A stretch of DNA of 64,000 bases, taken from the NCBI GenBank assembly GCA_900542285.1, contig UQNF01000003.1, positions 15,585-79,584 of the forward strand, written 5' to 3'. Below the pieces are notes generated by a model. It ran no database searches and was not told the origin of the DNA. It saw only the letters and a list, made by a program, of their open reading frames with translations. A program made the translations under genes and the position numbers. Position 1 is the first letter of the stretch. Each line of letters starts with the position of its first letter. Origin of the DNA: an uncultured Clostridium sp. Lineage in GTDB: Bacteria; Bacillota; Clostridia; Christensenellales; CAG-138. Positions 1 through 64,000 of this stretch are shown one piece after another.

Positions 1-553
1 CCGTTGTTGATCAACCCTATCCTGGGGTTTTCGATACCGACTACGCGCTTCATGTACGCAGTGCCCATCTCTGCGAACTGGGATAGATACTCGGGCTTGC
101 AGTCGGCATTTGCTCCGCAGTCAATGAGCATTACCGGACCTTTCAGCGTAGGAAGAAGTGGAGCAAGAGCGGGGCGAAGGATGCCGGGGATCCTCTTGAC
201 GATGAGCGTAGCTCCAGCCAGGATCGCCCCGGAACTTCCGGCAGAGATGAAGCAGTCAGCTTCGCCATCGGATACGATACGGAGTGCTTTAACAAGCGAG
301 CTTTCCTTTTTTCGCTTGATGGCAAGGGTGGACTGCTCATCGCAGGTGATGATATCCGGAGCGTGGACGATCTCTATCCGTGAACTCAATCTGTTGAAGT
401 CGGTTTCGCGAGCAGCAAGCTCCTCGCGGATCCTTGTCTCGTCGCCGGTGAAAATGACGCTGAAATCATCGTGAGCAAGCATAGCGTCGAGCGTACCGTT
501 GATGACAGAACTTGGCGCATTATCGCCGCCGAATGCGTCGATAGCAAATTTCA
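1..553 (-). CDS. plsX: Phosphate acyltransferase PlsX (N-terminal part; continues past the window edge)
   Basis: Reverse-strand translation from ATG (rc of 551-553) reads MKFAIDAFGGDNAPSSVINGTLDAM...CFISAGSSGAILAGATLIVKRIPGI...LIDCGANADCKPEYL...GIENPRIGLINNG, a typical PlsX N-terminus. RBS is GGAGGTAA (rc of 557-564). Not in the ORF track because it is truncated. Confidence 0.9.
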
Positions 554-736
554 TAGTTACCTCCTGACAGCCGAAGCCCTGAATAAAAACGGATAAAATA
601 TTAATAATACGGACATCAGCTTTGGCTATTATAGAGTATTTTGCGGAAAATATCAATAATCTTAAGAAAAAATGCTGATTGTGCGGCCGTGCCAGTGAAA
701 TGCGCAAAATATATCTGTGTGCGGCAAAGAAAACGG

Positions 737-764
737 TTGACAAATACGCTGAATGGATTATAAT
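737..764 (+). promoter_or_regulatory. Sigma-70-type promoter for ylxM-ffh operon
   Basis: TTGACA (737-742), 16-nt spacer, TATAAT (759-764), about 60 nt upstream of ylxM. Confidence 0.6.
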
Positions 765-823
765 ACATAAGTCGGTGTAAAGAACTTTCGCTTTACACCA
801 AAACCGGAAGGGAGGCTTCATTA

Positions 824-1159
824 ATGCAGGATAAGCTGGAGCTGAGCCTTCTGCTGGATTATTACGGCGCTTTTTTGACGGAAGCGAGACGCGAGATACT
901 GTCGCTGAGCGTGGACGAGGATCTTTCGCTGGGCGAGATCGCCGAGATGAAGGGGATATCACGGCAGGGAGTCCGCGATGCTTTGCAGCGTGGAGAAGCG
1001 CAGCTTTATGACATGGAAAACAAGCTTGGCCTGGTCAAGAGGGATATGGAGATCACTCAACTCGTTTCGAAACTCAGACATGAGTTCGATCGCGCAGGTG
1101 TTTCAGACATACAGATCAGCCGGATATTAGATAGACTTACAGAGATAACGGAGGGTTGA
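824..1159 (+). CDS. ylxM: YlxM/p13-like putative DNA-binding protein (UPF0122), signal recognition particle-associated
   Basis: 111 aa. LLLDYYGAFLTE..R..L.L..DEDLSLGEIAE..GISRQGVRDAL is the sigma-70 region-4-like YlxM signature. It lies directly upstream of ffh, as in Firmicutes. Confidence 0.85.
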   Translation: MQDKLELSLLLDYYGAFLTEARREILSLSVDEDLSLGEIAEMKGISRQGVRDALQRGEAQLYDMENKLGLVKRDMEITQLVSKLRHEFDRAGVSDIQISRILDRLTEITEG

Positions 1160-1160
1160 G

Positions 1161-2504
1161 ATGGCATTCGAGGGACTTGCTTCAAAGCTTCAGGGAATTT
1201 TCAAAAAGCTCGGCAATCGAGGAAAGCTTTCCGAAAAGGAAGTCAAAGAAGTTATGCGCGAGGTCAAGCTTGCGCTGCTCGAAGCTGACGTGAACTTTGC
1301 CGTTGTTAAATCGTTTATCAACTCCGTTACCCAGCGCGCCGTCGGCACAGAGGTGCTTCAGAGCCTGACTCCTTCCCAGCAGATAATCAAGATCGTCAAT
1401 GAGGAACTAACCAACCTCATGGGCGGTTCGGTAGCAAAGCTGAACTTCGGACCGAGAAAGCCTGCCGTTATACTCCTTGCCGGACTTCAGGGCGCAGGCA
1501 AGACGACTATGGCCGGCAAGCTCGCAGGATACCTTGCAAAGACTCAAGGCAAGAAACCGCTTTTGGTCGCTTGCGACATCTATCGTCCTGCCGCTATCAA
1601 ACAGCTGCAGGTAGTAGGCGAAAAGGCGGGGGTCCCGGTCTTTGAAAGGGGAACTCAGAACCCGGTCGAGACCGCCAAGGAGGCAGTTTCCTACGCCGAA
1701 TATCATTTTCTCGATCTCGTTATAGTCGATACCGCAGGACGCCTTCACATCGATGAGAACATGATGGACGAGATAGCCGCAATCAAGGAAGCGGTGAATC
1801 CTGCGGAGATATTGCTGGTGGTCGACTCCATGACGGGCCAGGATGCCGTTAACGTAGCTAAGAGCTTTAACGAAAAGCTTGAGCTTACAGGCGTTATTCT
1901 GACCAAACTCGACGGCGACACGAGGGGCGGCGCAGCTCTGAGTGTCCGTGCCGTTACCGGAAAGCCCATCAAGCTTTCGGGCACCGGCGAAAAGCTCACC
2001 GATATTGAGCCTTTCTACCCGGACAGGATGGCGTCACGAATCCTTGGCATGGGCGATGTTCTGACGCTGATCGAGAAGGCAGAACAGGCATATGATGAGC
2101 AGCAGGCGGCAGAGCTTGCCAAAAAGCTCACAAACGATGATTTCACGCTTGAAGATTTCCTTGAACAGCTTCAGCAGGTCAAGAAGATGGGTTCTATGGA
2201 TGAGCTGCTTGCTATGATGCCCGGTGTTAACGCCGGACAACTGAAGGGTGCCGAGTTTGACCCGAAAGCAAGCGCAAGGATAGAAGCGATCATCCGTTCG
2301 ATGACCCCAAGAGAACGCAAAAAGCCCGATATCCTCAACGCAAGCCGTAAAAAGCGCATTGCGGCAGGAAGCGGCACAAGCGTACAGGAGATCAACAGAC
2401 TGTTAAAACAGTTTGAGCAATCCCGCCAGATGATGAAACAGCTCACAGGCAGGGGAAAGAAACGCTTCGGCAAAAGAGGCTTTGGCGGCTTATTCGGAAT
2501 GTAA
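1161..2504 (+). CDS. ffh: Signal recognition particle protein Ffh
   Basis: 447 aa. Has the [10 protein letters not shown]-loop, [20 protein letters not shown], and an M-domain with a Met-rich C-terminus. Confidence 0.97.
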
Positions 2505-2587
2505 CCGCCACAGTCCGATCAATTAACCAAATACGGCCGATGAATGTGCCGTTTGGATATATAAATCATTTTCCAGGAGGAACTATT

Positions 2588-2830
2588 ATGCTTAAGATCA
2601 GGCTTCGCAGGATGGGCGCAAAGAAGGCTCCCTTCTATCGTATCGTAGTCGCTGATTCCCGTGCACCCCGTGATGGTGCTTTTGTTGAGGAGATTGGTTA
2701 CTATAACCCCCTCACCGACCCCGAAGAGGTCGTAGTTGACGCCGATAAGGCAAAGCAGTGGATCAAGAACGGCGCACAGCCCACCGAAACCGTTCGTGGT
2801 CTTTTCAAGAAGAACGGCGTTATTGACTAA
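2588..2830 (+). CDS. rpsP: 30S ribosomal protein S16
   Basis: [33 protein letters not shown] at 2588 follows RBS AGGAGGA; the longer track ORF from 2540 is an upstream extension. Confidence 0.95.
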
Positions 2831-3093
2831 TGGACGAAGAGGTAAAGAAGGTTTCGGTCGAAGACATGGTATCTCTTGTCGAGTACATCGCAAAGAGCCT
2901 TGTCGACACGCCGGATGAGGTTAAAACAAACCTCAATGAGGATGAAGAAGCGATAACCATCGAACTCTCGGTCGCCAAGGATGATATGGGTAAGGTGATC
3001 GGCAAGCAGGGAAGGATCGCAAAGGCGATCAGGACCGTTGTCAGAGCCGCATCCCTGAAGAGCGAGAAGAAGGTTCTCGTCGAGATAGTATAA
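2830..3093 (+). CDS. KH-domain RNA-binding protein (YlqC-like)
   Basis: 87 aa. GKVIGKQGRIAKAIRTV matches the KH GxxG motif. Conserved position between rpsP and rimM. Confidence 0.85.
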   Translation: MDEEVKKVSVEDMVSLVEYIAKSLVDTPDEVKTNLNEDEEAITIELSVAKDDMGKVIGKQGRIAKAIRTVVRAASLKSEKKVLVEIV

Positions 3094-3095
3094 CT

Positions 3096-3623
3096 ATGGA
3101 CTGTTTCCGTATCGGTTTGTTCCTGCGCCCTCATGGCGTGCGCGGTGAAGTAAAAATGCTTTCGCTCACTGATGACCCCAAGAGGTTTTCCAGGGTACAC
3201 GATGCCTATATAGAGTATCGTGAGGGCGACTATCGGCCGATAAGAGTGCAGTCGGCAAGGACCATTGGCGAAGGCTTTGCCATTGCAAAGATTGATGGCA
3301 TTGATACAATGGATCAGGCTGAAACGCTGAGGGACAAGTACCTGTGCGTGGACAGGGAACATGCCGTTAAGCTTCCTGAAGACACATATTTTGTTAAGGA
3401 TTTAATAGGCTGCCGAGTCATCTCGACCGATGGCTCGGAGCTTGGTATCATGGATGATGTCTATGAGACAAACGCCAACGATGTATATGTTGTCAAGGGT
3501 GAAGGGACAAAGCGGCTTTCCGTTCCGGCACTAAAAAGACTGCTTGCCAAGGTCGATATTGGGAACAAACTGATAGTATTCGATGCGGCCGTTCTTTCGG
3601 AGGTAGGATTGTTTGAGGATTGA
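3096..3623 (+). CDS. rimM: 16S rRNA processing protein RimM
   Basis: 175 aa. GLFLRPHGVRGEVK near the N-terminus and a PRC-barrel-like C-terminus. Synteny with trmD. Confidence 0.9.
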   Translation: MDCFRIGLFLRPHGVRGEVKMLSLTDDPKRFSRVHDAYIEYREGDYRPIRVQSARTIGEGFAIAKIDGIDTMDQAETLRDKYLCVDREHAVKLPEDTYFVKDLIGCRVISTDGSELGIMDDVYETNANDVYVVKGEGTKRLSVPALKRLLAKVDIGNKLIVFDAAVLSEVGLFED

Positions 3624-4359
3624 TATTCTATCAATATTCCCTGAAATGTTCTCAAGTGTCCTTTCTGCCAGCATGCTCGGGCGTGCTGCCGCAAAGGGCA
3701 TTCTTGAGTTTCACACGCATAATATCAGGGATTATTCCGAAAGCAAGCACAAGAATACCGACGATTATCCATTCGGCGGCGGTGCAGGCATGGTCATGAT
3801 GGCTCAGCCCATATTCGACTGTATTTCCGCTATCGAAAATGAAGTCGGTGATGGCAAAAGCATCCGTCGCATCGTAATGACTCCAAGGGGCAGAAGGCTT
3901 ACTCCCGAGATAGCAATGGAGCTTGCAAGGGAGGAAAACATTCTTATACTGGCTGGTCATTACGAAGGGATAGACGAAAGGGTTATGGAGCTTATCGACG
4001 ATGAGATATCTATCGGCGACTATGTTCTGACGGGAGGAGAACTCCCTGCAATGGTGCTTATTGACTGCCTGTCCAGATTCATACCCGGAGTGCTTGGCAG
4101 CAGCGAATCAACGGAGGATGAGAGCTTTTCCGGCTCGGGATTGCTCGAATATCCGCAGTACACAAGGCCTTCGGTTTTTCGAGGCAGGGAAGTTCCTGCT
4201 GTATTATTGAACGGCAATCATGCCGAGATCAATAAGTGGCGCAGACAGCAGGCACTTATAAAAACAAAAGCCATGCGCCCGGATCTCCTTGAAACCGCCG
4301 AGCTTACCAAAAAGGACATTGAGTTTCTTAAAGGCTTGGATGAGATCGAAGGAGAATAA
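3613..4359 (+). CDS. trmD: tRNA (guanine37-N1)-methyltransferase TrmD
   Basis: 248 aa. MRIDILSIFPEMF..., DDYPFGGGAGMVM, LTGGELPAMVLIDC. Overlaps the rimM stop. Confidence 0.96.
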   Translation: MRIDILSIFPEMFSSVLSASMLGRAAAKGILEFHTHNIRDYSESKHKNTDDYPFGGGAGMVMMAQPIFDCISAIENEVGDGKSIRRIVMTPRGRRLTPEIAMELAREENILILAGHYEGIDERVMELIDDEISIGDYVLTGGELPAMVLIDCLSRFIPGVLGSSESTEDESFSGSGLLEYPQYTRPSVFRGREVPAVLLNGNHAEINKWRRQQALIKTKAMRPDLLETAELTKKDIEFLKGLDEIEGE

Positions 4360-4408
4360 AAACAGCTTAAATATATTGCCTTTTGAATGAAAAAGGCGTA
4401 TCAAGCAC

Positions 4409-4437
4409 TTGAAAAACGTTAAACATCGTGCTATAAT
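4409..4437 (+). promoter_or_regulatory. Sigma-70-type promoter upstream of rplS
   Basis: TTGAAA (4409-4414), 17-nt spacer, TGC-TATAAT (extended -10; hexamer 4432-4437). Confidence 0.6.
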
Positions 4438-4505
4438 AGCATGGTTATTTGGGTGGTCCAATGATCGAGCATTCGATTAAGAACATCTGTAAAAAGGAGA
4501 TTAAT

Positions 4506-4859
4506 ATGTCAGAAATCATCAGAGAGCTCGAAAAAGAGCAGCTTCGCACCGACCTCCCCAAGCTCGAGATTGGCGACACCGTTCGTGTATTCGTTAAGGT
4601 TGTCGAGGGCAATCACGAGAGGCTTCAGAACTTCGAGGGAATCGTTATTAAGATGCAGGGCGGCGGCATCCGCAAGTCCTTCACCGTTCGCCGTATCAGC
4701 TACGGTATCGGCGTTGAGAGGACCTTCCCCTACAACAGCCCCCGCATTGGCCGTATCGAGGTCGTTCGTCATGGTGTTGTTCGCAGGGCTAAGCTGTACT
4801 ACCTCCGCGAGAGGACAGGTAAGGCCGCAAAGATCAAGGAACGCATCGTAAAGAAGTAA
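4506..4859 (+). CDS. rplS: 50S ribosomal protein L19
   Basis: [47 protein letters not shown] at 4506 follows RBS AAGGAG. Confidence 0.96.
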
Positions 4860-4875
4860 TCCGCCTAATGCTGGC

Positions 4876-4910
4876 AATGCTCCCCGCACACCGTGTTGGG
4901 GAGCATTTTC
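4876..4910 (+). terminator. Rho-independent terminator/attenuator after rplS
   Basis: 10-bp stem AATGCTCCCC/GGGGAGCATT followed by TTTC. The T-tract is short, so readthrough into rbgA is likely. Confidence 0.55.
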
Positions 4911-4913
4911 TAA

Positions 4914-5834
4914 ATGAATTCAACAAATAAAAACAGTATGCAAACGATTAACTGGTATCCCGGCCATATGGCAAAGGCAAGACGAATGCTTGAAGATAAT
5001 GTCAAGCTCGTCGATATGATAATTGAGATAGTGGATGCGCGCGCTCCGCTTGCCTGCCGCAACCCTGATTTTGAAGCGCTTTTCGTGAATAAGCTCCGCG
5101 TTGTCGTTCTCAATAAAAGCGATCTATCGTCCAAGACACAGAACAAGGCGTGGATAGAGTATTTCAGAAAGCAGGGAATTACCGCTGTCGAACTCGTTTC
5201 CACAAATCCTTCAATGCGAAAGAATGCGGTCGCGCTGATTGAACGAACCGGTGCAGAGACAGTTAGAAGGTATAAGGAAAAGGGAATCAACAAGACGCTG
5301 CGAGCAATGATAGTCGGAGTTCCAAATGTAGGAAAATCCACCTTCATCAATCGAATAGCCGGCACTGCCAAGGCGCAGGTGGGCGACAGGCCCGGAGTAA
5401 CCAAGAGCAAGCAGTGGGTCAAGATAACGGATTTTTTGGAGCTGATGGATACTCCCGGCTTGCTGTGGGGAAAGCTTGACAATGAGATTTTGGCAAAGCA
5501 TCTTGCGTATATCGGTTCGATCAGGGACGATATTCTTGATGTGGAAGAGCTCGCTGCGCTGCTTCTATATGACCTGATGAAGATATGTCCCGACCAACTG
5601 ATCGCAAGGTACAAAAAACTGACGCCGGAGATGAATTCCCCGGAGGAACTGCTTGACGGAGTATGCAGAAGCAGGGGATTCATATTGTCGGGAGGAGTGC
5701 TCGATACGGAAAGGGCCGCAAGGATCGTGCTGGATGAATACAGGGCAGGGAAGATTGCCGCAATCGCGCTTGAAAACCCCGATGATGACTTTGCATCAAA
5801 GCCAGACGAGGTAACCGATCATGCCGACTGCTGA
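4914..5834 (+). CDS. rbgA: Ribosome biogenesis GTPase A (YlqF/RbgA)
   Basis: INWYPGHMAKARR, circularly permuted GTPase motifs (NKSDL ... GVPNVGKST). Start is ambiguous: ATG 4914 or ATG 4938. Confidence 0.9.
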   Translation: MNSTNKNSMQTINWYPGHMAKARRMLEDNVKLVDMIIEIVDARAPLACRNPDFEALFVNKLRVVVLNKSDLSSKTQNKAWIEYFRKQGITAVELVSTNPSMRKNAVALIERTGAETVRRYKEKGINKTLRAMIVGVPNVGKSTFINRIAGTAKAQVGDRPGVTKSKQWVKITDFLELMDTPGLLWGKLDNEILAKHLAYIGSIRDDILDVEELAALLLYDLMKICPDQLIARYKKLTPEMNSPEELLDGVCRSRGFILSGGVLDTERAARIVLDEYRAGKIAAIALENPDDDFASKPDEVTDHADC

Positions 5835-6462
5835 CGAGAGAAAGCAAAAGGAGCTTGCAAGGCTCACTCGGCTCACGGAATACGAGCGCCCATTCTGGCA
5901 GAATGGAGTGTATGTTTCGGGCATGGACGAAGTCGGCAGGGGGCCGCTTGCCGGACCGGTCGTTACCGCATGCGTTATCATGCCTGCCGAGCCGCTGATA
6001 GAGGGAATTAACGACTCAAAGAAGCTATCGGAAAAGAAGCGGGAGCGTCTGTACGAACAGATACTGTCACATGCCGTCGCTTACGGATTCGGCTGGGTTT
6101 GGCAGGACACTATAGACAGGATTAATATTCTCGAGGCTACCAAGCTTGCATTTGCTGAAGCATACGAAAACATGAACTATCCTTGCGAGGATGTCTTCGT
6201 TGATGCGGTTAAGGATCTTGCGATCCCTGCAAAACAGCATCCGCTGATACATGGAGATGCGTTATGCTATTCGATAGCAGCGGCCAGCATCATTGCAAAG
6301 GTTGAGAGGGACAGGTTCATGGCGGAACAGGCAAAGCTGTATCCCGAATACGGCTTTGAAAGGAATAAGGGCTACGGCACAAAACAGCATATCGATGCTT
6401 TGAAGCGCATAGGCCCATGTCCGCTTCACAGGAAAAGTTTCATCGGCAAAATTATCGGTTAG
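5821..6462 (+). CDS. rnhB: Ribonuclease HII
   Basis: 213 aa. GMDEVGRGPLAGPVV, DSKKLSEKKRE, GYGT..H. Overlaps the rbgA stop. Confidence 0.95.
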   Translation: MPTADERKQKELARLTRLTEYERPFWQNGVYVSGMDEVGRGPLAGPVVTACVIMPAEPLIEGINDSKKLSEKKRERLYEQILSHAVAYGFGWVWQDTIDRINILEATKLAFAEAYENMNYPCEDVFVDAVKDLAIPAKQHPLIHGDALCYSIAAASIIAKVERDRFMAEQAKLYPEYGFERNKGYGTKQHIDALKRIGPCPLHRKSFIGKIIG

Positions 6463-6474
6463 CGGCGGTGGAAA

Positions 6475-6855
6475 ATGGGACGGCTTAGACTAAGCAGCGG
6501 AAGCATTACCCAAAAAGACGGAGCAAAGGGTGAAACCATGGTGCTTTGGTATCTGCGCCTTCGGGGATACAGACTTCTCGAACGCAATTACACCGTTGGG
6601 CATAAAGAGATTGACCTTATCATGCGAAAAGGGAATACGATTGCTTTTGTTGAGGTGAAATCAAGAAGGAAGATTGACTCCAAAATGCCTCCGAGAATGA
6701 ACGTTGATTGGAATAAACGCAGAAATATCATAGCGGCAGCCGGGATATATCTCGCTAAAAATGGTCTTACAAGGGTAATTATCAGTTTTGATATCGCAGA
6801 GGTTGATTTGGATGCCAGAAAGATTACATATATTAAAAATGCATTCACGGATTAG
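6475..6855 (+). CDS. YraN-family endonuclease-like protein (UPF0102)
   Basis: 126 aa. GAKGE..VLWYLRLRGYRLLERNY....EIDLIMRKGNTIAFVEVKSR is the YraN signature. Follows rnhB as in many Firmicutes. Confidence 0.85.
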   Translation: MGRLRLSSGSITQKDGAKGETMVLWYLRLRGYRLLERNYTVGHKEIDLIMRKGNTIAFVEVKSRRKIDSKMPPRMNVDWNKRRNIIAAAGIYLAKNGLTRVIISFDIAEVDLDARKITYIKNAFTD

Positions 6856-6868
6856 TACTCTTTGAGTG

Positions 6869-6897
6869 TTGACACCAATTCTTGACTGTGCTATACT
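6869..6897 (+). promoter_or_regulatory. Sigma-70-type promoter driving the cobalamin riboswitch
   Basis: TTGACA (6869-6874), 17-nt spacer, TGC-TATACT (hexamer 6892-6897). Confidence 0.65.
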
Positions 6898-6909
6898 ATG
6901 CACACAAAC

Positions 6910-7172
6910 GAAAGAACGGTTGCCAATCGGTGCAATAGCATCAAAGGCATTAATAGGGAATGCGGTTAGAATCCGCAGCAGTCCCCGCTACTGTAACTGG
7001 AGACGAAAGTTCAAACTGCCACTTCGCATTATGCGTGGGAAGGCGTAACGATTAGATTGACCCGGGAGCCAGGAGACCTGCCGTGCTTTCGCAATGGGTG
7101 GTTCTCGGGAGATAGACGGCCTAATCAATGCGTTGTTTCACACGAGAGCTGCATTATGTGCAGTTCTTTTTG
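6910..7172 (+). promoter_or_regulatory. Cobalamin (B12) riboswitch with intrinsic terminator expression platform
   Basis: AATAGGGAATGCGGTTAGAATCCGCAGCAGTCCCCGCTACTGTAA (6952-6996). GCCACT...GGGAAGGCG (7018-7044). B12 box GAGCCAGGAGACCTGCC (7066-7082). P1 pairs 6910-6919 with 7081-7090. Terminator hairpin AGCTGCA/TGCAGTT + CTTTTT at 7147-7172. Confidence 0.92.
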
Positions 7173-7262
7173 TTGTGTGCAGATTTCGTATTATTATGAC
7201 ATTTCTTCCTGCCGCCCGGGGGATGCAGACCCAAAAGTAATTATTACACGGAGGAATGTGAA

Positions 7263-8282
7263 ATGAAGAACTGCAAAAAACTTATCGCAATCATCGTGAT
7301 TGCAGCGCTTGCAATAAGCAGCGCAGCATCTATCGTGCTGGCAGAGCCTGCATATCCCGAAGTCCCTTCAGGGTATGACGGCTATGTTACCGTATCGGTA
7401 TCCGCTGATACAATCGGATGGGGCTATTTGATAGAACCAACGCTCGTTCCGATACATGAAGGCGAAAGCGTTGCCGAGGCGACCATAAGGCTGTTTGAGG
7501 CCATGGGCGTTGCCTATGAGGCAGGAACGCCGGAGTCATTCTACCTTACCGATGTGGCCTGCGATAACTGTGTTAACGGTGCTGAACCCAACGTTCCGGA
7601 TTACCTTATGGAACAGATAGAGCTTTATCCTGCTTGGGCTGAAGAGAATTTCGGCTTTGCCTATGGCGAATGGACGGGAACCGAAAGCGGAAACGGCATG
7701 CTTGGTACTGATGACTTCAGCACTTTCGGCGGTTGGATGATAGCCGAGGATGATATCGCGCTTCCTGCGACTGCCGGTGATTACAGCGCACAGTCAGGAC
7801 ATGTCTACCAGTGGGCATTCAGCGTATATGGCTGGGGCATGGATCTTGGCTGGAGCGACGGATGGGGTTCGTTCCCTGTTTTCGATAATCCTGCCGAGGG
7901 CGTGAACCGTGCTGATGCCGAGGAAGTCTATGCGCTTATCATGGCGGACGAGGAGCTTGCTGCGCTTGTCTCAGAGGATGGAATGGCATACGATGAGTTT
8001 GAAAGTCTTGTCGCAGCATTGGTCGATCTTTCATCCACTCAGGCTGAGATAGACAGCTGCCTTAATATGCTTCTCAATGCTCTTGATGGCGGTGCCCTGA
8101 TGGGCGATATCAACGGCGATGGTGTCGTTAATATGCAGGATGCTCAGTTAGCTATGCGTTATGCGATCGGCATTGCCGAACTGTCCGATGAGCAGCTGAG
8201 CATTGGCGACATTAACGGCGACGGAATTGTCAATTCATCCGACGCAACAATGATCGCACGCATTGCGCTGAATCTGATTTGA
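7263..8282 (+). CDS. Secreted DUF4430-like (transcobalamin beta-domain-like) protein with C-terminal type I dockerin
   Basis: Signal peptide MKNCKKLIAIIVIAALAISSAASIVLA. The core (VTVSVSADTIGWGYLIEP..., GGWMIAEDD..., ..SGHVYQWAFS) resembles DUF4430. The C-terminus has two DINGDG(V/I)VN..DA calcium-binding repeats, which make a dockerin. Confidence 0.7.
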   Translation: MKNCKKLIAIIVIAALAISSAASIVLAEPAYPEVPSGYDGYVTVSVSADTIGWGYLIEPTLVPIHEGESVAEATIRLFEAMGVAYEAGTPESFYLTDVACDNCVNGAEPNVPDYLMEQIELYPAWAEENFGFAYGEWTGTESGNGMLGTDDFSTFGGWMIAEDDIALPATAGDYSAQSGHVYQWAFSVYGWGMDLGWSDGWGSFPVFDNPAEGVNRADAEEVYALIMADEELAALVSEDGMAYDEFESLVAALVDLSSTQAEIDSCLNMLLNALDGGALMGDINGDGVVNMQDAQLAMRYAIGIAELSDEQLSIGDINGDGIVNSSDATMIARIALNLI

Positions 8283-8284
8283 TA

Positions 8285-9634
8285 ATGAAGAGCTTTTTCA
8301 GCAAGCTGATTTGTTGTCTGCTCCTGCTGTCGGTTTTGTTCCTGACAGCAGGAGACATTGCTGCCGGCACGGAGTATTCGGCTGATTACAATGCCGTGCT
8401 TGGCGCACTGTCATCCGGAGAGCCGCAATTCGGGTCTATCGGCGGTGAATGGAAGGTGCTTGCTCTTGCAAGAAGCGGATATTTCAGTGCAGACTCCGAA
8501 TACATGCGGTCCTATATATCGCTGATTGAAGAGCTGATACTCAGCATTGGAAGTCCAAAGCTTGATGAGCGAAAACCAAACGAGAATTCCAGACTTGTTA
8601 TCGCGCTTTCGAGCCTCGGATATGATGCAAGGAATGTTTCCGGCTTTGACCTGACCGAGCCGCTCAAGGATATCAACTACATTAAGAAGCAGGGCTTGAC
8701 GGGTGTTATTTACGCGCTCATCGCCCTGAGCTGCAATGATGAATATGCGGAAACCGACTACAAGAATACTCTTGTAGATTTTGTTCTTAATGCAGAGATA
8801 GACGGCGGTGGCTGGGCGTTGGGCGGAGGCAATCCCGACCCCGATGTTACGGCAATTGCGATAACGGCCGTTACGGGTTATACACAGGCTCGTTCTGCCA
8901 TTGAAAGAGGAATTGCAAAGCTTTCCGATATGCAGGCGGAGGACGGAACGTATTCGAGCTATGGAGCGACAAACTCCGAAAGCTGCTCTCAGGTCCTGCT
9001 TGCGCTCAGCACGCTTGGTATAGATGCAGATACGGATCAAAGGTTTATAAAAAACGGTGTATCGCTTTTATCTGCGCTGCTTTCATTCTCAACCGGCTCG
9101 GGCTTTTCTCATATGCCGAACGGCTCAACCAATCAGATGGCTTCCGAACAGGCAGCATATGCGTTGTGCGCATATGACAGGATGGTAAAAAGCAGGACGG
9201 CACTCTTTGATATGAGCGATGTGTGGCATGCTCCTGTTCAGCCGACACCGATGGCGGCAAGTACGCCAAAGCCGACACCCAAACCCACACCGACTGCTGC
9301 GCCGTCCCATTCCGAAGCTCCGACTGTTTCGGCAGTAACGACCGAACAGCCAACACAGGAGGATACCGACGCACCGGCATTGATCGAAGTACCTTCTGAC
9401 ATTTCGACGGAAGCTGCCGATACTACGCCTGATTATGAAGCTCCAACGGAGCAGGTGACGATATTTGAAATGGGCTCCGACGCCCCGACCGTTCAAACGA
9501 CACAGGACGATAGCCGGGCTCCTTCCGAAAAGCAGCGCAATGGCTTTATCAAGCTGCTTTGGCTGCTGCCCGCGGCTGTATTGGCTGCTGCATTGATCGT
9601 TATCAAACTAATTAGAGGAAAGAAAAAGGTATGA
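8285..9634 (+). CDS. Surface protein with prenyltransferase/squalene-oxidase-like alpha-toroid repeats, Pro/Thr-rich linker and C-terminal TM anchor
   Basis: Signal peptide. Repeats such as GGWALGGGNPDPDVTAIAITAV and EDGTYSSYG..NSESCSQVLLALS. PTPKPTPKPTP linker. C-terminal LLWLLPAAVLAAALIVIKLIRGKKKV. ATG at 8285 preferred over the TTG at 8279 used by the track. Confidence 0.65.
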   Translation: MKSFFSKLICCLLLLSVLFLTAGDIAAGTEYSADYNAVLGALSSGEPQFGSIGGEWKVLALARSGYFSADSEYMRSYISLIEELILSIGSPKLDERKPNENSRLVIALSSLGYDARNVSGFDLTEPLKDINYIKKQGLTGVIYALIALSCNDEYAETDYKNTLVDFVLNAEIDGGGWALGGGNPDPDVTAIAITAVTGYTQARSAIERGIAKLSDMQAEDGTYSSYGATNSESCSQVLLALSTLGIDADTDQRFIKNGVSLLSALLSFSTGSGFSHMPNGSTNQMASEQAAYALCAYDRMVKSRTALFDMSDVWHAPVQPTPMAASTPKPTPKPTPTAAPSHSEAPTVSAVTTEQPTQEDTDAPALIEVPSDISTEAADTTPDYEAPTEQVTIFEMGSDAPTVQTTQDDSRAPSEKQRNGFIKLLWLLPAAVLAAALIVIKLIRGKKKV

Positions 9635-10122
9635 AAAGAACTGCCGCAATTATCGCATTGCTTTGCCTAATAGTAACAGCGTTTTTTGGCTGCGCAGAGG
9701 GCACGGGATCGGATGCCATGCTGCACTGCACGATACTTATCGAGTGCAAAAACGCTGTCGCTTGCAATGAATTGGCAGCGGAGCAAAAGGAATTCCTCCC
9801 AAGCGACGGAATGATACTTACAAAGACGGAAATTGCTTTTACCGATGGAGAATCCGTTTACGATGTGCTCGTTCGCGAGTGCCGCGAAAGAGGAATTCAT
9901 ATGGAGGCAAGCTATGCTCCTGTCTATGACAGCGCATATATCGAAGGCATTGCAAACCTGTATGAGTTCGATTGCGGAAGCTTGAGCGGATGGACATACT
10001 GCGTTAACGGAGTTTTCCCAAACTATGGATGCAGCAATTTTAAGCTCTCGGACGGTGACGAGATAGAATTCCATTATTCCTGTGATCTGGGCAGGGATGT
10101 AGGCGCAGTATTTGAGGAGTAG
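9631..10122 (+). CDS. DUF4430-family lipoprotein
   Basis: Lipobox LIVTAFFGC. ...SGWTYCVNGVFPNYGCSNFKLSDGDEIEFHYS is the characteristic DUF4430 C-terminal motif. Confidence 0.75.
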   Translation: MKRTAAIIALLCLIVTAFFGCAEGTGSDAMLHCTILIECKNAVACNELAAEQKEFLPSDGMILTKTEIAFTDGESVYDVLVRECRERGIHMEASYAPVYDSAYIEGIANLYEFDCGSLSGWTYCVNGVFPNYGCSNFKLSDGDEIEFHYSCDLGRDVGAVFEE

Positions 10123-10126
10123 CGTG

Positions 10127-11020
10127 GTGAAAATCAGGGATACGATGAATGAGATCCATCCTTTGATCGCATTTGCATTCTTTGCATTTGTGCTTGTGAT
10201 GTCCATGCTGTTTTTGCATCCCGTTTATATAATTATTTCGCTCACAACGGGCACAGTTTGGGCGTTTTTACTTCGTGGAAAACAAACACTCAGGTTTTTG
10301 CTGACGTTCGTGCTGCCGATCACAATTCTTGTTGCAATACTGAATCCGCTGTTTAACCATAAGGGAGTTACTATCCTGTTCTATATTAGGGATAATCCGA
10401 TCACTTTGGAGTCGATGATCTATGCAGTCACATCCGCATTTATGTTTGCCTCTGTACTCATATGGTTCTCTTGCTTTAATGAAGTTATGAAAAGCGATAA
10501 GATAATCTATCTATTCGGCAAGACCATTCCGTCCGTATCGCTCATTATTACTATGGTGCTTCGATTTGTTCCGCTGTACAAGCAGCAGGCAAAAAGGATC
10601 TCTATTGCCATGCGCGCTCAGGGAATAGATGTCAGTCAGGGGAGTATCATCAAGCGTGCCAAGTACGGTCTCAGCATACTGTCGGCACTTATCACCTGGG
10701 GACTTGAAAGCTCGGTAACTACTGCGGATTCAATGCGTTCCAGAGGTCATGGGCTTCCGCACAGGACGCATTATTCGGTTTATAGATTTGACAGACGGGA
10801 TCTGATACTTTCAATACTGCTGATCATTGGCATTGCTTTTATTGGTGTATCTGCCGGAACAAATACTATCTATGCAAAGTTCTATCCGGTATTTAAGCTT
10901 AATTCATGGAATGCCGCATCGATCATCTGCACCGCAGTATATGCATTGATTCTTTTGATACCGATAATTCTTAATTTAACAGAGGCAGTATCATGGCGGC
11001 ACTTGAAATCAAAAATTTAA
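10127..11020 (+). CDS. ECF transporter transmembrane (T) component (CbiQ/EcfT family)
   Basis: Polytopic membrane protein. The A..MRAQG and ..ADSMRSRG motifs match the two Ala-Arg-Gly coupling helices of EcfT. Start is ambiguous (TTG 10112, GTG 10127, ATG 10145). Confidence 0.8.
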   Translation: MKIRDTMNEIHPLIAFAFFAFVLVMSMLFLHPVYIIISLTTGTVWAFLLRGKQTLRFLLTFVLPITILVAILNPLFNHKGVTILFYIRDNPITLESMIYAVTSAFMFASVLIWFSCFNEVMKSDKIIYLFGKTIPSVSLIITMVLRFVPLYKQQAKRISIAMRAQGIDVSQGSIIKRAKYGLSILSALITWGLESSVTTADSMRSRGHGLPHRTHYSVYRFDRRDLILSILLIIGIAFIGVSAGTNTIYAKFYPVFKLNSWNAASIICTAVYALILLIPIILNLTEAVSWRHLKSKI

Positions 11021-12648
11021 GCTTCTCATATCCGACACAGCAGGAAGGCGAGAAAGCGCTGGACGACATAAGCCTAAGCATTGCCGAGGGCGAATTTGTA
11101 CTCGTATGCGGCCCTTCCGGATGCGGCAAGTCAACCTTGCTGCGCCAGATAAAGCCTTCGCTGCGTCCGCATGGAAGATCATCGGGTTCTGTAATGCTTA
11201 ACGGAAGGAGTGTTAATGAACTCAGCTTCCGTGAGCAGACGGAACAGATAGGCTTTGTTCTGCAAGACCCGGAAATGCAGCTTGTAACCGATAAGGTTTG
11301 GCACGAGCTGGCGTTCGGACTTGAAAGCCTTGGTATGGAAAACTCCAAGATGCGGGTCCGGATCGCGGAGATTGCGAACTATTTCGGCATACAAACCTAC
11401 CTCGATGCGTCAACCGCAGAGCTTTCGGGTGGGCAGAAACAGCTTATATGCCTGGCCGGGATAATGGCAATGCAGCCCGAGCTTCTTCTTCTTGATGAGC
11501 CGACTTCGCAGTTAGATCCGATTGCTGCCGGCGAATTCTTCTCAGCCCTGAAGCGTATCAACGAAGAGACCGGAACTACTGTAGTAATCACCGAGCATAG
11601 ATATGAAAACCTGTTCTCTATTGCCGATAGGGTAGTGTTTATGGAGAACGGAAGAGTTATCGGGAACTGCAGTCCACGCAGAGCAGTTTCGGAGCTTTCA
11701 GGCAAGCCGGACTATGTTAATATCCTTCCTGCAGCCATGAGACTCTATGCCGAGACCGCCTCTTCGACAGATAATGCGCCTATAACCGTCCGCGAGGGCA
11801 GGAGCTATCTGCGCAGCATTATCGGTCAAAAGGACGAAAGCGATGAAATCGGCAAAACAAATCCCAAAAAGGAAAAAAGAGAACCGATCCTTTCCGTAAA
11901 CGACGTATGGTTCAGATATGAGCGTAGCGGCAAGGACGTGCTGAAGGGCTTGGGTGTTGATTTCTTTCGTGGCGAGCTTTCCTGCGTAATCGGAGCTAAC
12001 GGCGCCGGCAAAACTACCGCTATAATGAACGCTGCGGGACTGTATAAGCCTTATCGGGGAAAGGTCCGTTTTGACGGCAAAGACATAAGAACATACAAGA
12101 GCTCCGAATTGTACGGAAGGCGGATCGCTCTGTTGGTTCAGAACCCGGCTTGCTGCTTTGTGAAAGATACCGTGCGTGAGGAACTTGAGAGCGTCCGCAA
12201 GCACTTTGAACTGACCGGAGACAGGCTTGACGAGGTAATTGAGCTGATGGAGCTTGCGCCGATTCTTGATCGTCATCCATATGATATCAGCGGAGGAGAG
12301 CTTCAGCGTGCGGCAATTGCAAGACTGCTCCTGCCAAATCCGGAGATCATCTTTATGGACGAGGCCACAAAGGGTATGGACGCATTCTTCAAACAGCGTT
12401 TCGGTTTGCTTCTTAAGAGACTGACCGCAAACGGAACATCGATAGTCATGGTCTCGCATGATATTGAGTTTTGTGCTGAATATGCCGCCCGCTGCGCAAT
12501 GATTTTTGACGGCGGCATTACTGCTGAGGGAAGCTGCAGGGAAGTGCTGATAGACAACAGCTTCTACACCACCGCCGCCAACAGGCTGTCAAGGGGGATA
12601 GTGCATTCTGTGCTGACGGTCAATGAGCTCATTGACAGAGTAAAATGA
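10993..12648 (+). CDS. ECF transporter fused double ATPase (A-A' components)
   Basis: 551 aa with two ABC cassettes: GPSGCGKST ... LSGGQKQ ... LLLDEP, and GANGAGKTT ... ISGGELQR ... IFMDEA. Confidence 0.92.
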   Translation: MAALEIKNLSFSYPTQQEGEKALDDISLSIAEGEFVLVCGPSGCGKSTLLRQIKPSLRPHGRSSGSVMLNGRSVNELSFREQTEQIGFVLQDPEMQLVTDKVWHELAFGLESLGMENSKMRVRIAEIANYFGIQTYLDASTAELSGGQKQLICLAGIMAMQPELLLLDEPTSQLDPIAAGEFFSALKRINEETGTTVVITEHRYENLFSIADRVVFMENGRVIGNCSPRRAVSELSGKPDYVNILPAAMRLYAETASSTDNAPITVREGRSYLRSIIGQKDESDEIGKTNPKKEKREPILSVNDVWFRYERSGKDVLKGLGVDFFRGELSCVIGANGAGKTTAIMNAAGLYKPYRGKVRFDGKDIRTYKSSELYGRRIALLVQNPACCFVKDTVREELESVRKHFELTGDRLDEVIELMELAPILDRHPYDISGGELQRAAIARLLLPNPEIIFMDEATKGMDAFFKQRFGLLLKRLTANGTSIVMVSHDIEFCAEYAARCAMIFDGGITAEGSCREVLIDNSFYTTAANRLSRGIVHSVLTVNELIDRVK

Positions 12649-13406
12649 GGAAAAGAAACGAATCGGCAATTTCACATACGATAAATGAAGAGCAAGGCAA
12701 TAAGCGCCTGAGCATGCGGCATCTTATCGCCGGACTTCTGATACTCGTTTTTATTCCGACGGTCATCGCTGTCGGTATGCTTGCTTGGGGTGACAGGCAT
12801 TATTATATCGTTTCTATCATTATCATCATGGCGGCGCTCGTTCCGTTTGCGATGCTGTTCGAAAAGCGTAAGCCAAGGACGAGAGAGCTTGTGCTTATAG
12901 CCGTAATGACAACCCTTGGGGTCGTTGGACGCGCGGCATTCTATATGCTGCCACAGTTTAAGCCTGTTACCGCAATAGTGATAATAACCGGCGTTGCGCT
13001 TGGAAGTGAGGCAGGCTTTGCCACGGGCGCGCTCACTGCGTTCGTTTCGAATATTTTCTTTGGCCAGGGTCCATGGACTCCCTGGCAGATGTTTGCATTC
13101 GGAATAATCGGATTCCTTTCCGGCGTACTGTTCTCGGACAATAGCAATAAAAAAGTTAATCTGCCGCTTTTGTTAGTGTTTGGTGCGCTGGCGACATTCG
13201 CTATATACGGCGGAATAATGGATACATCATCGCTGTTTATGATGAGCTCTGAAATCTCGTGGAGCGCGCTTCTTGCTATGTTCGCATCGGGCTTTGTTAT
13301 GAACCTTATTCATGCTGCGTCGACAGTGGTGTTTCTGCTTGTGCTTTCAAAGCCTCTTCTGAAAAAGCTTCGAAGGATAAGAATAAAATACGGCATGATG
13401 GAATGA
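12645..13406 (+). CDS. ECF-type substrate-capture (S) component-like membrane protein
   Basis: 253 aa, about 6 TM helices, FFGQGPWTPWQM motif. Last gene of the riboswitch-controlled ECF cluster, overlapping the ATPase stop. Confidence 0.65.
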   Translation: MRKRNESAISHTINEEQGNKRLSMRHLIAGLLILVFIPTVIAVGMLAWGDRHYYIVSIIIIMAALVPFAMLFEKRKPRTRELVLIAVMTTLGVVGRAAFYMLPQFKPVTAIVIITGVALGSEAGFATGALTAFVSNIFFGQGPWTPWQMFAFGIIGFLSGVLFSDNSNKKVNLPLLLVFGALATFAIYGGIMDTSSLFMMSSEISWSALLAMFASGFVMNLIHAASTVVFLLVLSKPLLKKLRRIRIKYGMME

Positions 13407-13541
13407 ATTAGTCAAAAAACATTTCTATACTTTTCTTGGTTTGTCAGGCATTATGCGCTTGAAGATTTACCACTAATGGGATATAATAGAATAAACGAGA
13501 ATACCAAGCCGCTTGCGTATTCATGAAAACAGGAGGAAGCC

Positions 13542-14471
13542 ATGGAAAAAATGCTTTCATTGATCGTTCCCGTTTATAACGAGGAGGAAGTTCTTGAGGT
13601 ATCCTTTGAGAAGATGGATCAGGAAATGAAAAAGATCGGCTATCCATATGAGATAATTTATGTCAACGATGGAAGCCGTGACGGTTCAATGAAGATTCTT
13701 CGCAGAATCGCAAAGGAAAATCCGCAGGTCAAGGTACGTTCCTTCAGCAGGAACTTCGGCCATCAGACTGCCGTTACTTGCGGTATGGATGCCGCAAAGG
13801 GCGATGCGCTTATCATCATTGATGTTGACCTTCAGGATCCGCCCGAAGTCATTGAGGATATGGTAAAAGCTTGGGAAAACGGTGCGGATATCGCGTACGG
13901 AAAACGTCTCAAGAGAAAGGGAGAGACCATATTCAAAAAGTTTACCGCATTCTGCTACTATCGTCTTTTGAAGGCGATGAGTGCGAATGCCATTCCGCTC
14001 GACACCGGAGATTTCCGTTTGATAGACCGCAAGGTTGCCGATGTGTTCCTAAAGATGCGTGAACACAATCGTTTCCTCCGCGGTATGAGCGGTTGGATGG
14101 GCTTTGAAGCAGTGCCTATCGAGTATGTTCGTAATGAACGCTATGCAGGCAAGACAAAGTATACCCTCAAGAAAATGCTCCGTCTCGCTATGGACGGTAT
14201 TATCGGCTTCAGCGACAGGCCGCTGACCATTTGCGGAGCGTTTGGAGCAGGCGTGCTTGCGTTGGGTGGACTTGGACTCATCGCCTTGATAGTGCTTGCA
14301 TGTTGCGCTGTCAAGTTCCCTGCTTGGCTTTGGGCACTTGACGGCATTGTTATCCTGCAGGCAATGCTGTTCATGTTCCAGGGAATTCAGGGCTCTTATA
14401 TGAACCGTATGTATGATGAGCTTAAAGCGCGTCCGCTATACATCGTTGCGGAGGAGCTTAATATCGATTGA
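13542..14471 (+). CDS. Family 2 glycosyltransferase (GtrB / polyprenyl-phosphate sugar transferase-like)
   Basis: LSLIVPVYNEEE, YEIIYVNDGSRD, DVDLQDPPE, plus two C-terminal TM helices. Confidence 0.85.
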   Translation: MEKMLSLIVPVYNEEEVLEVSFEKMDQEMKKIGYPYEIIYVNDGSRDGSMKILRRIAKENPQVKVRSFSRNFGHQTAVTCGMDAAKGDALIIIDVDLQDPPEVIEDMVKAWENGADIAYGKRLKRKGETIFKKFTAFCYYRLLKAMSANAIPLDTGDFRLIDRKVADVFLKMREHNRFLRGMSGWMGFEAVPIEYVRNERYAGKTKYTLKKMLRLAMDGIIGFSDRPLTICGAFGAGVLALGGLGLIALIVLACCAVKFPAWLWALDGIVILQAMLFMFQGIQGSYMNRMYDELKARPLYIVAEELNID

Positions 14472-14611
14472 TTTGCGGAGCTTTATACCTTAAGCATCGA
14501 AAATCTGATTTTTGAATTCGGGAACGGTTTTTAGCAGATTTTCCGAATAATATAGTTGTGTTTTCTGTTTATTTGGCTATAATACAAATTGGAAGCAAAA
14601 TTAATCCTTAG

Positions 14612-15652
<1,041 letters not shown>

Positions 15653-15670
15653 GCGATACTGCTCTTTTTT

Positions 15671-15701
15671 CGGCGTACGACAGCGTGCGCCGATTTTTTT
15701 T
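15671..15701 (+). terminator. Rho-independent terminator after gap
   Basis: 8-bp stem CGGCGTAC/GTGCGCCG (one G-U pair), 6-nt loop, then ATTTTTTTT. Confidence 0.85.
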
Positions 15702-15851
15702 ATGCGTATTCTGTTTATCGAAGCTTCAAATGCGAAATCGGAAGAATATAAACATTGAAAGTTATCTGAGGCATTGAAATAACCTCTCAAATGTGTATAA
15801 TATTGCATGACTCATTTTGTCGAGTCATTTGTAAGGAAGGATCGCTGATCA

Positions 15852-16823
15852 ATGAGCAACTATATCTATAATGCGCCAACCGGAGACGGGTGGATGAATC
15901 TTGCAAGGGATGGATATTTCCTTGATAACGTTAATAAGGGCGACATTATTCTTTATTTTTATGTGAATACCAATGCTGTTATTATCGGCAGAAACCAGAA
16001 TGCATGGAAGGAATGCAACCTGGACAATATGGAAGCCGACTCCGTTCAGCTTGTCAGAAGGCATACTGGAGGCGGCGCGGTCTATCACGACGCAGGTAAT
16101 CTGAATTTTTCGTTCATCATGCACGAATCGGATTATGATCAGACAAGGCAGTTCAATCTTATCATTGATGCTGTATCACGGCTTGGAATGAAGGCTGAGC
16201 TTTCGGGAAGGAACGATATTCTCGTCGATGGGAAAAAGTTCTCGGGAAATGCATTTGGTCTTTCCAAGGGAAACAGGGCGCATCATGGCACGCTTCTCGT
16301 AAATGCCGACCTGAGCAAGCTCGGACGGTACCTCAATGTTTCCGAATCGAAAATCAAGTCCAAGGGCATCACTTCCGTTCGCTCAAGGGTATGCAATCTC
16401 AGCGAGATGGTGCCGGGGATCAGCGTTGAAGATGTCAGAAAAGCCGTGATCGACAGCTTTATTAAGGAATATGGCCCTGCGGTTGAGTACCGCTTTGACG
16501 GGGCAGCCCTTGCGGACATAGAGCAGCGCTATGCCGTCCAGAAGTCATGGGAATGGCGTTTGGGAAAGACTCCGCAGTTTGACTATGTGCTGGATAACAG
16601 GTTCTCATTCGGCGAGCTGCAGCTGCATATGAACCTTAGGGATGCTAAGATACGCGAGGTGAAGGTTTACTCGGATAGCCTGAATGTAAGCATCTGTGAC
16701 AGGCTTGAACCTGCTCTTATTGGCGTTCGCTTTGACGCTCAGACGATTGCAGAGGCACTCTCTTCTATTGGAGCGAACGAGGCGAGCGAAATTGCCGATT
16801 ACATTTGGGAACGCGGACTATAA
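15852..16823 (+). CDS. Lipoate-protein ligase A family protein
   Basis: 323 aa. RRHTGGGAVYHDAGNLNFSFI and KFSGNA...HHGTLL motifs. Confidence 0.88.
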   Translation: MSNYIYNAPTGDGWMNLARDGYFLDNVNKGDIILYFYVNTNAVIIGRNQNAWKECNLDNMEADSVQLVRRHTGGGAVYHDAGNLNFSFIMHESDYDQTRQFNLIIDAVSRLGMKAELSGRNDILVDGKKFSGNAFGLSKGNRAHHGTLLVNADLSKLGRYLNVSESKIKSKGITSVRSRVCNLSEMVPGISVEDVRKAVIDSFIKEYGPAVEYRFDGAALADIEQRYAVQKSWEWRLGKTPQFDYVLDNRFSFGELQLHMNLRDAKIREVKVYSDSLNVSICDRLEPALIGVRFDAQTIAEALSSIGANEASEIADYIWERGL

Positions 16824-16842
16824 AATAGTATTTGCATTTGCT

Positions 16843-16877
16843 AAGGAGCAGGATGTGCCTGCTCCTTGACACATTTT
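16843..16877. terminator. Stem-loop terminator between convergent lipoate ligase and SPOR genes
   Basis: 10-bp stem AAGGAGCAGG/CCTGCTCCTT, loop ATGTG, then GACACATTTTT on the + strand. Confidence 0.55.
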
Positions 16878-17797
16878 TATGGGTTTCGTACGCTGTTTAC
16901 AAGATTAATATAGCTGCATACCACATCGAGCTGCAAATACTTCAGCATCCCGCTCACTTCAACGCGGTTTTCGTTACTCGAAGAAATAAAAGTGGTCATA
17001 TAGGCTTCAAGCTGCATATAGTATTCATCCAGCTTGGAAATGACTCCGCTGGGATCCGAAAAACCTGAAATAGAGCTTCGAATGGTTTTTACATTGGTAA
17101 GCATCTCCCCGACAACCGCCCTCCCATACTCGATACTGCGGCTTTCGGCATCAAAGCCTATCACTTCCTTGGACAGGCTTGTGATAAGCGAGCTTGCATA
17201 GCTTACGGCTGTCTTTATGCTGTCCATCACTGCTTCACTGCATTTGACCGAGATCTCAGTGCCCTCACAGCTAAGCGTTGAAACCATGCATTCATACCCC
17301 TGAGTTCTCAGACGGTCACAGACGCTTCGTGCAGCAGCTTCTGTATCATAGCATGAAGCAATCACCTTATAGCCGCTCCCGGTGTCAAGAACATACCCGG
17401 CAGCTCCCAAGGCTTTCAGCGATGATATCAGGCCGTCTGCCGTGCCTGCATCCGAGTACACGCCCATCTGCAGTACGAATACTTCAAGATTGGAAAAGCA
17501 GATATCGGCCGATATCTCGCCGCTAAGACTCGGAGAAGATGTCGGCTCTCCGCTAACTTGCGGCACAGGGGTGCTGCGGTCATTGTTGCTGCATGATTTG
17601 AAAACATTCTGAACTATCAGCGTTCCAACGGATGTTCCGATCAGGAGGTAGATGAGCCCTGCTGTCAACAGAATAATCAGCAGTGCACCCCAAAAGCCTG
17701 AGCCCTCGCTCTGACCGGCCGCTCTGCCTCCGGAATAGCCGGAATAACCGAAGCCGCGGTTTCTTCTTTTTTTTCTGCGCCTGCGCCTATACTCCAT
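16877..17797 (-). CDS. Membrane protein with SPOR-like (peptidoglycan-binding) domain
   Basis: Arg/Lys-rich N-terminus, one TM helix. VFVLQMGVYSDAGTADGLISSLKALGAAGYVL..GSGYKVIASCYDTEAAARSVCDRLRTQGYE resembles a SPOR repeat. ATG 17797 has better RBS spacing than 17803. Confidence 0.55.
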   Translation of the reverse strand: MEYRRRRRKKRRNRGFGYSGYSGGRAAGQSEGSGFWGALLIILLTAGLIYLLIGTSVGTLIVQNVFKSCSNNDRSTPVPQVSGEPTSSPSLSGEISADICFSNLEVFVLQMGVYSDAGTADGLISSLKALGAAGYVLDTGSGYKVIASCYDTEAAARSVCDRLRTQGYECMVSTLSCEGTEISVKCSEAVMDSIKTAVSYASSLITSLSKEVIGFDAESRSIEYGRAVVGEMLTNVKTIRSSISGFSDPSGVISKLDEYYMQLEAYMTTFISSSNENRVEVSGMLKYLQLDVVCSYINLVNSVRNP

Positions 17798-17861
17798 ATT
17801 CATGCTCCTTCATAAGTATTGATTCAGCTAACAAACTATATGAACAAGCTTTACGGATTAA

Positions 17862-17910
17862 AACCAAATAAAAAATAAGCATGATATTTTCGTGAGAATA
17901 TCATGCTTAT
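17862..17910 (-). terminator. Rho-independent terminator downstream of the tRNA pair
   Basis: 14-bp perfect stem ATAAGCATGATATT/AATATCATGCTTAT (17876-17910). The minus strand then reads TTTTTATTTGGTTT. Confidence 0.8.
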
Positions 17911-17911
17911 C

Positions 17912-17988
17912 TGGTCGGGGCGAGGTGATTTGAACACCCGACCTTTTGGTCCCGAACCAAACGCGCTACCAAACTGCGCTACGCCCCG
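17912..17988 (-). tRNA. tRNA-Pro (anticodon CGG)
   Basis: rc reads CGGGGCGTAGCGCAGTTTGGTAGCGCGTTTGGTTCGGGACCAAAAGGTCGGGTGTTCAAATCACCTCGCCCCGACCA. Anticodon loop is TTCGGGA and CCA is encoded. Confidence 0.93.
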
Positions 17989-17989
17989 A

Positions 17990-18066
17990 TGGAGCCAATG
18001 AAGGGACTCGAACCCTTGACCTGAGCATTACGAATGCACTGCTCTACCAAACTGAGCTACATTGGC
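17990..18066 (-). tRNA. tRNA-Thr (anticodon CGU)
   Basis: rc reads GCCAATGTAGCTCAGTTTGGTAGAGCAGTGCATTCGTAATGCTCAGGTCAAGGGTTCGAGTCCCTTCATTGGCTCCA. Anticodon loop is TTCGTAA and CCA is encoded. Confidence 0.92.
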
Positions 18067-18080
18067 CTGCACAAGAATTA

Positions 18081-18109
18081 ATTATAGCATCAATTTCCTG
18101 CATTGTCAA
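18081..18109 (-). promoter_or_regulatory. Sigma-70-type promoter for tRNA-Thr/tRNA-Pro
   Basis: Minus strand reads TTGACA (rc of 18104-18109), 17 nt, TGC-TATAAT (hexamer rc of 18081-18086). About 15 nt upstream of the tRNA-Thr 5' end. Confidence 0.75.
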
Positions 18110-18283
18110 CGATGAAAAACGAATCCTAAAAAACTTAGATAATATATTTTAAAATTGCTAATTCTATCTTTACAACCGGCGAAATTACTGCTAAAATCCA
18201 TTTCGCAGATTGGAGACCATATAGCTTGCTGCGGAATGCGGCAAGGCGGTCTTATGTATTTTACACGAACTGATGGAGTATGT

Positions 18284-18898
18284 ATGGAATTCAGGATAAG
18301 GAAAGCTGAATTTGTTACCAGTGTCGGCTTAAACGGGAGTTATCCGGATCGTTTGGCTTCTGAAATCGCCATGGTAGGCAAGTCGAATGTCGGGAAGTCC
18401 TCGCTGATAAACTCGCTCTGCGGTAACGGAAAGCTTGCTAAAACCTCACAGAAACCCGGAAAGACGAGGCTCATCAATTTCTTTAAGGTGAATGATGAGT
18501 TCTACCTTGTCGATCTTCCGGGATATGGCTTTGCAAGTGCTCCAAAAGAGGAGAAAAAGAAGTGGGGAGAGCTGATAGAGAGCTATTTGGCTTCCGGAAG
18601 GGTAAAACACATCTATATGCTCCTTGATATCAGGCATGGACCTACCGAGGATGATAAGATGATGTTCCAATACATCCTGTACTATGCTATTCCCTATACC
18701 CTTGTTGCGACCAAGGCCGATAAGCTTGCAAGAAGCAAACGCAGGCAGGCAGCAAATGCATGCGCAAAAGCGCTTGGTGCGCCGCCCTATGCTATTGCAT
18801 ATTCGTCCGAAACCGGAGAGGGCAAGGAAGAGCTGCTTGAGCGCATGGAGGCTGTCATTGCTCCGATGCCTGCATTCCCTGAAGATGCAGCTGAGTAA
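18284..18898 (+). CDS. engB: Ribosome biogenesis GTP-binding protein EngB/YsxC
   Basis: EIAMVGKSNVGKSSLINSL, DLPGYGFA, TKADKL. ATG 18284 chosen; the track ORF from 18155 is an upstream extension. Confidence 0.92.
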   Translation: MEFRIRKAEFVTSVGLNGSYPDRLASEIAMVGKSNVGKSSLINSLCGNGKLAKTSQKPGKTRLINFFKVNDEFYLVDLPGYGFASAPKEEKKKWGELIESYLASGRVKHIYMLLDIRHGPTEDDKMMFQYILYYAIPYTLVATKADKLARSKRRQAANACAKALGAPPYAIAYSSETGEGKEELLERMEAVIAPMPAFPEDAAE

Positions 18899-18914
18899 AT
18901 ATTTATTATAAGCA

Positions 18915-18943
18915 TTGACATACTATTATTGCTCGTGCATAAT
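18915..18943 (+). promoter_or_regulatory. Candidate sigma-70-type promoter
   Basis: TTGACA (18915-18920), 17 nt, CATAAT (18938-18943) preceded by TG. Confidence 0.5.
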
Positions 18944-19018
18944 ACATAGTGAAACCGACAGGATGAAGGGCTATTCATTCTGCACGAAAATTGAGTTTCT
19001 ATAAAGGAAGATTTACTT

Positions 19019-19441
19019 ATGGGATTAAGAAAATGCCCCAAATGCGAACTTAATTATATTAGAGATGATCAACAGTTATGCGATGTCTGCTCAAGAAAAC
19101 GCAGAGTCCACAATGATGACGGCGACGAACTGCTCTGCATAGAATGCGGAGAGCATCCGGCCATGAAGGGCAAGGAGATATGTTCCTACTGCTATAAAGA
19201 AGCGCTGCGCCAGGAACAGCTTGCCAGTCATAGGGGTAATGCTGCTGCTATTGCCTATGGCGAGCTTGAAATAGATGATGTTGAAGTACCTTTGGATGAC
19301 GATGAGATCCCGGAAAGCGAGATCGGCGAAATCGAAGACGAGTTCGGTGAAGACGATGTATCCGACGAGGACTTTGACGACGATGACAGAATGAGTCCCG
19401 ATGATTTTGACGATTACGGAGAAGAAGAAACGGAGAATTAA
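19019..19441 (+). CDS. Small double zinc-ribbon protein with extremely acidic C-terminal tail (function unknown)
   Basis: Four CxxC pairs (CPKC, CDVC, CIEC, CSYC). The last ~70 aa are dominated by D/E. Confidence 0.6.
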   Translation: MGLRKCPKCELNYIRDDQQLCDVCSRKRRVHNDDGDELLCIECGEHPAMKGKEICSYCYKEALRQEQLASHRGNAAAIAYGELEIDDVEVPLDDDEIPESEIGEIEDEFGEDDVSDEDFDDDDRMSPDDFDDYGEEETEN

Positions 19442-19443
19442 GC

Positions 19444-20160
19444 ATGAAGGTATTTGCCCTAGCGGATTTACATATGGACGGCAAGCAGGGCAAGCCCATG
19501 GATGTCTTCGGCGAAAAGTGGCAGGATCACATTTCGCGTATTGAGCATGAGTGGAGAGAGATCGTTTCGGAGGAGGATCTGGTTCTTGTTCCGGGCGATA
19601 CGAGCTGGGCAAAGCAGCTTGATGACGCACTGCCGGATATAGAGCGCATTTCTTCCTTCCCGGGGACTAAGCTGATCTCGCGAGGCAATCACGACTATTG
19701 GTGGAGCTCTCCGACCAAGATGCGTAGTCGCTTTCCCGAAAATGTAAAGCTTATCCAGAACGATTCGTTTGTGTTTGGGAGGATAGCTTTCGCCGGCACA
19801 AGAGGATGGCTGTTCCCTTCTTCTGCAGGTTATGTGCAGGAAGATGATGAAAAGATCTATAATCGTGAGCTGCTGCGACTTGAGATGACCCTCACATCCG
19901 CAAAACGCCGAATTGAACAGGGCGAAGCCGATTCTATCATACTCATGATGCATTATCCCCCGATAGGCGAGATGGGCTCGAGCACCGGATTTACCGAGGT
20001 GATTGCAAAGTATCCCGAGATATCCGATGTTGTGTATGGTCATCTTCATGCTCAATCAACGCTTCACGCATTTGAGGGGGAGTTTGAAGGCAAACGATAT
20101 TGGCTCTGCTCTTCGGATTATCTGAACTTTAAGCCAAGACTTATCAGAACGATTCAATAG
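19444..20160 (+). CDS. Metallophosphoesterase family protein
   Basis: ALADLHMDG, VPGDTSWA, RGNHDYWW, MHYPP, YGHLH are calcineurin-like phosphoesterase motifs. Confidence 0.85.
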   Translation: MKVFALADLHMDGKQGKPMDVFGEKWQDHISRIEHEWREIVSEEDLVLVPGDTSWAKQLDDALPDIERISSFPGTKLISRGNHDYWWSSPTKMRSRFPENVKLIQNDSFVFGRIAFAGTRGWLFPSSAGYVQEDDEKIYNRELLRLEMTLTSAKRRIEQGEADSIILMMHYPPIGEMGSSTGFTEVIAKYPEISDVVYGHLHAQSTLHAFEGEFEGKRYWLCSSDYLNFKPRLIRTIQ

Positions 20161-20172
20161 AATTCAATACCG

Positions 20173-20202
20173 GACTGTCGGCTCATGCCGACGGTCTTTT
20201 TT
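20173..20202 (+). terminator. Rho-independent terminator
   Basis: GACTGTCGGC/GCCGACGGTC stem followed by TTTTTTG. Confidence 0.8.
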
Positions 20203-20253
20203 GTCCGTACATATGAATTACTCGCACAGATAATGATATATTGTTGAAAGCTA

Positions 20254-20282
20254 TTGACAAAAAGTGCAAAACATGTTCTAAT
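20254..20282 (+). promoter_or_regulatory. Candidate sigma-70-type promoter for regulator-potABCD
   Basis: TTGACA (20254-20259), 17 nt, TGT-TCTAAT (hexamer 20277-20282). Confidence 0.5.
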
Positions 20283-20388
20283 AGTGTCGTGTTTGTTTAG
20301 CGTTGTTAAACCACAGGTTTAGCATTGTAGTTGTTAGGGAATGCTGAACCGGATGTTAAGAAATATTGTGCGGAAAGGAGTAACGGCA

Positions 20389-20934
20389 GTGATTGACATT
20401 GGGGATAAGATCAAGCGGCTGCGGCTAAAGCTTGGATTAACTCAGGAAGAACTTGCGGCGAGGACGGAACTGTCTAAGGGATTTATCTCTCAGCTGGAAC
20501 GAAATCTAACATCTCCTTCCATATCTACACTTATGGACATATTGGAGGCGCTCGGAACCGATATTGCAAGCTTTTTTGCAAATGACGGAGTAAACGAGAA
20601 GGTCATCTTCTCGCCGGATGATATGTTCGAAAATGCTGACGAGGAGCTTGGCGTAAACATTTGCTGGCTGGTTCCGAATGCGCAGAAGAATGCACTCGAA
20701 CCAATACTTGTAACGCTTAGCGAGAACGGAAGCTCTGTGCCCGACGATCCCCATGACGGAGAGGAGTTCGGTTATGTGCTCTCGGGGAATATCGTCCTTG
20801 TTATCGGTAATAGAGAGCTCAAGCTTAAAAAAGGAGACAGCTTCTGCTTTAAGCCTCTTGAGACTCATTATATTAAAAACCCTGCAAAGCGTGAAGCCAG
20901 GGTTATCTGGGTGACAACACCGCCGTCATTCTAA
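20389..20934 (+). CDS. XRE-family HTH + cupin-domain transcriptional regulator (PuuR-like)
   Basis: IGDKIKRLRLKLGLTQEELAARTELSKGFISQLER is the HTH; the C-terminal cupin reads GEEFGYVLSGNIVL..G..L.LKKGDSFCF. GTG 20389 sits 8 nt after AAAGGAG. The upstream ATG 20341 is possible but lacks an RBS. Confidence 0.8.
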   Translation: MIDIGDKIKRLRLKLGLTQEELAARTELSKGFISQLERNLTSPSISTLMDILEALGTDIASFFANDGVNEKVIFSPDDMFENADEELGVNICWLVPNAQKNALEPILVTLSENGSSVPDDPHDGEEFGYVLSGNIVLVIGNRELKLKKGDSFCFKPLETHYIKNPAKREARVIWVTTPPSF

Positions 20935-20959
20935 TAGATGCTAAGGTAGGTTATTGATT

Positions 20960-22078
20960 ATGGAAAGTAAACGCTTGATTGAGCTGGTTGGAGTCAGCAA
21001 GGATTTCGACGGAGATATTGCGCTTGACAATATCAACCTTTATATTCGGGATGGTGAATTCCTGACGCTGTTGGGACCCTCCGGATGCGGAAAGACCACG
21101 ATGCTCAGGCTCATTGCCGGCTTCAGCATGCCTTCCTCCGGCAAGATAATCATGGACGGAAAGGACTTGACCTCCGTCCCTCCGTATAAGCGCCGGATCA
21201 ATACCGTATTCCAGAAATATGCGCTGTTTCCGCACCTGAACGTGTTTGATAATATCGCCTTCGGACTGAACATCAAAAAGCTGCCCAAGCATGTTATCAA
21301 GGAAAAAGTAATGGAAATGCTTGCTCTCGTCAACCTGTCCGGCTATGAGAACCGCTATATTGAGCAGCTCTCGGGAGGACAGCAGCAGCGTGTGGCAATT
21401 GCCCGTGCGCTTGTAAACGAACCCGAAGTGCTCTTGCTTGACGAACCTCTCGGCGCGCTGGATCTGAAGCTAAGAAAGGGGATGCAGCTTGAGCTCAAGC
21501 GTATGCAGCAAAAGCTTGGCATCACGTTTATCTATGTCACTCATGACCAAGAGGAAGCCTTGACCATGAGCGACACTATCGTAGTAATGAACCATGGTGT
21601 GATACAACAGATAGGCACTCCGATGGATGTCTATAATGAGCCTAAGAACCAGTTCGTTGCCAAGTTCATCGGCGAAAGCAATATCTTTCCGTCTACAATG
21701 GTTCGCGACTACCTTGTCAATATCAACGGCATCGAATACGAATGCGTCGATAAGGGCTTTGGCTGCAATAATCCTGTTGATGTTGTCGTCAGACCGGAGG
21801 ATGTTGATTTTATCGACCCGGCGGACGCTAAGCTTACCGGAATTGTGAAATCTGTCATTTTTATGGGCGTTCACTATGAGTTTCGCGTAGACTGCGGAGG
21901 CAGCATTTGGCTCGTGCATTCCACCGACTATGTGGAACCCGATACAAAAGTCGGAATTCAGATCCTTCCCGACGCTATACACGTCATGAAGGCGCAGGAG
22001 CTTCCTCCCGAGCGCGAACTCACAGAGGAAGAGCTGGAGCAGAGGGAATTGGCGCGCGAGGATGAGGAACAGTCATGA
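20960..22078 (+). CDS. potA: Spermidine/putrescine ABC transporter ATP-binding protein PotA
   Basis: [30 protein letters not shown], plus a C-terminal TOBE-like domain. Confidence 0.9.
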
Positions 22079-22902
22079 AAAGAAATGCTTTAGCGTATCC
22101 GTATATTGCGATATGGCTTCCCATTTTCATTATTGTGCCGATGATCTTCATTGCATATTACGCATTCTTTGATAATGGCCATTTCACATTGGAATTTGTG
22201 CGGAATCTGAAGGATGCGATGTATTGGAAGGTGCTTCTTCGGTCGGCTTGGCTAGCACTGAGAGCTACGCTCATCTGTCTCCTCATCGGATATCCGGTGG
22301 CGTACATGCTTTCAAACATGAAGAAATCCGTTGCAACAATGCTTTCTATATTCTACATACTACCGATGTGGATGAATGCTTTGCTAAGGACTTATGCATG
22401 GAAGGTGCTTCTGGCGGACGGAGGTATTTTCTCGGTGATTTTGGGCTGGTTCGGTCTTGGCGATGTTCAGCTGCTGTATACCGAGGGGGCGGTCTTATTG
22501 GGTACCGTTTATAACTTCCTACCGTTTATGATAATGCCCATATACACCACCCTCATGAAGCTGGACAAGTCATATCTTGAAGCTGCAAGGGATCTTGGCG
22601 CAAACGGCATACAAACATTTTTCAAAGTCGTACTTCCGCTGTCCAAGTCAGGCGTGATCTCCGGAATAACGATGGTGCTGGTTCCTGCAATGTCGACCTT
22701 TGCAATTTCCAAGCTGCTTGGCGGCGCAAATCACGCACTTTTAGGAGATCTCATTGAACAGAAGTTCCTGCTTAGCAGCACGGGATACGGTATGGGCTCG
22801 ATCCTTTCGCTGATTCTGCTCGTACTGGTATTCATTTCAACCGCGATAATGCGTTTTGTTGAAAAGAATACCGGAGAAGAGGAAGGGGGTACTCTTTGGT
22901 GA
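22075..22902 (+). CDS. potB: Spermidine/putrescine ABC transporter permease PotB
   Basis: 275 aa, 6 TM helices, [11 protein letters not shown] loop. Confidence 0.85.
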
Positions 22903-23720
22903 GAAAGGTCGGAGGCATTTTCAAATGGGTTTATCTGGCGCTCACGCTCATATTCCTGTACGCGCCCATTGCCGTGCTCATAATCTTCTCGTTCACCGAT
23001 TCGAAGACTATGAGCAAATGGAACGGCTTTACACTATCCGCATACCGTGATATGTTTAACGATGCCGCGCTGATGCAGGCATTGAAGGTCACGCTAATAG
23101 TTGCGATCGTTTCGTCCATCGCAGCTACGATAATAGGTACCACCGCTGCAATCGGAATCAACTCCATGAAGCGAAGGAGAAGGTTGGCGATAGAGAACAT
23201 ATCGCAGCTCCCAATGATAAATCCCGATTTGGTGACCGGTATCAGTCTTATGATGCTGTTCTCGGTTGTCGGACTTAGCAGTAAGCTCGGATATTTGAGG
23301 CTTATTCTTGCGCATACCACCTTCAATATTCCGTATGTCATGTTTTCTGTGCTGCCAAAGCTCAGGCAAAGCTCCAATCTTTTGTATGAGGCGGCGCTGG
23401 ATCTTGGCTGTAAGCCTACGCAGGCGCTGTGGAAGGTCGTCCTGCCGGATATTATGCCCGGCGTAATAAGCGGTTTTATCATGGCGTTCACACTGTCGAT
23501 AGATGACTTTGTGATAAGCTGGTTCGTTGCGGACGGTGTGCAGAACCTGTCCATCTATATTTATGGACTGGCGAAACGAGGAATATCAACGAAGATCAAT
23601 GCATTCTCTGCTCTGATGTTTGTTGTAGTGGTAACTCTGCTGCTGATAGTCAATATCAGGAGCATGAGGCAGGACAAGATTGATGCAGCCCAAAGAAAAA
23701 AGGTTGCAAAAACAAACTGA
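22899..23720 (+). CDS. potC: Spermidine/putrescine ABC transporter permease PotC
   Basis: EAALDLGC EAA loop. GTG 22899 overlaps the potB stop (GTGA). Confidence 0.85.
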   Translation: MRKVGGIFKWVYLALTLIFLYAPIAVLIIFSFTDSKTMSKWNGFTLSAYRDMFNDAALMQALKVTLIVAIVSSIAATIIGTTAAIGINSMKRRRRLAIENISQLPMINPDLVTGISLMMLFSVVGLSSKLGYLRLILAHTTFNIPYVMFSVLPKLRQSSNLLYEAALDLGCKPTQALWKVVLPDIMPGVISGFIMAFTLSIDDFVISWFVADGVQNLSIYIYGLAKRGISTKINAFSALMFVVVVTLLLIVNIRSMRQDKIDAAQRKKVAKTN

Positions 23721-23763
23721 GTATGCTATTATTAGCAATTATTAATGAAAGGTATTGAATGAA

Positions 23764-24825
23764 ATGAAAAGAATAATCGCTATCGCACTTATTATCGTTA
23801 TGGCTGTCGCTTCAATGATCTTCCTGACTGCATGCGTTGACGACTCAAAAACGATTTACGTTCTTAACTGGGGGGATTATATCGACCCCGATCTGATAAA
23901 GCAGTTTGAATCTGAAACCGGATACAAGATCAAGTATTCCACCATGACCAGCAATGAAGAGATGATGATCAAGCTTCGCAGCTCAGACTGCATCTATGAT
24001 CTGTGCTTCCCTTCGGATTATATCATTGAGAAACTTATTGCCGAAGATCTGCTTGCAGAGATAAACTTTGATAATATTCCAAACTACAAAAATATTGATG
24101 AAAGATTTTTGGAGTTCACCGAACAGTTTGACCCGGGCAACAAGTATTCGGTTCCTTATATGTGGGGAACTGTTGGCATAGTCTATAATACCGAAAAGGT
24201 TCAGGAGCCTGTTGACAGCTGGAGCATTCTTTGGGATGAAAAGTATTCAGGTCAGGTCCTTATGTATGACAGCATGAGGGACAGCATCGGAATAACCCTT
24301 TTGATGCTTGGCTATGATATTAATACCAGGAATGCCGATGAGGTTGCCGCTGCGCGTGATGCGCTCATCGCTCAGAAGAACATCAGGAAGGGCTTCTTTG
24401 GTGATGATATCAAGGATGCAATGATCAATGAACAGGGCGCTCTTGCCGTGGTCTATTCCGGCGATGCCATGATGTGCATCGATCCCGAGTACGGTAATTC
24501 CAAGCTGGCATACGCTGTTCCGAATGAGGGAAGCAATGTCTGGATCGATAATATGATTATTCCCAAGACCAGCACCAAGCAGGCCATCGTTGAGGAGTTC
24601 ATCAACTTCCTCTGTGACCCTGAGGTTGCAATGCAGAACACCCAGTACATCGGCTATTCCACCACTAATAAGGCTGCGCTTGAGCTTATGGATAAGGAAT
24701 GGACCGAGAACCCGGTCTATAATCCTCCGCAGGACGTACTTGACAGATGTACGATTTTCCATGACCTTGGCGACTTCCTGAATGTGTTTGAGGAAGCATG
24801 GAATAAGGTCTATTTTGAAAACTGA
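23764..24825 (+). CDS. potD: Spermidine/putrescine-binding lipoprotein PotD
   Basis: Lipobox [24 protein letters not shown] is typical of PotD/PotF binding proteins. Confidence 0.85.
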
Positions 24826-24850
24826 TACCGACAACAATAAGGAGACTTTT

Positions 24851-26233
24851 ATGATTAGACTTTATGAACTTCACAAGGATCCTGCAAAGTACGCAGGTGA
24901 CATTGAGGTTTCCGGCTGGATAAAGACCGCAAGAGAGAGCAAGAACGTTGGCTTCATCGAGCTTGGCGACGGGTCTGCTTTCAGGAGCGTTCAGGTGGTT
25001 TATGAGCATGACGCTATCCCCGAGGACGTCAGCAAGTGTTTCTCAACCGGCTCTGCTATCACCGTAAGGGGTGAGCTGGTACTTACTCCCGACGCAAAGC
25101 AGCCGTTTGAGATTCATGCAAAGGAAGTCGTGATCGAGGGCGAATGCCCTTCGGATTATCCGCTTCAAAAGAAGCGTCACAGCCTTGAATACCTCCGCAC
25201 CATTCAGCATCTCAGACCCCGTACAAACACCTTTCAGGCTGTTTTCCGTGTGCGCAGCGTAGTTGCCCAGGCGATACACCGCTTCTTCGATGAGCGCGGG
25301 TTTGTTTATGTACACACTCCTTTGTTTACAGGCAGCGACTGTGAGGGTGCAGGCGAGATGTTCCGCGTTACAACCCTCGATATGGATAACCCTCCCAAGA
25401 CGGAGGACGGAAAGGTCGACTTCTCCAAGGACTTCTTTGGGAAGCCCTGTAACCTGACCGTCAGCGGCCAGCTGCATGGCGAAGCCTTTGCACTTGCATT
25501 CCGCGATATTTATACCTTCGGCCCGACCTTCCGCGCCGAAAACAGCAACACCGCTCGCCATGCCGCAGAGTTTTGGCAAATAGAGCCCGAAATGGCGTTC
25601 TGCGATCTCAACGGATACATGGACACTGCGGAAGCAATGATTAAGTACATCATCAATACGGTGCTTGAACGCTGCCCCGATGAGATGAACTTCTTCAACC
25701 AGTATATGGATAAGACTTTGCTGGAAAGGCTTAACCATGTCGTCAACTCAGATTTTGTTCGCTGCAGCTATACGAAAGCGGTTGAGCTGCTGCTAGCGTC
25801 CGGACAGGAATTCCAGTATCCCGTCTATTGGGGCTGCGACCTTCAGACCGAGCATGAGCGTTATATCTGTGAGCAGATCTACAACTCTCCGGTGTTCCTG
25901 ACCGATTATCCGGCAGAGATCAAGAGCTTCTATATGCGTCTTAATGACGACGGCAAGACCGTTGCGGCGGCTGACCTTCTCGTTCCCGGCGTAGGCGAGA
26001 TAATCGGAGGCAGTCAGCGCGAGGAGCGTTATGATGTCCTCAAGAAGAAGATTGAAGATCTCGGTATGGATATGAGCTACTATGAGTGGTATCTTGACCT
26101 TCGCAAGTATGGCGGAGTTAAGCACGCCGGCTTTGGTTTGGGATTTGAGCGCATACTCATGTATCTGACCGGTGTCAGCAACATCCGTGATGTTACTCCG
26201 TTCCCGAGAACGACCGGAAGCATGGAGCTTTAA
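24851..26233 (+). CDS. asnS: Asparagine--tRNA ligase
   Basis: [23 protein letters not shown] (OB anticodon-binding domain), [17 protein letters not shown], and class II motif 3 [12 protein letters not shown]. Confidence 0.93.
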
Positions 26234-26248
26234 GATAATCGCATAACA

Positions 26249-26276
26249 GCCCACAGGCATGAGCTTGCGGGCTTTT
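26249..26276 (+). terminator. Probable terminator after asnS
   Basis: Imperfect stem GCCCACAGG/CTTGCGGGC followed by TTTT. Confidence 0.5.
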
Positions 26277-26339
26277 ACTATTGAGTGCATACTTTCGTTG
26301 ACCGTGAAATAAAGCGTATAAAGCTGAATAGGAGGCAAA

Positions 26340-28295
26340 ATGAAGGACGGATTTATTAAGGTGGCTGCCTGCTCGCCCAAAATCAGGCTTGCAGACACAA
26401 AATATAACGCAGACAGAATAATCGATTCGATTCGGAAAGCGGATGGGCAGGGAGTTAAGCTGCTGGTATTTCCGGAGCTGGTTTTGACCGGCTCGACCTG
26501 CGGCGAACTCTTCCTGCAGGACGCTCTGCTGGATTCGGTATTGATACAGCTTAAGCGAATTATTGACGAGACAAAGGAATGCACGCTCGTTTCGGTTATC
26601 GGCGCACCACTTAAGCACGACGATTGCATCTATAATTGCGCAGTTGTTTTGGCCGGGGGCAGCGCTGCAGGTATCACCGTCAAGCGAAGCAATAATGATC
26701 AGCGTTATTTTTCTTCGCCGGGAGCAGTGATAGCTGATATGTTCAGCGAACTTGGCACATGTTTCGGAGACAAGAATACGATATATAAATGCGAATTCAT
26801 GGAGGAATTTTCGTTTGGCGTAGAGATAGGCGGCGATTGTATGCTTGCAGATTCCGGGAGCGAGATGCCGAGTAGTAACTGTGCCAGGATAATTGTCAAT
26901 CCGGCCGCGGATGCGGAACTCATCGGCAGCGCCGGGTGGAGAAAGAGCTTTGCCGGCGTTGAGTCTCAAAAAACAATTTCTGCATACATCTATTGCGGAG
27001 CAGGTGAAGGCGAATCAACCACCGATATGGTCTTCTCGGGGCATAGTTTTATCTATGAAAACGGAGAGCTGTTGGCGGAGAACGAGCCGTTCTCGGGAAA
27101 TGGGCTTCTCATTTCAGAAGTCGATCTTGGCAGACTTGCCTTCGACAGAAGAAAGAGAAACAGAATCACGCGTTCCACGAAAAACGATAGAGTGTTTTCG
27201 CTATGCACTGTACAGACTGAGTATGAAAACTATGAGGATCATTTGGCTGAATACAAACAAAGGGCATTCATAGATACGAAGCTTACACGGCGATTTGACA
27301 GACTCCCGTTTTTGCCCAAGGATAGAAGGGAAATGCATTCAAGGGCCGAAAGCATTTTGATGATGCAGGCTGCAAGCCTTAAAAGCAGGGCAGAGCATAT
27401 TCATACAAATGCGCTGCTTATCGGTATCTCCGGAGGGTTGGATTCATGCCTCGCTCTGCTTGCCTGCGTAAAGGCTTGTGATTTGATGAAGGTTGACAGG
27501 CAGTTTGTTCATGCCGTTACAATGCCATGCTTTGGAACAACGGAACACACCAAGAACAACGCCGTAGAGCTTTGCGACGCGCTTGGCGTTACGCTTCACA
27601 CCGTACCGATCGCCGAAGCGGTTCGCAGGCACTTCTCTGACATTGGACACGATGAAGGCGACCATGATGCGACTTATGAAAATGCTCAGGCGAGGATGAG
27701 GACGCTCGTGCTGATGGACATGGCAAATTCTCTTAACGGAATAGTTGTTGGCACCGGAGATCTTTCGGAGCTTGCACTTGGCTGGGCGACATATAATGGC
27801 GACCATATGAGCATGTACGGAGTTAATGCCGGCATTCCAAAGACGTTGATAAGACAGATAGTGCGCAGCTATGCGGAGACCTGCGGTGATGACAGAATCA
27901 GGGAAGTGCTTATGAGCATATTGGATACACCAATTTCTCCCGAGCTCCTTCCTGCGGAAACGGATGGCAGGATAGCTCAAAAGACCGAGGATCTTGTGGG
28001 TCCGTACGAGCTGCACGATTTCTTCCTCTATTATGTGGTCAGATACGGATACAGCCCTGTAAAACTTTACCGCGTTGCCAAGGAAGCATTTAGGGGTACC
28101 GAGTTTGATGATGCAGAGATATTGAAGTGGCTCAAGAACTTCTATAGGAGGTTCTTCAGCCAACAGTTCAAACGCAGCTGTATGCCGGACGGGCCAAAGG
28201 TCGGCACTGTCGGGCTTTCGCCAAGAGGTGATTGGAACATGCCGAGCGATGCAAACGCAAGAATATGGCTCGATGAACTGAATACGCTTGAATAG
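26340..28295 (+). CDS. nadE: Glutamine-dependent NAD+ synthetase (nitrilase-like + NAD synthase domains)
   Basis: 651 aa. N-terminal CN-hydrolase domain (LVFPEL), then the ISGGLDS PP-loop and a ..GDLSELALGW.TYNGD motif. Confidence 0.9.
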   Translation: MKDGFIKVAACSPKIRLADTKYNADRIIDSIRKADGQGVKLLVFPELVLTGSTCGELFLQDALLDSVLIQLKRIIDETKECTLVSVIGAPLKHDDCIYNCAVVLAGGSAAGITVKRSNNDQRYFSSPGAVIADMFSELGTCFGDKNTIYKCEFMEEFSFGVEIGGDCMLADSGSEMPSSNCARIIVNPAADAELIGSAGWRKSFAGVESQKTISAYIYCGAGEGESTTDMVFSGHSFIYENGELLAENEPFSGNGLLISEVDLGRLAFDRRKRNRITRSTKNDRVFSLCTVQTEYENYEDHLAEYKQRAFIDTKLTRRFDRLPFLPKDRREMHSRAESILMMQAASLKSRAEHIHTNALLIGISGGLDSCLALLACVKACDLMKVDRQFVHAVTMPCFGTTEHTKNNAVELCDALGVTLHTVPIAEAVRRHFSDIGHDEGDHDATYENAQARMRTLVLMDMANSLNGIVVGTGDLSELALGWATYNGDHMSMYGVNAGIPKTLIRQIVRSYAETCGDDRIREVLMSILDTPISPELLPAETDGRIAQKTEDLVGPYELHDFFLYYVVRYGYSPVKLYRVAKEAFRGTEFDDAEILKWLKNFYRRFFSQQFKRSCMPDGPKVGTVGLSPRGDWNMPSDANARIWLDELNTLE

Positions 28296-28308
28296 TGTTA
28301 TTCTCTTC

Positions 28309-28337
28309 GGGATTCGCAAATGCGCGGATCCCTTTTT
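28309..28337 (+). terminator. Rho-independent terminator after nadE
   Basis: 9-bp stem GGGATTCGC/GCGGATCCC (one G-U pair), 6-nt loop, TTTTT. Confidence 0.75.
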
Positions 28338-28393
28338 GCATAATTAGGCTAAAAAACGAGAAACTACTACTGATAAATGCATTTGGAGGTAGT

Positions 28394-29434
28394 ATGGGAA
28401 GGATCGGAAAACATTCGTTCGTTTTGGAACGCCGACCGCATATTGTTTCATCGGCAAGCTATGTTGGAGATAAAGAAGGCAAGGGTCCTCTCGGAGGATG
28501 CTTTGATGTTGTATGCAAGGATGATACGCTTGGCCTTGACAGCTGGGAACAGGCTGAAAGCAGGATGTTTGAAAGCAGCGTAAGGGTCGCGCTTGCCAAG
28601 TTTGGGGCTCAGAGTTCGGATCTTAGCTGCCTTATGGGAGGCGATTTGCTCAATCAGATAATATCGGCAGGCTTTGCCGCAAGAGAGATAAGAGCTCCGT
28701 TTCTCGGACTCTATGGTGCATGCTCAACCATATGCGAGGGTATTGTTGTAGGCAGCATGCTTGTGGACGGAGGCTATATGGATATGGTCGCCTGCGCCGC
28801 CAGCAGTCATTTTTCATCCGCCGAACGCCAATACCGCTATCCATTGGAGATGGGCGTGCAGGAAACGCCGACTGCTCAGCGAACGGTGACCGGCGCAGGC
28901 TGCGTTATTATAAAGGATCCCGACAATCTCTGCGGCGATTATCCGTTTATGAATATAGTGGTTACTGGCGGTACTGTCGGGAGCGTTGAGGATTATGGCA
29001 TTACGGATGCAAATAACATGGGCGCTGCTATGGCGCCGGCGGCGGCAGAAACGATATGCACGCATTTTAAGGATACAAATACGACCCCGAGGGACTATGA
29101 CAGGATCATAACAGGAGACCTTGGAAAGTTCGGAACGGAGATGCTGTATGAGCTTTGCTCATCCCAGGGATACAACATCAGCGGCAGACATGATGATTGC
29201 GGAAAGCTGATGTTTTCGGAGGAGCAGAATGTCGTCTGCGGTGGCAGCGGCTGGGGCTGCGCTGCTACCGTCCTTTCCGGTCATTTACTGCCGATGCTGG
29301 AAAGTGGAAAATACAGGCGAATCCTTTTCCTCGCAACAGGAGCGTTGCTTAGCCCTGTCAGCAGTTTGCAGGGCGAAAGCATTCCGTCAATAGCGCACGC
29401 AATAGTAATTGAGCATTCGGAGGAACAAAGATGA
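28394..29434 (+). CDS. spoVAD: Stage V sporulation protein AD
   Basis: MGRIGKHSFVLERRPHIVSSASYVGDKEGKGPLGGCFD..., a thiolase-like fold with GACST. ATG 28394 follows RBS GGAGG. Confidence 0.9.
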   Translation: MGRIGKHSFVLERRPHIVSSASYVGDKEGKGPLGGCFDVVCKDDTLGLDSWEQAESRMFESSVRVALAKFGAQSSDLSCLMGGDLLNQIISAGFAAREIRAPFLGLYGACSTICEGIVVGSMLVDGGYMDMVACAASSHFSSAERQYRYPLEMGVQETPTAQRTVTGAGCVIIKDPDNLCGDYPFMNIVVTGGTVGSVEDYGITDANNMGAAMAPAAAETICTHFKDTNTTPRDYDRIITGDLGKFGTEMLYELCSSQGYNISGRHDDCGKLMFSEEQNVVCGGSGWGCAATVLSGHLLPMLESGKYRRILFLATGALLSPVSSLQGESIPSIAHAIVIEHSEEQR

Positions 29435-29799
29435 GCAGCATAACGGACTATTTATTGGCATTCGTGATCGGAGGAGCGATATGCGTTGTTGGTGAACTGC
29501 TGATGAGCTTGACCAGATTGACACCGGCGAGAATACTTGTCATCTTCGTTACCGCAGGTGCGATTCTGACGGCGTTCGGACTGTATAAGCCGTTGATAGA
29601 TATTGGCGGAGCCGGTGCATCCGTACCGCTCACCGGATTTGGCTATTCGCTTGCGGAAGGAGCGATCGAGGGCGCAAGAAGCGATGGATTGCTTGGCGCA
29701 ATAACCGGAAGCATAAAAGCAACCGCTGCCGGAATAGCGGCAGCGATCTTCTTCGGATACTTATTCGCACTGATATTTACACCGAAAACCAAGGATTAG
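29431..29799 (+). CDS. spoVAE: Stage V sporulation protein AE (SpoVAEb/SpoVAC-like membrane protein)
   Basis: 122 aa, 4 TM helices. GGAGASVPLTGFG motif. Overlaps the spoVAD stop. Confidence 0.85.
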   Translation: MSSITDYLLAFVIGGAICVVGELLMSLTRLTPARILVIFVTAGAILTAFGLYKPLIDIGGAGASVPLTGFGYSLAEGAIEGARSDGLLGAITGSIKATAAGIAAAIFFGYLFALIFTPKTKD

Positions 29800-29803
29800 T
29801 GCA

Positions 29804-30637
29804 TTATGACTCACAGCTGTCCTCATAATGAAGCGCAGCGCCGACTGCTGTTGCGAAAACAGCGTTTTCAGGGACGATGAATTCGATAGGGTATAGCGAG
29901 CGGCACATCTCGATTATATCCATAAGCTGATGTATTTGAGTAAGCGCACCGGTCAGGATGACCTTCTTTACGCTAAGTCCGCGGCAAGCGAATACTGCCA
30001 TAGTCAGTATTGTCTGCATAACCATGTTGATCAGGCCGAGAGCCATGTCGCTGTCACTTGCGTAGTCGCAGATATTGCCGAAATTAGCCGCAGTTATCTC
30101 CATGCCAAGCTTATCAATATCGTTCTTTGAAATATCACCTACGGTCAAATCAACATTATGAAGCTGGCCCGTTTCGGCAAGTGTGCAGATGCTTTCAAAA
30201 TCGGTGGAGCCTGTAAGCTTTCTTCCAAGCCCAGTGATAGTGCCTCCGCCGACGCCGCTGCCTCCAATATGCGAATATTGTTTGCCGTTGGCATGGATGA
30301 AGGCAGTGCCGGTGCCCATGCTGACGACGACAGCTTCATGTGTGTTTGCAAGCGCAAGCCCTCCGCGGGCGGTGGCGGAGAATTCCTCGATCCTGGTGGT
30401 AGGAATGCCGTATATGTCGCCGACCAGATATGAAGCGCCAACTCCGGTAATATAGATCCTGTCAACGTCGGAAAGGGAGAAACCGTTGGAGTTGATATAG
30501 TTTCCGAGCGCACCGTAGAGCGAAGTTATCTGGTCATAAGCCCGAACCATCATTGTTGAAAGCAGGGTTCCGTCATGCTTGAGTCCAACTATTTTAGTAG
30601 TTGAGCCTCCGACATCGATTCCAAGAATAATATTCAT
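29804..30637 (-). CDS. coaW: Type II pantothenate kinase-like ASKHA ATPase
   Basis: GIDVGGSTTKIV, VSMGTGTAF, GGSGVGGGTITGLG, LTVGDI...ITAANFG and ENAVFATAVGAAL run parallel to the staphylococcal CoaW motifs as I recall them. Confidence 0.7.
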   Translation of the reverse strand: MNIILGIDVGGSTTKIVGLKHDGTLLSTMMVRAYDQITSLYGALGNYINSNGFSLSDVDRIYITGVGASYLVGDIYGIPTTRIEEFSATARGGLALANTHEAVVVSMGTGTAFIHANGKQYSHIGGSGVGGGTITGLGRKLTGSTDFESICTLAETGQLHNVDLTVGDISKNDIDKLGMEITAANFGNICDYASDSDMALGLINMVMQTILTMAVFACRGLSVKKVILTGALTQIHQLMDIIEMCRSLYPIEFIVPENAVFATAVGAALHYEDSCES

Positions 30638-30715
30638 TAATTGAACCTTTCGTGGTGTATTGACACGGATTGATTATAGCGTATCGATAATAAAAAGTAA
30701 ATACCCATCACAACA

Positions 30716-30744
30716 GACTCGGCACCGCAGAGCGATGCCGAGTC
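30716..30744 (-). terminator. Stem-loop downstream of the aminotransferase gene
   Basis: 9-bp stem GACTCGGCA/TGCCGAGTC. The T-tract on the minus strand is weak. Confidence 0.4.
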
Positions 30745-30757
30745 CGTTTAGCTTAGC

Positions 30758-31951
30758 TTAGTGGGTTTCGTTATACTTCCTGATGCCCATTGCGAGCAGA
30801 TCCATTGCCCTTTCAAGGTCAGCCTGCTTAAGGACATAGGCAATGCGTATCTCATTGCGTCCCTTGCCGGGAGTAGCGTAGAAGCCTTCACCGGGCGCGA
30901 ACATAACGGTGTCGCCGTTGTCGTCAAAGTCGGTGAGCAGCCACTGCTGGAAGGTATCGGCGTTATCCACGGGAAGAGCAGCCATCATATAGAATGCGCC
31001 CTGGGGAGCGGTAACGACTACGCCGGGGATCTCGAGCAGCTTTGCATAACAGGTATCCCTGCGGAGCTTGTATTCCCTGCGAACCGCATCGAAGTATTCG
31101 GAATCAACATCGTACAGAGCAGCCGATGCGACCTGGTCGAGGGTGGCGACGGAAAGCCTTGCCTGACAGAACTTGAGCAGCTGCTGCTGGAGAAGCTTAT
31201 TGCGGGTGATAATGGTACCGATACGGGCACCGCAAGCGGAGAAGCGCTTGGAGACGGAGTCGATGATAACAGCGTTTTCGCTGATGTCGTCAAATTCACC
31301 AATGGTTGCAAGCTTTTCACCGCCGTAAACGAACTCGCGGTAAACCTCGTCACCAATCACAAACAGGTCATGCTCTTTGGCAACGTCTGCAATGGTGCGG
31401 AGCTCATCATGGGTGAGCACGACGCCGGTGGGGTTTCCGGGGTTGGTGAACATGATCGCGCGGGTGTTTTCGTTAATAAGAGCTTCAAGCTTTTCGCGGA
31501 AAGCATAGCGATAGCCTTCCTCAGGGGTAGTGGTGAGAGGACGGATAGTGCCGCCTGCACTCTTGATAAAGGTATTGTAGTTGGGATAGAAGGGTTCGGG
31601 GATGATAACCTCGCTTCCGGGATCCAGAATGCTGAGCATGAGCATCTGGAGGGCTTCGCTGCCGCCGGTGGTGATGAGGATATCGCTCTCCTCATAATGA
31701 ATACCAAGGTCTTCATAGTACTTCTGTACTGCCTTGATGAGTATTGGCATACCGGGGGAAGCTGCATATTCGAGAACGGGAAGCTCAAAATTCTTAACTG
31801 CATCAAAGTATGCGGGCGGGGTAGCGATATCGGGCTGACCGATATTGAGATGGTAAATCTTCTTTCCCTGCTTTTCGGCGGCTACTGCATAGGGATGGAA
31901 CTTGCGCATAGGAGAAAGATTGCAAGCCATTGCTTTTTGTGAGATTTTCAT
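30758..31951 (-). CDS. Class I/II PLP-dependent aminotransferase (aspartate aminotransferase-like)
   Basis: LNIGQPD, TGGSEAL, NPGNPTG, and SVSKRFSACGARIG containing the PLP lysine. ATG at 31951 follows AGGAGGA; the track ORF to 32041 is an extension. Confidence 0.88.
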   Translation of the reverse strand: MKISQKAMACNLSPMRKFHPYAVAAEKQGKKIYHLNIGQPDIATPPAYFDAVKNFELPVLEYAASPGMPILIKAVQKYYEDLGIHYEESDILITTGGSEALQMLMLSILDPGSEVIIPEPFYPNYNTFIKSAGGTIRPLTTTPEEGYRYAFREKLEALINENTRAIMFTNPGNPTGVVLTHDELRTIADVAKEHDLFVIGDEVYREFVYGGEKLATIGEFDDISENAVIIDSVSKRFSACGARIGTIITRNKLLQQQLLKFCQARLSVATLDQVASAALYDVDSEYFDAVRREYKLRRDTCYAKLLEIPGVVVTAPQGAFYMMAALPVDNADTFQQWLLTDFDDNGDTVMFAPGEGFYATPGKGRNEIRIAYVLKQADLERAMDLLAMGIRKYNETH

Positions 31952-32086
31952 TGAATCCTCCAAACAAATAATCATTAGGGCAAAAAGCGGCTGTCCTATC
32001 GGGCAGCTCTTCAGCCCACGAACATAAAGCAATTTTAGCACTTCGTTCGTGATTTTGCAACGGTATTTATTAAGACGATGGATATA

Positions 32087-32692
32087 TTAGCAGCTTTTAG
32101 TTTGTACTTTTGAAATTTGCGCTGCTTTTGCTATTTCCTTAATATCATAAACGGCATATTGAATGAGTGCATTGAGCATCAGAATCATGTCTGCAATGCA
32201 CAGCCACATGGATAGGGTGGGGGATATGCCGGGAAATATGATATGCACTGCCATGACTGCAACGGTGACGGTAGTGCTCAGCTTTCCGTACCATTTGGCG
32301 CTGTAAACCCTTCCGGTATACCTGATGACAAGAAGGCCCAGAACCAGCATGGAAAGCTCCTTTGCTGCAAAGACTGCAAACAGTATCCGCATCCATTTGA
32401 ATCTAAGCATAAGGCAGATTATCACAGCAGCATGAGTCAGCTTATCAGCAATCGGATCGAGCACTTTGCCGAGATCTGTCACCTGCCCCAGTGACCTTGC
32501 GATGTATCCGTCAAACACGTCAGAAAGCGTTGAAATGAGCAGAACGGCGAACGCAAGCTCAGTATTGTCGCTGGTATATAGTACAATGAATACGGGTATC
32601 AATATGATCCTAAACAAGGAAAGCATATTGGGTATGGTCAATACCTGTTCACCGCTGAACCAGCTGTTTTTACCTGCTTGTTGATACTTCAT
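32087..32692 (-). CDS. pgsA: CDP-alcohol phosphatidyltransferase (PgsA-like)
   Basis: PNMLSLFRI, then DVFDGYIAR.....T..GKVLDPIADK, which matches the DG(x2)AR(x8)G(x3)D(x3)D motif. Confidence 0.85.
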   Translation of the reverse strand: MKYQQAGKNSWFSGEQVLTIPNMLSLFRIILIPVFIVLYTSDNTELAFAVLLISTLSDVFDGYIARSLGQVTDLGKVLDPIADKLTHAAVIICLMLRFKWMRILFAVFAAKELSMLVLGLLVIRYTGRVYSAKWYGKLSTTVTVAVMAVHIIFPGISPTLSMWLCIADMILMLNALIQYAVYDIKEIAKAAQISKVQTKSC

Positions 32693-32929
32693 ATTTCCCT
32701 CCGAAGTAAACACCTATTTACAGTATTTGTTGATATCTATTAGCACTATACCACCAAATCTTTCTTCTTTTCATCAATTCCAGTACATAATTCGATATTT
32801 TATCCATTTATTGGCGGCAGACCAATACGAGAATAATATATTATTATTAAATCTATCGGGGAACTGTCATATGTGGTAAAATTGATATGTTGGTTTTACC
32901 GACAAATAGATAAAAGTTAGGAGAAAAAC

Positions 32930-35335
32930 ATGAAGAGAATTATCAGCGTCTTACTGTCCGTCATGCTTCTCATGACTATCGTTCCGGTAGCAGCAGAAAC
33001 AAAAACGGATGCAGACACTCGCCTTATCAATCAGGGCGTACTTGAGATAGATGATGACGGCAGCGACGGCTATTCGGGAGATTATGTCGTTATCTACAAC
33101 CCGAGCACCAGCGCATATTCGGATGTAAGCACCGGCAACATGAGCGGTCTTATCGAAACCGAGATTGGTACATCGCTGATCGGCAGAATGGATGCCGTCA
33201 AGAGCGATAGGCCGTATAGGATTGATATCGATTCAGAGCTTGCAGATAAAAATGAAAAAGCTCCCGAGTTCGCATCCGAAAAATCCATTTCCTTTGAAGT
33301 AGGCGATACGCATGTTTTCAGCATCAATTCAAGCTATTGTCCGCTTCCGAGTACAAGCGTTGAGTTCGAGGTGCTTGCCAAGGGTGAACATTGCTATATT
33401 TGGACCCCGACGTCTACCGCTTCGAATGTATACCCCCTGGACAGCATCGACTCGAGCTTCGGCCAGCTCTGCGCCGATGAGTTCGATTCAAAGTTTGACC
33501 TTATGCAATCCTCCTTCGGCAACCATTCAAACGGAAGTCAGGGCGATGGCAGGCTGAACATACTGTATTACAATATTGATGACGGTTGGACTCCCGGCAA
33601 TGGTTACGTGGCAGGCTTCTTCTCCTCCGCAGATCTGGCAAGCAATGGTATGCCCATTCTGAACATCGATACCTATCCCGGCGTTTATTATGTAACTACT
33701 GATGGCGAAGTCATAGCCGATGTTACGGATACTTACGGTACCATGGTGCACGAATACCAGCATCTCATCAACTATTCGGAGTGCGGCTACAGCGATACAT
33801 GGCTCAATGAATGCATGAGTGCCGCTGCTGAGGAGATCTGTTACCCAGGCAGCAGCATAGCTCCGAGGATCCAGTCTTGGATGAACTATAAGTTCAGCGT
33901 GAACGACGATTGGCTCAATCCTCCTGCAGAGCATGAGTACCAGTCCTCCTGGAGCCTCCACAACGGCTTCTCGATGTATGATTGGAGCAACTGGCTCGAT
34001 ATGTCCGATAGGCTTGCGCTTTATGCCCAGGTATCGCTTTATGCTCAGTACATTTACACCCAGTACGGCAACTCCACCTTCCGCGCGATCCTCGAGAGGC
34101 TTGCAAACGGTCAGGAATTCCAGTATGCGTTCCAGAATGTAACCGGGCAGAGCGCATCCGAATTCACAAGGAATTTCCGTATTGCGCTTACCGCAAATGA
34201 TCCCAACGCTGAGGATGGCATCTATGGCTTCAGTATGCAGGAGGGGTATGATCCTTCACAGTATCATGACGTAGAAAACCTGTATAACTGGCTTTCTCCC
34301 GTTGTGTTCACGGGCAGCTCATGCACAATCTCGGGCGGCGGTGCAATCACCATTAAGCCCGTTGACGGCGTTTACTATCCGCCTGCAGGCGCCGGAAGCT
34401 CGCTTGAGTATTATGGCATCACGCTCGATGCTATTCCGCCTGAACCCGTTCCGCTAACCAACATCAGCATCAACCCCACTTCGGTCAGCGTTTATACCGG
34501 AGCGACCGCAAGGCTGACCGCTGTAAGGGAACCCGAAAACGCCAATAATTATGAGCTGACATGGACTTCTTCCAACAGCAGCGTTGCAACGGTTAGCGGC
34601 AACAACAGGTTTGCAACCGTTACCGGAGTATCTCAGGGTACCGCCACTATCACCTGTACCGCACATGATCTTCTAAATGACCGAACCTATACTTCAACTG
34701 CAGCGGTTACCGTATTGGGCATGCCCACCGTTAACGATGCGCTTAATGTTGAAAACGGCACGCTGGAGTTTACCACAGGCTCAACATATCCTTGGGAAGT
34801 CGTATTCACCGCTGACGGCAGGGTTGCGGCTAAGAGCAGCAACGAGGGCGTTGAAAGCTCGAGCTCAACCATTACTCTAACGGTCAATATGAATGCCGGC
34901 GACACAATGAGCTTCGATTGGAGCGTAAGCAGTGAATCCAACTATGATAAGCTCTTCTTTAAGGTAAACAATGTCGAGCAGTCCAATATCTCCGGCTCCG
35001 TTGCGTGGACCACTGTGTCCTATACGGCGGCAACCACCGGCAGCTACACCTTTACATGGGTCTATAGCAAGGATGGCAGCGTCAATCGTGACGAGGACTG
35101 TGGCTATCTCGACAATGTCAACGTGCCCGGCTATACCGGCGGCAGCGAATATGAGCTTGGCGATGTAAATATGAACGGCAGCGTAGATATGAACGATGTT
35201 ACTCTCGTTATGCGCCATGCTATGGGCCTTATCAGCCTCAGCAGCGAACAGTGTCAGCTTGCGGATTACAACCGTGACGGCAATGTCAATACGGCCGATG
35301 CAGCCGCTATAATGCGTCGTGCAATGGGAATATAA
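32930..35335 (+). CDS. Secreted HExxH zinc metallopeptidase (hyicolysin/M30-like motif context) with Big_2 domain and C-terminal dockerin
   Basis: Signal peptide. TMVHEYQHLINY (HEYQH at 33749-33763). Big_2-like segment ISINPTSVSVYTGATARLTAV...SSNSSVATVS..G.VTGVSQGTATITCTA. Dockerin GDVNMNGSVDMNDV...ADYNRDGNVNTADA. Confidence 0.7.
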   Translation: MKRIISVLLSVMLLMTIVPVAAETKTDADTRLINQGVLEIDDDGSDGYSGDYVVIYNPSTSAYSDVSTGNMSGLIETEIGTSLIGRMDAVKSDRPYRIDIDSELADKNEKAPEFASEKSISFEVGDTHVFSINSSYCPLPSTSVEFEVLAKGEHCYIWTPTSTASNVYPLDSIDSSFGQLCADEFDSKFDLMQSSFGNHSNGSQGDGRLNILYYNIDDGWTPGNGYVAGFFSSADLASNGMPILNIDTYPGVYYVTTDGEVIADVTDTYGTMVHEYQHLINYSECGYSDTWLNECMSAAAEEICYPGSSIAPRIQSWMNYKFSVNDDWLNPPAEHEYQSSWSLHNGFSMYDWSNWLDMSDRLALYAQVSLYAQYIYTQYGNSTFRAILERLANGQEFQYAFQNVTGQSASEFTRNFRIALTANDPNAEDGIYGFSMQEGYDPSQYHDVENLYNWLSPVVFTGSSCTISGGGAITIKPVDGVYYPPAGAGSSLEYYGITLDAIPPEPVPLTNISINPTSVSVYTGATARLTAVREPENANNYELTWTSSNSSVATVSGNNRFATVTGVSQGTATITCTAHDLLNDRTYTSTAAVTVLGMPTVNDALNVENGTLEFTTGSTYPWEVVFTADGRVAAKSSNEGVESSSSTITLTVNMNAGDTMSFDWSVSSESNYDKLFFKVNNVEQSNISGSVAWTTVSYTAATTGSYTFTWVYSKDGSVNRDEDCGYLDNVNVPGYTGGSEYELGDVNMNGSVDMNDVTLVMRHAMGLISLSSEQCQLADYNRDGNVNTADAAAIMRRAMGI

Positions 35336-35360
35336 CATAGTATTTCCGCATTGATTAGTT

Positions 35361-35396
35361 CGGATGGGTATGGTATCATATACCCATCCGTTTCTT
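35361..35396 (+). terminator. Rho-independent terminator after the dockerin protease gene
   Basis: 11-bp perfect stem CGGATGGGTAT/ATACCCATCCG followed by TTTCTT. Confidence 0.75.
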
Positions 35397-35411
35397 ATAG
35401 GAGATCGTATT

Positions 35412-36020
35412 ATGAAGATTATTGTTACCGGGTTTGAACCCTTTGGAAATGAAACAGTCAATCCATCGTGGGAGGCCGTAAAGGCGCTGCCCGATGTTGC
35501 AGCAGGCGTTGAGCTTGTCAAACTGGAGCTGCCCGTGGTCTATGATACCTGCGGATTCCTGATAGGGCAGGCGATAGCCGCGCATGAGCCTGCTGCGGTC
35601 ATGCTCGTGGGTCAGGCAGGCGGAAGATCATGCATTACTCCCGAATTTGTGGCAATAAACCAGCGTGACGGAATTGCCGATAATTCGGGAAAGGCATACA
35701 GCGGAACCAAAATAGCAGACAACGGCCCGGATGCGTTTTTTTCAACGCTTCCGGTAAGAAAGATGGTGGAGCGCATGAACGAAGCAGGCATACCTGCGAA
35801 GATTAGCTATACCGCAGGAACCTATGTCTGCAATAATCTGATGTACGAAGCACTCCGCCTGACGGAAAAGACCGAAACGATATGCGGATTTGTGCATATT
35901 CCGTTTTCTTCGGAGCAAGCGGCAGCGCATGGCGGCTCGTATCCAAGCATGGAAACAGCTTTATGTACTCGGGGACTAATGAAATGCCTTGAGGTGATAA
36001 TAGAGCAGATAAGAGCATAA
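35412..36020 (+). CDS. pcp: Pyroglutamyl-peptidase I
   Basis: MKIIVTGFEPFGNETVNPSW, GQAGGR, SYTAGTYVCN (catalytic Cys), GFVHIP. Confidence 0.93.
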   Translation: MKIIVTGFEPFGNETVNPSWEAVKALPDVAAGVELVKLELPVVYDTCGFLIGQAIAAHEPAAVMLVGQAGGRSCITPEFVAINQRDGIADNSGKAYSGTKIADNGPDAFFSTLPVRKMVERMNEAGIPAKISYTAGTYVCNNLMYEALRLTEKTETICGFVHIPFSSEQAAAHGGSYPSMETALCTRGLMKCLEVIIEQIRA

Positions 36021-36021
36021 C

Positions 36022-36053
36022 AAAAAAGCAGAGGCTCGAAACCTCTGCTTTTA
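36022..36053. terminator. Bidirectional rho-independent terminator (ends pcp and the minus-strand fibre operon)
   Basis: AAAAA-AGCAGAGG-CTCGAAA-CCTCTGCT-TTTT. 8-bp stem flanked by an A-run and a T-run. Confidence 0.85.
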
Positions 36054-36069
36054 ATTTGCTATTTTGCAG

Positions 36070-36297
36070 CTATTTAGCGCACTCATTACCGCTGCGCCTC
36101 CGGTCGGTTTCTTTCCCGTAAAGCCTCATGGCGCAGTCGTGGCAAAGCTGTCCGACGCCTTCCACATAACCCATGCGGAAATCGATGTGCAGGCTTCGGG
36201 GTGTGTTTGTAGGCCGTCCGCACAGAACGCAGGTCTCGTACCTGTCATCATGTTCCGTGGCTTGGCTTGCTTCTATCTTTTCTGCGGCTTTATACAT
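36070..36297 (-). CDS. Small zinc-ribbon protein (function unknown), last ORF before the operon terminator
   Basis: CVLCG...CHDC. ATG 36297 is preceded by GGAG at 8 nt; the upstream ATG 36348 is also possible. No terminator separates it from the preceding gene. Confidence 0.45.
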   Translation of the reverse strand: MYKAAEKIEASQATEHDDRYETCVLCGRPTNTPRSLHIDFRMGYVEGVGQLCHDCAMRLYGKETDRRRSGNECAK

Positions 36298-36367
36298 ATG
36301 TTCATCTCCAATGAATGACGGTGAAGCCGAATGGGTCGGCAGCTTCACCGTCGGGTCTTAGTGTGCT

Positions 36368-37099
36368 TTATTTCTCCACTGAACTGCGTTTTCTGCTCTT
36401 TTTTAGCAGCACTGCGCAGCCTATCACAGCGCCCAATGCGACGAGCACAACGCCGAAATCAAAGCGGCTTGCTTCGCCGGTAGGGGGAGCAGGAGGCGCG
36501 GAGGGTTCCTCTGAGGGCTCCTCTGAGGGCTCAGAGGAAGGTTCCTCGGAAGGCTCAGGAGAGGGTTCGGGAGTTGGGGTTGGAGGAATGAACTCTTCCT
36601 CAACGCTGAACACCCAGGTAATGGTTCCCACTGCGTTCTGGAACTCATCGCCCATTTCAAGAGAGGCATTGAGCGACAGATCGAGCGTGATCTCAGCGCC
36701 GGCGGCGAATTCGCCAAGCAGAACGCCGTAGCCATCATCATCCGCAAGGCCGCCCTGTTCGTTGGCCGGGGCATTGAATATCTCGGATTCGCCGTTATTG
36801 ACCGTTAGGGTGAAATACGAAAGGAATTCCGCATCCGCAGGGTCAACAGGCAGTGCCTTGAGATAGATGCCAACGGTCATATCGCTCGAATTGCGAATCA
36901 GGATCTGCTGCTCGAGAGAATCACCGGGCATAACACCCTTAAAATTGGAGAACAGGTCGGTCGATTCTGGGGTGAATACGAACTCGTTCTCTTCGCCGGT
37001 GAAATCCACGGTCGGAAGCCCATCGGCAAAGGCGTTGGCGCATGCAAGCGCAAGGCAGGCGACAAGCATCAGAGCAACAAGCTTAAATTTTTTTCTCAT
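36368..37099 (-). CDS. TasA/camelysin-like protein with Sec signal peptide, PEPS-rich linker and C-terminal APPTG + TM + basic-tail sorting signal
   Basis: Signal peptide ends ANAFA|DG. FKGVMPGDSLEQQILIRNSSD..VGIYLKA is TasA-like (compare VMPGDTIAKVVKIENTGD in the 40976-41527 product). The C-terminus reads PPAPPTGEASRFDFGVVLVALGAVIGCAVLLKKSRKRS. Confidence 0.65.
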   Translation of the reverse strand: MRKKFKLVALMLVACLALACANAFADGLPTVDFTGEENEFVFTPESTDLFSNFKGVMPGDSLEQQILIRNSSDMTVGIYLKALPVDPADAEFLSYFTLTVNNGESEIFNAPANEQGGLADDDGYGVLLGEFAAGAEITLDLSLNASLEMGDEFQNAVGTITWVFSVEEEFIPPTPTPEPSPEPSEEPSSEPSEEPSEEPSAPPAPPTGEASRFDFGVVLVALGAVIGCAVLLKKSRKRSSVEK

Positions 37100-37101
37100 A
37101 C

Positions 37102-37695
37102 TCAGTTACCTCCTTGTTCCGTCTTGGCGAGTGTGCCATCCGTACAAACTACTACCGGCCATACCGTTTCGACTGTCGAAGTCGGGAGCGACTGGACGGC
37201 GGAGGCGATGACCTGAAGCTCAAAATCGTACTCGTGCTCTCCATCTTTTACGGTACAGCTCTTGATAAGAATGGGAGTGTATTCGTCCGGCTTGATAAAG
37301 GTCTTGCAGTAGTAGAAACCATCAGTACCTTTGAACCAGAATTGATTGAAATCATCTCCCAAAGTGATGTTGCAATCATCGAGGTAAGCAGGCTTTGCGG
37401 CAATATTGCCCTCATCGTCCACCCATGCCGGAACCAGCGCAACGCGGATATACGCAGGAACGTTACCGGTGTTCTTTATTCTGACATTCTGCTTGGTTGT
37501 ACCATTGAACGTCTCATCAACCTGTATGGTAACTTCACCCGGAGTGAACTCGTTTACAACAGGTCCGGGAGTGCTGATAAGCCATGCCAAGCTGCCGGAT
37601 ACGGCCGCACAGGCGAGAATACAGACGCAGAATGCTATCAGAAACGGCTTGATGGACCGTTTGGGCTTGCGCGAATAGGTTTTAATCTGCCTCAT
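37102..37695 (-). CDS. SipW-class signal peptide protein, TasA-like paralog
   Basis: N-terminus ...SGSLAWLISTPGPVVNEFTPGEVTIQVDE, then VRIKNTGNVPAYIRVALV. Its start overlaps the stop of the vWA gene by 14 nt. Confidence 0.7.
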   Translation of the reverse strand: MRQIKTYSRKPKRSIKPFLIAFCVCILACAAVSGSLAWLISTPGPVVNEFTPGEVTIQVDETFNGTTKQNVRIKNTGNVPAYIRVALVPAWVDDEGNIAAKPAYLDDCNITLGDDFNQFWFKGTDGFYYCKTFIKPDEYTPILIKSCTVKDGEHEYDFELQVIASAVQSLPTSTVETVWPVVVCTDGTLAKTEQGGN

Positions 37696-40600
37696 CGGTC
37701 AAGTCCTCCTTTCCGGGGATGATAGCGGGCATTGGGCTGTATTCCGGACTGCCATTGGAGTCAAAGACGTTCGTTGCCACTGCTTCATCGCTGAGCCAGA
37801 ACTCGTTGTTAAGTCTGTTGGTCATTGTGACGATTGCTTCTTCGGGGCTTTCGGCGGGAAGCGTTGCTAAGACGCCATTTTGTTCTTCAACAAGCTCATA
37901 TCTCCAGGACCATTTGGTGTCCTCGCTGACGGTGTAGGTGCCGACAGGAAGGCCTACAATCGTACGGCTGCCTGCACCGACAATGAGAACATTGTAATCG
38001 GCTGGGCTAAGTATAGTGACCCCTTCTTTCGTAGTAAGTCCGGGGTAACTGACCGTGAAGATAAAGCTCTGTTCCGCATCCAGAAGCCGGCTGCCTTCTG
38101 CGATAGCCTTTTTAACCGTCAATGAGCAGGTGTTGACATGCAGTATGAACTTACACGGAACTGCACCTTCTGTACCGAAGTCACAGCCTGAGTGCTCACA
38201 TTCATCATGCACAAAGCTCACATGGCGATCAATATCGGTTTCGCCGATCTTTACCGATACATTGACCGGGATATCATCGGGAACGACGATATAGCCTTTC
38301 TTAATGGCATTCTCGGGCGTTGTGGCATAGTCAAGCTTAAGCGTGGGTGCGCTGCCCTCCATAGTCACCGAACTGTCCACAGTTTCGCCATGCTTCCAAG
38401 CAACGGGCTTATAGTTTGCCGTATAATCCGTATACTGTCCGCCATACCAGACCTCGCTGTCAGCGAAGGTGAGGACGGGCTTAAAGACATTGATTGTGCC
38501 TTCGTCGTAGCCTGACTGCTGAGTTGCAAGAGTCCCGGGTAGGAGATTACCATCTTTGTCATAACCGGTATCGGGCTTAGGCGATACCGTAACGGTGATG
38601 GAATATGTTGTGTCATCGGACAGTTCGTCAATGCCATCTGTGACAGCATGGCCGCTTGCATCCTTGATAACAACGCTTATGTTCACATACTCCGTTTGCC
38701 AGGTTTCAAGACCGTAGTTATTATCTGCCGCTGCCAGATTAAGTGAGACGCCTCCGACGGTGACGGTCGCATCTTCCTTGAGCTGCGCTGCGGTCAGGCC
38801 GTTCAGCAGATATACGTTCTTGTCGCTTGCGGTTACGGAAACTTCGCCAATCGGAACGTTTACCTCGGGACGCTCAAATGTCAACACCGGGTTAATGGCG
38901 CTACTATTCTCGTACACGCCGGCATTCGCATTGGTGTACACATTGTTGCCGCCAAGGAAGCCGGCTTTCGGGCTGACGGTGAATCTTATCACCAGCTTGT
39001 GGCCGTGGTAAGTAACTTCACCGTTATTGGTTACAGTTCCTACATAGTGTTCGGCAAAGTCAAAGTTGGTAACACTAACCTGACTGCCAAATATACTAGC
39101 CGTTGCGCCCATTGGATCATCTTGATTCATCGAATCAACGTTTCTTCTCCATGTGTATTTATTATCGCCGTTCTTACCGATGCAGGCATAGGTCTTAAGC
39201 GTAATATCTTCAGCCGTTGTGCCTTCCGGTAAAGTGAATGCAGGGGCGATGATGTCCCTGATGACGGTATGTTCGCTCAGGGTAGTGGAGGAACCACCGG
39301 TTTCTATCTGTTGGCTGATCTTCTCAAAGATATCGTTGAGAGCATCAGCGTCGCCTGCGGAAAGATAGTAGCTTGGGCTCTGCACATTACCGTTGTTGGA
39401 AGACAGATTCTGCATGAACCAGTTGGCTTTTTGGGTATCGTTTCCGCTTGAGCTACCTGCGCTTGTTGCATCTGCACCATCAAATATACCAACGGTATAA
39501 ACAGTTGCACCATAGGTGCTTTTTGCAGTGCTTCCTTGCGATATGGCAGCATTTCCTACGGTGCTGTTATATCTTCCGGTGCCAGGCAAGCCATCAGTGA
39601 AAACGATTACGACACGATTTCGCTTTGTCCCTTCTTCAATCTTGTTGACATTCAGAATACCGTTTGCCATCTCCATTCCCAGATCAGTGAAGGTTCCGCC
39701 ATATGCGTCCAAAGCTTTAATTGAGTTCGCAATATTGTTTTTCCCTATTGATGTGTTCATGCTTTGCAACGCATTGCTATACTGAGCAATTGCAGAGTTA
39801 CCATAAGTGTATTGTGTAGCACCGACAAATACTTCTGTGTTTTCATATTTGTCTTCATTGTATTCTGTTCCACTTGATGCAAAGCCAACAACTGCAATAC
39901 GGTGATTAACATCGTCTTCCGTTCCCATCTGACCATCCTTGCCCTTTGCTTTCACAGCTACCGCATTGGCAAATGCAGTTACAGCATTCTTCAATGCTTC
40001 AAGGCGAGTGGTTTCCACAGCAGTCCTCAGATATAGTTTATTATGGATTTCTGGAACAGTGTCCGGTCTATCTGATTCATATGAACCTTCTGACCATGAA
40101 TATGTATACTTAAAGTATCCTCTAATAAGGAAAACAGTCCAAATCCAATCCCTGCTTACTGATACCTGAGCATAACTACCATCATCAAGCTTATAAAAGA
40201 GATTATTTTGCTGATAGTAGTAGTCCGAGTTCGTCATATCGAAATAACTATCATATTTATAACTGCTGGTGAAGCTATCAGCCATACTTCCCGACTGGTC
40301 AAGCACCAGAACGATATCGGTGGGGATATACTCCGTAACCTCGGTGATGACCTTTTCACCGGTTGCATAGGCCTCCAGAGTGATGGTATAGGTACCGTCT
40401 CCGTTCGCAACGGCGTTTTTCGTTATCTCCATACCGCTGTCACCATTTCCGCTGCCCGTATCGTCGCCGGATACGGATGCGCCGCGAGTGGGCGAGCCGC
40501 AAACCGGGTCGAGCAGGGGAGCGACATTGGTGAAGTTGACAGTTGTATAAACATACTCAAGGTCGCCATCCTCTTCGGCGGCGGCGATAAGCTCGTTTAT

Positions 40601-40936
40601 ATGCTCTTCAAGCGCGGCATACTGCTCCTCGGTGAGAGAATCGATAAATGCGCTCAGCTGTTCGTCGGTGAGCCCTTCAAGCAGCGCGTGAGCCTCCGCA
40701 AAGGTCGCGGCTGCCATAAGGTCATTGTACAGTGCGGCATAATCGGGAGCTTCCACCGGGGTATCGGTATCGGACGGAGCGGGAGTTACTGACGGTGCAG
40801 AGGTTGGACTGCCCGAATTCGCTTGGCTGCCCATATTGGCGATGCCGCCTTCGTTCAGCGCGACAATGGCTGAGCCCATGGGCGTAATAAGGCATAAGCA
40901 GAGAAGCAGTGACAATAGCCCTTTAAGTATCTTCAT
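37682..40936 (-). CDS. Large secreted vWA (MIDAS) domain protein, adhesin-like, no recognisable cell-wall anchor
   Basis: 1084 aa. Signal peptide. DIVLVLDQSGSM (DxSxS at 40286-40300) and VVIVFTDGLPG. C-terminal beta-rich modules (e.g. GTYTVSEDTKWSWRYEL). Ends ...GKEDLTDEAD with no LPxTG or TM segment. Confidence 0.8.
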   Translation of the reverse strand: MKILKGLLSLLLCLCLITPMGSAIVALNEGGIANMGSQANSGSPTSAPSVTPAPSDTDTPVEAPDYAALYNDLMAAATFAEAHALLEGLTDEQLSAFIDSLTEEQYAALEEHINELIAAAEEDGDLEYVYTTVNFTNVAPLLDPVCGSPTRGASVSGDDTGSGNGDSGMEITKNAVANGDGTYTITLEAYATGEKVITEVTEYIPTDIVLVLDQSGSMADSFTSSYKYDSYFDMTNSDYYYQQNNLFYKLDDGSYAQVSVSRDWIWTVFLIRGYFKYTYSWSEGSYESDRPDTVPEIHNKLYLRTAVETTRLEALKNAVTAFANAVAVKAKGKDGQMGTEDDVNHRIAVVGFASSGTEYNEDKYENTEVFVGATQYTYGNSAIAQYSNALQSMNTSIGKNNIANSIKALDAYGGTFTDLGMEMANGILNVNKIEEGTKRNRVVIVFTDGLPGTGRYNSTVGNAAISQGSTAKSTYGATVYTVGIFDGADATSAGSSSGNDTQKANWFMQNLSSNNGNVQSPSYYLSAGDADALNDIFEKISQQIETGGSSTTLSEHTVIRDIIAPAFTLPEGTTAEDITLKTYACIGKNGDNKYTWRRNVDSMNQDDPMGATASIFGSQVSVTNFDFAEHYVGTVTNNGEVTYHGHKLVIRFTVSPKAGFLGGNNVYTNANAGVYENSSAINPVLTFERPEVNVPIGEVSVTASDKNVYLLNGLTAAQLKEDATVTVGGVSLNLAAADNNYGLETWQTEYVNISVVIKDASGHAVTDGIDELSDDTTYSITVTVSPKPDTGYDKDGNLLPGTLATQQSGYDEGTINVFKPVLTFADSEVWYGGQYTDYTANYKPVAWKHGETVDSSVTMEGSAPTLKLDYATTPENAIKKGYIVVPDDIPVNVSVKIGETDIDRHVSFVHDECEHSGCDFGTEGAVPCKFILHVNTCSLTVKKAIAEGSRLLDAEQSFIFTVSYPGLTTKEGVTILSPADYNVLIVGAGSRTIVGLPVGTYTVSEDTKWSWRYELVEEQNGVLATLPAESPEEAIVTMTNRLNNEFWLSDEAVATNVFDSNGSPEYSPMPAIIPGKEDLTDEAD

Positions 40937-40975
40937 GTGCTATACCTCCTTTTCTAAAGATTTTTTGTGAAATGC

Positions 40976-41527
40976 TCACTCTGCGGGCCAGCCCTGCGCA
41001 GCCAGAACGGTTGCGCCGTTGTTTGCATACTGTACAGCCTCTGCGTCAACATCGATGCTCAGAACCGCATCCATATAGGAGTTGCCAAGGCTGATGTCGA
41101 ATGCTACGCTTGAGAACAGCTCGTTGGTGAAGGCACCGCCGTCAACGGGGCTGTTGTAGTAATAGTAGCCGTCCGAATAGGTCCAATCGGTGGTGTTGTA
41201 ATCAAGGGTGATGTCGTCGGTTGACAGCGCCTGCTGGTTGGCATCGGTGCAGCTCATGGTGACCTTTACACGGATCCATGCGGTATTGTCGCCGGTGTTC
41301 TCAATCTTAACGACCTTTGCGATGGTGTCGCCGGGCATAACACCGGTCTGATCCACAAAGGGATCGCCGTTTTCGTCGGTCTCATGGATAGCTATCCCGA
41401 GATTGCCGGCGGTTATCTGATTGTTTGCAGTATCCTGCGCGGTGAAGTAGGCGAGGGAGCCGAGCGCAAGGATGGATACGCAGGCGATAATTGCCGCAAG
41501 AATCGTAATCTTCTTCTTGATATTCAT
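40976..41527 (-). CDS. TasA/camelysin (peptidase M73-like) family protein with SipW-class signal peptide
   Basis: ...LGSLAYFTAQDTANNQITAGNLGIAIHE..., GVMPGDTIAKVVKIENTGDNTAWIRVKV. Confidence 0.8.
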   Translation of the reverse strand: MNIKKKITILAAIIACVSILALGSLAYFTAQDTANNQITAGNLGIAIHETDENGDPFVDQTGVMPGDTIAKVVKIENTGDNTAWIRVKVTMSCTDANQQALSTDDITLDYNTTDWTYSDGYYYYNSPVDGGAFTNELFSSVAFDISLGNSYMDAVLSIDVDAEAVQYANNGATVLAAQGWPAE

Positions 41528-41646
41528 ATTCTTTGCCTTTCTTTTTTAATTTATTTGCTATTTGCGGCTTTTGTGCCGCTGCTCACATATACCGCCACCC
41601 CGGCCGCTTTTGCGGCCAGGGCAACGTTAGTGAGGTGGAGGGATTA

Positions 41647-42426
41647 TTAAGCCCAGGGATTTGCGGGAAGACCGGAAGCGGCGAATGCTGCTTCTGCACT
41701 ATCAAAACCGGCAGCCTGAACAGCCTGAACGAATACAGGAATCTCTACGCCTTCGGAGAGATCGTAGTTAATGACTTCAGGACCGTTGCCCCAATCTACT
41801 GTGTAGACGGGATTATTAGTGACTGAATCAATGTGCATATCAACAGTCTTGTCAAGGTAGAATCCGATGTATGCAGGAGTTGCGGTAACTACATCTTTTT
41901 CAAGAGCGGTAGTATAGGTGCGGCTATAGATTTTGTATTCAACGTCATTAATTACTACTTGGTTGGCAACAACTATCTCATCAGTCCACTGGCCTTCTGC
42001 GCAGGAATCTCCGTTAAAGTTCCAATGAAGGACATCATAGCGAGGTGCGTTGGGGGTCTGACCATTCTGAAGAGCGGTAGGAACAGCAACAAAGATGCGT
42101 ACATATGCATCAGATTCGCCGGTGTTCTTGATGGTCATGATTTTATCAACATAGTTCTCGGCAGTGGGAAGTGTAACACCACCAACAGTTTCCTGTTCGC
42201 CCTGTGCGGAACCAACGATAGGCATCAGAACCTTATTCTGTTCAAAGGGTACAAGTGCAGAGCTGTCTGCGTTTCTCTGCCGCTCGATAAGCTGAACCTT
42301 AACTCCGCCAACGGTGAAAACATTGGTTTCTTGATCGGTAGCGGTGAAATAAGCGATGGACATGCCGACGATGGTGACGGCAAGAACGGCAACGGCGAGG
42401 CCGATTGCGAGTAGTTTCTTCTTCAT
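41647..42426 (-). CDS. SipW-class signal peptide protein, TasA-like paralog
   Basis: ...GMSIAYFTATDQETNVFTVGGVKVQLIE..., IMTIKNTGESDAYVRIFVAV. Confidence 0.75.
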   Translation of the reverse strand: MKKKLLAIGLAVAVLAVTIVGMSIAYFTATDQETNVFTVGGVKVQLIERQRNADSSALVPFEQNKVLMPIVGSAQGEQETVGGVTLPTAENYVDKIMTIKNTGESDAYVRIFVAVPTALQNGQTPNAPRYDVLHWNFNGDSCAEGQWTDEIVVANQVVINDVEYKIYSRTYTTALEKDVVTATPAYIGFYLDKTVDMHIDSVTNNPVYTVDWGNGPEVINYDLSEGVEIPVFVQAVQAAGFDSAEAAFAASGLPANPWA

Positions 42427-42495
42427 AAAACAAATTCTCCTTAATAATTTATTGTTTTTGTTTCTTTGTTAGTTGGTTGCTGCGTGATCGATAAA

Positions 42496-43137
42496 TCACT
42501 GAGCATTATATGCTGCCCATGCTGCTTCCGGAGTTTGGAAGCCATCAGCCTGGATAGCGTAAGCATTGACGGTGATGGTCATGCCTTCAATCGTCCTAAG
42601 CTGTGCATTATTGATGGTACCGGGAACGGTGATGCTGTCGAACAGAGCATCGAGTGCTACATCTGCAGTAGGAGCAGCAACGGTTTCCTTATACCAGAAC
42701 TCATAGGTGCGGGTATTTGCTGAGGCATCCTCGGTGTTGCCCTTGCAGATCCAATTTGTACTATCGTAGCCTTTGAAAATACTAGTTAGATCTGCGCCAG
42801 TGGGAGCAAAGATAGCGTCAAGCTCACGAGATTTACTGAAGGTGACGGTCATCTTGATGTAGGAGCTTTCGCTGCCGCTCAAAACGGTGACTGTCGGATC
42901 CTTGGTGTAGGTGTGTCCGGGAATAAGCTTGTAGCTGTTAGCCTTGACACGATCAGCATCTTGCACTGGTGTACCATCAAGATTCACTTTAGCTTCGTCA
43001 AGCTTGATCTGTACGTTACCGACGGTGAAGGTGTTGACAACTCTGTCGGTGCTTGTCAGGTAGGCAAGCGTCATACCTACTGCAAAGGCGCAAACCAGCA
43101 CCATTGCAACTGACATGATTAGAAGTTTCTTCTTCAT
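42496..43137 (-). CDS. SipW-class signal peptide protein, TasA-like paralog
   Basis: MKKKLLIMSVAMVLVCAFAVGMTLAYLTSTDRVVNTFTVGNVQIKLDE. ATG 43137 follows GGAAAGGAAG; the track ORF to 43176 is an extension. Confidence 0.75.
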   Translation of the reverse strand: MKKKLLIMSVAMVLVCAFAVGMTLAYLTSTDRVVNTFTVGNVQIKLDEAKVNLDGTPVQDADRVKANSYKLIPGHTYTKDPTVTVLSGSESSYIKMTVTFSKSRELDAIFAPTGADLTSIFKGYDSTNWICKGNTEDASANTRTYEFWYKETVAAPTADVALDALFDSITVPGTINNAQLRTIEGMTITVNAYAIQADGFQTPEAAWAAYNAQ

Positions 43138-43188
43138 GTTCTTCCTTTCCGGGCGCGCTCTGCGGCGCCCATGCATTATATATGGGAT

Positions 43189-43797
43189 TTATATTAAGCC
43201 CGAAGGCTCTTCCCCGGAATTGGTTGATTCGGCGCCGTCCCTGACGCCGCGCTTTTTGCTCTTGTCCATGCCCTTGATAATATCGGGTACGAACAGAAGC
43301 AGGACGAGCACCACCGCGCCGCAAATCCCGACATACATGCCGGGCGGCGAGGAGAGATAATTGGAAACATATCCAAGATAGGGGATGGAGAACACGGGAC
43401 GGCCGAGAAGATTCTTAAAATAAACCGGCTTACCGTCCGGCGCATCGTTTGCATCGCCCTTGGTGTAGAAAAGCTCGTTCTCCGCATCGATATCGATAAC
43501 ACGGTGAGTGGCGATGACAAGGTCTTCGTTCAGAACGAAGGTTATCGGGTCGCCGACCCTTATCTGCTCCGCGGGAACACCCTTAACATATATGAGTGAA
43601 CCGACATGATATGTCGGCTCCATACTGCCGCTGAGTACGCAGAATGGGCGCAGGCCAAACAGCCTGACGCCGGCCAGAAGTACCGCAATCAGCACCACGA
43701 CACATGTTAGAATGGTTGTGAATACGTTCAGAACAATTTGAACAGGGCTCTTCTTTTCTTTATTCTTTTTTTTCTTTATGTCTGTATCTTGCTCCAT
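43189..43797 (-). CDS. sipW: SipW-type (ER/archaeal-type, S26B) signal peptidase I
   Basis: N-terminal TM helix, SGSMEP (catalytic Ser), ATHRVIDI (His), YTKGDAND, and a C-terminal TM helix. Confidence 0.88.
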   Translation of the reverse strand: MEQDTDIKKKKNKEKKSPVQIVLNVFTTILTCVVVLIAVLLAGVRLFGLRPFCVLSGSMEPTYHVGSLIYVKGVPAEQIRVGDPITFVLNEDLVIATHRVIDIDAENELFYTKGDANDAPDGKPVYFKNLLGRPVFSIPYLGYVSNYLSSPPGMYVGICGAVVLVLLLFVPDIIKGMDKSKKRGVRDGAESTNSGEEPSGLI

Positions 43798-43910
43798 GAT
43801 ACCAAGCTCCTTACTGCCTACTGGGTGATAAATCAGGCAAATATTGGCAGTATTACGATTAACACATGTATACTTGCGCGTCTATCCAATATATCTTACG
43901 CCGAGTTGTG

Positions 43911-43930
43911 CATAAAAGTACACTTTTATG
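43911..43930. repeat. Left hix-like recombination site (palindromic half-sites, core AC)
   Basis: CATAAAAGT-AC-ACTTTTATG: perfect 9-bp inverted half-sites around a non-palindromic AC core. Confidence 0.6.
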
Positions 43931-44056
43931 TATTGACGAACAATGGATAGGTGTAGTATAATTCCGCTGAAAACAGCCGGGAGACGAGTTAAAAACTGGA
44001 CTGTTTTCCACCGTTAAGGTGAATTTGCGTGTGCCGAAGTGTTGTGCATAAAAGTG
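43921..44056. other. Putative 136-bp invertible promoter segment (between the two core dinucleotides)
   Basis: Bounded by a perfect 13-bp inverted repeat: GTACACTTTTATG (43918-43930) and CATAAAAGTGTAC (44047-44059). It contains the only strong promoter in the sipW-recombinase intergenic region. Confidence 0.6.
43933..43962 (+). promoter_or_regulatory. Near-consensus sigma-70 promoter inside the invertible segment, currently pointing away from sipW
   Basis: TTGACG (43933-43938), 18-nt spacer, TATAAT (43957-43962) on the + strand. Confidence 0.65.
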
Positions 44057-44066
44057 TACCTTTTTG
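44047..44066. repeat. Right hix-like recombination site (core GT, the reverse complement of the left core)
   Basis: CATAAAAGT-GT-ACCTTTTTG. Its reverse complement, CAAAAAGGT-AC-ACTTTTATG, aligns with the left site. Confidence 0.6.
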
Positions 44067-44101
44067 CACAAAGCAAAAATATATTTTAATTTTTCACCGC
44101 C

Positions 44102-44707
44102 TCAATCAAACGTTCCGTACTCTCTTAGCCATTTATAGAGCAGAGAACGGCTTATTCCAAGGCTTTCGGCGACCTCTGTGCTGGTACAGCCACGCTTCTT
44201 CCACTGCGCCGCTATCTCGTCGAATCCTTCTGGCTTCGGTATGCTTTCCCTGCCAAGCTTCACTCCTCGAAGCTTCGCAGCGGCAATTCCCTCTGCCTGA
44301 CGCTTGCGAATGTTTTCGCGTTCTGTCTGAGCGACATAGCTCAATATCTGCAAAACGAGATTCGATATGAATACGCCGGTCAGATCCTTATCACGCTGAC
44401 GCGTATCCAACAATGGCATGTCCAGAACAACTATATCTGCTTGTTTTTCCGATGTAATTATCTTCCATTGCTCGATAATCTCCTCATAGTTTCGTCCAAG
44501 CCTGTCGATAGAAAGTATGAATACCGCATCTCCGCTTCGGAGGCGGCGCATCATGCGCTTGTACTGCGGCCGTAAAAAATCCTTACCGCTCTGCTTGTCG
44601 ATGTAGATCATTTCCTTCTCGATACCGGCCTCGTGCATCGCAAGAAGCTGGCGTGATTCATTCTGTTCCTTGGTCGAAACCCGAATGTACCCATAGTTTT
44701 TGTTCAT
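44102..44707 (-). CDS. Small serine recombinase (resolvase/invertase family) with C-terminal HTH
   Basis: 201 aa. YGYIRVSTKEQNESRQ (catalytic Ser), ILSIDRLGRN, C-terminal HTH GCTSTEVAESLGISRSLLYKWL. Strong RBS AGGAGGAA. Confidence 0.9.
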   Translation of the reverse strand: MNKNYGYIRVSTKEQNESRQLLAMHEAGIEKEMIYIDKQSGKDFLRPQYKRMMRRLRSGDAVFILSIDRLGRNYEEIIEQWKIITSEKQADIVVLDMPLLDTRQRDKDLTGVFISNLVLQILSYVAQTERENIRKRQAEGIAAAKLRGVKLGRESIPKPEGFDEIAAQWKKRGCTSTEVAESLGISRSLLYKWLREYGTFD

Positions 44708-44989
44708 TGTGAAATTCCTCCTGGTTCTGCTTTTGTGATGTGATGATAAAAACGCAGTGTGATGCAGCGTTTATATTACTAAGCATAACATGGCTGTTGT
44801 ATAATTCATCCATTCAGGCCAATTTCATATATAAAGCAGAAGCGAACTGCAAAGTGGGAGAAAATACACGAATCGACAGAATTCGGAATAGCATTGAAAT
44901 TGTCTTGCTGTATTTGCCGGAATATGGAAGAATTATCGAGGTGCAGCAGCGATGGTGAATCGAATCGGCCCCAAATGCTGTTATATGTA

Positions 44990-45017
44990 ATAAAAAGCAG
45001 AGGCGCTTAACCTCTGC
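44990..45017 (-). terminator. Rho-independent terminator after trkA
   Basis: The minus strand reads GGCAGAGGTTAAGCGCCTCTGCTTTTT. 7-bp stem GCAGAGG/CCTCTGC. Confidence 0.75.
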
Positions 45018-45035
45018 CAAAATATAGTAATATGA

Positions 45036-45680
45036 TTATCCAATCAGTTTCTTGAAGGCGTCATTTCCGCCAAGAACGATGATATGATCGTCCGGGTTAA
45101 ACATATAGTTGGCGTCTGCAGCAATAAGCTTGCCTTCGGGAGTTTTTGCCGCAACAACATTAACTCCGTAGCGTTTGCGGACATCGATAATCTGAATGGT
45201 CTTTCCAAACCATTTGGATGGCGCGCGCAGCTCGAACATCGCATATTCATCCGACAGCATAAAATAGTCAAAGACCGAGTCATTGCTTATGGTTTTTGCA
45301 AGCCTTTGAGCCATATCCTTTTCGGGGAATACTATCTTATCTGCTCCGTTCTTGAGAAAGAACTTCGCCTGAACCTCCGTCGAAGCTATCGCAATAACAT
45401 AGGGACAGCCAAGCTCCTTGAGAAGGTCAACGATTTGGAGACTGTCCTGAAAGTCCTCCGGTATGCAGACTATCGCTGCGTCAAATTCATCAACGCCGAA
45501 TGTCATAAGGACGTCACGGCGCGTACAATCGCCGATTTTTGCACTGGACACATATTCAACAAGATCTGAGACCTTATTTTCACTTTCGTCCACCAGCATT
45601 ATTTCACATCCGGCATTATACAGATAGCGGCAAATGAAATGGCCGAATTTACCTGCGCCGATCACCAAAAATGATTTCAT
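45036..45680 (-). CDS. trkA: Trk/Ktr potassium uptake system NAD-binding subunit
   Basis: MKSFLVIGAGKFGHF Rossmann motif, plus a C-terminal TrkA-C domain. Confidence 0.88.
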   Translation of the reverse strand: MKSFLVIGAGKFGHFICRYLYNAGCEIMLVDESENKVSDLVEYVSSAKIGDCTRRDVLMTFGVDEFDAAIVCIPEDFQDSLQIVDLLKELGCPYVIAIASTEVQAKFFLKNGADKIVFPEKDMAQRLAKTISNDSVFDYFMLSDEYAMFELRAPSKWFGKTIQIIDVRKRYGVNVVAAKTPEGKLIAADANYMFNPDDHIIVLGGNDAFKKLIG

Positions 45681-45704
45681 AAATTCCTCCTTGACCTAAT
45701 TTGA

Positions 45705-47096
45705 TTACCCGATGGTGATATCCTCTGCTGGGGCGGTTATGCGCGAAGGCGCTTTACGCTCGGCAAGCGCTCCGGCAAAGCTCAGGCTTCCTACACGCCC
45801 GCAGAACATCAGGAAAATTATCACTATTTTTGAAACGATCGAAAGACTGCGAGTGATGCCGGTACTCATTCCGACGGTTGCGACAGCGGAGGTCGTTTCA
45901 AAGATTACATCAATCACCGGAAGCTGATTGTCAGCAATGCAGATAATGAGCGATGCAAGAATGACCAAAGAAAGGTTGGTCACAAATACCGCGGTCGCTT
46001 TATTTAGTATGTTGCTTTCAAGCCGCCTGCCGAACAGACCAAAGCTGCTGTTCTTACGGATATAGGAAAAACCGAACAGCAGAAGCGTTATAAACGTAGT
46101 AGTCTTTATGCCGCCTGCAGTTGAACCGGGACTGCCGCCAATGAACATGAGTACGGTCGTAAGCAACTTTCCGGCAGGGGAGAGAGCACCGGTATCCACG
46201 GTGTTGAAGCCAGCAGTCCTTGCAGTGACCGAGCCAAAGAAGGATGTCAGCACCCTCTCGCCGAAATTCATGCCTGCCGCCGAATAATCTGCTTCGGAAA
46301 AGAAGAGCACCACTGCTCCGACAAGGACAAGTATTGCGCTTATGCTGAGGACTATTTTGCTGTGAAGTCGATACTTCCTCAAATGTATACCGTGGTTCAG
46401 AACATCGTCCCATACAAGGAAGCCAAGTCCGCCTATAATGATGAGTAGCATAATAACTACATTGACAAGCACATCATTATAGAATCCGGTAAGGGAGCAG
46501 AATTCCCCTGTAAAGCCCATTATGTCAAAACCTGCATTGCAGAATGCGGAAACTGAATGGAAGATGCCCATGAATATGCCCTTGGGAACGCCGAACTTGG
46601 GACAAAACCGAATGGACAAAAGAGCAGCCCCGCTAAGTTCAACTACCGCTGTGACGGCGAGAATACGCTTTGCAAGCTTTAATATTCCGCCTATCTGGAG
46701 CGTGTTGATGCTTTCGGACAAAAGCTCGCGTTCACGAAGTCCAAGCTTTTTGTTAATAAGCATGAACAGCACCGTTGCAATGGTCATAAACCCAAGTCCG
46801 CCGATTTGAATCATAAGCAGGATAACGCATTGACCGAATAATGACCAATGAGTACCTGTATCAACGGTAACAAGGCCGGTAACGCAGGTCGATGATGTTG
46901 CCGTGAACAGGCAGTCAAGCAGAGGCGTTACCTCACGATCCCTTGACGATACGGGGAGGGACAGAAGCAGCGTTCCGATGATGATTATCACGAAAAAGCT
47001 AAGCGAAATAACCTGGGTCTGACTCATCCCACGTTTGCGCTGCTTGCGCTTCAGGTCTCCGATTGGATTTACTTGTCCTCCGATAGTAACTCCCAT
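45705..47096 (-). CDS. trkH: TrkH/KtrB-family potassium transporter membrane subunit
   Basis: Polytopic membrane protein with repeated selectivity-filter-like motifs (TATSSTCVTGL, NAGF, RTAGFN, VATVGMSTG). Start is ambiguous (ATG 47096 or 47027). Confidence 0.88.
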   Translation of the reverse strand: MGVTIGGQVNPIGDLKRKQRKRGMSQTQVISLSFFVIIIIGTLLLSLPVSSRDREVTPLLDCLFTATSSTCVTGLVTVDTGTHWSLFGQCVILLMIQIGGLGFMTIATVLFMLINKKLGLRERELLSESINTLQIGGILKLAKRILAVTAVVELSGAALLSIRFCPKFGVPKGIFMGIFHSVSAFCNAGFDIMGFTGEFCSLTGFYNDVLVNVVIMLLIIIGGLGFLVWDDVLNHGIHLRKYRLHSKIVLSISAILVLVGAVVLFFSEADYSAAGMNFGERVLTSFFGSVTARTAGFNTVDTGALSPAGKLLTTVLMFIGGSPGSTAGGIKTTTFITLLLFGFSYIRKNSSFGLFGRRLESNILNKATAVFVTNLSLVILASLIICIADNQLPVIDVIFETTSAVATVGMSTGITRSLSIVSKIVIIFLMFCGRVGSLSFAGALAERKAPSRITAPAEDITIG

Positions 47097-47099
47097 GGC

Positions 47100-47666
47100 T
47101 TAATACTGTGCTCTTTCTCCGCCGATGAGCTTTGGCCTTGTGCGCGCCATTGTTATGTTGGCGCAGCCGATCGAAGTATTCTCGTTGTGTACGGGTACAC
47201 AGACGGGGCGCATATGCATACCGATAAATACACCGCCGATGTCAATGCCGGCGCGTGCGCGTGCCCCAATATCCTCGACCACGACAGGGTCACTGAATTG
47301 CTCAACGGCTTGTACGCTCCATGCTCCGCCTGCGTGCAGCACCGGACGCACGGATACCTGTGTAAAGTCATATTTCTGCATACACTCGCGTTCGACAACA
47401 AGCGCGCGATTCAGGTGCTCACAGCATTGGCAGGCCAGGAACAGATCGTTCTCGCGCACGACCGGAAGGATGACATCCATTATGGCTTTTGCGACTTCTT
47501 CAGTCGAGTGCGAACCCATATGATAGCCCATTACCTTGCTCGTACTGCATCCGATCACAATAATATCACCCTTGTTAAGCTTATAATAACCTTCGCTGCA
47601 AGCGTTCATCAGCTCATCAATAGCTGCTTTAGCTTGAACTTTAATATCATTGATAGAAAATTCCAT
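47100..47666 (-). CDS. UPF0340 (YwlG / TIGR01440-like) family protein
   Basis: 188 aa. GDIIVIGCSTSKVMG...G, ACQCCEHLNRALVVERE. Confidence 0.7.
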   Translation of the reverse strand: MEFSINDIKVQAKAAIDELMNACSEGYYKLNKGDIIVIGCSTSKVMGYHMGSHSTEEVAKAIMDVILPVVRENDLFLACQCCEHLNRALVVERECMQKYDFTQVSVRPVLHAGGAWSVQAVEQFSDPVVVEDIGARARAGIDIGGVFIGMHMRPVCVPVHNENTSIGCANITMARTRPKLIGGERAQY

Positions 47667-47758
47667 AATATCGCCTCTAATTCTGATTTCAGTCCTGCGC
47701 TGAGGAAGGACTGGCTAAATTATAATACCGACGACGGCAAAACACAACAGGCTGCCGA

Positions 47759-48628
47759 CTACTCGTCGATAGGCTTAAAGCCCTCTCCATATGCGGTGTC
47801 GACAGAGCTGACGATTATGAAGGCCGCCGGATCTATCTGATAGGCAATCTTTCTTATCTTGAAAACCTCTGCCTTGGAACAGGTACACAACAATATCTGC
47901 TTATCGTTGCCGGTGTAACCGCCCTGACCGTTGGCGATAGTCACGCCGCGCTCAACATCCTCGCCGATCCTGTCAGCGACTTGTTTGCCCTTTTCCGTTA
48001 TCACCATTACCATCTTTCTTGAATCAAAGCCGTACATCAGCTTGTCTATGATGAGACTGTAAAGGATAGTCATAATAAAACCATAAAGCATTGCGTTTAT
48101 GTTTTTGTAGACAACGGCGCCAAGCACAATGATGATGCTGTCAACGGCAAGTGAGATGTTGCCAAGCGAAAGATGCGGATTCTTCTTGCGGATAGCCATG
48201 ATGACAAAATCGGATCCTCCTGTTGAGGAATCGCGGATATAGATCAGCGCGAGACCGGCACCTGCGAGGATACCGCCGAAAATGGCAGCGAGAATGGGTT
48301 CGCCGGTATAGTTCGGGATAAGGGGAACAAGATAGTCGACGACGACCCAAGAGACTACGATGGTTTTTACCGAACGGGCAAAGAACTTCTTTCCAAGCGT
48401 TTTGAAGGTCAGAAGTATTATAGGGATATTGATCAGCACGGTTGCAAAACCGATGGGGATCTTTGTAAGGTAGTTGAGAAGTATTGCAATACCGGATACG
48501 CCTCCGGGCGCAAAATTGGATGCCGAGGCAAAGGTAACCATACCTACGCCGTAAATAAAACATCCGACAATATCGTAAACCAGATCGACAAGCAGAGTAC
48601 TGATCTGTGTCTTTGTGGGCTTTTTCAT
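47759..48628 (-). CDS. YitT-family membrane protein (DUF2179 C-terminal domain)
   Basis: 289 aa. N-terminal 5-6 TM helices with GGVSGIAIL and GG.DF motifs, plus a soluble C-terminal domain. Confidence 0.8.
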   Translation of the reverse strand: MKKPTKTQISTLLVDLVYDIVGCFIYGVGMVTFASASNFAPGGVSGIAILLNYLTKIPIGFATVLINIPIILLTFKTLGKKFFARSVKTIVVSWVVVDYLVPLIPNYTGEPILAAIFGGILAGAGLALIYIRDSSTGGSDFVIMAIRKKNPHLSLGNISLAVDSIIIVLGAVVYKNINAMLYGFIMTILYSLIIDKLMYGFDSRKMVMVITEKGKQVADRIGEDVERGVTIANGQGGYTGNDKQILLCTCSKAEVFKIRKIAYQIDPAAFIIVSSVDTAYGEGFKPIDE

Positions 48629-48810
48629 ATAAATCCACCTCCAAAAACTTATGAAAACTAGTATGTCTTCAAGTAATCAATACTAACATTATCATAGATA
48701 AAAAACAACCCCGCAGCATAAATATAATCTTAAAACAAATGATACTTGACAGAGCTTTAAAATGACGTAAAATATTGATAACGATTGAGATCTTGAAAGG
48801 AAAACAGGAT

Positions 48811-49770
48811 ATGAATATTTTGGTTGCAATGCCAACTCACCCCGAACATGAAGAAAGACTTCGAAGGGCATGCCCAAACGGAGAACTCACATTCCTTCAT
48901 GGTGGAAAACCAAGTGCCGGACAGCTTGCAAAAGCCGATATCATTGTGGGGAATATCCCGGTTGAGGATGTTGGCAGGTGCGTAAACCTTAAGCTCCTTC
49001 AGCTCAATATGGCAGGTTCCGATAAATATGCAGGAAAAATGCCAGAAGGAGTGCTTCTCGCAAATTCAAGCGGTGCTTACGGCCTTGCGATCAGCGAGCA
49101 TATGCTCGGAGTGCTTTTGATGCTTATGAAAAAGCTGTATCTGTATAGGGACGATCAGAATGCCTGCATTTGGCAGGACGAGGGAAGCGTGACCGGCATT
49201 GAGGGTGCGCGGATACTCACAGTCGGACTTGGTGATATCGGAGGGGAGTTTGCAAAACGCTGTAAAGCATTAGGCGCATACACCATCGGTATTCGGCGCA
49301 ATGTGCGCAGTGCTCCGGAGTATATGGATGAGATGCATACGCTTGACAAACTGGACGAACTGCTGCCCACGGTCGATGTTGTCGCTTTATGCCTTCCGAA
49401 CAGCCCCGAAAGCGTTCATCTGATGAACAGTGCACGCTTACGCCGCATGAAAAAAGGCGGAATATTGTTGAATGTAGGCAGGGGGAACGCAATCGATACC
49501 GAAGCACTTGTTGATGTGCTTCAGGAAGGGCGTATCCTTGCAGGGATAGATGTCACCGATCCGGAGCCGCTGCCAAAGGAGCATCCGCTTTGGAAATGTC
49601 CCGGCATTGTGATCACGCCGCATATCTCCGGATTCTATCATCTGAGACAGACTCACGACAGAATAATTGAGATTGCGGCAAGCAATATCGAAAATTTGAT
49701 TTCCGGCAGACCCATTAAGAACTTGGTAGACAGTTCGACCGGGTATCGGACGCTGGAAAACAGGTATTAA
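48811..49770 (+). CDS. D-isomer-specific 2-hydroxyacid dehydrogenase family protein
   Basis: VGLGDIGGEFAKR (NAD-binding), LLNVGRGNAID, and ITPHISG containing the catalytic His. Confidence 0.85.
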   Translation: MNILVAMPTHPEHEERLRRACPNGELTFLHGGKPSAGQLAKADIIVGNIPVEDVGRCVNLKLLQLNMAGSDKYAGKMPEGVLLANSSGAYGLAISEHMLGVLLMLMKKLYLYRDDQNACIWQDEGSVTGIEGARILTVGLGDIGGEFAKRCKALGAYTIGIRRNVRSAPEYMDEMHTLDKLDELLPTVDVVALCLPNSPESVHLMNSARLRRMKKGGILLNVGRGNAIDTEALVDVLQEGRILAGIDVTDPEPLPKEHPLWKCPGIVITPHISGFYHLRQTHDRIIEIAASNIENLISGRPIKNLVDSSTGYRTLENRY

Positions 49771-49807
49771 AAAAATCGACCGAAGCATTATGCTTCGGTC
49801 GTTGTTT
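49771..49807. terminator. Bidirectional rho-independent terminator
   Basis: AAAAAAT-CGACCGAAGC-ATTAT-GCTTCGGTCG-TTGTTT, a 10-bp perfect stem between convergent genes. Confidence 0.85.
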
Positions 49808-49817
49808 ATACATACTG

Positions 49818-50612
49818 TCAGCTTGCGTACATCTTCCCGACGATCCAATTAGCGAGCCTGCACGGCAAAAGCTTTATCAGCATACAGCAGGCCTTGTACA
49901 TCAGGCCGACGGAGCAGAGAGGCTTGGGATTTTTTTTGACGGATAACGAATAGAACTTCTTTGCAATAGCAATAGGGGGCATACCGTTCTGCTCGTCGTG
50001 CTCCATAGAGGCCACCGACTTTGCAAGCGAAGAATAGCTTTCAGAGCCTTCGTTGATCTTATTCCTTGCGGAGGTGAAACCGGTTTTTATGTCTCCGGGC
50101 ATGACAGCACAGAGCTTGATGCCATAGCTTCTAACCTCATTGCCGACGGCAAGCACGATTGAATTCAGCGACGCTTTTGTTGCGGAATAGTAGGCTTGGA
50201 AAGGAATACCGATCGCGCCCGCAACGGAGCTTGTAACGATAATATGCCCTGCGCTATTTTTACGCATATACGGAAGCACCGCGCGAATACATCGCATTGC
50301 GCCCCAGAAATTTACATCGAATTGCTTCTTGGCTGTTTCAATGTCGGTAAATTCGACAGCTCCGGAGATCCCATAGCCTGCGTTGCAGATAAAAACATCT
50401 ATTCTGCCTGCTTCTGAAACAACCTTTTCAACCGCATTATTTACGGAAGCTTCATCGGTAATATCGCATGAAATGCTGATGACGCCATTCTCAGGGCAGG
50501 GCCTGCGGCTAAAGCAGTAAACCTTATCGCCTTTTTCGGAGAACAGCTTTGCAGCAGCAAGTCCTATGCCGCTGGAAGCTCCCGTTATAACGGTTATACG
50601 ACGATCACTCAT
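49818..50612 (-). CDS. Classical short-chain dehydrogenase/reductase (SDR)
   Basis: VITGASSGIGLAAA, NAGYG, and the S...YSATKAS catalytic triad region. Its start overlaps the upstream gene's stop by 8 nt. Confidence 0.88.
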   Translation of the reverse strand: MSDRRITVITGASSGIGLAAAKLFSEKGDKVYCFSRRPCPENGVISISCDITDEASVNNAVEKVVSEAGRIDVFICNAGYGISGAVEFTDIETAKKQFDVNFWGAMRCIRAVLPYMRKNSAGHIIVTSSVAGAIGIPFQAYYSATKASLNSIVLAVGNEVRSYGIKLCAVMPGDIKTGFTSARNKINEGSESYSSLAKSVASMEHDEQNGMPPIAIAKKFYSLSVKKNPKPLCSVGLMYKACCMLIKLLPCRLANWIVGKMYAS

Positions 50613-51777
50613 CTTTTCCTATCACCTTTTCGATGGCAGCCAGCGCTTCATCCAGCAGCTCCGTAGTGAGATTTGCCATATAGCTGGTGCGCAGCAGGCA
50701 TTCTCCCGGAGGGGTAGCAGGGGGCAGCACAGGATTTACATAAACGCCGTTGTCGAACAGTTCCTTAGCCTTATAGAAGGTCCTCATCTCATCATAGGTA
50801 TAGATGGGGATTATCGGAGTTATGCTGTCGCGAATCTTGATTCCCCTGGAACGAAGACCGTTGCGCATGTATGCAGCCAGTTCCATCAGATGCGTTGGCA
50901 TATCGGGGTTTTCCTTAAGAATATGCAGCGCTTCGATGGCTGTTGCGCAGCTTGCAGGGGGAATTGAAGCGCAGAAGATAAACGGACGAGAGGAGTGGCG
51001 TACATATTCCACGACACGAAGGTCTGCCGCCATGTAGCCTCCCAATGAAGCAAGGGACTTGCTGAAGGTTCCCATTATGATATCGACCTTGTCGGTAAGT
51101 CCGAAGTAGTCGGCGGTACCGCGGCCGCCGTTGCCGAGCACGCCGAGACCGTGAGCGTCGTCGACCATGACTCGAGCATTATACTTTTCTGCCAGAGCGA
51201 CGATTTCGGGGAGCTTGCAGATATCTCCGCCCATGCTGAATACGCCGTCGGTAACGATCAGCTTTCCTGATTCAAGAGGAACATTGCTAAGCGCTGTTTC
51301 CAGATGCTCCATATCGGAATGGTTATAGCGAATGGTTTTGGCGTAGCTGAGCTTACAGCCGTCATAAATACTTGCATGGTTTTCCTTATCGCAGAAGATA
51401 TAATCACCGCGTGAAGCGATAGCGCTGATGATACCGAGATTGCTCTGGAACCCTGTTGAAAATGTCATGACAGCTTCTTTGCCAAGAAACTCGGCAAGTT
51501 CGCTTTCCAGCTGAACATGAAGGTCAAGCGTTCCGTTCAAGAACCTTGAACCGGAGCAGCCGGAGCCGTAGGTCTGAAGAGCCCGTACGCCTGCATCGAT
51601 TACACGAGGGTTGGATGTGAGTCCAAGATAGTTGTTAGAGCCAAGCATGATCCTGCGTTTTCCCTCCATGATTACCTCAGGCGCTTGACGGGACTCGAGC
51701 TCGTGAAAATAGGGATAGATGTTTAGTGCTTTCGCCTGTTCCACGATGTCAACTTTACACTTGTCGAATAAGTCCAT
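50605..51777 (-). CDS. Alpha-oxoamine synthase family PLP enzyme (serine palmitoyltransferase / Kbl / BioF-like)
   Basis: LGSNNYLGL, GSRFLNGT, DDAHGLGVLG, and GTFSKSLASLGGY containing the PLP lysine. Confidence 0.85.
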   Translation of the reverse strand: MDLFDKCKVDIVEQAKALNIYPYFHELESRQAPEVIMEGKRRIMLGSNNYLGLTSNPRVIDAGVRALQTYGSGCSGSRFLNGTLDLHVQLESELAEFLGKEAVMTFSTGFQSNLGIISAIASRGDYIFCDKENHASIYDGCKLSYAKTIRYNHSDMEHLETALSNVPLESGKLIVTDGVFSMGGDICKLPEIVALAEKYNARVMVDDAHGLGVLGNGGRGTADYFGLTDKVDIIMGTFSKSLASLGGYMAADLRVVEYVRHSSRPFIFCASIPPASCATAIEALHILKENPDMPTHLMELAAYMRNGLRSRGIKIRDSITPIIPIYTYDEMRTFYKAKELFDNGVYVNPVLPPATPPGECLLRTSYMANLTTELLDEALAAIEKVIGKDE

Positions 51778-51825
51778 ATTAATTCTCCAGTATGATAGAA
51801 TGGTTTCAATGAAACCGATATACGA

Positions 51826-51854
51826 ATAATATCAGCTTGAACGGAATATGTCAA
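51826..51854 (-). promoter_or_regulatory. Sigma-70-type promoter for the oxoamine synthase-SDR bicistron
   Basis: The minus strand reads TTGACA (rc of 51849-51854), 17 nt, TATTAT (rc of 51826-51831). Confidence 0.55.
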
Positions 51855-51861
51855 GCGGATT

Positions 51862-51903
51862 AATATAAAATGGGATGCAGCATACAAATATCAGCATCCC
51901 ATT
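51862..51903 (-). terminator. Rho-independent terminator after hemW
   Basis: 10-bp stem AATGGGATGC/GCATCCCATT. The minus strand continues TTTATATT. Confidence 0.65.
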
Positions 51904-51906
51904 CCT

Positions 51907-53043
51907 CTACATAAACTTCAATAGAACCTCGTTTTGAAAGTCCAGACCCCTGCGTGTTAATCGCATATAATCTTCTGTGACGATCATATTGCCCTCAAGC
52001 GTTGCCTCGCTCACTGCGGCGGCATAATGAACGACGGGATCAATACCAAAGCGCTCCGTGAAGGAAGCTCTACTTATTCCTTCGATCTTCCTTAGGCCCA
52101 CCATGATCGTCTCAAACATCTCATCATCGCGCTCAATGATCTCAGATGTTTCAACCGGCAGCATGCCGTTTGCTGTCTTAAGCACATATACCGAAAGCAC
52201 CGCATCATTTGCCCAGCGTGACCATTTTCCGTTGAGCCTAAGCGCTGAGTGCGAATTTAGCCCGAGCCCCAGGTACTCTCCGTTATCCCAATAGTTCAGA
52301 TTATGCCTGCACTCATAACCGGGCTTGGCAAAGTTGCTGATTTCATATCTTTGATAGCCCAGTTTGTCGAGCAGAGCAAAGCCTTCGTCCTCCATCTCTG
52401 CCGTTTCATCAGCGTCGGGCAGAATGATCCTGCCCTGTTCAACGTCTTGATACATCGGCGTATGCTCCTCCAAGATCAAAGAATAAGAGGAGATATGCTC
52501 TGCGTGCAGCTCTGCTGCGGTCTTGATGCTGTTGAGATAAGATTCCATGGTCTGCTTGGGGAGACCATGCATAAGATCAACGTTAATATTGTCGAAACCG
52601 GCTTTGCGGGCTGTCTTGAATGCGGAAATAAATCCGTTTAGGTCATGGACCCTGCCGATAGCGCCAAGTACAGCGCAATCGGAGCTTTGAAGACCGATGG
52701 ACAGCCTGTTGATTCCGAAACTGCGGTAATTCAATAGCTTATCCTCTGTCAGCGATTCCGGGTTGGCTTCGATGGTGAATTCGATTTCATCATCAAAGCT
52801 AAAGCACTCCCGAGCGGTATCTATGATACGGCAGAGAAGTTCGGCTGGCATTATGCTGGGCGTGCCGCCGCCGATAAATATCGTGGAAAAGCGTTTGCCA
52901 TCAACAAGCGGCTTATACAGCTTCATCTCGCTGATGAGTGCAGCGGTATATGCGGCATAATCAAATTCATTGTCAAAACTGACAAAGTCGCAATACCTGC
53001 ATTTCTTCCTGCAAAACGGAATGTGAATATAAAGTCCTGCCAT
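51907..53043 (-). CDS. hemW: Radical SAM heme chaperone HemW (HemN-like, oxygen-independent coproporphyrinogen oxidase family)
   Basis: GLYIHIPFCRKKCRYCDF (CxxxCxxC), IFIGGGTPS. Immediately downstream of lepA, as in Firmicutes. Confidence 0.9.
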   Translation of the reverse strand: MAGLYIHIPFCRKKCRYCDFVSFDNEFDYAAYTAALISEMKLYKPLVDGKRFSTIFIGGGTPSIMPAELLCRIIDTARECFSFDDEIEFTIEANPESLTEDKLLNYRSFGINRLSIGLQSSDCAVLGAIGRVHDLNGFISAFKTARKAGFDNINVDLMHGLPKQTMESYLNSIKTAAELHAEHISSYSLILEEHTPMYQDVEQGRIILPDADETAEMEDEGFALLDKLGYQRYEISNFAKPGYECRHNLNYWDNGEYLGLGLNSHSALRLNGKWSRWANDAVLSVYVLKTANGMLPVETSEIIERDDEMFETIMVGLRKIEGISRASFTERFGIDPVVHYAAAVSEATLEGNMIVTEDYMRLTRRGLDFQNEVLLKFM

Positions 53044-53044
53044 C

Positions 53045-54847
53045 TCAGTTTATTCTCAATACGCTCATAAACGCTTCGCTTGGCAGTTCGACGGTACCGA
53101 TCTGCCTCATGCGCTTTTTGCCTTCCTTTTGCTTTTCAAGCAGCTTTTTCTTCCTGGTGATATCGCCTCCGTAGCACTTGGCGAGAACATCCTTGCGGAG
53201 CGCCCTGACGGTTTCTCTTGCGATGATCTTTCCGCCAATGGCTGCCTGGATAGGTATTTCAAACTGCTGCCTCGGTATAACTTCCTGCAGCTTTTCCGCA
53301 ACGGCTCTTCCCTTGGCATATGCCTTATCCCTATGAACGATCGTTGACAGCGCATCACACATATCGCCGTTGAGCAGAAAGTCGAGCTTAACAAGATCGG
53401 ACTGCACATAGCCTTCTATCTCATAGTCAAATGAAGCATAGCCGCGGCTTCTGCTCTTTAAGCTATCGAAGAAATCAAAGATTATCTCATTGAGCGGAAT
53501 ATCGTAAGTGAGCTTTACCCTTGTCTCTTCAAGGTATACCATATCACGGAAAACGCCCCGTTTTTCCTGCGAAAGCTCCATTATCGTACCGACATACTCG
53601 GACGGTGTCATAATATGCGCCTTGCAGATCGGCTCCTCCATGCGCTCTATCTGCGACGGATCGGGGAGATTGCTCGGATTATCTATCCAAATCTCCGTCC
53701 CGTCCGTAGTCACAACGCGATAGACAACGCTGGGGGCAGTCGTGACCAGATCGAGATCAAACTCTCGCTCGAGCCTTTCCTGCGCGATCTCCATATGCAG
53801 AAGTCCAAGAAAACCGCATCTGAAGCCATATCCAAGTGCCTGCGAGGTCTCGGGTTCATATGATATGGAGGCATCGTTAAGAATGAGCTTTTCCAGTGCA
53901 TCGCGAAGGTTTTCATACTCCGCTCCGTCGGCAGGATAGATTCCGCAGAATACCATGGGGCTTGCGTGCTTGTATCCCTTAAGCGGTTCGGATGCAGGGT
54001 TGTTGGCAAGCGTAATTGTGTCGCCAACCTTTGTCTCTGCAACGGATTTAATTGAAGCGGAGATATAGCCGACCTCACCGGCCGACAGCGCATCGGTCGT
54101 TTTCCACTGCGGAGTGAATACGCCTACCTCAGTAACATCGAATTCCTTGCCAACATGCATAAATCGTATTCTGTCGCCTGCGCGTACAGCACCTTCCATT
54201 ATCCTAACATAGCTCAAGGCTCCCTTATAGTTATCATAATAGCTGTCGAAAATCAATGCTCTGAGCGGAGCGTCGGCATCGCCTTTGGGCGGTGGAAAAT
54301 CGGTGACTATCCTAGCAAGAACCTGCTCAACATTCAGTCCCGTTTTTGCGGACACCTGAGGCGCATCCTCTGCCGGAATGCCGATGATGTCCTCGATCTC
54401 ATGTATTGCGCTCTGTGGATCGGCTGAAGGAAGATCGATTTTATTTATTACAGGCAATATCTCAAGATCATTATCTATCGCCAAATAGACATTTGCCAGT
54501 GTCTGAGCCTCAATGCCCTGTGTTGCGTCAACGATGAGAACAGCGCCTTCGCAGGCAGCAAGAGCACGGCTGACCTCGTAGGTGAAGTCAACATGGCCCG
54601 GAGTGTCAATCAAATTGAGCATATAGCGCTTTCCGTCAGTATGAGTATAGAACATTCTGACGGCAGTGGACTTAATGGTAATACCGCGCTCACGCTCAAT
54701 ATCCATCGAATCGAGGAGCTGTTCCTCCATATCGCGGGCGTTGACGGTGTCGGTGTACTCCATAAGCCTGTCGGCAAGCGTTGACTTGCCGTGGTCGATG
54801 TGAGCGATTATGCAAAAGTTCCTTATCAGTTCTCGGGGGTAAGACAT
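53045..54847 (-). CDS. lepA: Translation elongation factor 4 (LepA)
   Basis: [34 protein letters not shown], and the LepA-specific C-terminal domain. Confidence 0.97.
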
Positions 54848-55135
54848 TTATCCTCCAAACTGCCGAATGCAGTCGGCAGCCATGTAGTATATCAGCAAAT
54901 TGCTTTCAACCCATAATTATACTTGGTTTCTCCCGATATATCAAGATAAAAATGGCCGCCGGACTCAATGTGTCTGACGGCCGTTATGTAAAGCTGCAAA
55001 AGCAGCGCGATTTGGAACTTTGTTTCCCGATTGATGCTTCTACTTATTAGACGAATCAAATCAAAAAACGGTTCACTTTTTTATGAAAAAAGTTTATAAT
55101 GCTGTTATCGAGACTGATACGTGTTTGGAGTGGCA

Positions 55136-57031
55136 ATGAACGACAAAATAGAAGCAAAACTGAAACTTTTGCCGGATAAGCCGGGAGTTTATAAGATGTT
55201 CAACTCCTGCGGCGAGCTTATTTATGTGGGAAAGGCTGTCAACCTTAAAAACAGGGTAAGACAGTATTTTCGTTCGTCCGCCAATCATCCTCCCAAGGTT
55301 GCGGCTATGGTTGCGAATATCGACGATTTTGATTTTGTTATCGTCGGCAACGAAACCGAGGCGCTGAATCTTGAGAGCAATCTAATCAAGCAGAACAAGC
55401 CATACTATAACATACTCCTGAAGGACGACAAGCATTTTCCGTATGTGCGGATAGACTATAAGCAGGATTACCCCAGGGTCGAAATAGTGCGCAGGTTTAG
55501 GAAGGATGGAGCAAAATACTTCGGTCCTTATTTGAGCAGCTATGCCCTGCGGGAATCCATTACCGCTGTGCGTGAGCATTTCCCGATTCGTCAGTGCAAG
55601 AAGGACATCGGAAAAGCGATCGCCAGGGGGGAAAGGCCATGCCTTATGTACCACATCGGAAAGTGCTGTGCTCCCTGTACGGGAAGGGTGACAAAGGAAG
55701 AATATGCAGCGCTTTTAGATGAAGTCGTGGCAATGTTCCAAGGCAGCTGCAAGGGATACATTGAGAGCCTCACTCAGCTGATGCGGGAGGCGTCAGACAG
55801 AATGGATTTTGAGAAGGCAGCGCAGTACCGTGATAGGATAAGGGCTATGCAGAGCATATCCGAAAAGCAGATCGCTTCTTCGGCATCCGACAAAAGCTAT
55901 GATGTGTTCGCACTCGCAAGAAATGAGCTTGCAACCGTTGCTTATGGACTATTTGTGCGAGGCGGTAATGTTATAAGTGCGGAAAGCTTCAACATTGGAG
56001 CTGACGATGAGCCGTTTTCAGAAATTATCTCTCAGTTTCTCATGCAGTTCTATAATGGAATGGGACAAATTCCAAAAGAGATAGTGATCATGGACGAGCC
56101 GGAAGATCTTGCGGCAATCGAAAGCTGCCTTGCCGAGCAATGCGGCCATGCGGTGAGAATACATATTCCGCTTAAGGGCGAGAAGCTGAAGCAAGGGGAG
56201 CTTGCCAGAGCAAATGCCGAAGCGACAATAGACAGCAAGAGGGAGCTTACGCATCGCGAATGGGAGCGAGGCGAGGGCGCACTTATCGAACTGATGCAGC
56301 TTGTTGGCATGGATGTTTTTCCGCGCCGCATGGAATGCTTTGACAATTCCCATATTCAAGGCAGAGACACCGTCGGGTCAATGGTCGTTTTTATCGATGG
56401 AAAGCCTGAAAAAACACAATACAGACGCTTCAGGACCAAGCAGGCGGCCGATGGCGATGATTATCTTGCAATGAAGGAGCACCTTTCAAGGCGTTTTCAA
56501 CGCGCGCTGGATGGCGATGAAAAATTTGCGGAGCTGCCTGAGCTCTTGATCGTTGATGGAGGCAGAGGACAACTGAATGTTGCGCTTGAAGTGCTTGAGG
56601 AGTTCGGACTTTCTCATATCAGCTGCATAGGATTGGCCGAAAAAAACGAAGAAATTATCTTGCCCGACAGACAAGAATCGGTTATACTTTCGAGGAGCAG
56701 TCCCGTGCTTCAACTGCTGCAGCGCATAAGGGACGAAGCGCACAGGTTTGCGATAACCTATCACAGGAATCTAAGGGCGAAGAATTCGCTCTATTCGGTT
56801 CTTGACGGCATTAGCAGTATTGGAGACAAGCGCAAGCGGGCGCTTTATGAAAAGTTTCTGACGGTTGAGGCAATTAAAAGCGCAAGCGTTGAAGAATTAA
56901 AAACTGCTGACGGAATGAATATTACCTCCGCTAGATCTGTGTGGAACTATTTTCATCCGTCCGGTGATAGTTTGGATAAATCTGATACTGCAAATGCAGA
57001 CAGGATGAATGGAGATAATAATGAAGTATAA
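55136..57031 (+). CDS. uvrC: Excinuclease ABC subunit C
   Basis: LPDKPGVYKMFN..GELIYVGKA.NLKNRV (GIY-YIG), a UVR domain, and a C-terminal (HhH)2. ATG 55136 follows GGAG. Confidence 0.95.
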   Translation: MNDKIEAKLKLLPDKPGVYKMFNSCGELIYVGKAVNLKNRVRQYFRSSANHPPKVAAMVANIDDFDFVIVGNETEALNLESNLIKQNKPYYNILLKDDKHFPYVRIDYKQDYPRVEIVRRFRKDGAKYFGPYLSSYALRESITAVREHFPIRQCKKDIGKAIARGERPCLMYHIGKCCAPCTGRVTKEEYAALLDEVVAMFQGSCKGYIESLTQLMREASDRMDFEKAAQYRDRIRAMQSISEKQIASSASDKSYDVFALARNELATVAYGLFVRGGNVISAESFNIGADDEPFSEIISQFLMQFYNGMGQIPKEIVIMDEPEDLAAIESCLAEQCGHAVRIHIPLKGEKLKQGELARANAEATIDSKRELTHREWERGEGALIELMQLVGMDVFPRRMECFDNSHIQGRDTVGSMVVFIDGKPEKTQYRRFRTKQAADGDDYLAMKEHLSRRFQRALDGDEKFAELPELLIVDGGRGQLNVALEVLEEFGLSHISCIGLAEKNEEIILPDRQESVILSRSSPVLQLLQRIRDEAHRFAITYHRNLRAKNSLYSVLDGISSIGDKRKRALYEKFLTVEAIKSASVEELKTADGMNITSARSVWNYFHPSGDSLDKSDTANADRMNGDNNEV

Positions 57032-57830
57032 GCTTCTGGTTATGGATATAGACGATACGCTGGTCAGCAATGCGCGTCCGGTATCGCATGAAAACGCAGC
57101 CGCAATAAGGCGCGCAAGGGAAGCCGGAGTGTATGTAACGGTTGCGACCGGGCGAAGCTATTTTGGCACAAGGCCGGTGGTCAAACAGCTGGCTCTGGAT
57201 ACATATGTAATCAATTATGGCGGTGCGGTCATTATGGATGCAAAGACGGAGAAACCTTTGTTCGTAACGGAACTTGAGGATAAATACATAAAGGAGATCC
57301 TTCAGATGGCTTCCGAGCTTGGCGTACATGCGCATATATATCAGGACGATTGCGTTATCTATGAGAAGGATCATCCGTATGTGCAAGCTTACACAAAGCT
57401 TCTCGATCTGCCGCATAGAGTTGAGCCGGATATCAGGAAAATGCACTGGGAAAATGTCCCGAAGGCTTTGATAATAACCGAGCCGGAAAGGGTGAAGGAA
57501 CTGATGCCGATATTCAAAGCGCATTTTGAAGGAAGGGTGCATGTGTCGGAATCATCCGCAGGATTCATTGAGTTCAACCGTGTGGACGCGAACAAGGGCA
57601 CGGCAGCCGAGTCTGTCGCCGCAAGGCTTGGAATACCACATGAACAGACCGCCGCTATCGGTGACAACACGCTTGATTACGAGCTTATTAAATGGGCTTC
57701 GCTTGGAGCTGTCGTCGGTAATGGAAATGAAAAATTGAAAGCTGTTGCAGATGTTATTACTCCGCCTTGCTGTGAGAACGGCGTCGCATGGCTTATTGAT
57801 AACTATATTCTTACTGAAACGGAGAGGTAA
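57021..57830 (+). CDS. Cof-type HAD-IIB family phosphatase
   Basis: LLVMDIDDTLV, TVATGRS, and GDNTLDYELI matching the GDxxND motif. Confidence 0.85.
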   Translation: MKYKLLVMDIDDTLVSNARPVSHENAAAIRRAREAGVYVTVATGRSYFGTRPVVKQLALDTYVINYGGAVIMDAKTEKPLFVTELEDKYIKEILQMASELGVHAHIYQDDCVIYEKDHPYVQAYTKLLDLPHRVEPDIRKMHWENVPKALIITEPERVKELMPIFKAHFEGRVHVSESSAGFIEFNRVDANKGTAAESVAARLGIPHEQTAAIGDNTLDYELIKWASLGAVVGNGNEKLKAVADVITPPCCENGVAWLIDNYILTETER

Positions 57831-58751
57831 ATGATGTTCAGATTTGGTTTTGATATCGGCGGAACAAATATCGCTTATGGGATAGTCGATGAAAGCTATA
57901 GCTTCGTGTATAAGGCTTCGGTTCGCTTTCCGCATTCACCGGCCGCAGAAGTTGCTGAGCTGTTAAATGAACTCGTCATCAGCGGGTGCAAAGATGCCAA
58001 AGTTGCTCTCGATGAAATAGAATTGGTCGGGATCTGCATCCCGGGAAGCATTGATAAGCATCAGGAAGTGGTGATCAATGCATACAATCTGGATTTTCAC
58101 AATGTACCATTCAGGAAGATGGCTGCTGATGCGATAGGCAAACCCGTTCAGTTGATGAACGATGCGGATGCGGCAGCCCTTGCGGAATACGGAATAGGAG
58201 CATTAAGGAACAAGCCCAATTCCATGCTTATAACTATTGGAACAGGCATAGGAGGCGGTATCATTCTTAACGGAGAGCTGTTTCATGGCGGAAACGGAAA
58301 TGGGATCGAGCTTGGTCATGTTCAGATGGATATTCATGGTGAGAGCTGCACTTGCGGTCGCAGGGGCTGCATCGAGACCCTTTGCTCGGCAAGCTATCTT
58401 AACAAAAGGGCTCTGCAGCTCTATGACGACGGCGTTGAAGCATTGTCTCGGTACTGCAGGGACGAGGTTGACGGACGCATTCTTATCGGTGAAGCCAAAA
58501 AGGGCGATAAAGAATGTTTGGCAGTATGGGATCAGTATGTCAACAACCTTGCGGAGGCGTTGGCATCCTACATCAACTTTATTGATCCGGAGTGCATTGC
58601 TGTCGGCGGAGGGGTGAGCAGAGCAGGAGAGTTTTTGCTGAAACCTTTGAGGAAGCTGGCGGCAGAAAAGTGCTTTTTCAGCGATAATCCGCCGGAGATA
58701 GTGTGCGCAGCGCTCGGAAACGACGCCGGTCTGTTGGGGTCGGTAATGTAG
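57831..58751 (+). CDS. ROK-family sugar kinase (glucokinase-like)
   Basis: GFDIGGTNIAYG, GTGIGGGIILNGELFHG..G.G.ELGH, and the zinc motif CTCGRRGCIE. Confidence 0.85.
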   Translation: MMFRFGFDIGGTNIAYGIVDESYSFVYKASVRFPHSPAAEVAELLNELVISGCKDAKVALDEIELVGICIPGSIDKHQEVVINAYNLDFHNVPFRKMAADAIGKPVQLMNDADAAALAEYGIGALRNKPNSMLITIGTGIGGGIILNGELFHGGNGNGIELGHVQMDIHGESCTCGRRGCIETLCSASYLNKRALQLYDDGVEALSRYCRDEVDGRILIGEAKKGDKECLAVWDQYVNNLAEALASYINFIDPECIAVGGGVSRAGEFLLKPLRKLAAEKCFFSDNPPEIVCAALGNDAGLLGSVM

Positions 58752-58781
58752 AACAAATTATCTTGATAGGAGGAAACAATT

Positions 58782-59516
58782 ATGTCAGTTATGTGTGCAG
58801 TGTTTGTGCCGGACGGAATAGTTATGGCCGCAGACAGCCGCCAGACCGTAGGCATTGCGAATGTACAGGTCAAGCCCGGAACTCATCCGGGAGTAAAGCA
58901 GGGTGAACCAAGCCTAATTAACCGCATGGATATGCCGGGACAGCCGCAAATGACACCTATATTCACGCAATCGGATAATGCTCAAAAGGTGATGCTTTTG
59001 AGCAAGGTTAAGGTTGGAATATCGGCCTGCGGCATCGGGATACTTGACGGAAAGACAGTATCGGACTATATAAGGAGCTTCGAGATAGAGGAAGTAACCG
59101 AGCATGACAGCGTTACCGCCGTTGCAAATAAGCTTCAAAAATATGCGTCTAAATTCTTTCCGCAGGTTAACTTCTTTGTTTGCGGATATGATGAGGATGA
59201 GCCGTTTGCGTATACCGTTAACAGAGATATAAAACGCAATAATCTTGAGAACGGGAAGATGCGCTATTCTTCAATATGGTCGGGAGAACAGGCCGCGATA
59301 ACGAAGCTCCTCAACGGTCAGCCGCCGATGATGATTAACCACGCTCTGATGCCGCTTAAGGATGCGATCGATTTTGCAGAGTTTTTGATAGACCTAACGA
59401 TAAAATCACAGCGATTCGAGTTTAAGCCTGCAACCTGCGGCGGCCCGATAGACATATTGGTAATGACAAAGGATCAGCCGTTCTGGTACAGGCACAAGGT
59501 TTATAAGCTGGAATAG
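58782..59516 (+). CDS. Proteasome beta-subunit/HslV-like Ntn-hydrolase fold protein (uncharacterised)
   Basis: MSVMCAVFVPDGIVMAADSRQT aligns with T1-TIVG.K.KDGVVLAADSR.T. Also QKVMLL, FVCGYDEDEPFAYTV, IWSGEQAA and TCGGPIDILVMTKD. Strong RBS AGGAGGA. Confidence 0.5.
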   Translation: MSVMCAVFVPDGIVMAADSRQTVGIANVQVKPGTHPGVKQGEPSLINRMDMPGQPQMTPIFTQSDNAQKVMLLSKVKVGISACGIGILDGKTVSDYIRSFEIEEVTEHDSVTAVANKLQKYASKFFPQVNFFVCGYDEDEPFAYTVNRDIKRNNLENGKMRYSSIWSGEQAAITKLLNGQPPMMINHALMPLKDAIDFAEFLIDLTIKSQRFEFKPATCGGPIDILVMTKDQPFWYRHKVYKLE

Positions 59517-59528
59517 TATTCTGATCCC

Positions 59529-59556
59529 AGGGACTGCATTTGGTGCAGTCCTTTTG
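59529..59556 (+). terminator. Rho-independent terminator
   Basis: Stem GGGACTGCA/TGCAGTCCT followed by TTTG. Confidence 0.7.
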
Positions 59557-59588
59557 CATTACAAAAGAAATCAAGCATATGTTTCTAT

Positions 59589-61004
59589 ATGCCCGGATTG
59601 AAGAAGAAAACATCATACGGCATATTAGTACTGACGCTGTCCAATCTGAGCTTGCAGCTTCTGGGTTTTGCATTCCGCATTATGCTTACAAAGCTTGCAG
59701 GAACAGAAGCGATCGGTCTCAATTCGCTTGTAATGCAGATCTATTCGGTTGCGGTGTCGGTGTGCATTTCGGGCATGAATGTCGCAGTCGTGACGCTGGC
59801 TGCAAGGGTACAGCATCATGGCAGCGGAGCAGTGAGAAAGCTGGCAAGCATTGCGTGCGGAGTCTATCTGGTTCTCTTTCTCTGCATAGCTATCCCGGTT
59901 TTTGCAATGCGAAACGGGATAGCAAATCGTTTGATAGGTGACAGCGGAGTAAGCAATGCGCTGATACTTGTTTTATGCTGTATTTTCCTGACAGGGATAG
60001 AAAACATGTTCAAATCAATACATATCGGAACGGGCAAAGCGCCAACCACAGCTGTTTCCGAATTGGTAGAACAGAGCGCAAGATTCCTGTTTGTTTGGCT
60101 TTTGCTTAAGGGATTAACCGATGGAAGCGACGCAGCGCGAGTTACAGCGATCATTTCCGGAATGGTATTAAGCGAATTCTTCAGCATAGGAACGCTATTG
60201 ATTTCATATGTAAAACACTATATGCAGGCGGATAATGCACCACAAAAATATGGAGAGCTAACGATCGGAAGCTATATGTGCATTTTACTGCCTGCGACCT
60301 TGACGGGAATTGCAAGCACCGCTTTTGAATCCGTATCAACGCTGGTGCTTCCCAACAGATTATTGATTGCCGGCTATACAAGAGAAGGCGCACTGTCGGC
60401 AATAGGCATGTTAAACGGAGTTATCGCCCCTTTTGTAACTATGCCAATGTGCTATATTATGGCAGGGAACAACATCAGGCTTCCGCTGTTGTCAAAAGCA
60501 GTAGGGGAAAAGGACTGCGTACAGATAGCAGGTATAGTTAAGGCAGCAATGCTATCATCCGCTGCGCCTGCGCTTCTGATAAACATCCCTGCAATTCCTC
60601 TGATGCAAAGGCTTATCAGCGTTTTTTTCGGCATCATGCCTCAGCAGCATATTGTAACCCTGCTAACGGTGAAAACGATTATCATTTATTTCCAGGTTAC
60701 ATCGGTTATGATTCTAAACGCAATGATGAAACAGGGAAGGGTATTGCTGTTTGCGGTGATAGGAGAGCTTATGCAGCTCTTGCTAATCTATTATTTGGCA
60801 GCGAATCCGTTTCTGCATGTACTTGGCTATCTTATCTCGATGATAATCGGAGAGGGCTTGCGCCTTGTTTTGAATTTGATCGCAATAACGGTGTCATTAT
60901 CGGAATACAACAAAGAAGGGACGAGCAAAAACCCGTCCCAAGGTTCAGAAGCCAAGAAGGCGATTACTCGGCAAGCGCTTCCATCTCGTCAAGCAGCTCG
61001 TTAA
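59589..61004 (+). CDS. spoVB: MOP/MATE-like polysaccharide or peptidoglycan-precursor flippase (SpoVB-like)
   Basis: 471 aa, about 12-14 TM helices. The N-terminus ...LSLQLLGFAFRIMLTKLAGTEAIGLNSL is typical of SpoVB/MurJ-like proteins. Confidence 0.55.
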   Translation: MPGLKKKTSYGILVLTLSNLSLQLLGFAFRIMLTKLAGTEAIGLNSLVMQIYSVAVSVCISGMNVAVVTLAARVQHHGSGAVRKLASIACGVYLVLFLCIAIPVFAMRNGIANRLIGDSGVSNALILVLCCIFLTGIENMFKSIHIGTGKAPTTAVSELVEQSARFLFVWLLLKGLTDGSDAARVTAIISGMVLSEFFSIGTLLISYVKHYMQADNAPQKYGELTIGSYMCILLPATLTGIASTAFESVSTLVLPNRLLIAGYTREGALSAIGMLNGVIAPFVTMPMCYIMAGNNIRLPLLSKAVGEKDCVQIAGIVKAAMLSSAAPALLINIPAIPLMQRLISVFFGIMPQQHIVTLLTVKTIIIYFQVTSVMILNAMMKQGRVLLFAVIGELMQLLLIYYLAANPFLHVLGYLISMIIGEGLRLVLNLIAITVSLSEYNKEGTSKNPSQGSEAKKAITRQALPSRQAAR

Positions 61005-62766
61005 AGAGCGCAAGCGCATCATTGATCGGCTTGGCGGTCGTCATATCGACGCCTGCGATCTTAAGCAGAGAGATGGGATCGGTGCTGCTTCCGGAGCTCA
61101 GGAATTTCTTGTAGTCGTCGACTGCAGGCTGACCCTCGGTCAGAATGCGATTTGCGATTGCGACTGCGGCAGAGAAGCCCGTAGCATACTGGAATACATA
61201 GAAGTTATAGAAGAAATGAGGTATTCTTGCCCATTCAACGGAGATAAGCTTATCGATCTCGATATCGTCACCAAAGTACTTTTTGTTGAGCTCATAATAC
61301 TTATCGCACATAACATCTGCGGTAAGGGTCTGGCCCTGCTCTGCATACTCGTTCATCCAAAGCTCGAACTCGGCGAACATGGTCTGACGGTAGACGGTCC
61401 CGCGGAATTGTTCGAGGAAATGGTTGATAAGATATGCCTTTTGCTTCTTATCGGTGGTCTTGGAAAGCATATGCTTTACAAGCAGAACTTCATTACAGGT
61501 GGAAGCGACTTCTGCAACAAAAATCACATAATCCCTATAGGGAATGGGCTGGTTATGAACGGAATAATAGGTATGGAGGGAATGACCCATCTCATGAGCA
61601 ATGGTGAACATGCTGTCAAGGGTATCCTTCTGGTTGAGCAGCACATAGGGATGGGGATCGCCTCCGGCAGAGTATGCTCCGCCGCGCTTGCCCTCGTTTT
61701 CATATACGTCGATCCAGCGATTCTCAAAGCCTTCACGAAGCAGCGAAATGTATTCTTCACCAAGGGGAGCAAGACCTTCAAGGATTATTTCCTGCGCCTT
61801 CTCATATGGGATTTCCTCATCAGCGTCAGCGATAATGGGCATATACAGGTCATAGATATGAAGATCTTCAATGCCTGTAAGCTTTTTACGCAGGCTAACA
61901 TATTTATGAAGATAACCAAGGTTGGCATTAACCGCATCAATAAGGTTATGATAGACAGAAACGGGTACTTCCGTGCTGGCAAGCGCTGCTTCGAGGGTGC
62001 TGCCATACCTGCGTGCGCGAGCATTGAAAATTAGTCCCTTTACCTGACCGTCAAGGAATGCCGCAGATGTATTTTTGAAGGAATCAAATGTTCCGTGGAG
62101 GGATTCAAACGCAGCCTTGCGGACAGCCTGATCGGGATTCTCGAGCAAAGGAACATAGGAGCCCTGGGTAACCTGCAGCGTGTTGCCATCGCTGTCGGTG
62201 ATATCGGGGAAACGGAGATCTGCGTTGCGGAAAGCGGAAGCAGTCTCGGAAGGTGCATTGCAAACTTCACCGGAAAGAGCCAGCAGCTTTTCTTCGGCAT
62301 CCGAAAGCACATGATCCTTCTCCTTGAGCATCTTATTGAGCATACGCTCATAAAGACGCAGCTCAGACATCTCGTTCATGAATTCTTCGATACGGCCGTC
62401 AGGCATTGCCAGGATCTCAGGAGTTGAGAAACTTGATGCGCCTGCGATCTGCATATAAAGGTTCATAAAACGACCCTTCATGCCCTGATAAAAACTGTTG
62501 CCGGTGTCCTCGTCAGATTTACGCATACAGTACTCTGCAAGGCGTGTAAGCTTTACGTTCATTTCATCGCCCAACTGCAGAAAATCATAGAGCATTTGCG
62601 CACTGTCACCAAGGTGACCTACGAATGCGGCAAGCTTTTCGGGATAGCTGCGAGCTTCGTTAAGCGCATCCTCCCAAAGTTCATCGGTTGCAAAAATGTC
62701 TTCAAGAGCCCATGTATATTTGGGATCAACTTCGCTTCTCTTGGGAATTACCTTTTGTTTTGCCAT
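60964..62766 (-). CDS. pepF: Oligoendopeptidase F (M3B)
   Basis: MAKQKVIPKRSEVDPKYTWALEDIF..., HEMGHSLH zinc motif. ATG 62766 follows RBS AAAGGA; the track ORF to 63060 is an upstream extension. Confidence 0.92.
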   Translation of the reverse strand: MAKQKVIPKRSEVDPKYTWALEDIFATDELWEDALNEARSYPEKLAAFVGHLGDSAQMLYDFLQLGDEMNVKLTRLAEYCMRKSDEDTGNSFYQGMKGRFMNLYMQIAGASSFSTPEILAMPDGRIEEFMNEMSELRLYERMLNKMLKEKDHVLSDAEEKLLALSGEVCNAPSETASAFRNADLRFPDITDSDGNTLQVTQGSYVPLLENPDQAVRKAAFESLHGTFDSFKNTSAAFLDGQVKGLIFNARARRYGSTLEAALASTEVPVSVYHNLIDAVNANLGYLHKYVSLRKKLTGIEDLHIYDLYMPIIADADEEIPYEKAQEIILEGLAPLGEEYISLLREGFENRWIDVYENEGKRGGAYSAGGDPHPYVLLNQKDTLDSMFTIAHEMGHSLHTYYSVHNQPIPYRDYVIFVAEVASTCNEVLLVKHMLSKTTDKKQKAYLINHFLEQFRGTVYRQTMFAEFELWMNEYAEQGQTLTADVMCDKYYELNKKYFGDDIEIDKLISVEWARIPHFFYNFYVFQYATGFSAAVAIANRILTEGQPAVDDYKKFLSSGSSTDPISLLKIAGVDMTTAKPINDALALFNELLDEMEALAE

Positions 62767-62980
62767 GTTATAGTCCTTTCTCACTGTGGCATAATGCCAA
62801 TATACAACATGATTATAACACAGATACCAGGCTTTGGAAATATATATCTTAGACGCCCGTTTAATACATTGAACGTTTACGGGTTTTTTGAGAATCAAAA
62901 AAGTTTGTTGAAAAAGCGTGTATAAATTCCCTTGATTTCCAAACAATAAAGACAGTTGAACTGACAACAAAGGAGACCGA

Positions 62981-63562
62981 ATGAAAATGAAAGCAACAGG
63001 AATTGTCCGCAGGATCGACGAGCTGGGCCGCGTTGTAATTCCAAAGGAGATAAGGCGCACCCTGAGAATTCGCGAGGGAGATTCCCTTGAGATCTATACG
63101 GACAGGGAAGGCGGCGTTATCCTGAAAAAATATTCTCCGATTGGAGAATTGGGCGATTTTGCTAAGGAATATGCCGAGTCAGTATACCAATCGGTTGGCT
63201 GTATCGTCGTTATTTGCGATAAGGACAGCATTATTGCGGTATCCGGACTAAAACGGGGACAGCAGTCCGCAAACATGGGTATTGCAATCGATAAGCCAAT
63301 TCATACAGACATTGAAAAAGCTATAGTCGAAAGAACCAAGGTAAACCTCAGTTCTTCACGCAATGAAACAATGCTGCGAATAGCGAGCGGCGATTCGGAT
63401 ATGCAATATTGCGCAGAGCTCATCGTTCCCATACTCTCCTCCGGCGACGCGATCGGAGCAGTAATACTCATCTCGGCAGAACCGGGAACGGTGTTTGGTC
63501 AAGCAGAGACAAAGGTTGCCGAAACAGCCGCAAGCTTTATGGGAAAGCAGCTTGAAAACTGA
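62981..63562 (+). CDS. spoVT: Stage V sporulation protein T (AbrB-type N-terminal + GAF-like C-terminal domain)
   Basis: MKATGIVRRIDELGRVVIPKEIRRTLRIREGD.LEIY is the SpoVT/AbrB swapped-hairpin domain. ~190 aa with a GAF-like C-terminus. Confidence 0.9.
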   Translation: MKMKATGIVRRIDELGRVVIPKEIRRTLRIREGDSLEIYTDREGGVILKKYSPIGELGDFAKEYAESVYQSVGCIVVICDKDSIIAVSGLKRGQQSANMGIAIDKPIHTDIEKAIVERTKVNLSSSRNETMLRIASGDSDMQYCAELIVPILSSGDAIGAVILISAEPGTVFGQAETKVAETAASFMGKQLEN

Positions 63563-63564
63563 CC

Positions 63565-64000
63565 GTGACCCCGATCGATGGCATGCCGGACATCTGCCCG
63601 ACATGCTATTGATCTCTCCGACGGAATATTCCGTGTCGATTATAAAATGAAAATATTCAGCTAATCCCCATTCCTCAAGACGTACGATTCGATTATTTAC
63701 TGCGAGCACGCGATCGAAGTTAAAGTAATTAATTCCGTTACCGAATCCCCATATGCTGATATCCGGGTATTGCGGGAATTGGTCATTGTCAACGGCATCA
63801 ATAATTATACTTCCTTCCGTCAACATGAAGCATGAACACGTTTCACCAAACCGTGTGAAGAATGATAAGCGTGCTTCATTAAGCTGTCTAAAGAAATCGA
63901 CTTCATTATCAGCACATTCAGCATCATTGGAATCATTGGCATCGCAGTTAAATGCGTATCCAAGCATGTGAGCGGTGGAGCCGAAGACGCTTTTGAGCCT
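63565..64000 (-). CDS. Hypothetical protein (partial; reading frame stays open to the window edge)
   Basis: The minus-strand ORF has no stop between 64000 and 63356. Its last ~200 nt run antisense through the spoVT 3' end, so the true stop and extent are uncertain. No motif recognised. Confidence 0.3.

Follow-up and report, generated by a model that had tools for sequence, protein, structure and literature searches.

A cobalamin riboswitch-controlled operon that pairs transcobalamin-like surface proteins on separate chains with an ECF transporter in an uncultured Clostridium

A six-gene locus in the 64,000-nucleotide stretch of DNA from an uncultured Clostridium sp. analysed here (the window) is best explained as a B12-repressed system for corrinoid scavenging and import, a reading to which we give a probability of about 75%. 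The imported corrinoids would be cobalamin and probably also cobinamide and analogues. That the operon serves as a B12-regulated corrinoid importer is very likely, and the three extracytoplasmic proteins encoded ahead of the transporter genes (P1–P3), judged by their sequence families and modelled folds, are fairly probable corrinoid-binding capture proteins. The locus is not new in kind, such operons having been predicted already (PMC1796856) and an equivalent cluster described in L. sakei (bioRxiv 10.1101/864751). An earlier sequence-only reading held up in its computationally testable parts, but had not considered the rival role in heme uptake discussed below.

The six genes (7263–13406, plus strand) are tightly packed, with stops and starts that overlap or abut in the ORF analysis, and they form an operon downstream of a riboswitch, as had been claimed. 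A search with RF00174 located the aptamer, of the long (class I-like) form with a peripheral extension, at 6903–7099 (+), with a score of 115.3 bits (gathering score 31.5; E = 3.5e-28; model positions 1–189 of 189), and the home-built riboswitch model R1 gives it 169 bits; by these model matches the leader of the operon is a bona fide cobalamin riboswitch. Six nucleotides upstream of it lies a sigma-70-type promoter-like site (6869–6897, +), a consensus match only, comprising TTGACA, a 17 nt spacer and a TG-extended TATACT (11 of 12 matches, the top of the region). The terminator platform proposed earlier was also recovered by motif scan and folding, as an intrinsic-terminator-like hairpin with a U-rich tract (7144–7180, +; 11 bp stem and 3 nt loop at 7144–7168, then a T-run), the presumed expression platform, and similar hairpin-plus-T-run elements occur 3′ of the riboswitch in the related loci L001, L010, L007, and L004. 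Since promoter-like and terminator-like sites are no more numerous region-wide than in shuffled sequence, it is only the position of these elements beside the riboswitch that is informative.

Comparison of related loci shows that the arrangement as a whole, with its riboswitch, has been conserved in many Clostridia as well as some Bacilli. The gene order toroid-DUF4430-EcfT-ATPase-CbrT is kept in 43 of the 53 loci whose downstream sequence reaches at least 7 kb. Among the 56 loci for which 2.5 kb or more of upstream sequence is available, 43 have a same-strand match to the cobalamin riboswitch model, mostly 1.0–1.4 kb before the toroid gene, and Rfam itself confirms the riboswitch at six of the eight closest loci. 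The model found nothing upstream of the toroid gene at 13 of the 56, which may reflect its sensitivity, because the element of R. bromii scores under the Rfam threshold.

The transporter genes encode, by sequence matches, a complete dedicated (group I) ECF module with a CbrT homologue as its S component, in agreement with the EcfT, double ATPase and S-component-like protein of a B12-regulated, CbrTUV-type module proposed by the sequence-only reading. P4 (291 aa; 10145–11020, +) is the EcfT (CbiQ family) transmembrane coupling subunit (PF02361, 29.2 bits versus a cutoff of 25), for which public gene calls use ATG 10145 as the start, with an alternative TTG at 10112. P5 (551 aa; 10993–12648, +) is a fused EcfA-EcfA′ double ATPase with two ABC_tran domains, and scores 320.9 with TIGR04520 ECF_ATPase_1 (cutoff 315). 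P6 (253 aa; 12645–13406, +) is a CbrT-like ECF S component (PF07155, 44.6 bits; PF12822, 41.3 bits), whose sole PDB sequence match is CbrT of Lactobacillus delbrueckii (6FNP_A, E = 1.3e-12), covering nearly the whole solved chain (residues 4–178 of 182). The L. delbrueckii complex, ECF-CbrT (6FNP), is a proven ATP-dependent importer of cobalamin and cobinamide (Santos et al., 2018; PMC5997447). Both systems have EcfT and EcfA/A′ subunits; however, L. delbrueckii has a group II system, in which cbrT stands alone and uses a shared ECF module without extracellular helpers, whereas the window has a dedicated module with fused ATPases and adds three extracytoplasmic proteins, all within one riboswitch-controlled operon. 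P6 also differs from the solved protein in an N-terminal extension of ~70 aa, with two extra hydrophobic helices by hydropathy.

P3 (163 aa; 9631–10122, +) is a DUF4430 lipoprotein, as had been suggested, with a canonical DUF4430/SLBB domain (PF14478, 58.5 bits) and a lipoprotein-type signal whose lipobox (…AFFGC) is read straight from the sequence; in 43 of 53 related loci, the gene immediately before EcfT is of the P3 type. P1 (339 aa; 7263–8282, +; GGAGGA ribosome-binding site 9 nt 5′ of its start) comprises a signal peptide, a divergent SLBB/DUF4430-like domain with a ~46-aa insert, a helical region and a type I dockerin. Its earlier description as a secreted DUF4430-like protein is supported, though not by Pfam, which gave no DUF4430 match for P1; profile-profile alignment (hhalign) with the P3 family (97.7%, E = 1.5e-12) identifies P1 as a homologue of that DUF4430 family. 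In an AF2 model of residues ~38–190 (7374–7832, +; pLDDT 86.9), this domain is predicted to have the SLBB fold of the transcobalamin beta domain (5no0/5np4, TM 0.71–0.72), which is among the top Foldseek matches together with haptocorrin, intrinsic factor, complete transcobalamin and 3u7z, a DUF4430 structure from R. gnavus. The sequence-only reading had overlooked the dockerin (8103–8279, +; PF00404, 41.3 bits), which has two GDINGDG calcium-binding repeats and matches PDB dockerins down to E = 2.7e-9, with Foldseek dockerin matches at an rmsd of ~1 Å. A search of the operon and of close relatives turned up no cohesin partner for P1, a point against the best explanation.

P2 (449 aa; 8285–9634, +) starts at ATG 8285 in public gene calls, an alternative TTG at 8279 giving 451 aa, and comprises a signal peptide, an alpha/alpha toroid, a Pro/Thr-rich stalk of ~100 aa and a C-terminal transmembrane anchor with a KKK tail. 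Its assignment as an extracytoplasmic alpha/alpha toroid is made with high confidence on the basis of an AF2 model of the alpha6/alpha6 domain (8366–9238, +; pLDDT 95.1, pTM 0.93) and of the P2 family profile, which matches squalene-hopene cyclase with E = 6e-14. The surface-anchored toroid of the earlier reading is upheld by these data, but not by Pfam, in which SQHop_cyclase_C reaches 17 bits (threshold 26.1) and the eukaryotic Cobalamin_bind family gives no match at E ≤ 0.01; nor is the anchor of the sortase type, the LPXTG motif being absent from P2 and the membrane being spanned instead by a C-terminal helix (9548–9604, +; hydropathy 2.49, residues 424–442 numbered from the TTG start). 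Type II terpene cyclases lead the Foldseek list, which also includes prenyltransferase beta subunits. The transcobalamin and intrinsic factor alpha domains superimpose about as well (TMq 0.56–0.63; transcobalamin up to 0.63, intrinsic factor 0.59), with the cyclases at least equal.

The resemblance to cyclases and the missing Cobalamin_bind match count against the best explanation, and the former favours an alternative in which the ECF module imports B12 but P1–P3 are co-regulated envelope proteins that do not bind corrinoids. Their role might then be as parts of the cell wall or of a scaffold, as receptors, or as enzymes for extracellular corrinoid remodelling or deprotection, with the toroid perhaps an enzyme of the terpene-cyclase or prenyltransferase kind, as the NCBI name of P2 relatives ('terpene cyclase/mutase family') would have it. 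An invariant DPDxTA of the P2 family aligns with the cyclase DxDDTA motif; however, the third Asp is gone, and the same profile segment also aligns to several non-catalytic cyclase repeats. Moreover, P1, P2, and P3 all have export signals and surface anchors, whereas isoprenoid diphosphate substrates are cytoplasmic. Synteny ties the toroid gene closely to the B12 riboswitch and to CbrT, and there are repeated fusions of the toroid to SLBB domains, whose relatives of solved structure are B12 binders. Reconstituted in proteoliposomes, L. delbrueckii ECF-CbrT needs no accessory proteins to transport B12 (PMC5997447); P1–P3 would thus be mechanistically dispensable for transport, which favours the non-binder alternative and counts against the best explanation. 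On balance, we regard a non-binding role for P1–P3 as unlikely.

The fusions include a single DUF4430-toroid-dockerin chain of 633 aa in R. bromii, SLBB-toroid chains in Terrisporobacter (1496 aa) and Lutispora (1893 aa), a toroid-DUF4430 chain (P0190), and the further SLBB-toroid proteins P0258, P0264, and P0295. Such natural fusions provide Rosetta-stone support for the 'split transcobalamin' idea of the sequence-only reading, in which the two halves are separate extracytoplasmic chains, and with which the folds and families agree. In mammalian transcobalamin, intrinsic factor, and haptocorrin, which likewise combine an alpha6/alpha6 toroid with an SLBB beta domain, B12 is sandwiched between the two. 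In contrast to those carriers, which have only 12–17% sequence identity with the window proteins and a Cobalamin_bind family that P2 does not match, the domains here are separate surface-tethered polypeptides with two SLBB paralogues per toroid, and the proposed recipient is an ECF transporter, not an endocytic receptor.

In the preferred reading, corrinoid scavenging and import, low intracellular adenosylcobalamin would lead the riboswitch to permit transcriptional readthrough. P1–P3 would each sit at a different level of the Gram-positive envelope: P1 docked onto a cohesin-bearing scaffold, P2 raised on its stalk of ~100 residues, and P3, whose gene lies beside EcfT, lipid-anchored at the membrane. 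The toroid may hold the corrinoid together with an SLBB domain, one on each side of it, in the manner of the alpha and beta domains of transcobalamin, but as separate chains. P1–P3 would jointly concentrate the vitamin and pass it to CbrT, which the EcfT/EcfAA′ module would drive to move the corrinoid across the membrane at the expense of ATP. A rise in B12 would close the riboswitch and terminate transcription at about 7170. BtuG and BtuH of Bacteroides, reported as surface corrinoid-binding proteins by Wexler in 2018 and Putnam in 2022, would be functional analogues of P1–P3, being surface-exposed, B12-riboswitch-regulated accessory binders that capture corrinoids before the membrane transporter. 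They are outer-membrane lipoproteins that feed the TonB-dependent BtuB in a Gram-negative envelope, and BtuG is a beta-propeller, a fold unrelated to those of P1–P3; we know of no homology between the two sets of proteins.

Heme (iron-porphyrin) uptake, in which the transcobalamin-like pair would bind heme and the ECF module import it, is the role assigned to Latilactobacillus (Lactobacillus) sakei lsa1836-1840, an ECF locus in which the transcobalamin-like alpha and beta subunits are separate proteins (Verplaetse et al., 2019; bioRxiv 10.1101/864751). Compared by its published description, that cluster shares five core genes with the window, namely those for the S component, fused AA′, T, and the secreted beta-like and alpha-like (toroid) proteins. 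Its deletion lowered a heme-sensor signal ~2-fold and 57Fe-heme content 5–8 fold at 5–40 µM hemin, an effect reversed by complementation (bioRxiv 10.1101/864751); that the loss reported is in accumulation of heme, not B12, counts against the best explanation. However, the phenotype was seen at micromolar hemin only, the study covered neither B12 tests nor a riboswitch search (bioRxiv 10.1101/864751), and promiscuous low-affinity heme uptake could accompany a primary corrinoid role. L. sakei has no reported riboswitch, whereas the clear cobalamin riboswitch ahead of the operon in the window and in most relatives fits B12 homeostasis rather than iron or heme. P6, moreover, matches CbrT, and hemin failed to compete with B12 on ECF-CbrT (PMC5997447). 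The window further differs in the stalk and transmembrane anchor of its toroid and in having P1 (long-form SLBB plus dockerin) as a third protein outside the cell. Heme as the primary substrate is improbable. Import of cobalt (or nickel) by a CbiMNQO-type ECF system, with riboswitch control because cobalt feeds B12 synthesis, is suggested by the names attached to P4 (PF02361, 'Cobalt transport protein') and P5 (TIGR01166, cbiO subfamily) and by cbiMNQO operons under cobalamin riboswitches in other Clostridia (PMC11477304), but is very improbable, as CbiQ and CbiO models are generic to ECF T and A subunits, the operon lacks CbiM and CbiN, P6 falls in vitamin-type S families with CbrT as its specific match, and metal-ion uptake has no role for three large extracellular SLBB/toroid proteins.

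The window matches the description by Burroughs, Balaji, Iyer, and Aravind (2007; PMC1796856) of secreted or surface SLBB proteins, often toroid-fused, which were predicted to scavenge B12 in organisms without B12 synthesis and whose operons also contain another SLBB paralogue along with CbiO/CbiQ-like genes. That work appeared before ECF transporters and CbrT were recognised, and it says nothing of riboswitch control; in the window, separate chains carry the toroid and each of the two SLBB domains. The anchors it gives are Ig, FIVAR, fasciclin, beta-propeller, and sortase, with dockerin and cohesin absent (PMC1796856). In R. bromii ATCC 27255, the 633-aa fusion heads a DUF4430-EcfT-EcfAA′-CbrT cluster behind a short cobalamin-riboswitch-like element, and it is presumably the 'putative terpene cyclase' that appears, unconnected with B12, in a list of 26 dockerin proteins (Ze et al., 2015; PMC4611034). 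This protein is dockerin-tethered, like P1, but has SLBB, toroid and dockerin on one chain, whereas in the window the toroid is anchored in the membrane and the dockerin belongs to P1, an SLBB protein encoded separately. The new detail of this locus is the predicted cohesin-dockerin tethering of P1, a putative capture protein.

A cobalamin riboswitch (6903–7099, + strand) matches the Rfam covariance model RF00174 over its full length (model positions 1–189 of 189, i.e. the full aptamer), scoring 115.3 bits where the gathering score is 31.5 (E = 3.5e-28). It precedes P1, the first gene of the operon, by 164 nt, and is flanked by the best promoter match of the region (6869–6897, +; TTGACA, 17 nt, TG-extended TATACT), which ends 6 nt 5′ of it, and by a terminator-like hairpin with an 11-bp stem followed by a U-rich tract (7144–7168, +). 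The riboswitch and terminator platform recognized in the sequence-only reading are thus both present. Promoter- and terminator-like sites show no enrichment over shuffled sequence across the whole region, so that only their positions around the riboswitch carry weight; the same leader arrangement recurs in relatives, with terminator-like hairpins 3′ of the riboswitch in several close ones. P1 starts at ATG 7263, preceded by a GGAGGA ribosome-binding site (+), and leads six tightly packed + strand open reading frames, whose stops and starts overlap or abut and the last of which ends at 13406, in agreement with the six riboswitch-controlled genes proposed earlier. Public gene calls (GCA_900753805.1; MAGs labelled ‘Eubacteriales’, ‘Christensenellales’ or ‘Clostridium sp.’) start the P2 gene at ATG 8285 and the EcfT gene at ATG 10145. 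The next gene, for a family 2 glycosyltransferase (13542), has a promoter-like site of its own and is probably a separate unit. Elsewhere in the window, two tRNA genes lie side by side (17915–18066, −), and a − strand cluster (37682–43797) encodes an S26 (SipW-like) signal peptidase together with a 1084-residue VWA-domain protein and three small, camelysin/TasA-like secreted proteins whose N-termini match; it resembles a SipW-dependent operon for a surface fibre or pilus-type structure.

The last three genes encode the parts of an ECF transporter. P4 is an EcfT/CbiQ protein (PF02361, 29.2 bits, cutoff 25), P5 contains two ABC_tran domains and scores 320.9 bits with the ECF_ATPase_1 equivalog model TIGR04520 (cutoff 315), and P6 exceeds the cutoffs of both S-component Pfam families (PF07155, 44.6 bits against 26.7; PF12822, 41.3 against 30.7), so that the EcfT, fused double ATPase and S-component-like protein described from the sequence all pass family cutoffs. 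The EcfT, the two EcfA domains and the S component are encoded together in overlapping genes, which is the arrangement that defines group I ECF transporters. When P6 was compared with all PDB sequences using phmmer, the sole match was 6FNP chain A (E = 1.3e-12; P6 residues 74–251 aligned to residues 4–178 of 182), and no other solved S component matched at E ≤ 1. This chain is CbrT of the Lactobacillus delbrueckii ECF-CbrT complex, which moves cobalamin and cobinamide in proteoliposomes, where hemin does not compete (PMC5997447). In NCBIfam, P6 gave only weak matches below cutoff, to the FolT family (25.3 bits, cutoff 60) and RibU (18.2 bits, cutoff 99), and no CbrT-specific model matched. The complete module and the sole PDB match to CbrT together imply that the window encodes a predicted dedicated (group I) ECF-CbrT. 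We take it to resemble the CbrTUV type of module. P6 differs from the solved 182-residue L. delbrueckii CbrT in an N-terminal extension of ~70 residues (12645–12860, +) with two additional, strongly hydrophobic helices (residues 27–45 and 54–72); tblastn matches in most related loci begin near residues 2–20, so the extension is conserved.

P1 (339 residues) had been described as a DUF4430-like secreted protein, with no mention of a dockerin. Its sole Pfam match is a type I dockerin (PF00404, 41.3 bits against 22.9), formed by two GDINGDG(V/I)VN repeats, the duplicated Ca-binding loop-helix, and matching dockerins in the PDB with E values down to 2.7e-9 and a Foldseek rmsd of ~1 Å. The N-terminal region has no match in Pfam or NCBIfam, including none to PF14478 (DUF4430) at E ≤ 0.01. 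However, the top Foldseek match of an AF2 model of P1 built on 25 homologues (pLDDT 86.9) is the β domain of transcobalamin (5no0/5np4, TM 0.71–0.72), with further matches, all at probability 1.0, to full-length transcobalamin, intrinsic factor, haptocorrin and the Ruminococcus gnavus DUF4430 protein 3u7z, and hhalign relates the P1-family profile to a profile of 57 sequences of the P3 type at 97.7% (E = 1.5e-12), with an insertion of ~46 residues in P1. These results identify the N-terminus as a divergent SLBB/DUF4430 domain, which is followed by a helical region and the dockerin; the proposed DUF4430 likeness therefore stands at the level of fold and profile comparison and fails with the Pfam model. 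The ~230-residue ‘long SLBB’ module (SLBB with insert plus helical bundle; 7347–8087, +) lacks a dedicated Pfam model. A search of 1.84 billion cluster representatives finds it in 603 at E ≤ 1e-3, of which 114 reach E ≤ 1e-10, in proteins of 230–2750 residues, and in its more distant members Pfam sees just the last ~40 residues as DUF4430.

P2 runs from a signal peptide through a domain of ~290 residues and a Pro/Thr/Ser-rich stalk of ~100 residues to a C-terminal transmembrane helix carrying a KKK tail. It lacks an LPXTG motif, and its predicted surface anchor is the transmembrane helix. The AF2 model of the folded domain is an α/α toroid (pLDDT 95.1, pTM 0.93) that Foldseek superposes on type II terpene cyclases and prenyltransferase β subunits, and, at rank 4, on transcobalamin (TMq up to 0.63), with intrinsic factor at 0.59; as modeled, the fold cannot separate a transcobalamin-like from a cyclase-like origin. 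A P2-family profile of 34 sequences reaches squalene-hopene cyclase with E = 6e-14, indicating that the homology at superfamily level is real. The toroid assignment is supported by the model and this profile but not by Pfam, in which SQHop_cyclase_C scores 17 bits (gathering score 26.1), PF00432 does not match, and the eukaryotic Cobalamin_bind family PF01122 does not match at E ≤ 0.01. Neither phmmer with P2 nor the family profile retrieved transcobalamin, intrinsic factor or haptocorrin from the PDB, and the likeness of P2 to the eukaryotic cobalamin binders, as judged from the model, is at the fold level only. P3 (163 residues) is, as previously proposed, a DUF4430 lipoprotein, whose lipoprotein-type signal ends in AFFGC and whose residues 73–150 match PF14478 (58.5 bits against 23.8). 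In phmmer searches of PDB sequences, neither P2 nor P3 gave a meaningful match. The window thus encodes both the α/α toroid and the SLBB fold on separate chains, in line with the idea of two transcobalamin-type folds divided between extracytoplasmic polypeptides.

Scanning of the toroid alignment against one genome per GTDB species returned at least 580 relatives of the toroid gene, making this a very common type of operon. We examined 78 of their loci in detail by mapping the six window proteins onto them; they come from Ruminococcus (including R. bromii ATCC 27255), Lachnospiraceae, Oscillospiraceae, Christensenellales-like MAGs, Terrisporobacter, Lutispora and Paenibacillus. DUF4430, EcfT, ATPase and CbrT genes follow 3′ of the toroid gene in 43 of the 53 loci with at least 7 kb of downstream sequence. 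Using a home-built covariance model made from 12 riboswitches, a same-strand upstream match was found in 43 of the 56 loci with at least 2.5 kb upstream (35 of these at 30 bits or more), counts that are approximate because the model picks up divergent variants such as that of R. bromii. Most of the matches are 1.0–1.4 kb 5′ of the toroid gene, a distance that accommodates one upstream SLBB gene. With its own threshold, Rfam finds the riboswitch in 6/8 of the closest loci and gives no match at the gathering threshold in L009 or in the R. bromii ATCC 27255 locus (L046); the latter has a sub-threshold, short-form element from which the peripheral extension is deleted (27 bits, E = 7e-5, local search). 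L009 and a metagenomic locus, L084, also gave no match with the home-built model. Several loci vary in gene content or order: a second EcfT gene follows CbrT in four (L027, L036, L060 and L064), the transporter genes are ordered AA′-S-T in two (L033 and L061), and the close relatives L009 and L011 have P1-P2-P3 with no ECF genes adjoining downstream. In L002, an extra gene (3724–4494, +) between the toroid and DUF4430 genes encodes nothing but a signal/anchor helix, a Pro/Thr-rich stalk of ~200 residues and a transmembrane helix at the C-terminus; it contains no folded domain.

In other relatives the two folds are joined in one chain. In the R. bromii cluster (L046, 6866–13523), the riboswitch-like element is followed by genes for a 633-residue DUF4430-toroid-dockerin protein, a 322-residue DUF4430 protein, EcfT, EcfAA′ and CbrT; versions of the fusion with 603–620 residues occur in many uncultured Ruminococcus. 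Terrisporobacter mayombei (L042, 7137–11627) encodes a 1496-residue surface protein with P1-like SLBB and toroid units, and Lutispora thermophila (L065, 6264–11945) a 1893-residue surface protein with two SLBB-toroid pairs, directly 5′ of DUF4430-EcfT-EcfAA′-CbrT. A further homologue, P0190, has the order toroid, DUF4430, as in transcobalamin. Judged by their domain arrangements, these fusions support a functional coupling of the two domains. Anchors are exchanged among relatives, with transmembrane helix, lipid, SLH, dockerin, and cohesin plus dockerin all represented. In L084 (JGI metagenome 3300042601, 8001–14211), an SLBB-toroid-cohesin-dockerin protein (P0295) is followed by SLBB-SLH, toroid-SLH and small DUF4430 proteins, echoing the split triad of the window with SLH anchors in place of the window's own. 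Together with a second homologue, the SLBB-cohesin-dockerin protein P0269, P0295 places cohesin modules inside the SLBB/toroid protein family.

The riboswitch and its platform, the operon, the folds, the surface signals, the homology to CbrT, the fusions, and the conservation of both synteny and regulation, each established here computationally, point most readily to a corrinoid capture-and-import system repressed by B12. We put the probability that the operon is a corrinoid importer under B12 control at roughly 0.85; that P1–P3 are themselves corrinoid binders is a less secure proposition, which we nevertheless favor. In the proposed mechanism, the toroid and one SLBB domain would hold the corrinoid between them, P1, P2 and P3 would each act at its own depth in the envelope, CbrT would receive the ligand, and adenosylcobalamin would end transcription early via the riboswitch. 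The interpretation first offered from the sequence is supported overall and its observation confirmed, for a system that had already been predicted in the literature.

The published alternative is heme uptake, the function assigned to the equivalent lsa1836–1840 cluster of Latilactobacillus (L.) sakei on the basis of a deletion phenotype at 1–40 μM hemin and docking (bioRxiv 10.1101/864751). That study covered neither B12 transport nor riboswitches, and both the match to CbrT and the conservation of the cobalamin riboswitch strongly favor corrinoids as the physiological substrate; the same system could also take up heme promiscuously, with low affinity. A role of the toroid as a terpene cyclase or prenyltransferase enzyme would draw on the P2 motif DPDVTA (8840–8860, +; residues ~187–193), whose family consensus DPDxTA is invariant or nearly so and aligns with the catalytic DxDDTA of squalene-hopene cyclase. 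However, the last Asp of the cyclase motif is replaced, the profile segment containing DPDxTA also aligns to other, non-catalytic cyclase repeats, and P2 is predicted to be extracellular from its signal peptide, stalk and C-terminal anchor. We reject an enzyme as the main reading in view of these export signals, the degenerate DxDD, the SLBB fusions and the B12 context; the DPDxTA motif may have persisted as a structural relic, or may contact a ligand. A cobalt transporter (CbiMNQO) is ruled out, as CbiM and CbiN are both absent and the S component resembles CbrT.

Within the corrinoid-import reading, the P1 dockerin raises the question of a scaffold. A dockerin is present on the upstream SLBB protein in 11/78 loci, which are the closest relatives of the window, and on the toroid in 14/78. 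The window also encodes a second dockerin protein (32930–35335, +), secreted, 801 residues long and composed of Big_2 and type I dockerin domains, which suggests that cohesin-dockerin attachment is in wider use in the organism. We detected no cohesin in the operon or in the other large secreted open reading frames of the window, nor in the longer toroid/DUF4430 genes of L002 and L003 or in the R. bromii 322-residue DUF4430 protein. We offer only tentatively, as a rather doubtful extension, an assembly in which the dockerin would put the corrinoid-binding SLBB protein P1 on a cohesin-bearing surface scaffold, so that vitamin scavenging would be built into cellulosome- or amylosome-type assemblies of gut Clostridia. 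Hints in its favor are the dockerin placements in the related loci, the cohesin-bearing relatives P0295 and P0269, and the SLH-anchored triad of L084. P1 would then be outermost, with the stalked P2 and the lipoprotein P3 completing a non-covalent, three-tier ‘split transcobalamin’ relay feeding ECF-CbrT. A literature search that took in few subscription journals found no papers tying dockerins to B12 capture; if true, the dockerin tether would be a modest new angle, giving cohesin-dockerin assemblies a non-carbohydrate role.

The operon belongs to an already known, predicted kind of system. Burroughs et al. (2007; PMC1796856) defined the SLBB superfamily, described bacterial SLBB-toroid fusions with a second SLBB paralogue per operon and linkage to CbiO/CbiQ where B12 synthesis is absent, and predicted both B12 scavenging and a bacterial origin of animal transcobalamin. 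An ECF transporter with separate α and β transcobalamin-like subunits was made explicit by Verplaetse et al. (2019; bioRxiv 10.1101/864751), and Ze et al. (2015; PMC4611034) listed an R. bromii ‘putative terpene cyclase’ that carries a dockerin, making no B12 connection; the 633-residue R. bromii fusion is probably this protein, then mis-annotated. The window varies on this pattern with a third SLBB protein, of the long form and tethered by a dockerin, and with a toroid that is stalked and anchored in the membrane. In the same kind of search, which reached a minority of subscription journals, we found no papers on corrinoid binding by bacterial SLBB/toroid proteins, consistent with the initial remark that such a system had not been characterized biochemically.

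Corrinoid competition among Gram-positive gut anaerobes is far less understood than that of Bacteroides with BtuB/BtuG/BtuH. The public labels on these genes are ‘hypothetical protein’, ‘terpene cyclase/mutase family’ or ‘dockerin type I repeat-containing protein’, and B12-uptake capacity is thus probably under-called in metabolic reconstructions of microbiomes. Binding of corrinoids by the split SLBB and toroid proteins, if true, would confirm the 2007 prediction, help to clarify whether the contested L. sakei cluster should be assigned to heme or to B12, back a bacterial origin of the animal B12 carriers, and explain why extracellular binders stand beside a normally self-sufficient ECF transporter.

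Follow-up and report, generated by a model that had tools for sequence, protein, structure and literature searches.

Gene 1, the first gene of a six-gene operon in the 64 kb stretch of DNA analysed here (the window), probably encodes a protein that captures corrinoids at the cell surface as an accessory to a vitamin B12 uptake system of the ECF-CbrT type; we put the probability of this reading at about 0.6. The dockerin at its C-terminus is most likely a cell-surface tether for a B12-scavenging module and not cargo of a cellulosome or amylosome. On the favoured reading, it is best understood as one of several interchangeable envelope anchors in the gene 1 superfamily. The observations on which this reading is based are the riboswitch, the domain identities, the synteny, the swapping of anchors among relatives, and the cohesins encoded in related operons. 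The features of the locus are as follows.

6869 to 6897, forward strand: sigma-70-like promoter (TTGACA, 17 nt spacer, TATACT, TG extension), a consensus match only
6903 to 7099, forward strand: cobalamin riboswitch aptamer (RF00174)
7144 to 7178, forward strand: terminator-like hairpin and T-run between aptamer and start codon, candidate expression platform
7263 to 8282, forward strand: gene 1, 339-aa protein, predicted to be secreted, with signal peptide, transcobalamin-beta-like domain, helical spacer and dockerin
7371 to 7910, forward strand: beta-grasp ligand-binding domain of gene 1 (aa 37-216), transcobalamin-beta / DUF4430-like
7911 to 8093, forward strand: helical spacer of gene 1 (aa 217-277), four predicted helices in the model
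8103 to 8279, forward strand: type I dockerin of gene 1 (aa 281-339), identified by PF00404, matches to solved dockerins and model superposition
8106 to 8141 and 8208 to 8243, forward strand: calcium loops of the dockerin, in the frame of ORF 7263-8282
8285 to 9634, forward strand: gene 2, alpha/alpha-toroid (transcobalamin-alpha / terpene-cyclase fold) with a Pro/Thr-rich stalk and a C-terminal membrane helix
9631 to 10122, forward strand: gene 3, 163-aa DUF4430 protein, second transcobalamin-beta-like module, probable lipoprotein
10112 to 11020, forward strand: gene 4, ECF transporter T component (CbiQ family; PF02361, 29.2 bits)
10993 to 12648, forward strand: gene 5, fused ECF ATPases A-A' (PF00005 twice, E 3.1e-55)
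12645 to 13406, forward strand: gene 6, ECF S component, CbrT-like (PF07155 and PF12822)

Riboswitch control and organization of the operon

The initial annotation had placed gene 1 first under a B12 riboswitch, and our analysis agrees. The RF00174 aptamer was matched over its full model length (115.3 bits, E 3.5e-28; gathering score 31.5 bits), on the same strand as gene 1 and immediately upstream of it, and gene 1 is the first gene behind it. The promoter-like site matches 11 of 12 consensus positions. Downstream of the aptamer, the hairpin at 7144-7168 has an 11-pair stem followed by TTTGTTGTGT, and this segment may act as the expression platform. Binding of B12 to the riboswitch would allow the hairpin to stop transcription, whereas under B12 scarcity polymerase would read through into all six genes. 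The start codon at 7263 has GGAGG 8 nt upstream, and MKxCKK opens all homologues. Public gene calls give a 375-aa protein that starts inside the terminator.

Riboswitch control is conserved in nearly all orthologous loci. The element directly precedes the gene 1 orthologue in loci L001, L007 and L008. It was found with Rfam in 12 of 12 tested orthologous loci (86-127 bits) and with nhmmer in 62 of 67 metagenome loci, the five loci without it including copies truncated at the 5' end. At the level of sequence clusters, it is retained by all but one of approximately 16 orthologue clusters. The match in a Ruminococcus sp. locus (L012) is sub-threshold, at 27.8 versus 31.5 bits. One orthologous module, L006, has neither a riboswitch nor adjacent ECF genes, which we count against a role in B12 capture.

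The six genes encode three extracytoplasmic proteins followed by a transporter, and the order gene 1, gene 2, gene 3, T, A-A', S is conserved among related loci. The gene 2 ORF opens at TTG 8279, and its homologues begin at ATG 8285 (P0322, 449 aa). Its AlphaFold model has a pLDDT above 90 for aa 30-300, with a C-terminal helix at aa 422-450. Foldseek matched the model to class II terpene cyclases, prenyltransferases, transcobalamin (7qbg_C) and intrinsic factor (3kq4_A), and weak profile matches were to PF13243 and TIGR01507. Gene 3 matches PF14478 (58.5 bits, E 9e-16), and its signal ends in FFGC, a lipobox read from the sequence that points to probable lipidation. Among these three proteins, only the gene 1 product has no covalent or membrane anchor. 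The operon contains two beta-like proteins versus one alpha-like protein, a stoichiometry that we also count against B12 capture.

A CbrT-related S component, a T component and an A-A' protein are encoded together in the operon, as in an ECF-CbrT importer. The start of gene 4 lies 11 codons later in public gene calls. The sole PDB sequence match of gene 6 is chain A of 6FNP (E 1.3e-12). PDB entry 6FNP is the ECF-CbrT vitamin B12 transporter (PMC5997447), and its chain A (182 aa, deposited as 'Membrane protein') is presumably the CbrT subunit. Based on this sequence match, the putative substrate of the operon's ECF transporter is B12.

The ligand-binding domain and dockerin of gene 1

The gene 1 product begins with a signal-like sequence, which suggests that it is secreted. 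The AlphaFold model of the protein (pLDDT 87) resembles a B12 carrier: the best Foldseek matches were 5no0 and 5np4, the human transcobalamin beta domain, with target-normalised TM scores of 0.70-0.71, probability 1.0 and E about 1e-3. Foldseek also matched 3u7z, a DUF4430 crystal structure. Its E-values are modest (5e-4 to 1e-3). Predicted strands at aa 40-47 and 55-64, a helix at 70-81, a hairpin formed by strands 85-89 and 92-99, and strands at 157-162 and 181-187 give the order beta-beta-alpha-(beta hairpin)-beta-beta-beta. This order agrees with the transcobalamin-like SLBB clade, and the model carries the signature of that clade, a beta-grasp core with a beta-hairpin inserted after the helix (PMC1796856). 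Like SLBB/DUF4430 proteins, the gene 1 product is probably secreted and is encoded with a toroid partner and CbiO/CbiQ-type transporter genes.

At the sequence level, the relationship is more distant. The N-terminal domain matched neither PF14478 nor any other Pfam family at E <= 0.01, a direct match was absent from NCBIfam, and transcobalamin was not among the PDB sequence matches to the gene 1 profile, to gene 2 or to gene 3. Two features set the gene 1 domain apart from canonical DUF4430 domains, a helical insertion of approximately 45 aa and a Trp/Gly-rich C-terminal motif that is invariant, and the Pfam model does not recognise the domain. Alignment of gene 1 with the gene 3 DUF4430 protein using hhalign gave a probability of only 79% (E 1.6e-5). 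The paralogue P0179 matches PF14478 at 36.5 bits, and superfamily members do so at 36-117 bits. The description of gene 1 in the initial annotation as putatively corrinoid-binding is thus a reasonable one, given the predicted transcobalamin beta fold, the DUF4430 profile similarity and the ECF-CbrT-like context. FIVAR identity of the helical spacer, which we considered, is unsupported for the window protein; weak matches were found solely in P0044 and P0186.

The duplicated dockerin that the initial annotation had described at the C-terminus of gene 1 was recovered with both of its loops, which translate to DINGDGVVNMQD at 8106-8141 and DINGDGIVNSSD at 8208-8243. A search with the Pfam Dockerin_1 HMM (PF00404) matched aa 281-333 at 41.3 bits (E 1.8e-10), compared with a gathering score of 22.9 bits. 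The gene 1 family profile matched solved dockerins such as 1ohz_B (E 1.7e-10), as well as R. bromii Amy16. The module consists of two tandem segments of approximately 22 residues, each with a calcium loop (D-x-N/D-x-D/N-G-x-x-x-x-x-D) followed by a helix, and the predicted helices of the model lie at aa 291-301, 309-315 and 325-335. The predicted C-terminus can be overlaid on dockerin 2ccl_B of C. thermocellum (TM score 0.91, rmsd 1.1 A) and on 4fl4 (TM score 0.8).

Calcium-loop residues D282, G287, D293, D316 and D327, together with R299 and R333, are invariant across 24 homologues (42-98% identity). Mean pairwise identity is 51% in the dockerin versus 56% in the ligand-binding core and 38% in the helical spacer, the least conserved region of gene 1, so by sequence the dockerin appears about as conserved as the ligand-binding core. 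Among five contigs of the same species, the dockerin had zero amino-acid changes. The invariance of the calcium loops and helix arginines, with conservation like that of the core, indicates a specific interaction.

A second dockerin protein, of 801 aa, is encoded in the window, 25 kb from gene 1; it is peptidase-like and not a CAZyme. Its dockerin is 46% identical to that of gene 1 (27 of 59 residues), which suggests that the two share a partner.

Anchors, cohesins and alternative readings

The dockerin is kept in approximately 16 orthologue sequence clusters, including all full-length members of 12 metagenome clusters and nearly all other orthologues found. One of the orthologue clusters is represented in about 50 metagenome contigs, of which at least some carry a human-gut label. 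A scan of genome contigs returned only a 64%-identical relative. Other anchors occupy the position of the dockerin in some orthologues: P0187, with 46% identity over aa 1-275, has VPETG and a hydrophobic tail at its C-terminus; in P0189 the C-terminus is a membrane helix; and P0004, with 66% identity, has a Pro/Thr linker followed by PTTG and a hydrophobic tail. In the wider superfamily, a family-built dockerin profile matched 22 of 150 top representatives. SLH domains were matched by Pfam in two sampled proteins and SLH-like C-terminal motifs were seen by eye in many more, and further members have C-terminal membrane-anchor or LPXTG-like tails by simple pattern match. Relatives of gene 2 show the same variety, with dockerins in P0386, P0404 and P0439 and an SLH domain in P0389. 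Because the dockerin is swapped for sortase or membrane anchors, the job of the module appears to be cell attachment.

Searches for a cohesin were negative for the operon, for the window (Pfam search of the larger and the unannotated ORFs) and for the gene lists covering 10 kb beyond its ends, and CAZymes and scaffoldins were likewise absent from the window and from within 10 kb of its ends. However, two related ECF operons encode their own small membrane-anchored cohesin, and one of the two is riboswitch-controlled. In that operon (L081/L082), a cobalamin riboswitch (116 bits) is followed by genes for an 885-aa protein combining beta-grasp, toroid and dockerin-like regions, a 210-aa cohesin membrane protein, a DUF4430 protein and the ECF components. 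The other (L015) is laid out similarly, with a 208-aa lipoprotein cohesin. The Pfam Cohesin scores of the two proteins are 24.8 and 23.6 bits, respectively (gathering score 24.1). An HMM built from both gave no match, either in the window or in other loci. When metagenomes were scanned with the L015 cohesin, no relatives turned up, and its pairwise BLAST comparison with a CipA cohesin was uninformative. A protein encoded upstream of the L006 orthologue was considered as a candidate cohesin and ruled out as a multi-pass membrane protein.

We weighed these results against three other readings. According to one, the dockerin joins a B12 binder to a multi-cohesin scaffoldin that carries carbohydrate-active enzymes. 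This is quite unlikely, even though the dockerin is canonical and closest to ruminococcal and clostridial enzyme dockerins (R. bromii Amy16 and Amy10, C. thermocellum Xyn10B and CelD). Amylosome-making R. bromii does have a dockerin-bearing 'putative terpene cyclase', and its Coh1, Coh3 and Coh4 bind amylase and non-amylase dockerins alike (PMC4611034); Ruminococcus sp. encodes 603-620-aa proteins that combine DUF4430, toroid and dockerin. Against this reading, the window and its flanks lack CAZymes, scaffoldins and cohesins, so the cellulosome or amylosome link drawn in the initial annotation found no local support. In addition, the second dockerin protein of the window is likewise not a CAZyme, direct wall or membrane anchors replace the dockerin in orthologues, and where related operons encode a cohesin with such proteins, it is a single one on a small membrane protein and not a scaffoldin. 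A dockerin on a non-CAZyme, which the same annotation regarded as unusual, is in fact common: 22 of the 26 dockerin proteins of R. bromii have no GH13 starch-degrading module (Ze et al. 2015, PMC4611034). Collectively, the anchor swaps and the dedicated single cohesins of related operons favour simple surface tethering over a shared enzyme scaffold.

An orphan or re-purposed dockerin is unlikely as well, if less so. Here the gene 1 product would be a soluble 'corrinophore', or its dockerin would bind another target (the gene 2 protein or a wall polysaccharide) or serve as a calcium-dependent stabilising module. The lack of a cohesin in the window and its 10 kb flanks is what such a dockerin would predict, gene 1 alone among the three extracytoplasmic proteins has no covalent or membrane anchor, and three of 11 tested R. 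bromii dockerins bound none of four cohesins tested (PMC4611034). However, the calcium loops and helix arginines of the gene 1 dockerin are invariant in approximately 16 clusters and the module is conserved like the binding core, a 46%-identical dockerin lies 25 kb away, sortase or membrane anchors take its place, and sister operons contain cohesin genes. Finally, it is very improbable that the beta-grasp domain binds heme, another tetrapyrrole or a metabolite and that B12 control is incidental. The homologous Lsa1836-1840 system of L. sakei is reported to contribute to heme uptake (bioRxiv 10.1101/864751), SLBB domains bind diverse soluble ligands (PMC1796856), and a cobalamin riboswitch is absent from two related operons, L009 and L015. 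Yet a high-scoring cobalamin riboswitch lies directly before the gene in essentially every orthologous locus, the S component has its sole match in a chain taken to be CbrT, and B12 carriers are the closest folds.

Under the favoured reading of gene 1 as a tethered corrinoid-capture protein, its signal peptide would export the product, and the type I dockerin would bind a cohesin carried by a protein that is attached to the cell and whose gene lies in another part of the genome; we infer that the source organism has such a partner. This contact would hold the transcobalamin-beta-like domain, on its helical spacer, at the outer face of the Gram-positive envelope. There the domain may bind corrinoids alone or sandwiched with the gene 2 toroid, as in the two domains of transcobalamin. 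Corrinoids would then be passed to a pair of proteins close to the membrane, namely that of gene 2, raised on its Pro/Thr stalk, and the lipoprotein encoded by gene 3, and on to the CbrT-like S component for ATP-driven import. The order of hand-off among the operon proteins is pure conjecture. A broader proposal, which we offer tentatively as possible but not probable, is that gut Clostridia (the Christensenellales-like lineage of the window, Ruminococcus spp. and others) have a dedicated cohesin-dockerin B12 apparatus. In such an apparatus, transcobalamin-like alpha and beta modules would be docked on membrane- or wall-anchored cohesins, encoded in some lineages in the same riboswitch-controlled operon, and a multi-tier relay to ECF-CbrT would cross the thick Gram-positive envelope.

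Implications and comparison with known systems

B12 and other cobamides are contested in the gut, and competition for them shapes its communities. How corrinoids are captured at the cell surface is understood for Bacteroides, with its BtuG and BtuH proteins, and is largely untested in Gram-positive anaerobes. The locus, together with its relatives, points to a modular means by which Gram-positive gut bacteria may take B12, in which transcobalamin-like domains are held on the envelope by interchangeable anchors, cohesin-dockerin pairs among them. If this is true, cohesin-dockerin biology extends beyond polysaccharide-degrading complexes and toxins to micronutrient scavenging, and many hypothetical gut-metagenome proteins labelled 'dockerin type I repeat-containing' would be open to re-annotation. 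The dockerin-bearing 'terpene cyclase' of R. bromii, a cultivable, B12-requiring species whose cohesins are already cloned, would also gain a function. If the dedicated apparatus exists, it would be a Gram-positive counterpart of Bacteroides BtuG/BtuH and a use of cohesin-dockerin pairs unrelated to polysaccharide breakdown.

Bacteroides BtuG and BtuH are surface lipoproteins that bind B12 with high affinity, belong to a riboswitch-controlled uptake locus and feed a membrane transporter. The window resembles this arrangement in having an extra surface-exposed, putative B12 binder in a riboswitch-controlled uptake locus. In contrast, BtuG/BtuH have an unrelated beta-propeller fold and an outer-membrane lipid anchor, and they act in a Gram-negative organism with the TonB-dependent BtuB as partner.

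Transcobalamin-like SLBB surface proteins encoded in CbiO/CbiQ operons were predicted computationally to scavenge B12 by Burroughs, Balaji, Iyer & Aravind in 2007 (PMC1796856). Like them, gene 1 encodes a transcobalamin-clade beta-grasp domain, predicted to be secreted, with an alpha/alpha-toroid partner, a second paralogous SLBB protein in the operon and adjoining CbiO/CbiQ (ECF) genes. The accessory modules listed in that study are a Gram-positive anchor, Ig, FIVAR, fasciclin and beta-propeller; neither dockerin nor cohesin is mentioned. Our literature searches found no paper in which dockerins are mentioned together with DUF4430, or together with both cobalamin and a riboswitch, and found dockerin combined with 'terpene cyclase' only in Ze et al. 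2015 (PMC4611034). Surface proteins of the transcobalamin type that scavenge B12 were already predicted in 2007; the cohesin-dockerin tether goes unmentioned in the searchable literature.

The transporter itself is like ECF-CbrT of L. delbrueckii (6FNP; Santos et al. 2018, PMC5997447), with a matching S component and with T and A-A' present. The S component of the window is 253 aa long with an N-terminal extension, versus 182 aa for 6FNP chain A. To our knowledge, ECF-CbrT functions without any extracellular binding protein, whereas the window operon has three extracytoplasmic accessory proteins before its transporter genes. The Lactobacillus sakei Lsa1836-1840 system similarly combines S, A-A' and T components with alpha-toroid and beta-domain extracellular proteins. 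It differs in having no dockerin-bearing third protein, its description mentions no riboswitch, and heme import is proposed for it (bioRxiv 10.1101/864751), a proposal that we count against the B12 reading of the window operon.

In R. bromii, the non-CAZyme dockerin proteins include peptidases and the 'putative terpene cyclase', and Sca2, a sortase-anchored single cohesin, is a general surface anchor (PMC4611034). The window similarly holds type I dockerins on secreted non-CAZymes, including the peptidase-like protein. The R. bromii terpene cyclase, which presumably belongs to the gene 2 alpha-toroid family, was not recognised as B12-related, and none of the 11 tested dockerins carries a terpene cyclase annotation (PMC4611034). 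Unlike R. bromii, the window organism is not a Ruminococcus as far as its source names indicate (MAGs of an uncultured Eubacteriales, Clostridium sp. or Christensenellales bacterium), and its cohesin would have to lie outside the window and the 10 kb flanks. A further parallel is the NagJ dockerin fragment of C. perfringens (2jnk / 2ozn), a non-cellulosomal cohesin-dockerin system that likewise has a helical module before the dockerin; the gene 1 family profile aligned over aa 229-324 to 2jnk_A (E 0.0044). The cargo of the C. perfringens pairs consists of glycoside-hydrolase toxins, in contrast to the putative corrinoid-binding domain that the dockerin of gene 1 most likely tethers to the cell surface.

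The dockerin of gene 1 and its riboswitch

The operon begins with the following features.

6869-6897: strong promoter-like site, preceding the riboswitch
6903-7099: full-length cobalamin riboswitch (Rfam, 115.3 bits)
7144-7168: terminator-like hairpin with a T-run, 3' of the riboswitch
7155-7262: region of the 36-codon extension in public gene calls (10001-10108 in locus L002)
7263-8282, + strand: gene 1, 339-aa protein

The hairpin is followed by GGAGG and then the ATG at 7263. Public gene calls make gene 1 36 codons longer (375 aa) by placing its start at an ATG within the terminator hairpin of the riboswitch. These calls are probably wrong, because the 339-aa start has a ribosome-binding site and all homologues begin MKxCKK. 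Cobalamin riboswitches also lie upstream of the orthologues in loci L001 (64% identity), L007, and L008. They were detected by nhmmer in 62 of the 67 metagenome loci (the other five include 5'-truncated copies) and by Rfam in 12 of the 12 loci tested (86-127 bits). At 90% identity the metagenome loci fall into 12 clusters, and the dockerin is present in all full-length copies. Judged from these sequences, the link between riboswitch and gene 1 is strongly conserved. An orthologous module of three genes (dockerin protein, toroid protein, and DUF4430 protein) occupies L006 7263-10985, with no riboswitch and no adjacent ECF genes. Upstream of it are a 220-aa multi-pass membrane protein and a Peptidase_C11 gene, both also found in the P0013 locus (L019), which has a riboswitch.

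The C-terminal 59 residues of the gene 1 product are GDINGDGVVNMQDAQLAMRYAIGIAELSDEQLSIGDINGDGIVNSSDATMIARIALNLI. Pfam Dockerin_1 matches aa 281-333 with 41.3 bits (E = 1.8e-10; gathering score, 22.9). A profile built from 24 homologues matched solved dockerins from C. thermocellum Xyn10B (1ohz_B, E = 1.7e-10) and R. bromii Amy16 and Amy10, and 2ccl_B superposes on the AlphaFold model of gene 1 (pLDDT 87) with a TM of 0.91 and an rmsd of 1.1 Å. Across homologues that are 42-98% identical, the Ca-coordinating Asp/Gly of both loops and the Arg of each recognition helix are invariant. The dockerin is thus genuine and under selection. Pairwise identity averages 51% in the dockerin, compared with 56% in the ligand-binding core and 38% in the spacer, and the dockerin shows no amino-acid change among five same-species contigs. 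The profile match, the solved-dockerin matches, the superposition, and the invariant loop residues confirm the dockerin reported at this C-terminus in the initial annotation.

The putative ligand domain and the transport operon

Residues 1-27 of gene 1 look like a Sec signal peptide. Residues 37-216 have no direct Pfam or NCBIfam match. The best PDB matches of the model are human transcobalamin's beta domain in 5no0 and 5np4 (target TM 0.70-0.71, probability 1.0), with the DUF4430 protein RUMGNA_00854 (3u7z) also among the best. The elements of the model run beta-beta-alpha-hairpin-beta-beta-beta, the order that marks SLBB beta-grasp domains of the transcobalamin-like clade (PMC1796856), and hhalign aligned the gene 1 family with the operon's own DUF4430 protein across an insertion of ~45 aa (E = 1.6e-5). 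Exhaustive searching with HMMER and the N-domain profile yielded 2,940 representative clusters, of which 299 reach E ≤ 1e-30. Sampled members match PF14478 above threshold, accompanied by SLH, Big_2, FIVAR, and prenyltransferase/squalene-cyclase toroid domains. Fold matches, element order, hhalign, and the superfamily PF14478 matches together suggest that aa 37-216 form a transcobalamin-type domain. Residues 217-277 are a poorly conserved helical spacer, for which a FIVAR relationship was looked for in the gene 1 protein and could not be shown.

Residues 190-216 (window 7830-7910) carry an invariant Trp/Gly/Asp-rich motif, YGxGMDxGxSxGWGxFPxxxNPxxGVxR, that extends the canonical DUF4430 C-terminal DLGxDxG. 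Giant surface proteins of 1,900-2,800 aa (P0180, P0182, P0190, P0229, and P0291) contain up to 8 extended beta-grasp modules of the gene 1 type, and P0180 additionally has toroid domains and SLH anchors.

The remaining genes of the operon are as follows.

8285-9634: gene 2, alpha/alpha toroid, disordered Pro/Thr stalk, C-terminal membrane helix
9631-10122: gene 3, DUF4430 protein with lipoprotein-like signal
10112-11020: gene 4, ECF T component (CbiQ)
10993-12648: gene 5, fused ECF A-A' ATPases
12645-13406: gene 6, CbrT-like ECF S component

The structural matches of the gene 2 toroid are terpene cyclases, prenyltransferases, transcobalamin, and intrinsic factor, which the fold alone cannot tell apart. 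The sole PDB sequence match of the gene 6 product is 6FNP chain A (E = 1.3e-12), from the entry for the ECF-CbrT B12 transporter (PMC5997447); we take this chain to be the CbrT subunit. The riboswitch, the transcobalamin-beta-like fold, and the ECF-CbrT-like context support the proposal that gene 1 encodes a riboswitch-controlled putative corrinoid binder with a dockerin.

Envelope anchors and cohesins

Relatives of gene 1 carry different C-termini. In orthologue P0187 (46% identity across aa 1-275), an acidic linker rich in Pro is followed by VPETG, a hydrophobic segment, and basic residues at the end, together a sortase signal; P0189 closes with a membrane helix; and P0004 (66% identical) has a Pro/Thr linker followed by PTTG and a hydrophobic C-terminus. 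Module partners across the superfamily are SLH domains (Pfam in two sampled proteins, SLH-like C-terminal motifs by eye in many others), C-terminal membrane-anchor or LPXTG-like tails (called by simple pattern match), Big_2 domains, or dockerins, the last in 22 of the 150 top representatives by a family-built profile. Among toroid-protein relatives, dockerins occur in P0386, P0439, and 603-620-aa Ruminococcus sp. proteins composed of DUF4430, an Ig-like region (by eye, no Pfam match), toroid, and dockerin; relative P0389 has SLH in place of the dockerin.

No cohesin was found in the operon, the 64 kb window, or 10 kb beyond its ends. Related ECF operons encode small single-cohesin proteins (about 210 aa; membrane- or lipid-anchored) directly 3' of a dockerin-bearing protein.

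L081 8604-9236: 210-aa protein with N-terminal membrane helix
L015 11870-12496: 208-aa lipoprotein

In L081 and L082, a 116-bit cobalamin riboswitch lies ahead of the gene for an 885-aa protein that combines beta-grasp, toroid, and divergent dockerin; next come the 210-aa protein, which exceeds the Pfam Cohesin threshold (24.8 versus 24.1 bits, E = 2.8e-5), then a DUF4430 protein and the ECF genes. The genes of L015 are arranged alike; its cohesin is homologous to that of L081 (E = 3e-21) and, at 23.6 bits (E = 6.7e-5), falls just below threshold. Single-cell genomes of Christensenellales are reported to contain cohesins and dockerins (PMC10266427).

Three comparative lines, namely anchor swapping among orthologues, anchor diversity in the superfamily, and cohesins in sister operons, point to envelope anchoring as the role that the gene 1 dockerin would serve. 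With these comparisons and no cohesin in the window or its 10 kb flanks, the suggested role as cellulosome or amylosome cargo is not supported. We put the probability of a surface tether for the gene 1 protein at roughly 0.6; that the protein binds corrinoids, what its beta-like domain pairs with, and in which direction the ligand is handed off are steps that we infer.

Several related loci show further arrangements. DUF4430 lipoproteins of about 400-417 aa (L014 1307-2560, L015 12489-13733, L009 3075-4280, and L081 9258-10502) share an N-terminal domain of about 130 aa with the motif G(I/D)xYxWxxFGSxI...ILNFS and no Pfam match; a long linker, acidic or rich in Ser, comes after it. At L026 12700-13029 (- strand) and about 30 sister loci, from a common gut-metagenome species carrying a 40%-identical gene 1 orthologue, another dockerin protein lies convergent right after the ECF S gene, with a GYTFxxW-type repeat ahead of its dockerin. 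L012 8001-14640 (uncultured Ruminococcus sp.) encodes a 620-aa DUF4430, toroid, and dockerin protein with an Ig-like region (by eye) between DUF4430 and toroid; downstream are genes for a DUF4430 protein, for CbiQ, and for an 889-aa protein in which both ABC ATPases are fused to the ECF S component. Its cobalamin riboswitch is only sub-threshold (27.8 bits, 7711-7860).

Other dockerin proteins and known systems

A further part of the window contains these features.

32930-35335, + strand: second secreted dockerin protein, 801 aa, dockerin C-terminal (41.1 bits)
36368-43797, - strand: three camelysin/TasA-like (Peptidase_M73) proteins, an S26 signal peptidase (SipW-like), and a 1083-aa VWA-domain protein
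44102-44707, - strand: serine resolvase, adjoining the TasA-like cluster

The 801-aa protein has an HEYQH (HExxH) motif in its N-terminal region, which has no Pfam match, and a Big_2 domain at aa 510-580. Its dockerin shares 27 of 59 residues (46%) with the gene 1 dockerin, and the protein parallels the dockerin-bearing peptidases of R. bromii. With this second non-CAZyme dockerin protein in the window, the organism therefore appears to display several non-CAZyme proteins via dockerins, and calling gene 1 an unusual non-CAZyme cargo was an overstatement. The 36368-43797 cluster looks like a TasA-type fibre or surface-appendage locus.

In 2007, Burroughs et al. predicted, for organisms without B12 synthesis, a B12-scavenging system that consists of a transcobalamin-like SLBB protein, a toroid, another SLBB protein paralogous to the first, and CbiO/CbiQ genes (PMC1796856). 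The operon has this layout, and the gene 1 system belongs to this kind. The layout also matches the L. sakei Lsa1836-1840 operon, proposed for heme uptake (bioRxiv 10.1101/864751). A cohesin-dockerin tether in such systems recurs across several gut lineages, sometimes encoded with its own cohesin; no such tether of transcobalamin-like B12 proteins was found in the searchable literature, including Burroughs et al. (PMC1796856). Among the 26 dockerin proteins of R. bromii is one "putative terpene cyclase" (PMC4611034), which we interpret as a gene 2-type toroid. The sortase-anchored cohesin Sca2 of R. bromii binds non-amylase dockerins and has been proposed as a general surface anchor, providing an experimental precedent for surface anchoring via cohesin and dockerin (PMC4611034).

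Follow-up and report, generated by a model that had tools for sequence, protein, structure and literature searches.

On balance, the seven-gene operon described here appears to encode a SipW/TasA/BsaA-type surface fibre that is phase-variable. Rather than a new kind of machine, it is a relative of the Clostridium perfringens bsa system with an enlarged gene set, and it is common in gut Clostridia. Its most likely product is a cell-wall-anchored fibre of TasA/BsaA-type subunits with a large adhesin. Within the window (the whole 64-kb stretch of DNA that was analysed), the seven co-oriented genes occupy the minus strand from 43797 to 36368, and an ORF check confirmed each of them at the coordinates at which it was first read:

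43189..43797, minus strand: sipW-class signal peptidase I, ER/archaeal type, 202 aa (TIGR02228)
42496..43137, minus strand: TasA/BsaA-like paralog A, 213 aa (TIGR04088, hhalign, conserved residues)
41647..42426, minus strand: TasA/BsaA-like paralog B, 259 aa (TIGR04088, member of a CalY-named cluster)
40976..41527, minus strand: TasA/BsaA-like paralog C, 183 aa (PF12389, TIGR04088, TIGR04090)
37682..40936, minus strand: vWA (MIDAS) adhesin, 1084 aa (PF00092, 34.6 bits)
37102..37695, minus strand: TasA/BsaA-like paralog D, 197 aa (TIGR04090 below cut-off, hhalign, vWA neighbour)
36368..37099, minus strand: wall-anchored TasA-like protein G7, 243 aa (hhalign, Foldseek, sorting signal)
36024..36052, both strands: bidirectional stem-loop terminator closing the operon (13-pair stem, then a T-run, minus strand)

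This set of genes is a genuine operon. The intergenic gaps, in operon order, are 51, 69, 119, 39, -14 and 2 nt, the negative value being the 14 nt by which the start of paralog D overlaps the vWA stop. A clear AGGAG-type ribosome-binding site precedes six of the seven starts: AAGGAG for sipW and paralog B, GAAAGGAAG for the paralog A start at 43137, AAAGGAGG for the vWA gene and paralog D, and AAGGAGG for G7. The original prediction had described co-orientation, short gaps or overlaps and good ribosome-binding sites throughout, and this holds, except that the ribosome-binding site of paralog C is a weaker GAAAGG. For paralog A, gene callers choose a longer ORF beginning at 43176; because that start has no AGGAG-type site, 43137 is the better choice. 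No spare ORF was found inside or directly beside the operon, and the only regulator found there was a serine recombinase.

The first gene product had been called a SipW-class peptidase, and the profile search bears this out. It scored 105.3 bits against TIGR02228 (cut-off 51.85) and 99 bits against the Bacillus SipW equivalog model, under the cut-off of 190 for that narrower assignment. The protein carries the motifs SGSMEP, THRV and GDAND, with one N-terminal and one C-terminal membrane segment, and, as for SipW-dependent TasA/CalY/BsaA fibre proteins, this ER/archaeal-type signal peptidase I is encoded together with TasA-like genes.

The four paralogs had been proposed to be SipW substrates of the TasA/BsaA family, and HMM searches now support that assignment. 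TIGR04088, the model for the SipW-cognate signal (cut-off 19), matched A, B and C above threshold at 25, 21.2 and 35.1 bits; paralog D had no match to this model, though it contains the same motif, SLAWLI...N.FT.G. Paralog C also matched PF12389 at 35.8 bits (cut-off 22.5), with paralog B under the cut-off at 19 bits, and one member of the 90%-identity cluster of paralog B is named 'CalY family protein' by NCBI. Hits to the BsaA family model TIGR04090 were confined to paralogs C (53.9 bits, E 2e-14) and D (37.9 bits, E 1.6e-9), with none for A or B, and no score reached the 60-bit cut-off; judged by sequence, C and D are thus relatives of BsaA and not members of TIGR04090 by the NCBI threshold. 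In profile-profile comparison, the four families found one another at hhalign probabilities of 99.3-99.9% (99.6-99.9% for A against the others). The N-terminal signature [ST][LI]A[YW][FL][TI]...N.[FI]T.G.[VL].[IV].[LIV].E is present in all four paralogs as originally described, except that the spacer is 6-7 residues rather than 4-5, and the later NTG...[YW][IV]R[VI] strand occurs in B, C and D and not literally in A. By these sequence measures, the signature and family matches are far beyond chance.

The donor-strand and cross-linking residues of BsaA have candidate counterparts here. In BsaA, the donor strand spans residues 28-38, V33 and F37 are buried, and E56 assists in the cross-linking of N35 to K74 (PMC11580942). 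Paralog A, in which the SipW-type signal reads TLA followed by YLT, has V33-x-N35-x-F37 at identical numbering; the equivalent residues are V46-x-N48-x-F50 in D, N35/F37 in B and N36/I38 in C. N35, E48 and K79 of paralog A are each kept in at least 80% of 110 homologs. The conserved residues of B are N35, E48 and K95 and those of C are N36, E49 and K71; overall, for each of the four paralogs at least 80% of homologs keep the Asn, Glu and Lys, which is not so for the homologs of G7. In all four paralogs, the candidate Glu lies 13 residues past the Asn, as against 21 in BsaA, and the candidate Lys lies ahead of the I.NTG strand; the two are candidates for the roles of E56 and K74.

The 1084-aa vWA protein belongs to a family of more than 7100 members. 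Its MIDAS is complete (D213-x-S215-x-S217, plus T415 and D448, which are invariant in the family), and a search for a C-terminal sorting signal found none in this protein, in keeping with the earlier description of a MIDAS-bearing protein that lacks LPxTG. The C-terminal part is composed of beta-rich domains, which in homologs are of the DUF5979, DUF7601 or SpaA-like type, followed by a conserved unstructured tail (W-LNGFS.VV.N[IV]FG; pLDDT <50). The AlphaFold2 model (pLDDT 64.8) has a SpaC/GBS104-like fold: the best Foldseek matches were the tip pilins SpaC (6m48, E 2.3e-19) and GBS104 (3txa, E 5.9e-9). As modelled, the protein resembles the MIDAS vWA tip adhesins with Ig-like stalk domains of SpaCBA (L. 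rhamnosus GG) and GBS PI-1, and the suggestion that it is tip-adhesin-like stands at the level of the model. Profile comparison found no TasA-like domain in the vWA protein.

G7, the product of the last gene, had been predicted to be a fifth TasA-like protein with a normal signal peptide and a sorting signal, and both features were recovered. From the N-terminus it comprises an ordinary AxA signal peptide, a TasA-like core, a Pro/Glu/Ser linker, APPTG, a hydrophobic segment and KKSRKRS. The core matched the paralog C family by hhalign (98%, E 3e-13), and in a Foldseek search with its AlphaFold2 model (pLDDT 73.9) the TasA structure 5of1 was matched at probability 1.00 and TM-scores of 0.36/0.43, ranking top by TM-score and fifth by E-value. 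G7 has no conserved donor Asn, and a Gln replaces the acceptor Lys. Its C-terminus, APPTG-EASRFDFG-VVLVALGAVIGCAVLL-KKSRKRS, has the xPxTG motif, hydrophobic segment and basic tail of a sortase substrate; among 28 homologs, P-x-T-G is invariant or nearly so and the hydrophobic stretch and basic tail are also kept. PF00746 was found in one homolog, and the NCBI name for these proteins is 'LPXTG cell wall anchor domain-containing protein'. Since this signal is conserved in the family, a sortase is probably used to anchor G7. Neither the four SipW-type paralogs nor the vWA protein has a sorting signal, and no sortase gene (an ORF with a TLxTC motif) was found within the 64-kb window; in six related loci, a Pfam-confirmed sortase gene lies directly downstream of the G7 counterpart. 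The idea of a fibre built without sortase therefore survives in part: it holds for the candidate shaft subunits, none of which is a sortase pilin, but not for the base, which by its signal is a sortase substrate.

The order of these genes is widely kept. SipW, two to five TasA-like genes, vWA, D and the anchor follow one another in at least 55 species-level genomes, and among 80 related loci from different species the order from SipW through G7 was complete in 49, with many others truncated. The gene pairs vWA-D and D-G7 lie side by side, at most 21 nt apart, and D adjoins the vWA gene in 70 of the 80 loci. Carriers of the full order include Oscillospiraceae, Lachnospiraceae, Peptococcaceae, Christensenellaceae, Faecalibacterium and others. 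Within one species, identity is 67% for the vWA protein, 82% for D, 87% for A, 92% for B, 96-97% for C and G7 and 100% for SipW; this gradient, lowest in vWA and D, fits an exposed tip and adapter under diversifying selection.

The earlier suggestion that this composition is without a characterised counterpart is contradicted by C. perfringens, in which sipW-bsaA-bsaB-bsaC includes a vWA protein, BsaC, and adjoins a sortase gene (PMC11580942, PMC7395162). The full order there is srtB followed by sipW-bsaA-bsaB-bsaC-bsaR-bsaS-bsaD (Obana 2020, PMC7395162; Melville-lab preprint, PMC11580942), and more generally the operons that contain BsaA/TasA genes can include several paralogs as well as sortases, SpaA domains and LPxTG proteins, and heteropolymers have been suggested (PMC11580942). 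Like the bsa operon, the present one starts with sipW, continues with TasA-like paralogs bearing SipW-type signals, and includes a secreted vWA protein, which shares the vWA domain with BsaC. A TasA-like protein bearing an LPXTG-type signal occurs in each, here G7 and in most C. perfringens strains BsaB (PMC11580942, PMC7395162). The V-x-N-x-F donor strand described above is common to the two, and C and D match the BsaA family model TIGR04090, though with scores under the curated cut-off. The two also differ. The present operon has four SipW-type paralogs, all with Asn/Glu/Lys candidates; its vWA protein has 1084 aa and a SpaC-like model, whereas BsaC is about 70 kDa; and its vWA-D-anchor order is fixed. 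In contrast to C. perfringens, no two-component system of the BsaRS type is present in the operon, where no ORF is left over for one, and no sortase gene is adjacent in the 64-kb window. Control in C. perfringens is by temperature or BsaRS, and here by an invertible promoter.

A reading of the locus as tip, shaft and base is reasonable given the TasA/BsaA paralogs, the SipW peptidase, the SpaC/GBS104-like vWA model and the TasA-core G7 with its sorting signal. We infer polymerisation, subunit order, the isopeptide lock and vWA attachment alike. In the assembly that we propose, the recombinase would flip a 166-bp segment such that a strong promoter reads into sipW and the entire operon is transcribed. 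Paralogs A, B, C and D would be exported by Sec and remain tethered to the membrane through their SipW-type signal peptides, until SipW cuts after the conserved Ala (between TLA and YLT) and frees the N-terminal donor strand, V-x-N-x-F. BsaA oligomers of C. perfringens behave as if anchored in the membrane and not linked to the wall (PMC11580942), which agrees with tethering by an uncleaved signal peptide. The freed strand, the same as V33/N35/F37 of BsaA, would then enter the open beta-sandwich of a neighbouring subunit, and the conserved Asn, Glu and Lys may lock the joint by an intermolecular isopeptide bond, as in BsaA. Lacking a TasA-like acceptor domain, the vWA protein would have to be a strand donor if it is part of the fibre; the candidate donor is its conserved unstructured C-terminal tail (..VATNVF..), which resembles the donor strand over a short motif, without statistical significance. 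Paralog D, translationally coupled to the vWA gene, is the likely adapter that would place the SpaC-like MIDAS adhesin at the distal end. In the last step, G7 would take up the final strand and stop further growth, and a sortase whose gene lies beyond the window would attach it to peptidoglycan.

Taken to its furthest, this model would make the locus an example of a third class of Gram-positive pilus, one that is widespread in gut Clostridia: a covalently locked TasA/BsaA-fold heteropolymer whose growth is gated as SipW cuts donor strands tethered to the membrane, capped by the SpaC-like vWA adhesin through a C-terminal donor strand and the adapter D, ended by a non-donating, sortase-fixed subunit, and phase-variable, with a strain-variable adhesin. 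We put this forward tentatively, and think the complete proposal rather unlikely to hold in every part.

The strongest competitor to a discrete tip-shaft-base pilus is a secreted biofilm matrix, comparable to C. perfringens pellicles or B. subtilis TasA, in which one paralog forms homopolymer fibres, the vWA protein and the remaining paralogs act as separate accessories of the matrix, and G7 is an independent wall protein that does no more than tether the matrix to the cells. We regard this as a serious minority possibility, since BsaA polymerises alone, bsaB and bsaC mutants still form polymer, secreted BsaC is monomeric, and BsaB does not go beyond dimers or enter the long BsaA polymers (PMC7395162, PMC11580942); the lack of a recognisable TasA-like domain in the vWA protein fits it as well. 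A loose set of accessories does not, however, account well for the vWA-D-G7 order and tight coupling strictly kept in about 70 species, or for a vWA protein with a conserved unstructured tail and, in the model, a tip-pilin fold. Moreover, all four paralogs have the donor Asn and the Glu/Lys candidates, whereas in C. perfringens the triad is found in BsaA only and BsaB lacks it (PMC11580942).

Other known systems share parts of the plan that we favour, a wall-anchored fibre with a tip adhesin. The Bacillus operons tapA-sipW-tasA and, in B. cereus, sipW-tasA/calY/capP likewise have a dedicated SipW and TasA-fold subunits, and their donor-strand exchange, nucleating or anchoring accessory (TapA, CapP) and TasA-CalY heterofilaments, the last of these shown in B. 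cereus (PMC13082335), invite comparison. Unlike the present locus, they lack a vWA adhesin and a sortase-anchored TasA-like base, Bacillus TasA has no Asn for an isopeptide lock, and control is by SinR and not by DNA inversion. The haloarchaeal Tat-fimbriae (tafi), modelled with tip TafC, adapter TafE, shaft TafA, anchor TafF and a dedicated signal peptidase (PMC11821415), and the archaeal TasA-like pili and threads are, by description, similar in their linear tip-adapter-shaft-anchor plan, TasA-like donor-strand subunits and signal peptidase I, TafD (PMC11821415, PMC9245690, PMC9715654), and isopeptide bonds are present in Sulfolobus threads (same archaeal papers). These systems differ in being archaeal, in using Tat export, and in having neither a vWA tip nor a sortase. 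With SpaCBA and GBS PI-1, the locus shares, besides the modelled tip adhesin, several subunit types per operon and a base that is probably anchored to the wall by sortase. Sortase pili, however, have LPXTG-type signals on all subunits, a pilus sortase and a pilin-motif lysine; here only G7 has such a signal, the shaft subunits are of another fold with neither LPXTG nor pilin motif, the vWA protein lacks a sorting signal, the window contains no pilus-specific sortase, and polymerisation is presumed to proceed by strand exchange after SipW cleavage.

The elements of the switch upstream of sipW are the following:

44102..44707, minus strand: serine recombinase, resolvase/invertase type, 201 aa (PF00239 Resolvase, 102 bits)
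44047..44071, strand not applicable: distal inverted repeat, one end of the invertible segment
43933..43962, plus strand: sigma-70 promoter TTGACG-18-TATAAT, 11/12 consensus, inside the invertible segment
43906..43930, strand not applicable: proximal inverted repeat, the other end of the invertible segment

The recombinase has a C-terminal HTH and a weak match to the Mpi-family master invertase, and its gene is directly upstream of the switch, ending 31 nt from the distal repeat. The repeats have 25-nt arms that are 92% complementary, with 116 nt between them (a segment of 166 bp), and each repeat site is a near-palindrome centred on GTAC. A recombinase gene next to inverted repeats that bracket a promoter is the arrangement of a serine-invertase switch, and small serine recombinases, 25-nt inverted repeats around a strong promoter and the occurrence of both orientations are likewise known from Hin/Gin/Mpi-type invertible promoters of the gut; unlike in those other switches, the target here is a SipW/TasA-type fibre operon. 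In the window the promoter points away from the operon (OFF), as it does in three further copies (L001-L003). Both orientations exist in nature, the opposite one being found in a single metagenome contig from a related strain (L084, about 93% identical), which ends inside the switch: it matches up to 43930 and then continues from 44071 to 44011, that is, inverted, with the junction 43930/44071 exactly at the repeat and the outer repeat half retained, as crossover at the centre predicts.

Static repeats, serving as binding sites or left over from earlier events, with the operon constitutive or driven by another promoter and the recombinase serving an unrelated element, would explain why a single orientation and an identical sequence are common to all four full-length copies examined (the window and L001-L003), and a weak promoter-like site does lie on the operon strand outside the repeats. 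The inverted contig, with its outer repeat half kept as for a central crossover, the position of the region's only near-consensus promoter within the segment, and the 31 nt between recombinase gene and distal repeat together make this explanation improbable. More remote still is the notion that the TasA-like proteins are camelysin-type (Peptidase_M73) metalloproteases, or monomeric adhesins sharing a peptidase, which form no polymer: the Pfam family name and the 'CalY' name in the paralog B cluster speak for it, but the peptidase label is regarded as a likely misidentification of CalY (PMC11580942), TasA, CalY and BsaA all form filaments, and the donor strand of BsaA is matched by the N-terminal strand motif conserved here.

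As the vWA family is thousands strong in gut metagenomes and the gene order is widespread, the locus probably specifies a surface organelle that is common among human gut commensals but has gone unstudied. Should the fibre model be true, it would explain the role of the vWA protein BsaC and the extra paralogs of the only studied system, the part of sortase would be confined to anchoring the end of a fibre made by strand exchange, and the organelle would be a strain-variable ON/OFF adhesin relevant to colonisation and immune evasion. One carrier, Cuneatibacter caecimuris DSM 29486 (L065), is in culture, which makes the model testable.

Fibre systems of the SipW/BsaA/TasA kind are known, and this locus is an enlarged variant of them that is subject to phase variation. 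ORF calling in the window gave seven consecutive ORFs on the minus strand (43797-36368), separated in operon order by 51, 69, 119, 39, -14 and 2 nt, which bore out the co-oriented seven-gene operon of the original prediction. The genes encode a SipW-class signal peptidase, the TasA/BsaA-like paralogs A, B and C, a 1084-aa vWA protein, a fourth paralog (D), and G7, a 243-aa protein with a C-terminal sorting signal. Good ribosome-binding sites had been claimed throughout; the window sequence has a clear AGGAG-type site at six of the seven starts, but C has only a weaker GAAAGG. The start of A proposed earlier, the ATG at 43137, held up because a ribosome-binding site precedes it, while the longer ORF start chosen by gene callers (43176) has none. 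The elements that flank the operon are as follows.

36052-36024, unstranded, bidirectional stem-loop terminator (13-pair stem, T-run on the minus strand) that closes the operon
43906-43930 and 44047-44071, unstranded, 25-nt inverted repeats between sipW and the serine recombinase gene
44102-44707, minus strand, serine recombinase gene (PF00239, 102 bits), upstream of the switch

By TIGR02228 (105 bits; cut-off 52), the product of the first gene is a signal peptidase I of the ER/archaeal type; with the Bacillus SipW equivalog model it scored 99 bits, under that model's strict cut-off. HMM searches supported the proposal that the paralogs are TasA-like: A, B and C scored above the curated threshold of the model for SipW-cognate signals (TIGR04088), C also exceeded that of Pfam Peptidase_M73 (TasA/CalY family), and C (E 2e-14) and D (E 2e-9) matched the BsaA family model TIGR04090, both under its cut-off. 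In profile-profile comparison of family alignments, for which 80 related loci supplied the sequences, the four paralogs were homologous to one another (hhalign probability 99.3-99.9%). The N-terminal signature described earlier was present in all four, although with a spacer of 6-7 rather than 4-5 residues, and the NTG...[YW][IV]R[VI] strand also attributed to all four was literal in B, C and D but not in A. C. perfringens BsaA polymerises via donor-strand exchange involving residues 28-38, with V33 and F37 buried and N35 locked to K74, assisted by E56 (PMC11580942). Paralog A resembles BsaA in having V33, N35 and F37 at exactly the same positions; the corresponding residues of D are V46, N48 and F50, and N-x-[FI] is retained in B and C. 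At least 80% of A/B/C/D homologs share this Asn, a Glu located 13 residues after it and a Lys ahead of the I.NTG strand. A sequence search of paralog C against PDB chains returned nothing useful.

The vWA protein has a complete MIDAS, with DQSGS at residue 213; T415 and D448 do not vary across the family, which comprises more than 7100 database proteins at E < 1e-3, the top 120 all of about 1000 aa. In its AlphaFold2 model (pLDDT 64.8), the N-terminal region is short and helical, the vWA domain contains a beta-rich insert, and beta-domains form a long series. In the PDB, the model was closest to two tip adhesins of sortase pili, SpaC (E 2e-19) and GBS104 (E 6e-9), and next to PilB, a type IV minor pilin that contains a vWA domain; a sequence search of the protein against PDB chains gave nothing useful. 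DUF5979, DUF7601 or SpaA-like domains occur towards the C-terminal end of homologs; the protein itself has no sorting signal at that end. Profile comparison with the five TasA-like families detected signal-peptide similarity only and no TasA-like domain, so the vWA protein lacks an acceptor domain.

Two strongly conserved vWA segments are unstructured in the monomer model, 'TVNFTNVAP' near residue 130 and the extreme C-terminal tail, for which the family consensus is W-LNGFS.VV.N[IV]FG with an invariant Asn. The likeness of this tail to a donor strand fell short of significance in profile comparison. We considered 'TVNFTNVAP', with its conservation and lack of structure, as a donor strand but did not adopt this reading; its residue register differs from N.FT.G, and in many species it lies on a separate small secreted protein. 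Residues 1-150 (window 40487-40936) contain, besides the conserved 'NFTNVAP', a signal peptide, an acidic stretch and a helical bundle, and in many species form that separate protein, encoded just upstream. At such split loci (L005, L007, L011, L013, L014, L016, L022 and others; L numbers denote related loci in other genomes or metagenome contigs), the vWA gene of about 1000 aa has its own signal peptide. A locus from Faecalibacterium, L064, encodes a fusion with a TasA-like domain on the N-terminal side of the NFTNV motif. Two distant vWA homologs, L078 and L083, have no D or G7 neighbours, and their own membrane segment and basic tail replace the W-LNGFS.VV.NIFG tail. The correlation between tail and neighbours is imperfect, as L010 keeps a tail variant without the neighbours.

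The C-terminus of G7 reads APPTG, then a hydrophobic segment, then KKSRKRS. Across 28 G7 homologs, P-x-T-G varies little or not at all (PPQTG, LPQTG, LPETG, PPKTG and others), some of which are LPXTG anchor proteins by NCBI name, one with PF00746. The G7 family matched the C family by hhalign (98%, E 3e-13, 100 columns), and its AlphaFold2 model is a beta-sandwich (pLDDT 73.9). In Foldseek against the PDB, TasA 5of1 had the highest TM-scores (0.36/0.43) at probability 1.00 but ranked fifth by E-value, with weaker matches to the Sulfolobus thread subunit and PapA. This Foldseek result is weak, and the probable TasA-like assignment of G7 comes mainly from hhalign. The Asn/Glu/Lys pattern of A-D is not conserved in G7, where Gln replaces the Lys. 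A Pfam-confirmed sortase gene lies directly downstream of the G7 homolog in six related loci; no ORF of the 64-kb window contains a sortase motif, so anchoring would call for a sortase gene outside it. Long G7 homologs of about 400-450 aa (L004, L012, L014, L019, L029, L041-L044 and others) have an extra 'GNWQVxExxIPKGY' CnaB/SpaA-like domain; their sorting signal is the proline-less variant LIQTGQLNWP, with a membrane segment and KKRK behind it.

The BsaA-like strand residues of A-D, together with the Asn, Glu and Lys conserved in them and not in G7, are the basis of the assembly scheme that we propose. SipW cleavage would free membrane-tethered donor strands for insertion into the neighbouring subunit, where they might be locked covalently by an isopeptide bond. 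Lacking an acceptor domain, the vWA adhesin would join the fibre as a strand donor via its C-terminal tail, with D as its adapter, the two being translationally coupled and co-varying. G7 would neither donate nor lock strands; as a putative sortase substrate, it would receive the final strand, thereby ending growth, and attach the fibre to the wall. The strongest competing explanation, which we regard as rather unlikely but worth serious weight, is a secreted BsaA-type matrix with the vWA protein and the additional paralogs as accessories independent of one another, as BsaB and BsaC currently appear to be in C. perfringens.

The original prediction knew of no characterised system of this composition, and this claim was incorrect. 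The C. perfringens operon reads sipW-bsaA-bsaB-bsaC-bsaR-bsaS-bsaD and has srtB upstream; its BsaC is a vWA protein of 70 kDa, and the majority of strains carry an LPXTG-bearing bsaB gene (PMC7395162, PMC11580942). BsaA/TasA genes adjoin LPxTG, SpaA, sortase and signal-peptidase genes, and their operons contain several paralogs each, for which heteropolymers have been suggested (PMC11580942). B. cereus TasA-CalY heterofilaments have been shown (PMC13082335), and haloarchaeal tafi have been modelled with tip, adapter, shaft, anchor and a dedicated signal peptidase (PMC11821415). Overall, the observation behind the prediction was confirmed and its interpretation supported only in part.

A survey with the vWA-family profile, one genome per species, found 130 loci, of which 80 were kept. 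These span Oscillospiraceae, Lachnospiraceae, Peptococcaceae, Christensenellaceae, Faecalibacterium, Erysipelotrichaceae, Coriobacteriia and others. In 55/80 loci, SipW occurs together with vWA, D, G7 and two or more TasA-like genes; the order SipW, TasA-like genes, vWA, D, G7 is found in 49/80, plus versions ended by contig edges. The vWA and D genes are adjacent in 70/80 loci and D and G7 in 68/80, with gaps of at most 21 nt. Operons of this SipW/BsaA/TasA-type layout are widespread in gut Clostridia; one cultured carrier is Cuneatibacter caecimuris DSM 29486 (L065). The window's own host is an uncultured gut bacterium of the Eubacteriales/Christensenellales, and its locus is present in 109 blocks of a public assembly index. 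Between strains with flanks 98% identical in DNA, protein identity was 100% for SipW, 96.7% for C, 96.3% for G7, 92.3% for B, 87.2% for A, 82.4% for D and 67.1% for vWA. This divergence has the appearance of allelic replacement, or of diversifying selection acting on the adhesin. The central ~1.9 kb of the vWA gene (window 38347-40282) is essentially unalignable by blastn with L001 and L003.

The operon is under the control of an invertible promoter with a serine recombinase. The repeats, each a near-palindrome around GTAC, bracket the sole near-consensus promoter of the region, TTGACG-18-TATAAT, which in the window is directed away from the operon (OFF); three further full-length copies have an identical switch in the same orientation. 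The opposite orientation was seen in a single metagenome contig, L084, from a strain ~93% identical, which reads sipW, the proximal repeat and then 44071->44011, that is, inverted and ON. The inversion (L084 positions 1957-2017) retains the repeat's outer half, and the contig ends inside the segment. A static, non-inverting promoter is improbable, as L084 carries the inverted segment. An Rfam scan of 36000-45100 returned no family and thus no riboswitch. Inversion control may recur in this operon family, judging from inverted repeat pairs of 23-24 nt that precede sipW in L065 (~81-400 nt upstream), L006 and L050. The L006 repeat, AAAAAGTATACTTTTT, is similar to that of the window. L031 was the only other-species locus with a detected recombinase homolog.

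That the TasA-like proteins are instead a protease or monomeric adhesins is very hard to credit, the camelysin-type protease reading being rejected on literature evidence (PMC11580942).

Between G7 and the terminator lies a small Cys-rich ORF (36070-36348, minus strand, 74-92 aa) with a zinc-ribbon-like CxxC...CxxC arrangement and no Pfam match; in L001-L003 it is annotated as a gene, and L058 and L065 have homologs just after the operon. Elsewhere in the window, 32930-35335 and 7263-8282 (both plus strand) encode large secreted proteins with C-terminal dockerin-like repeats, and a homolog of the former has Big_2 and Dockerin_1 domains. These dockerin-type proteins point to a surface system of the cellulosome or amylosome type in this organism.
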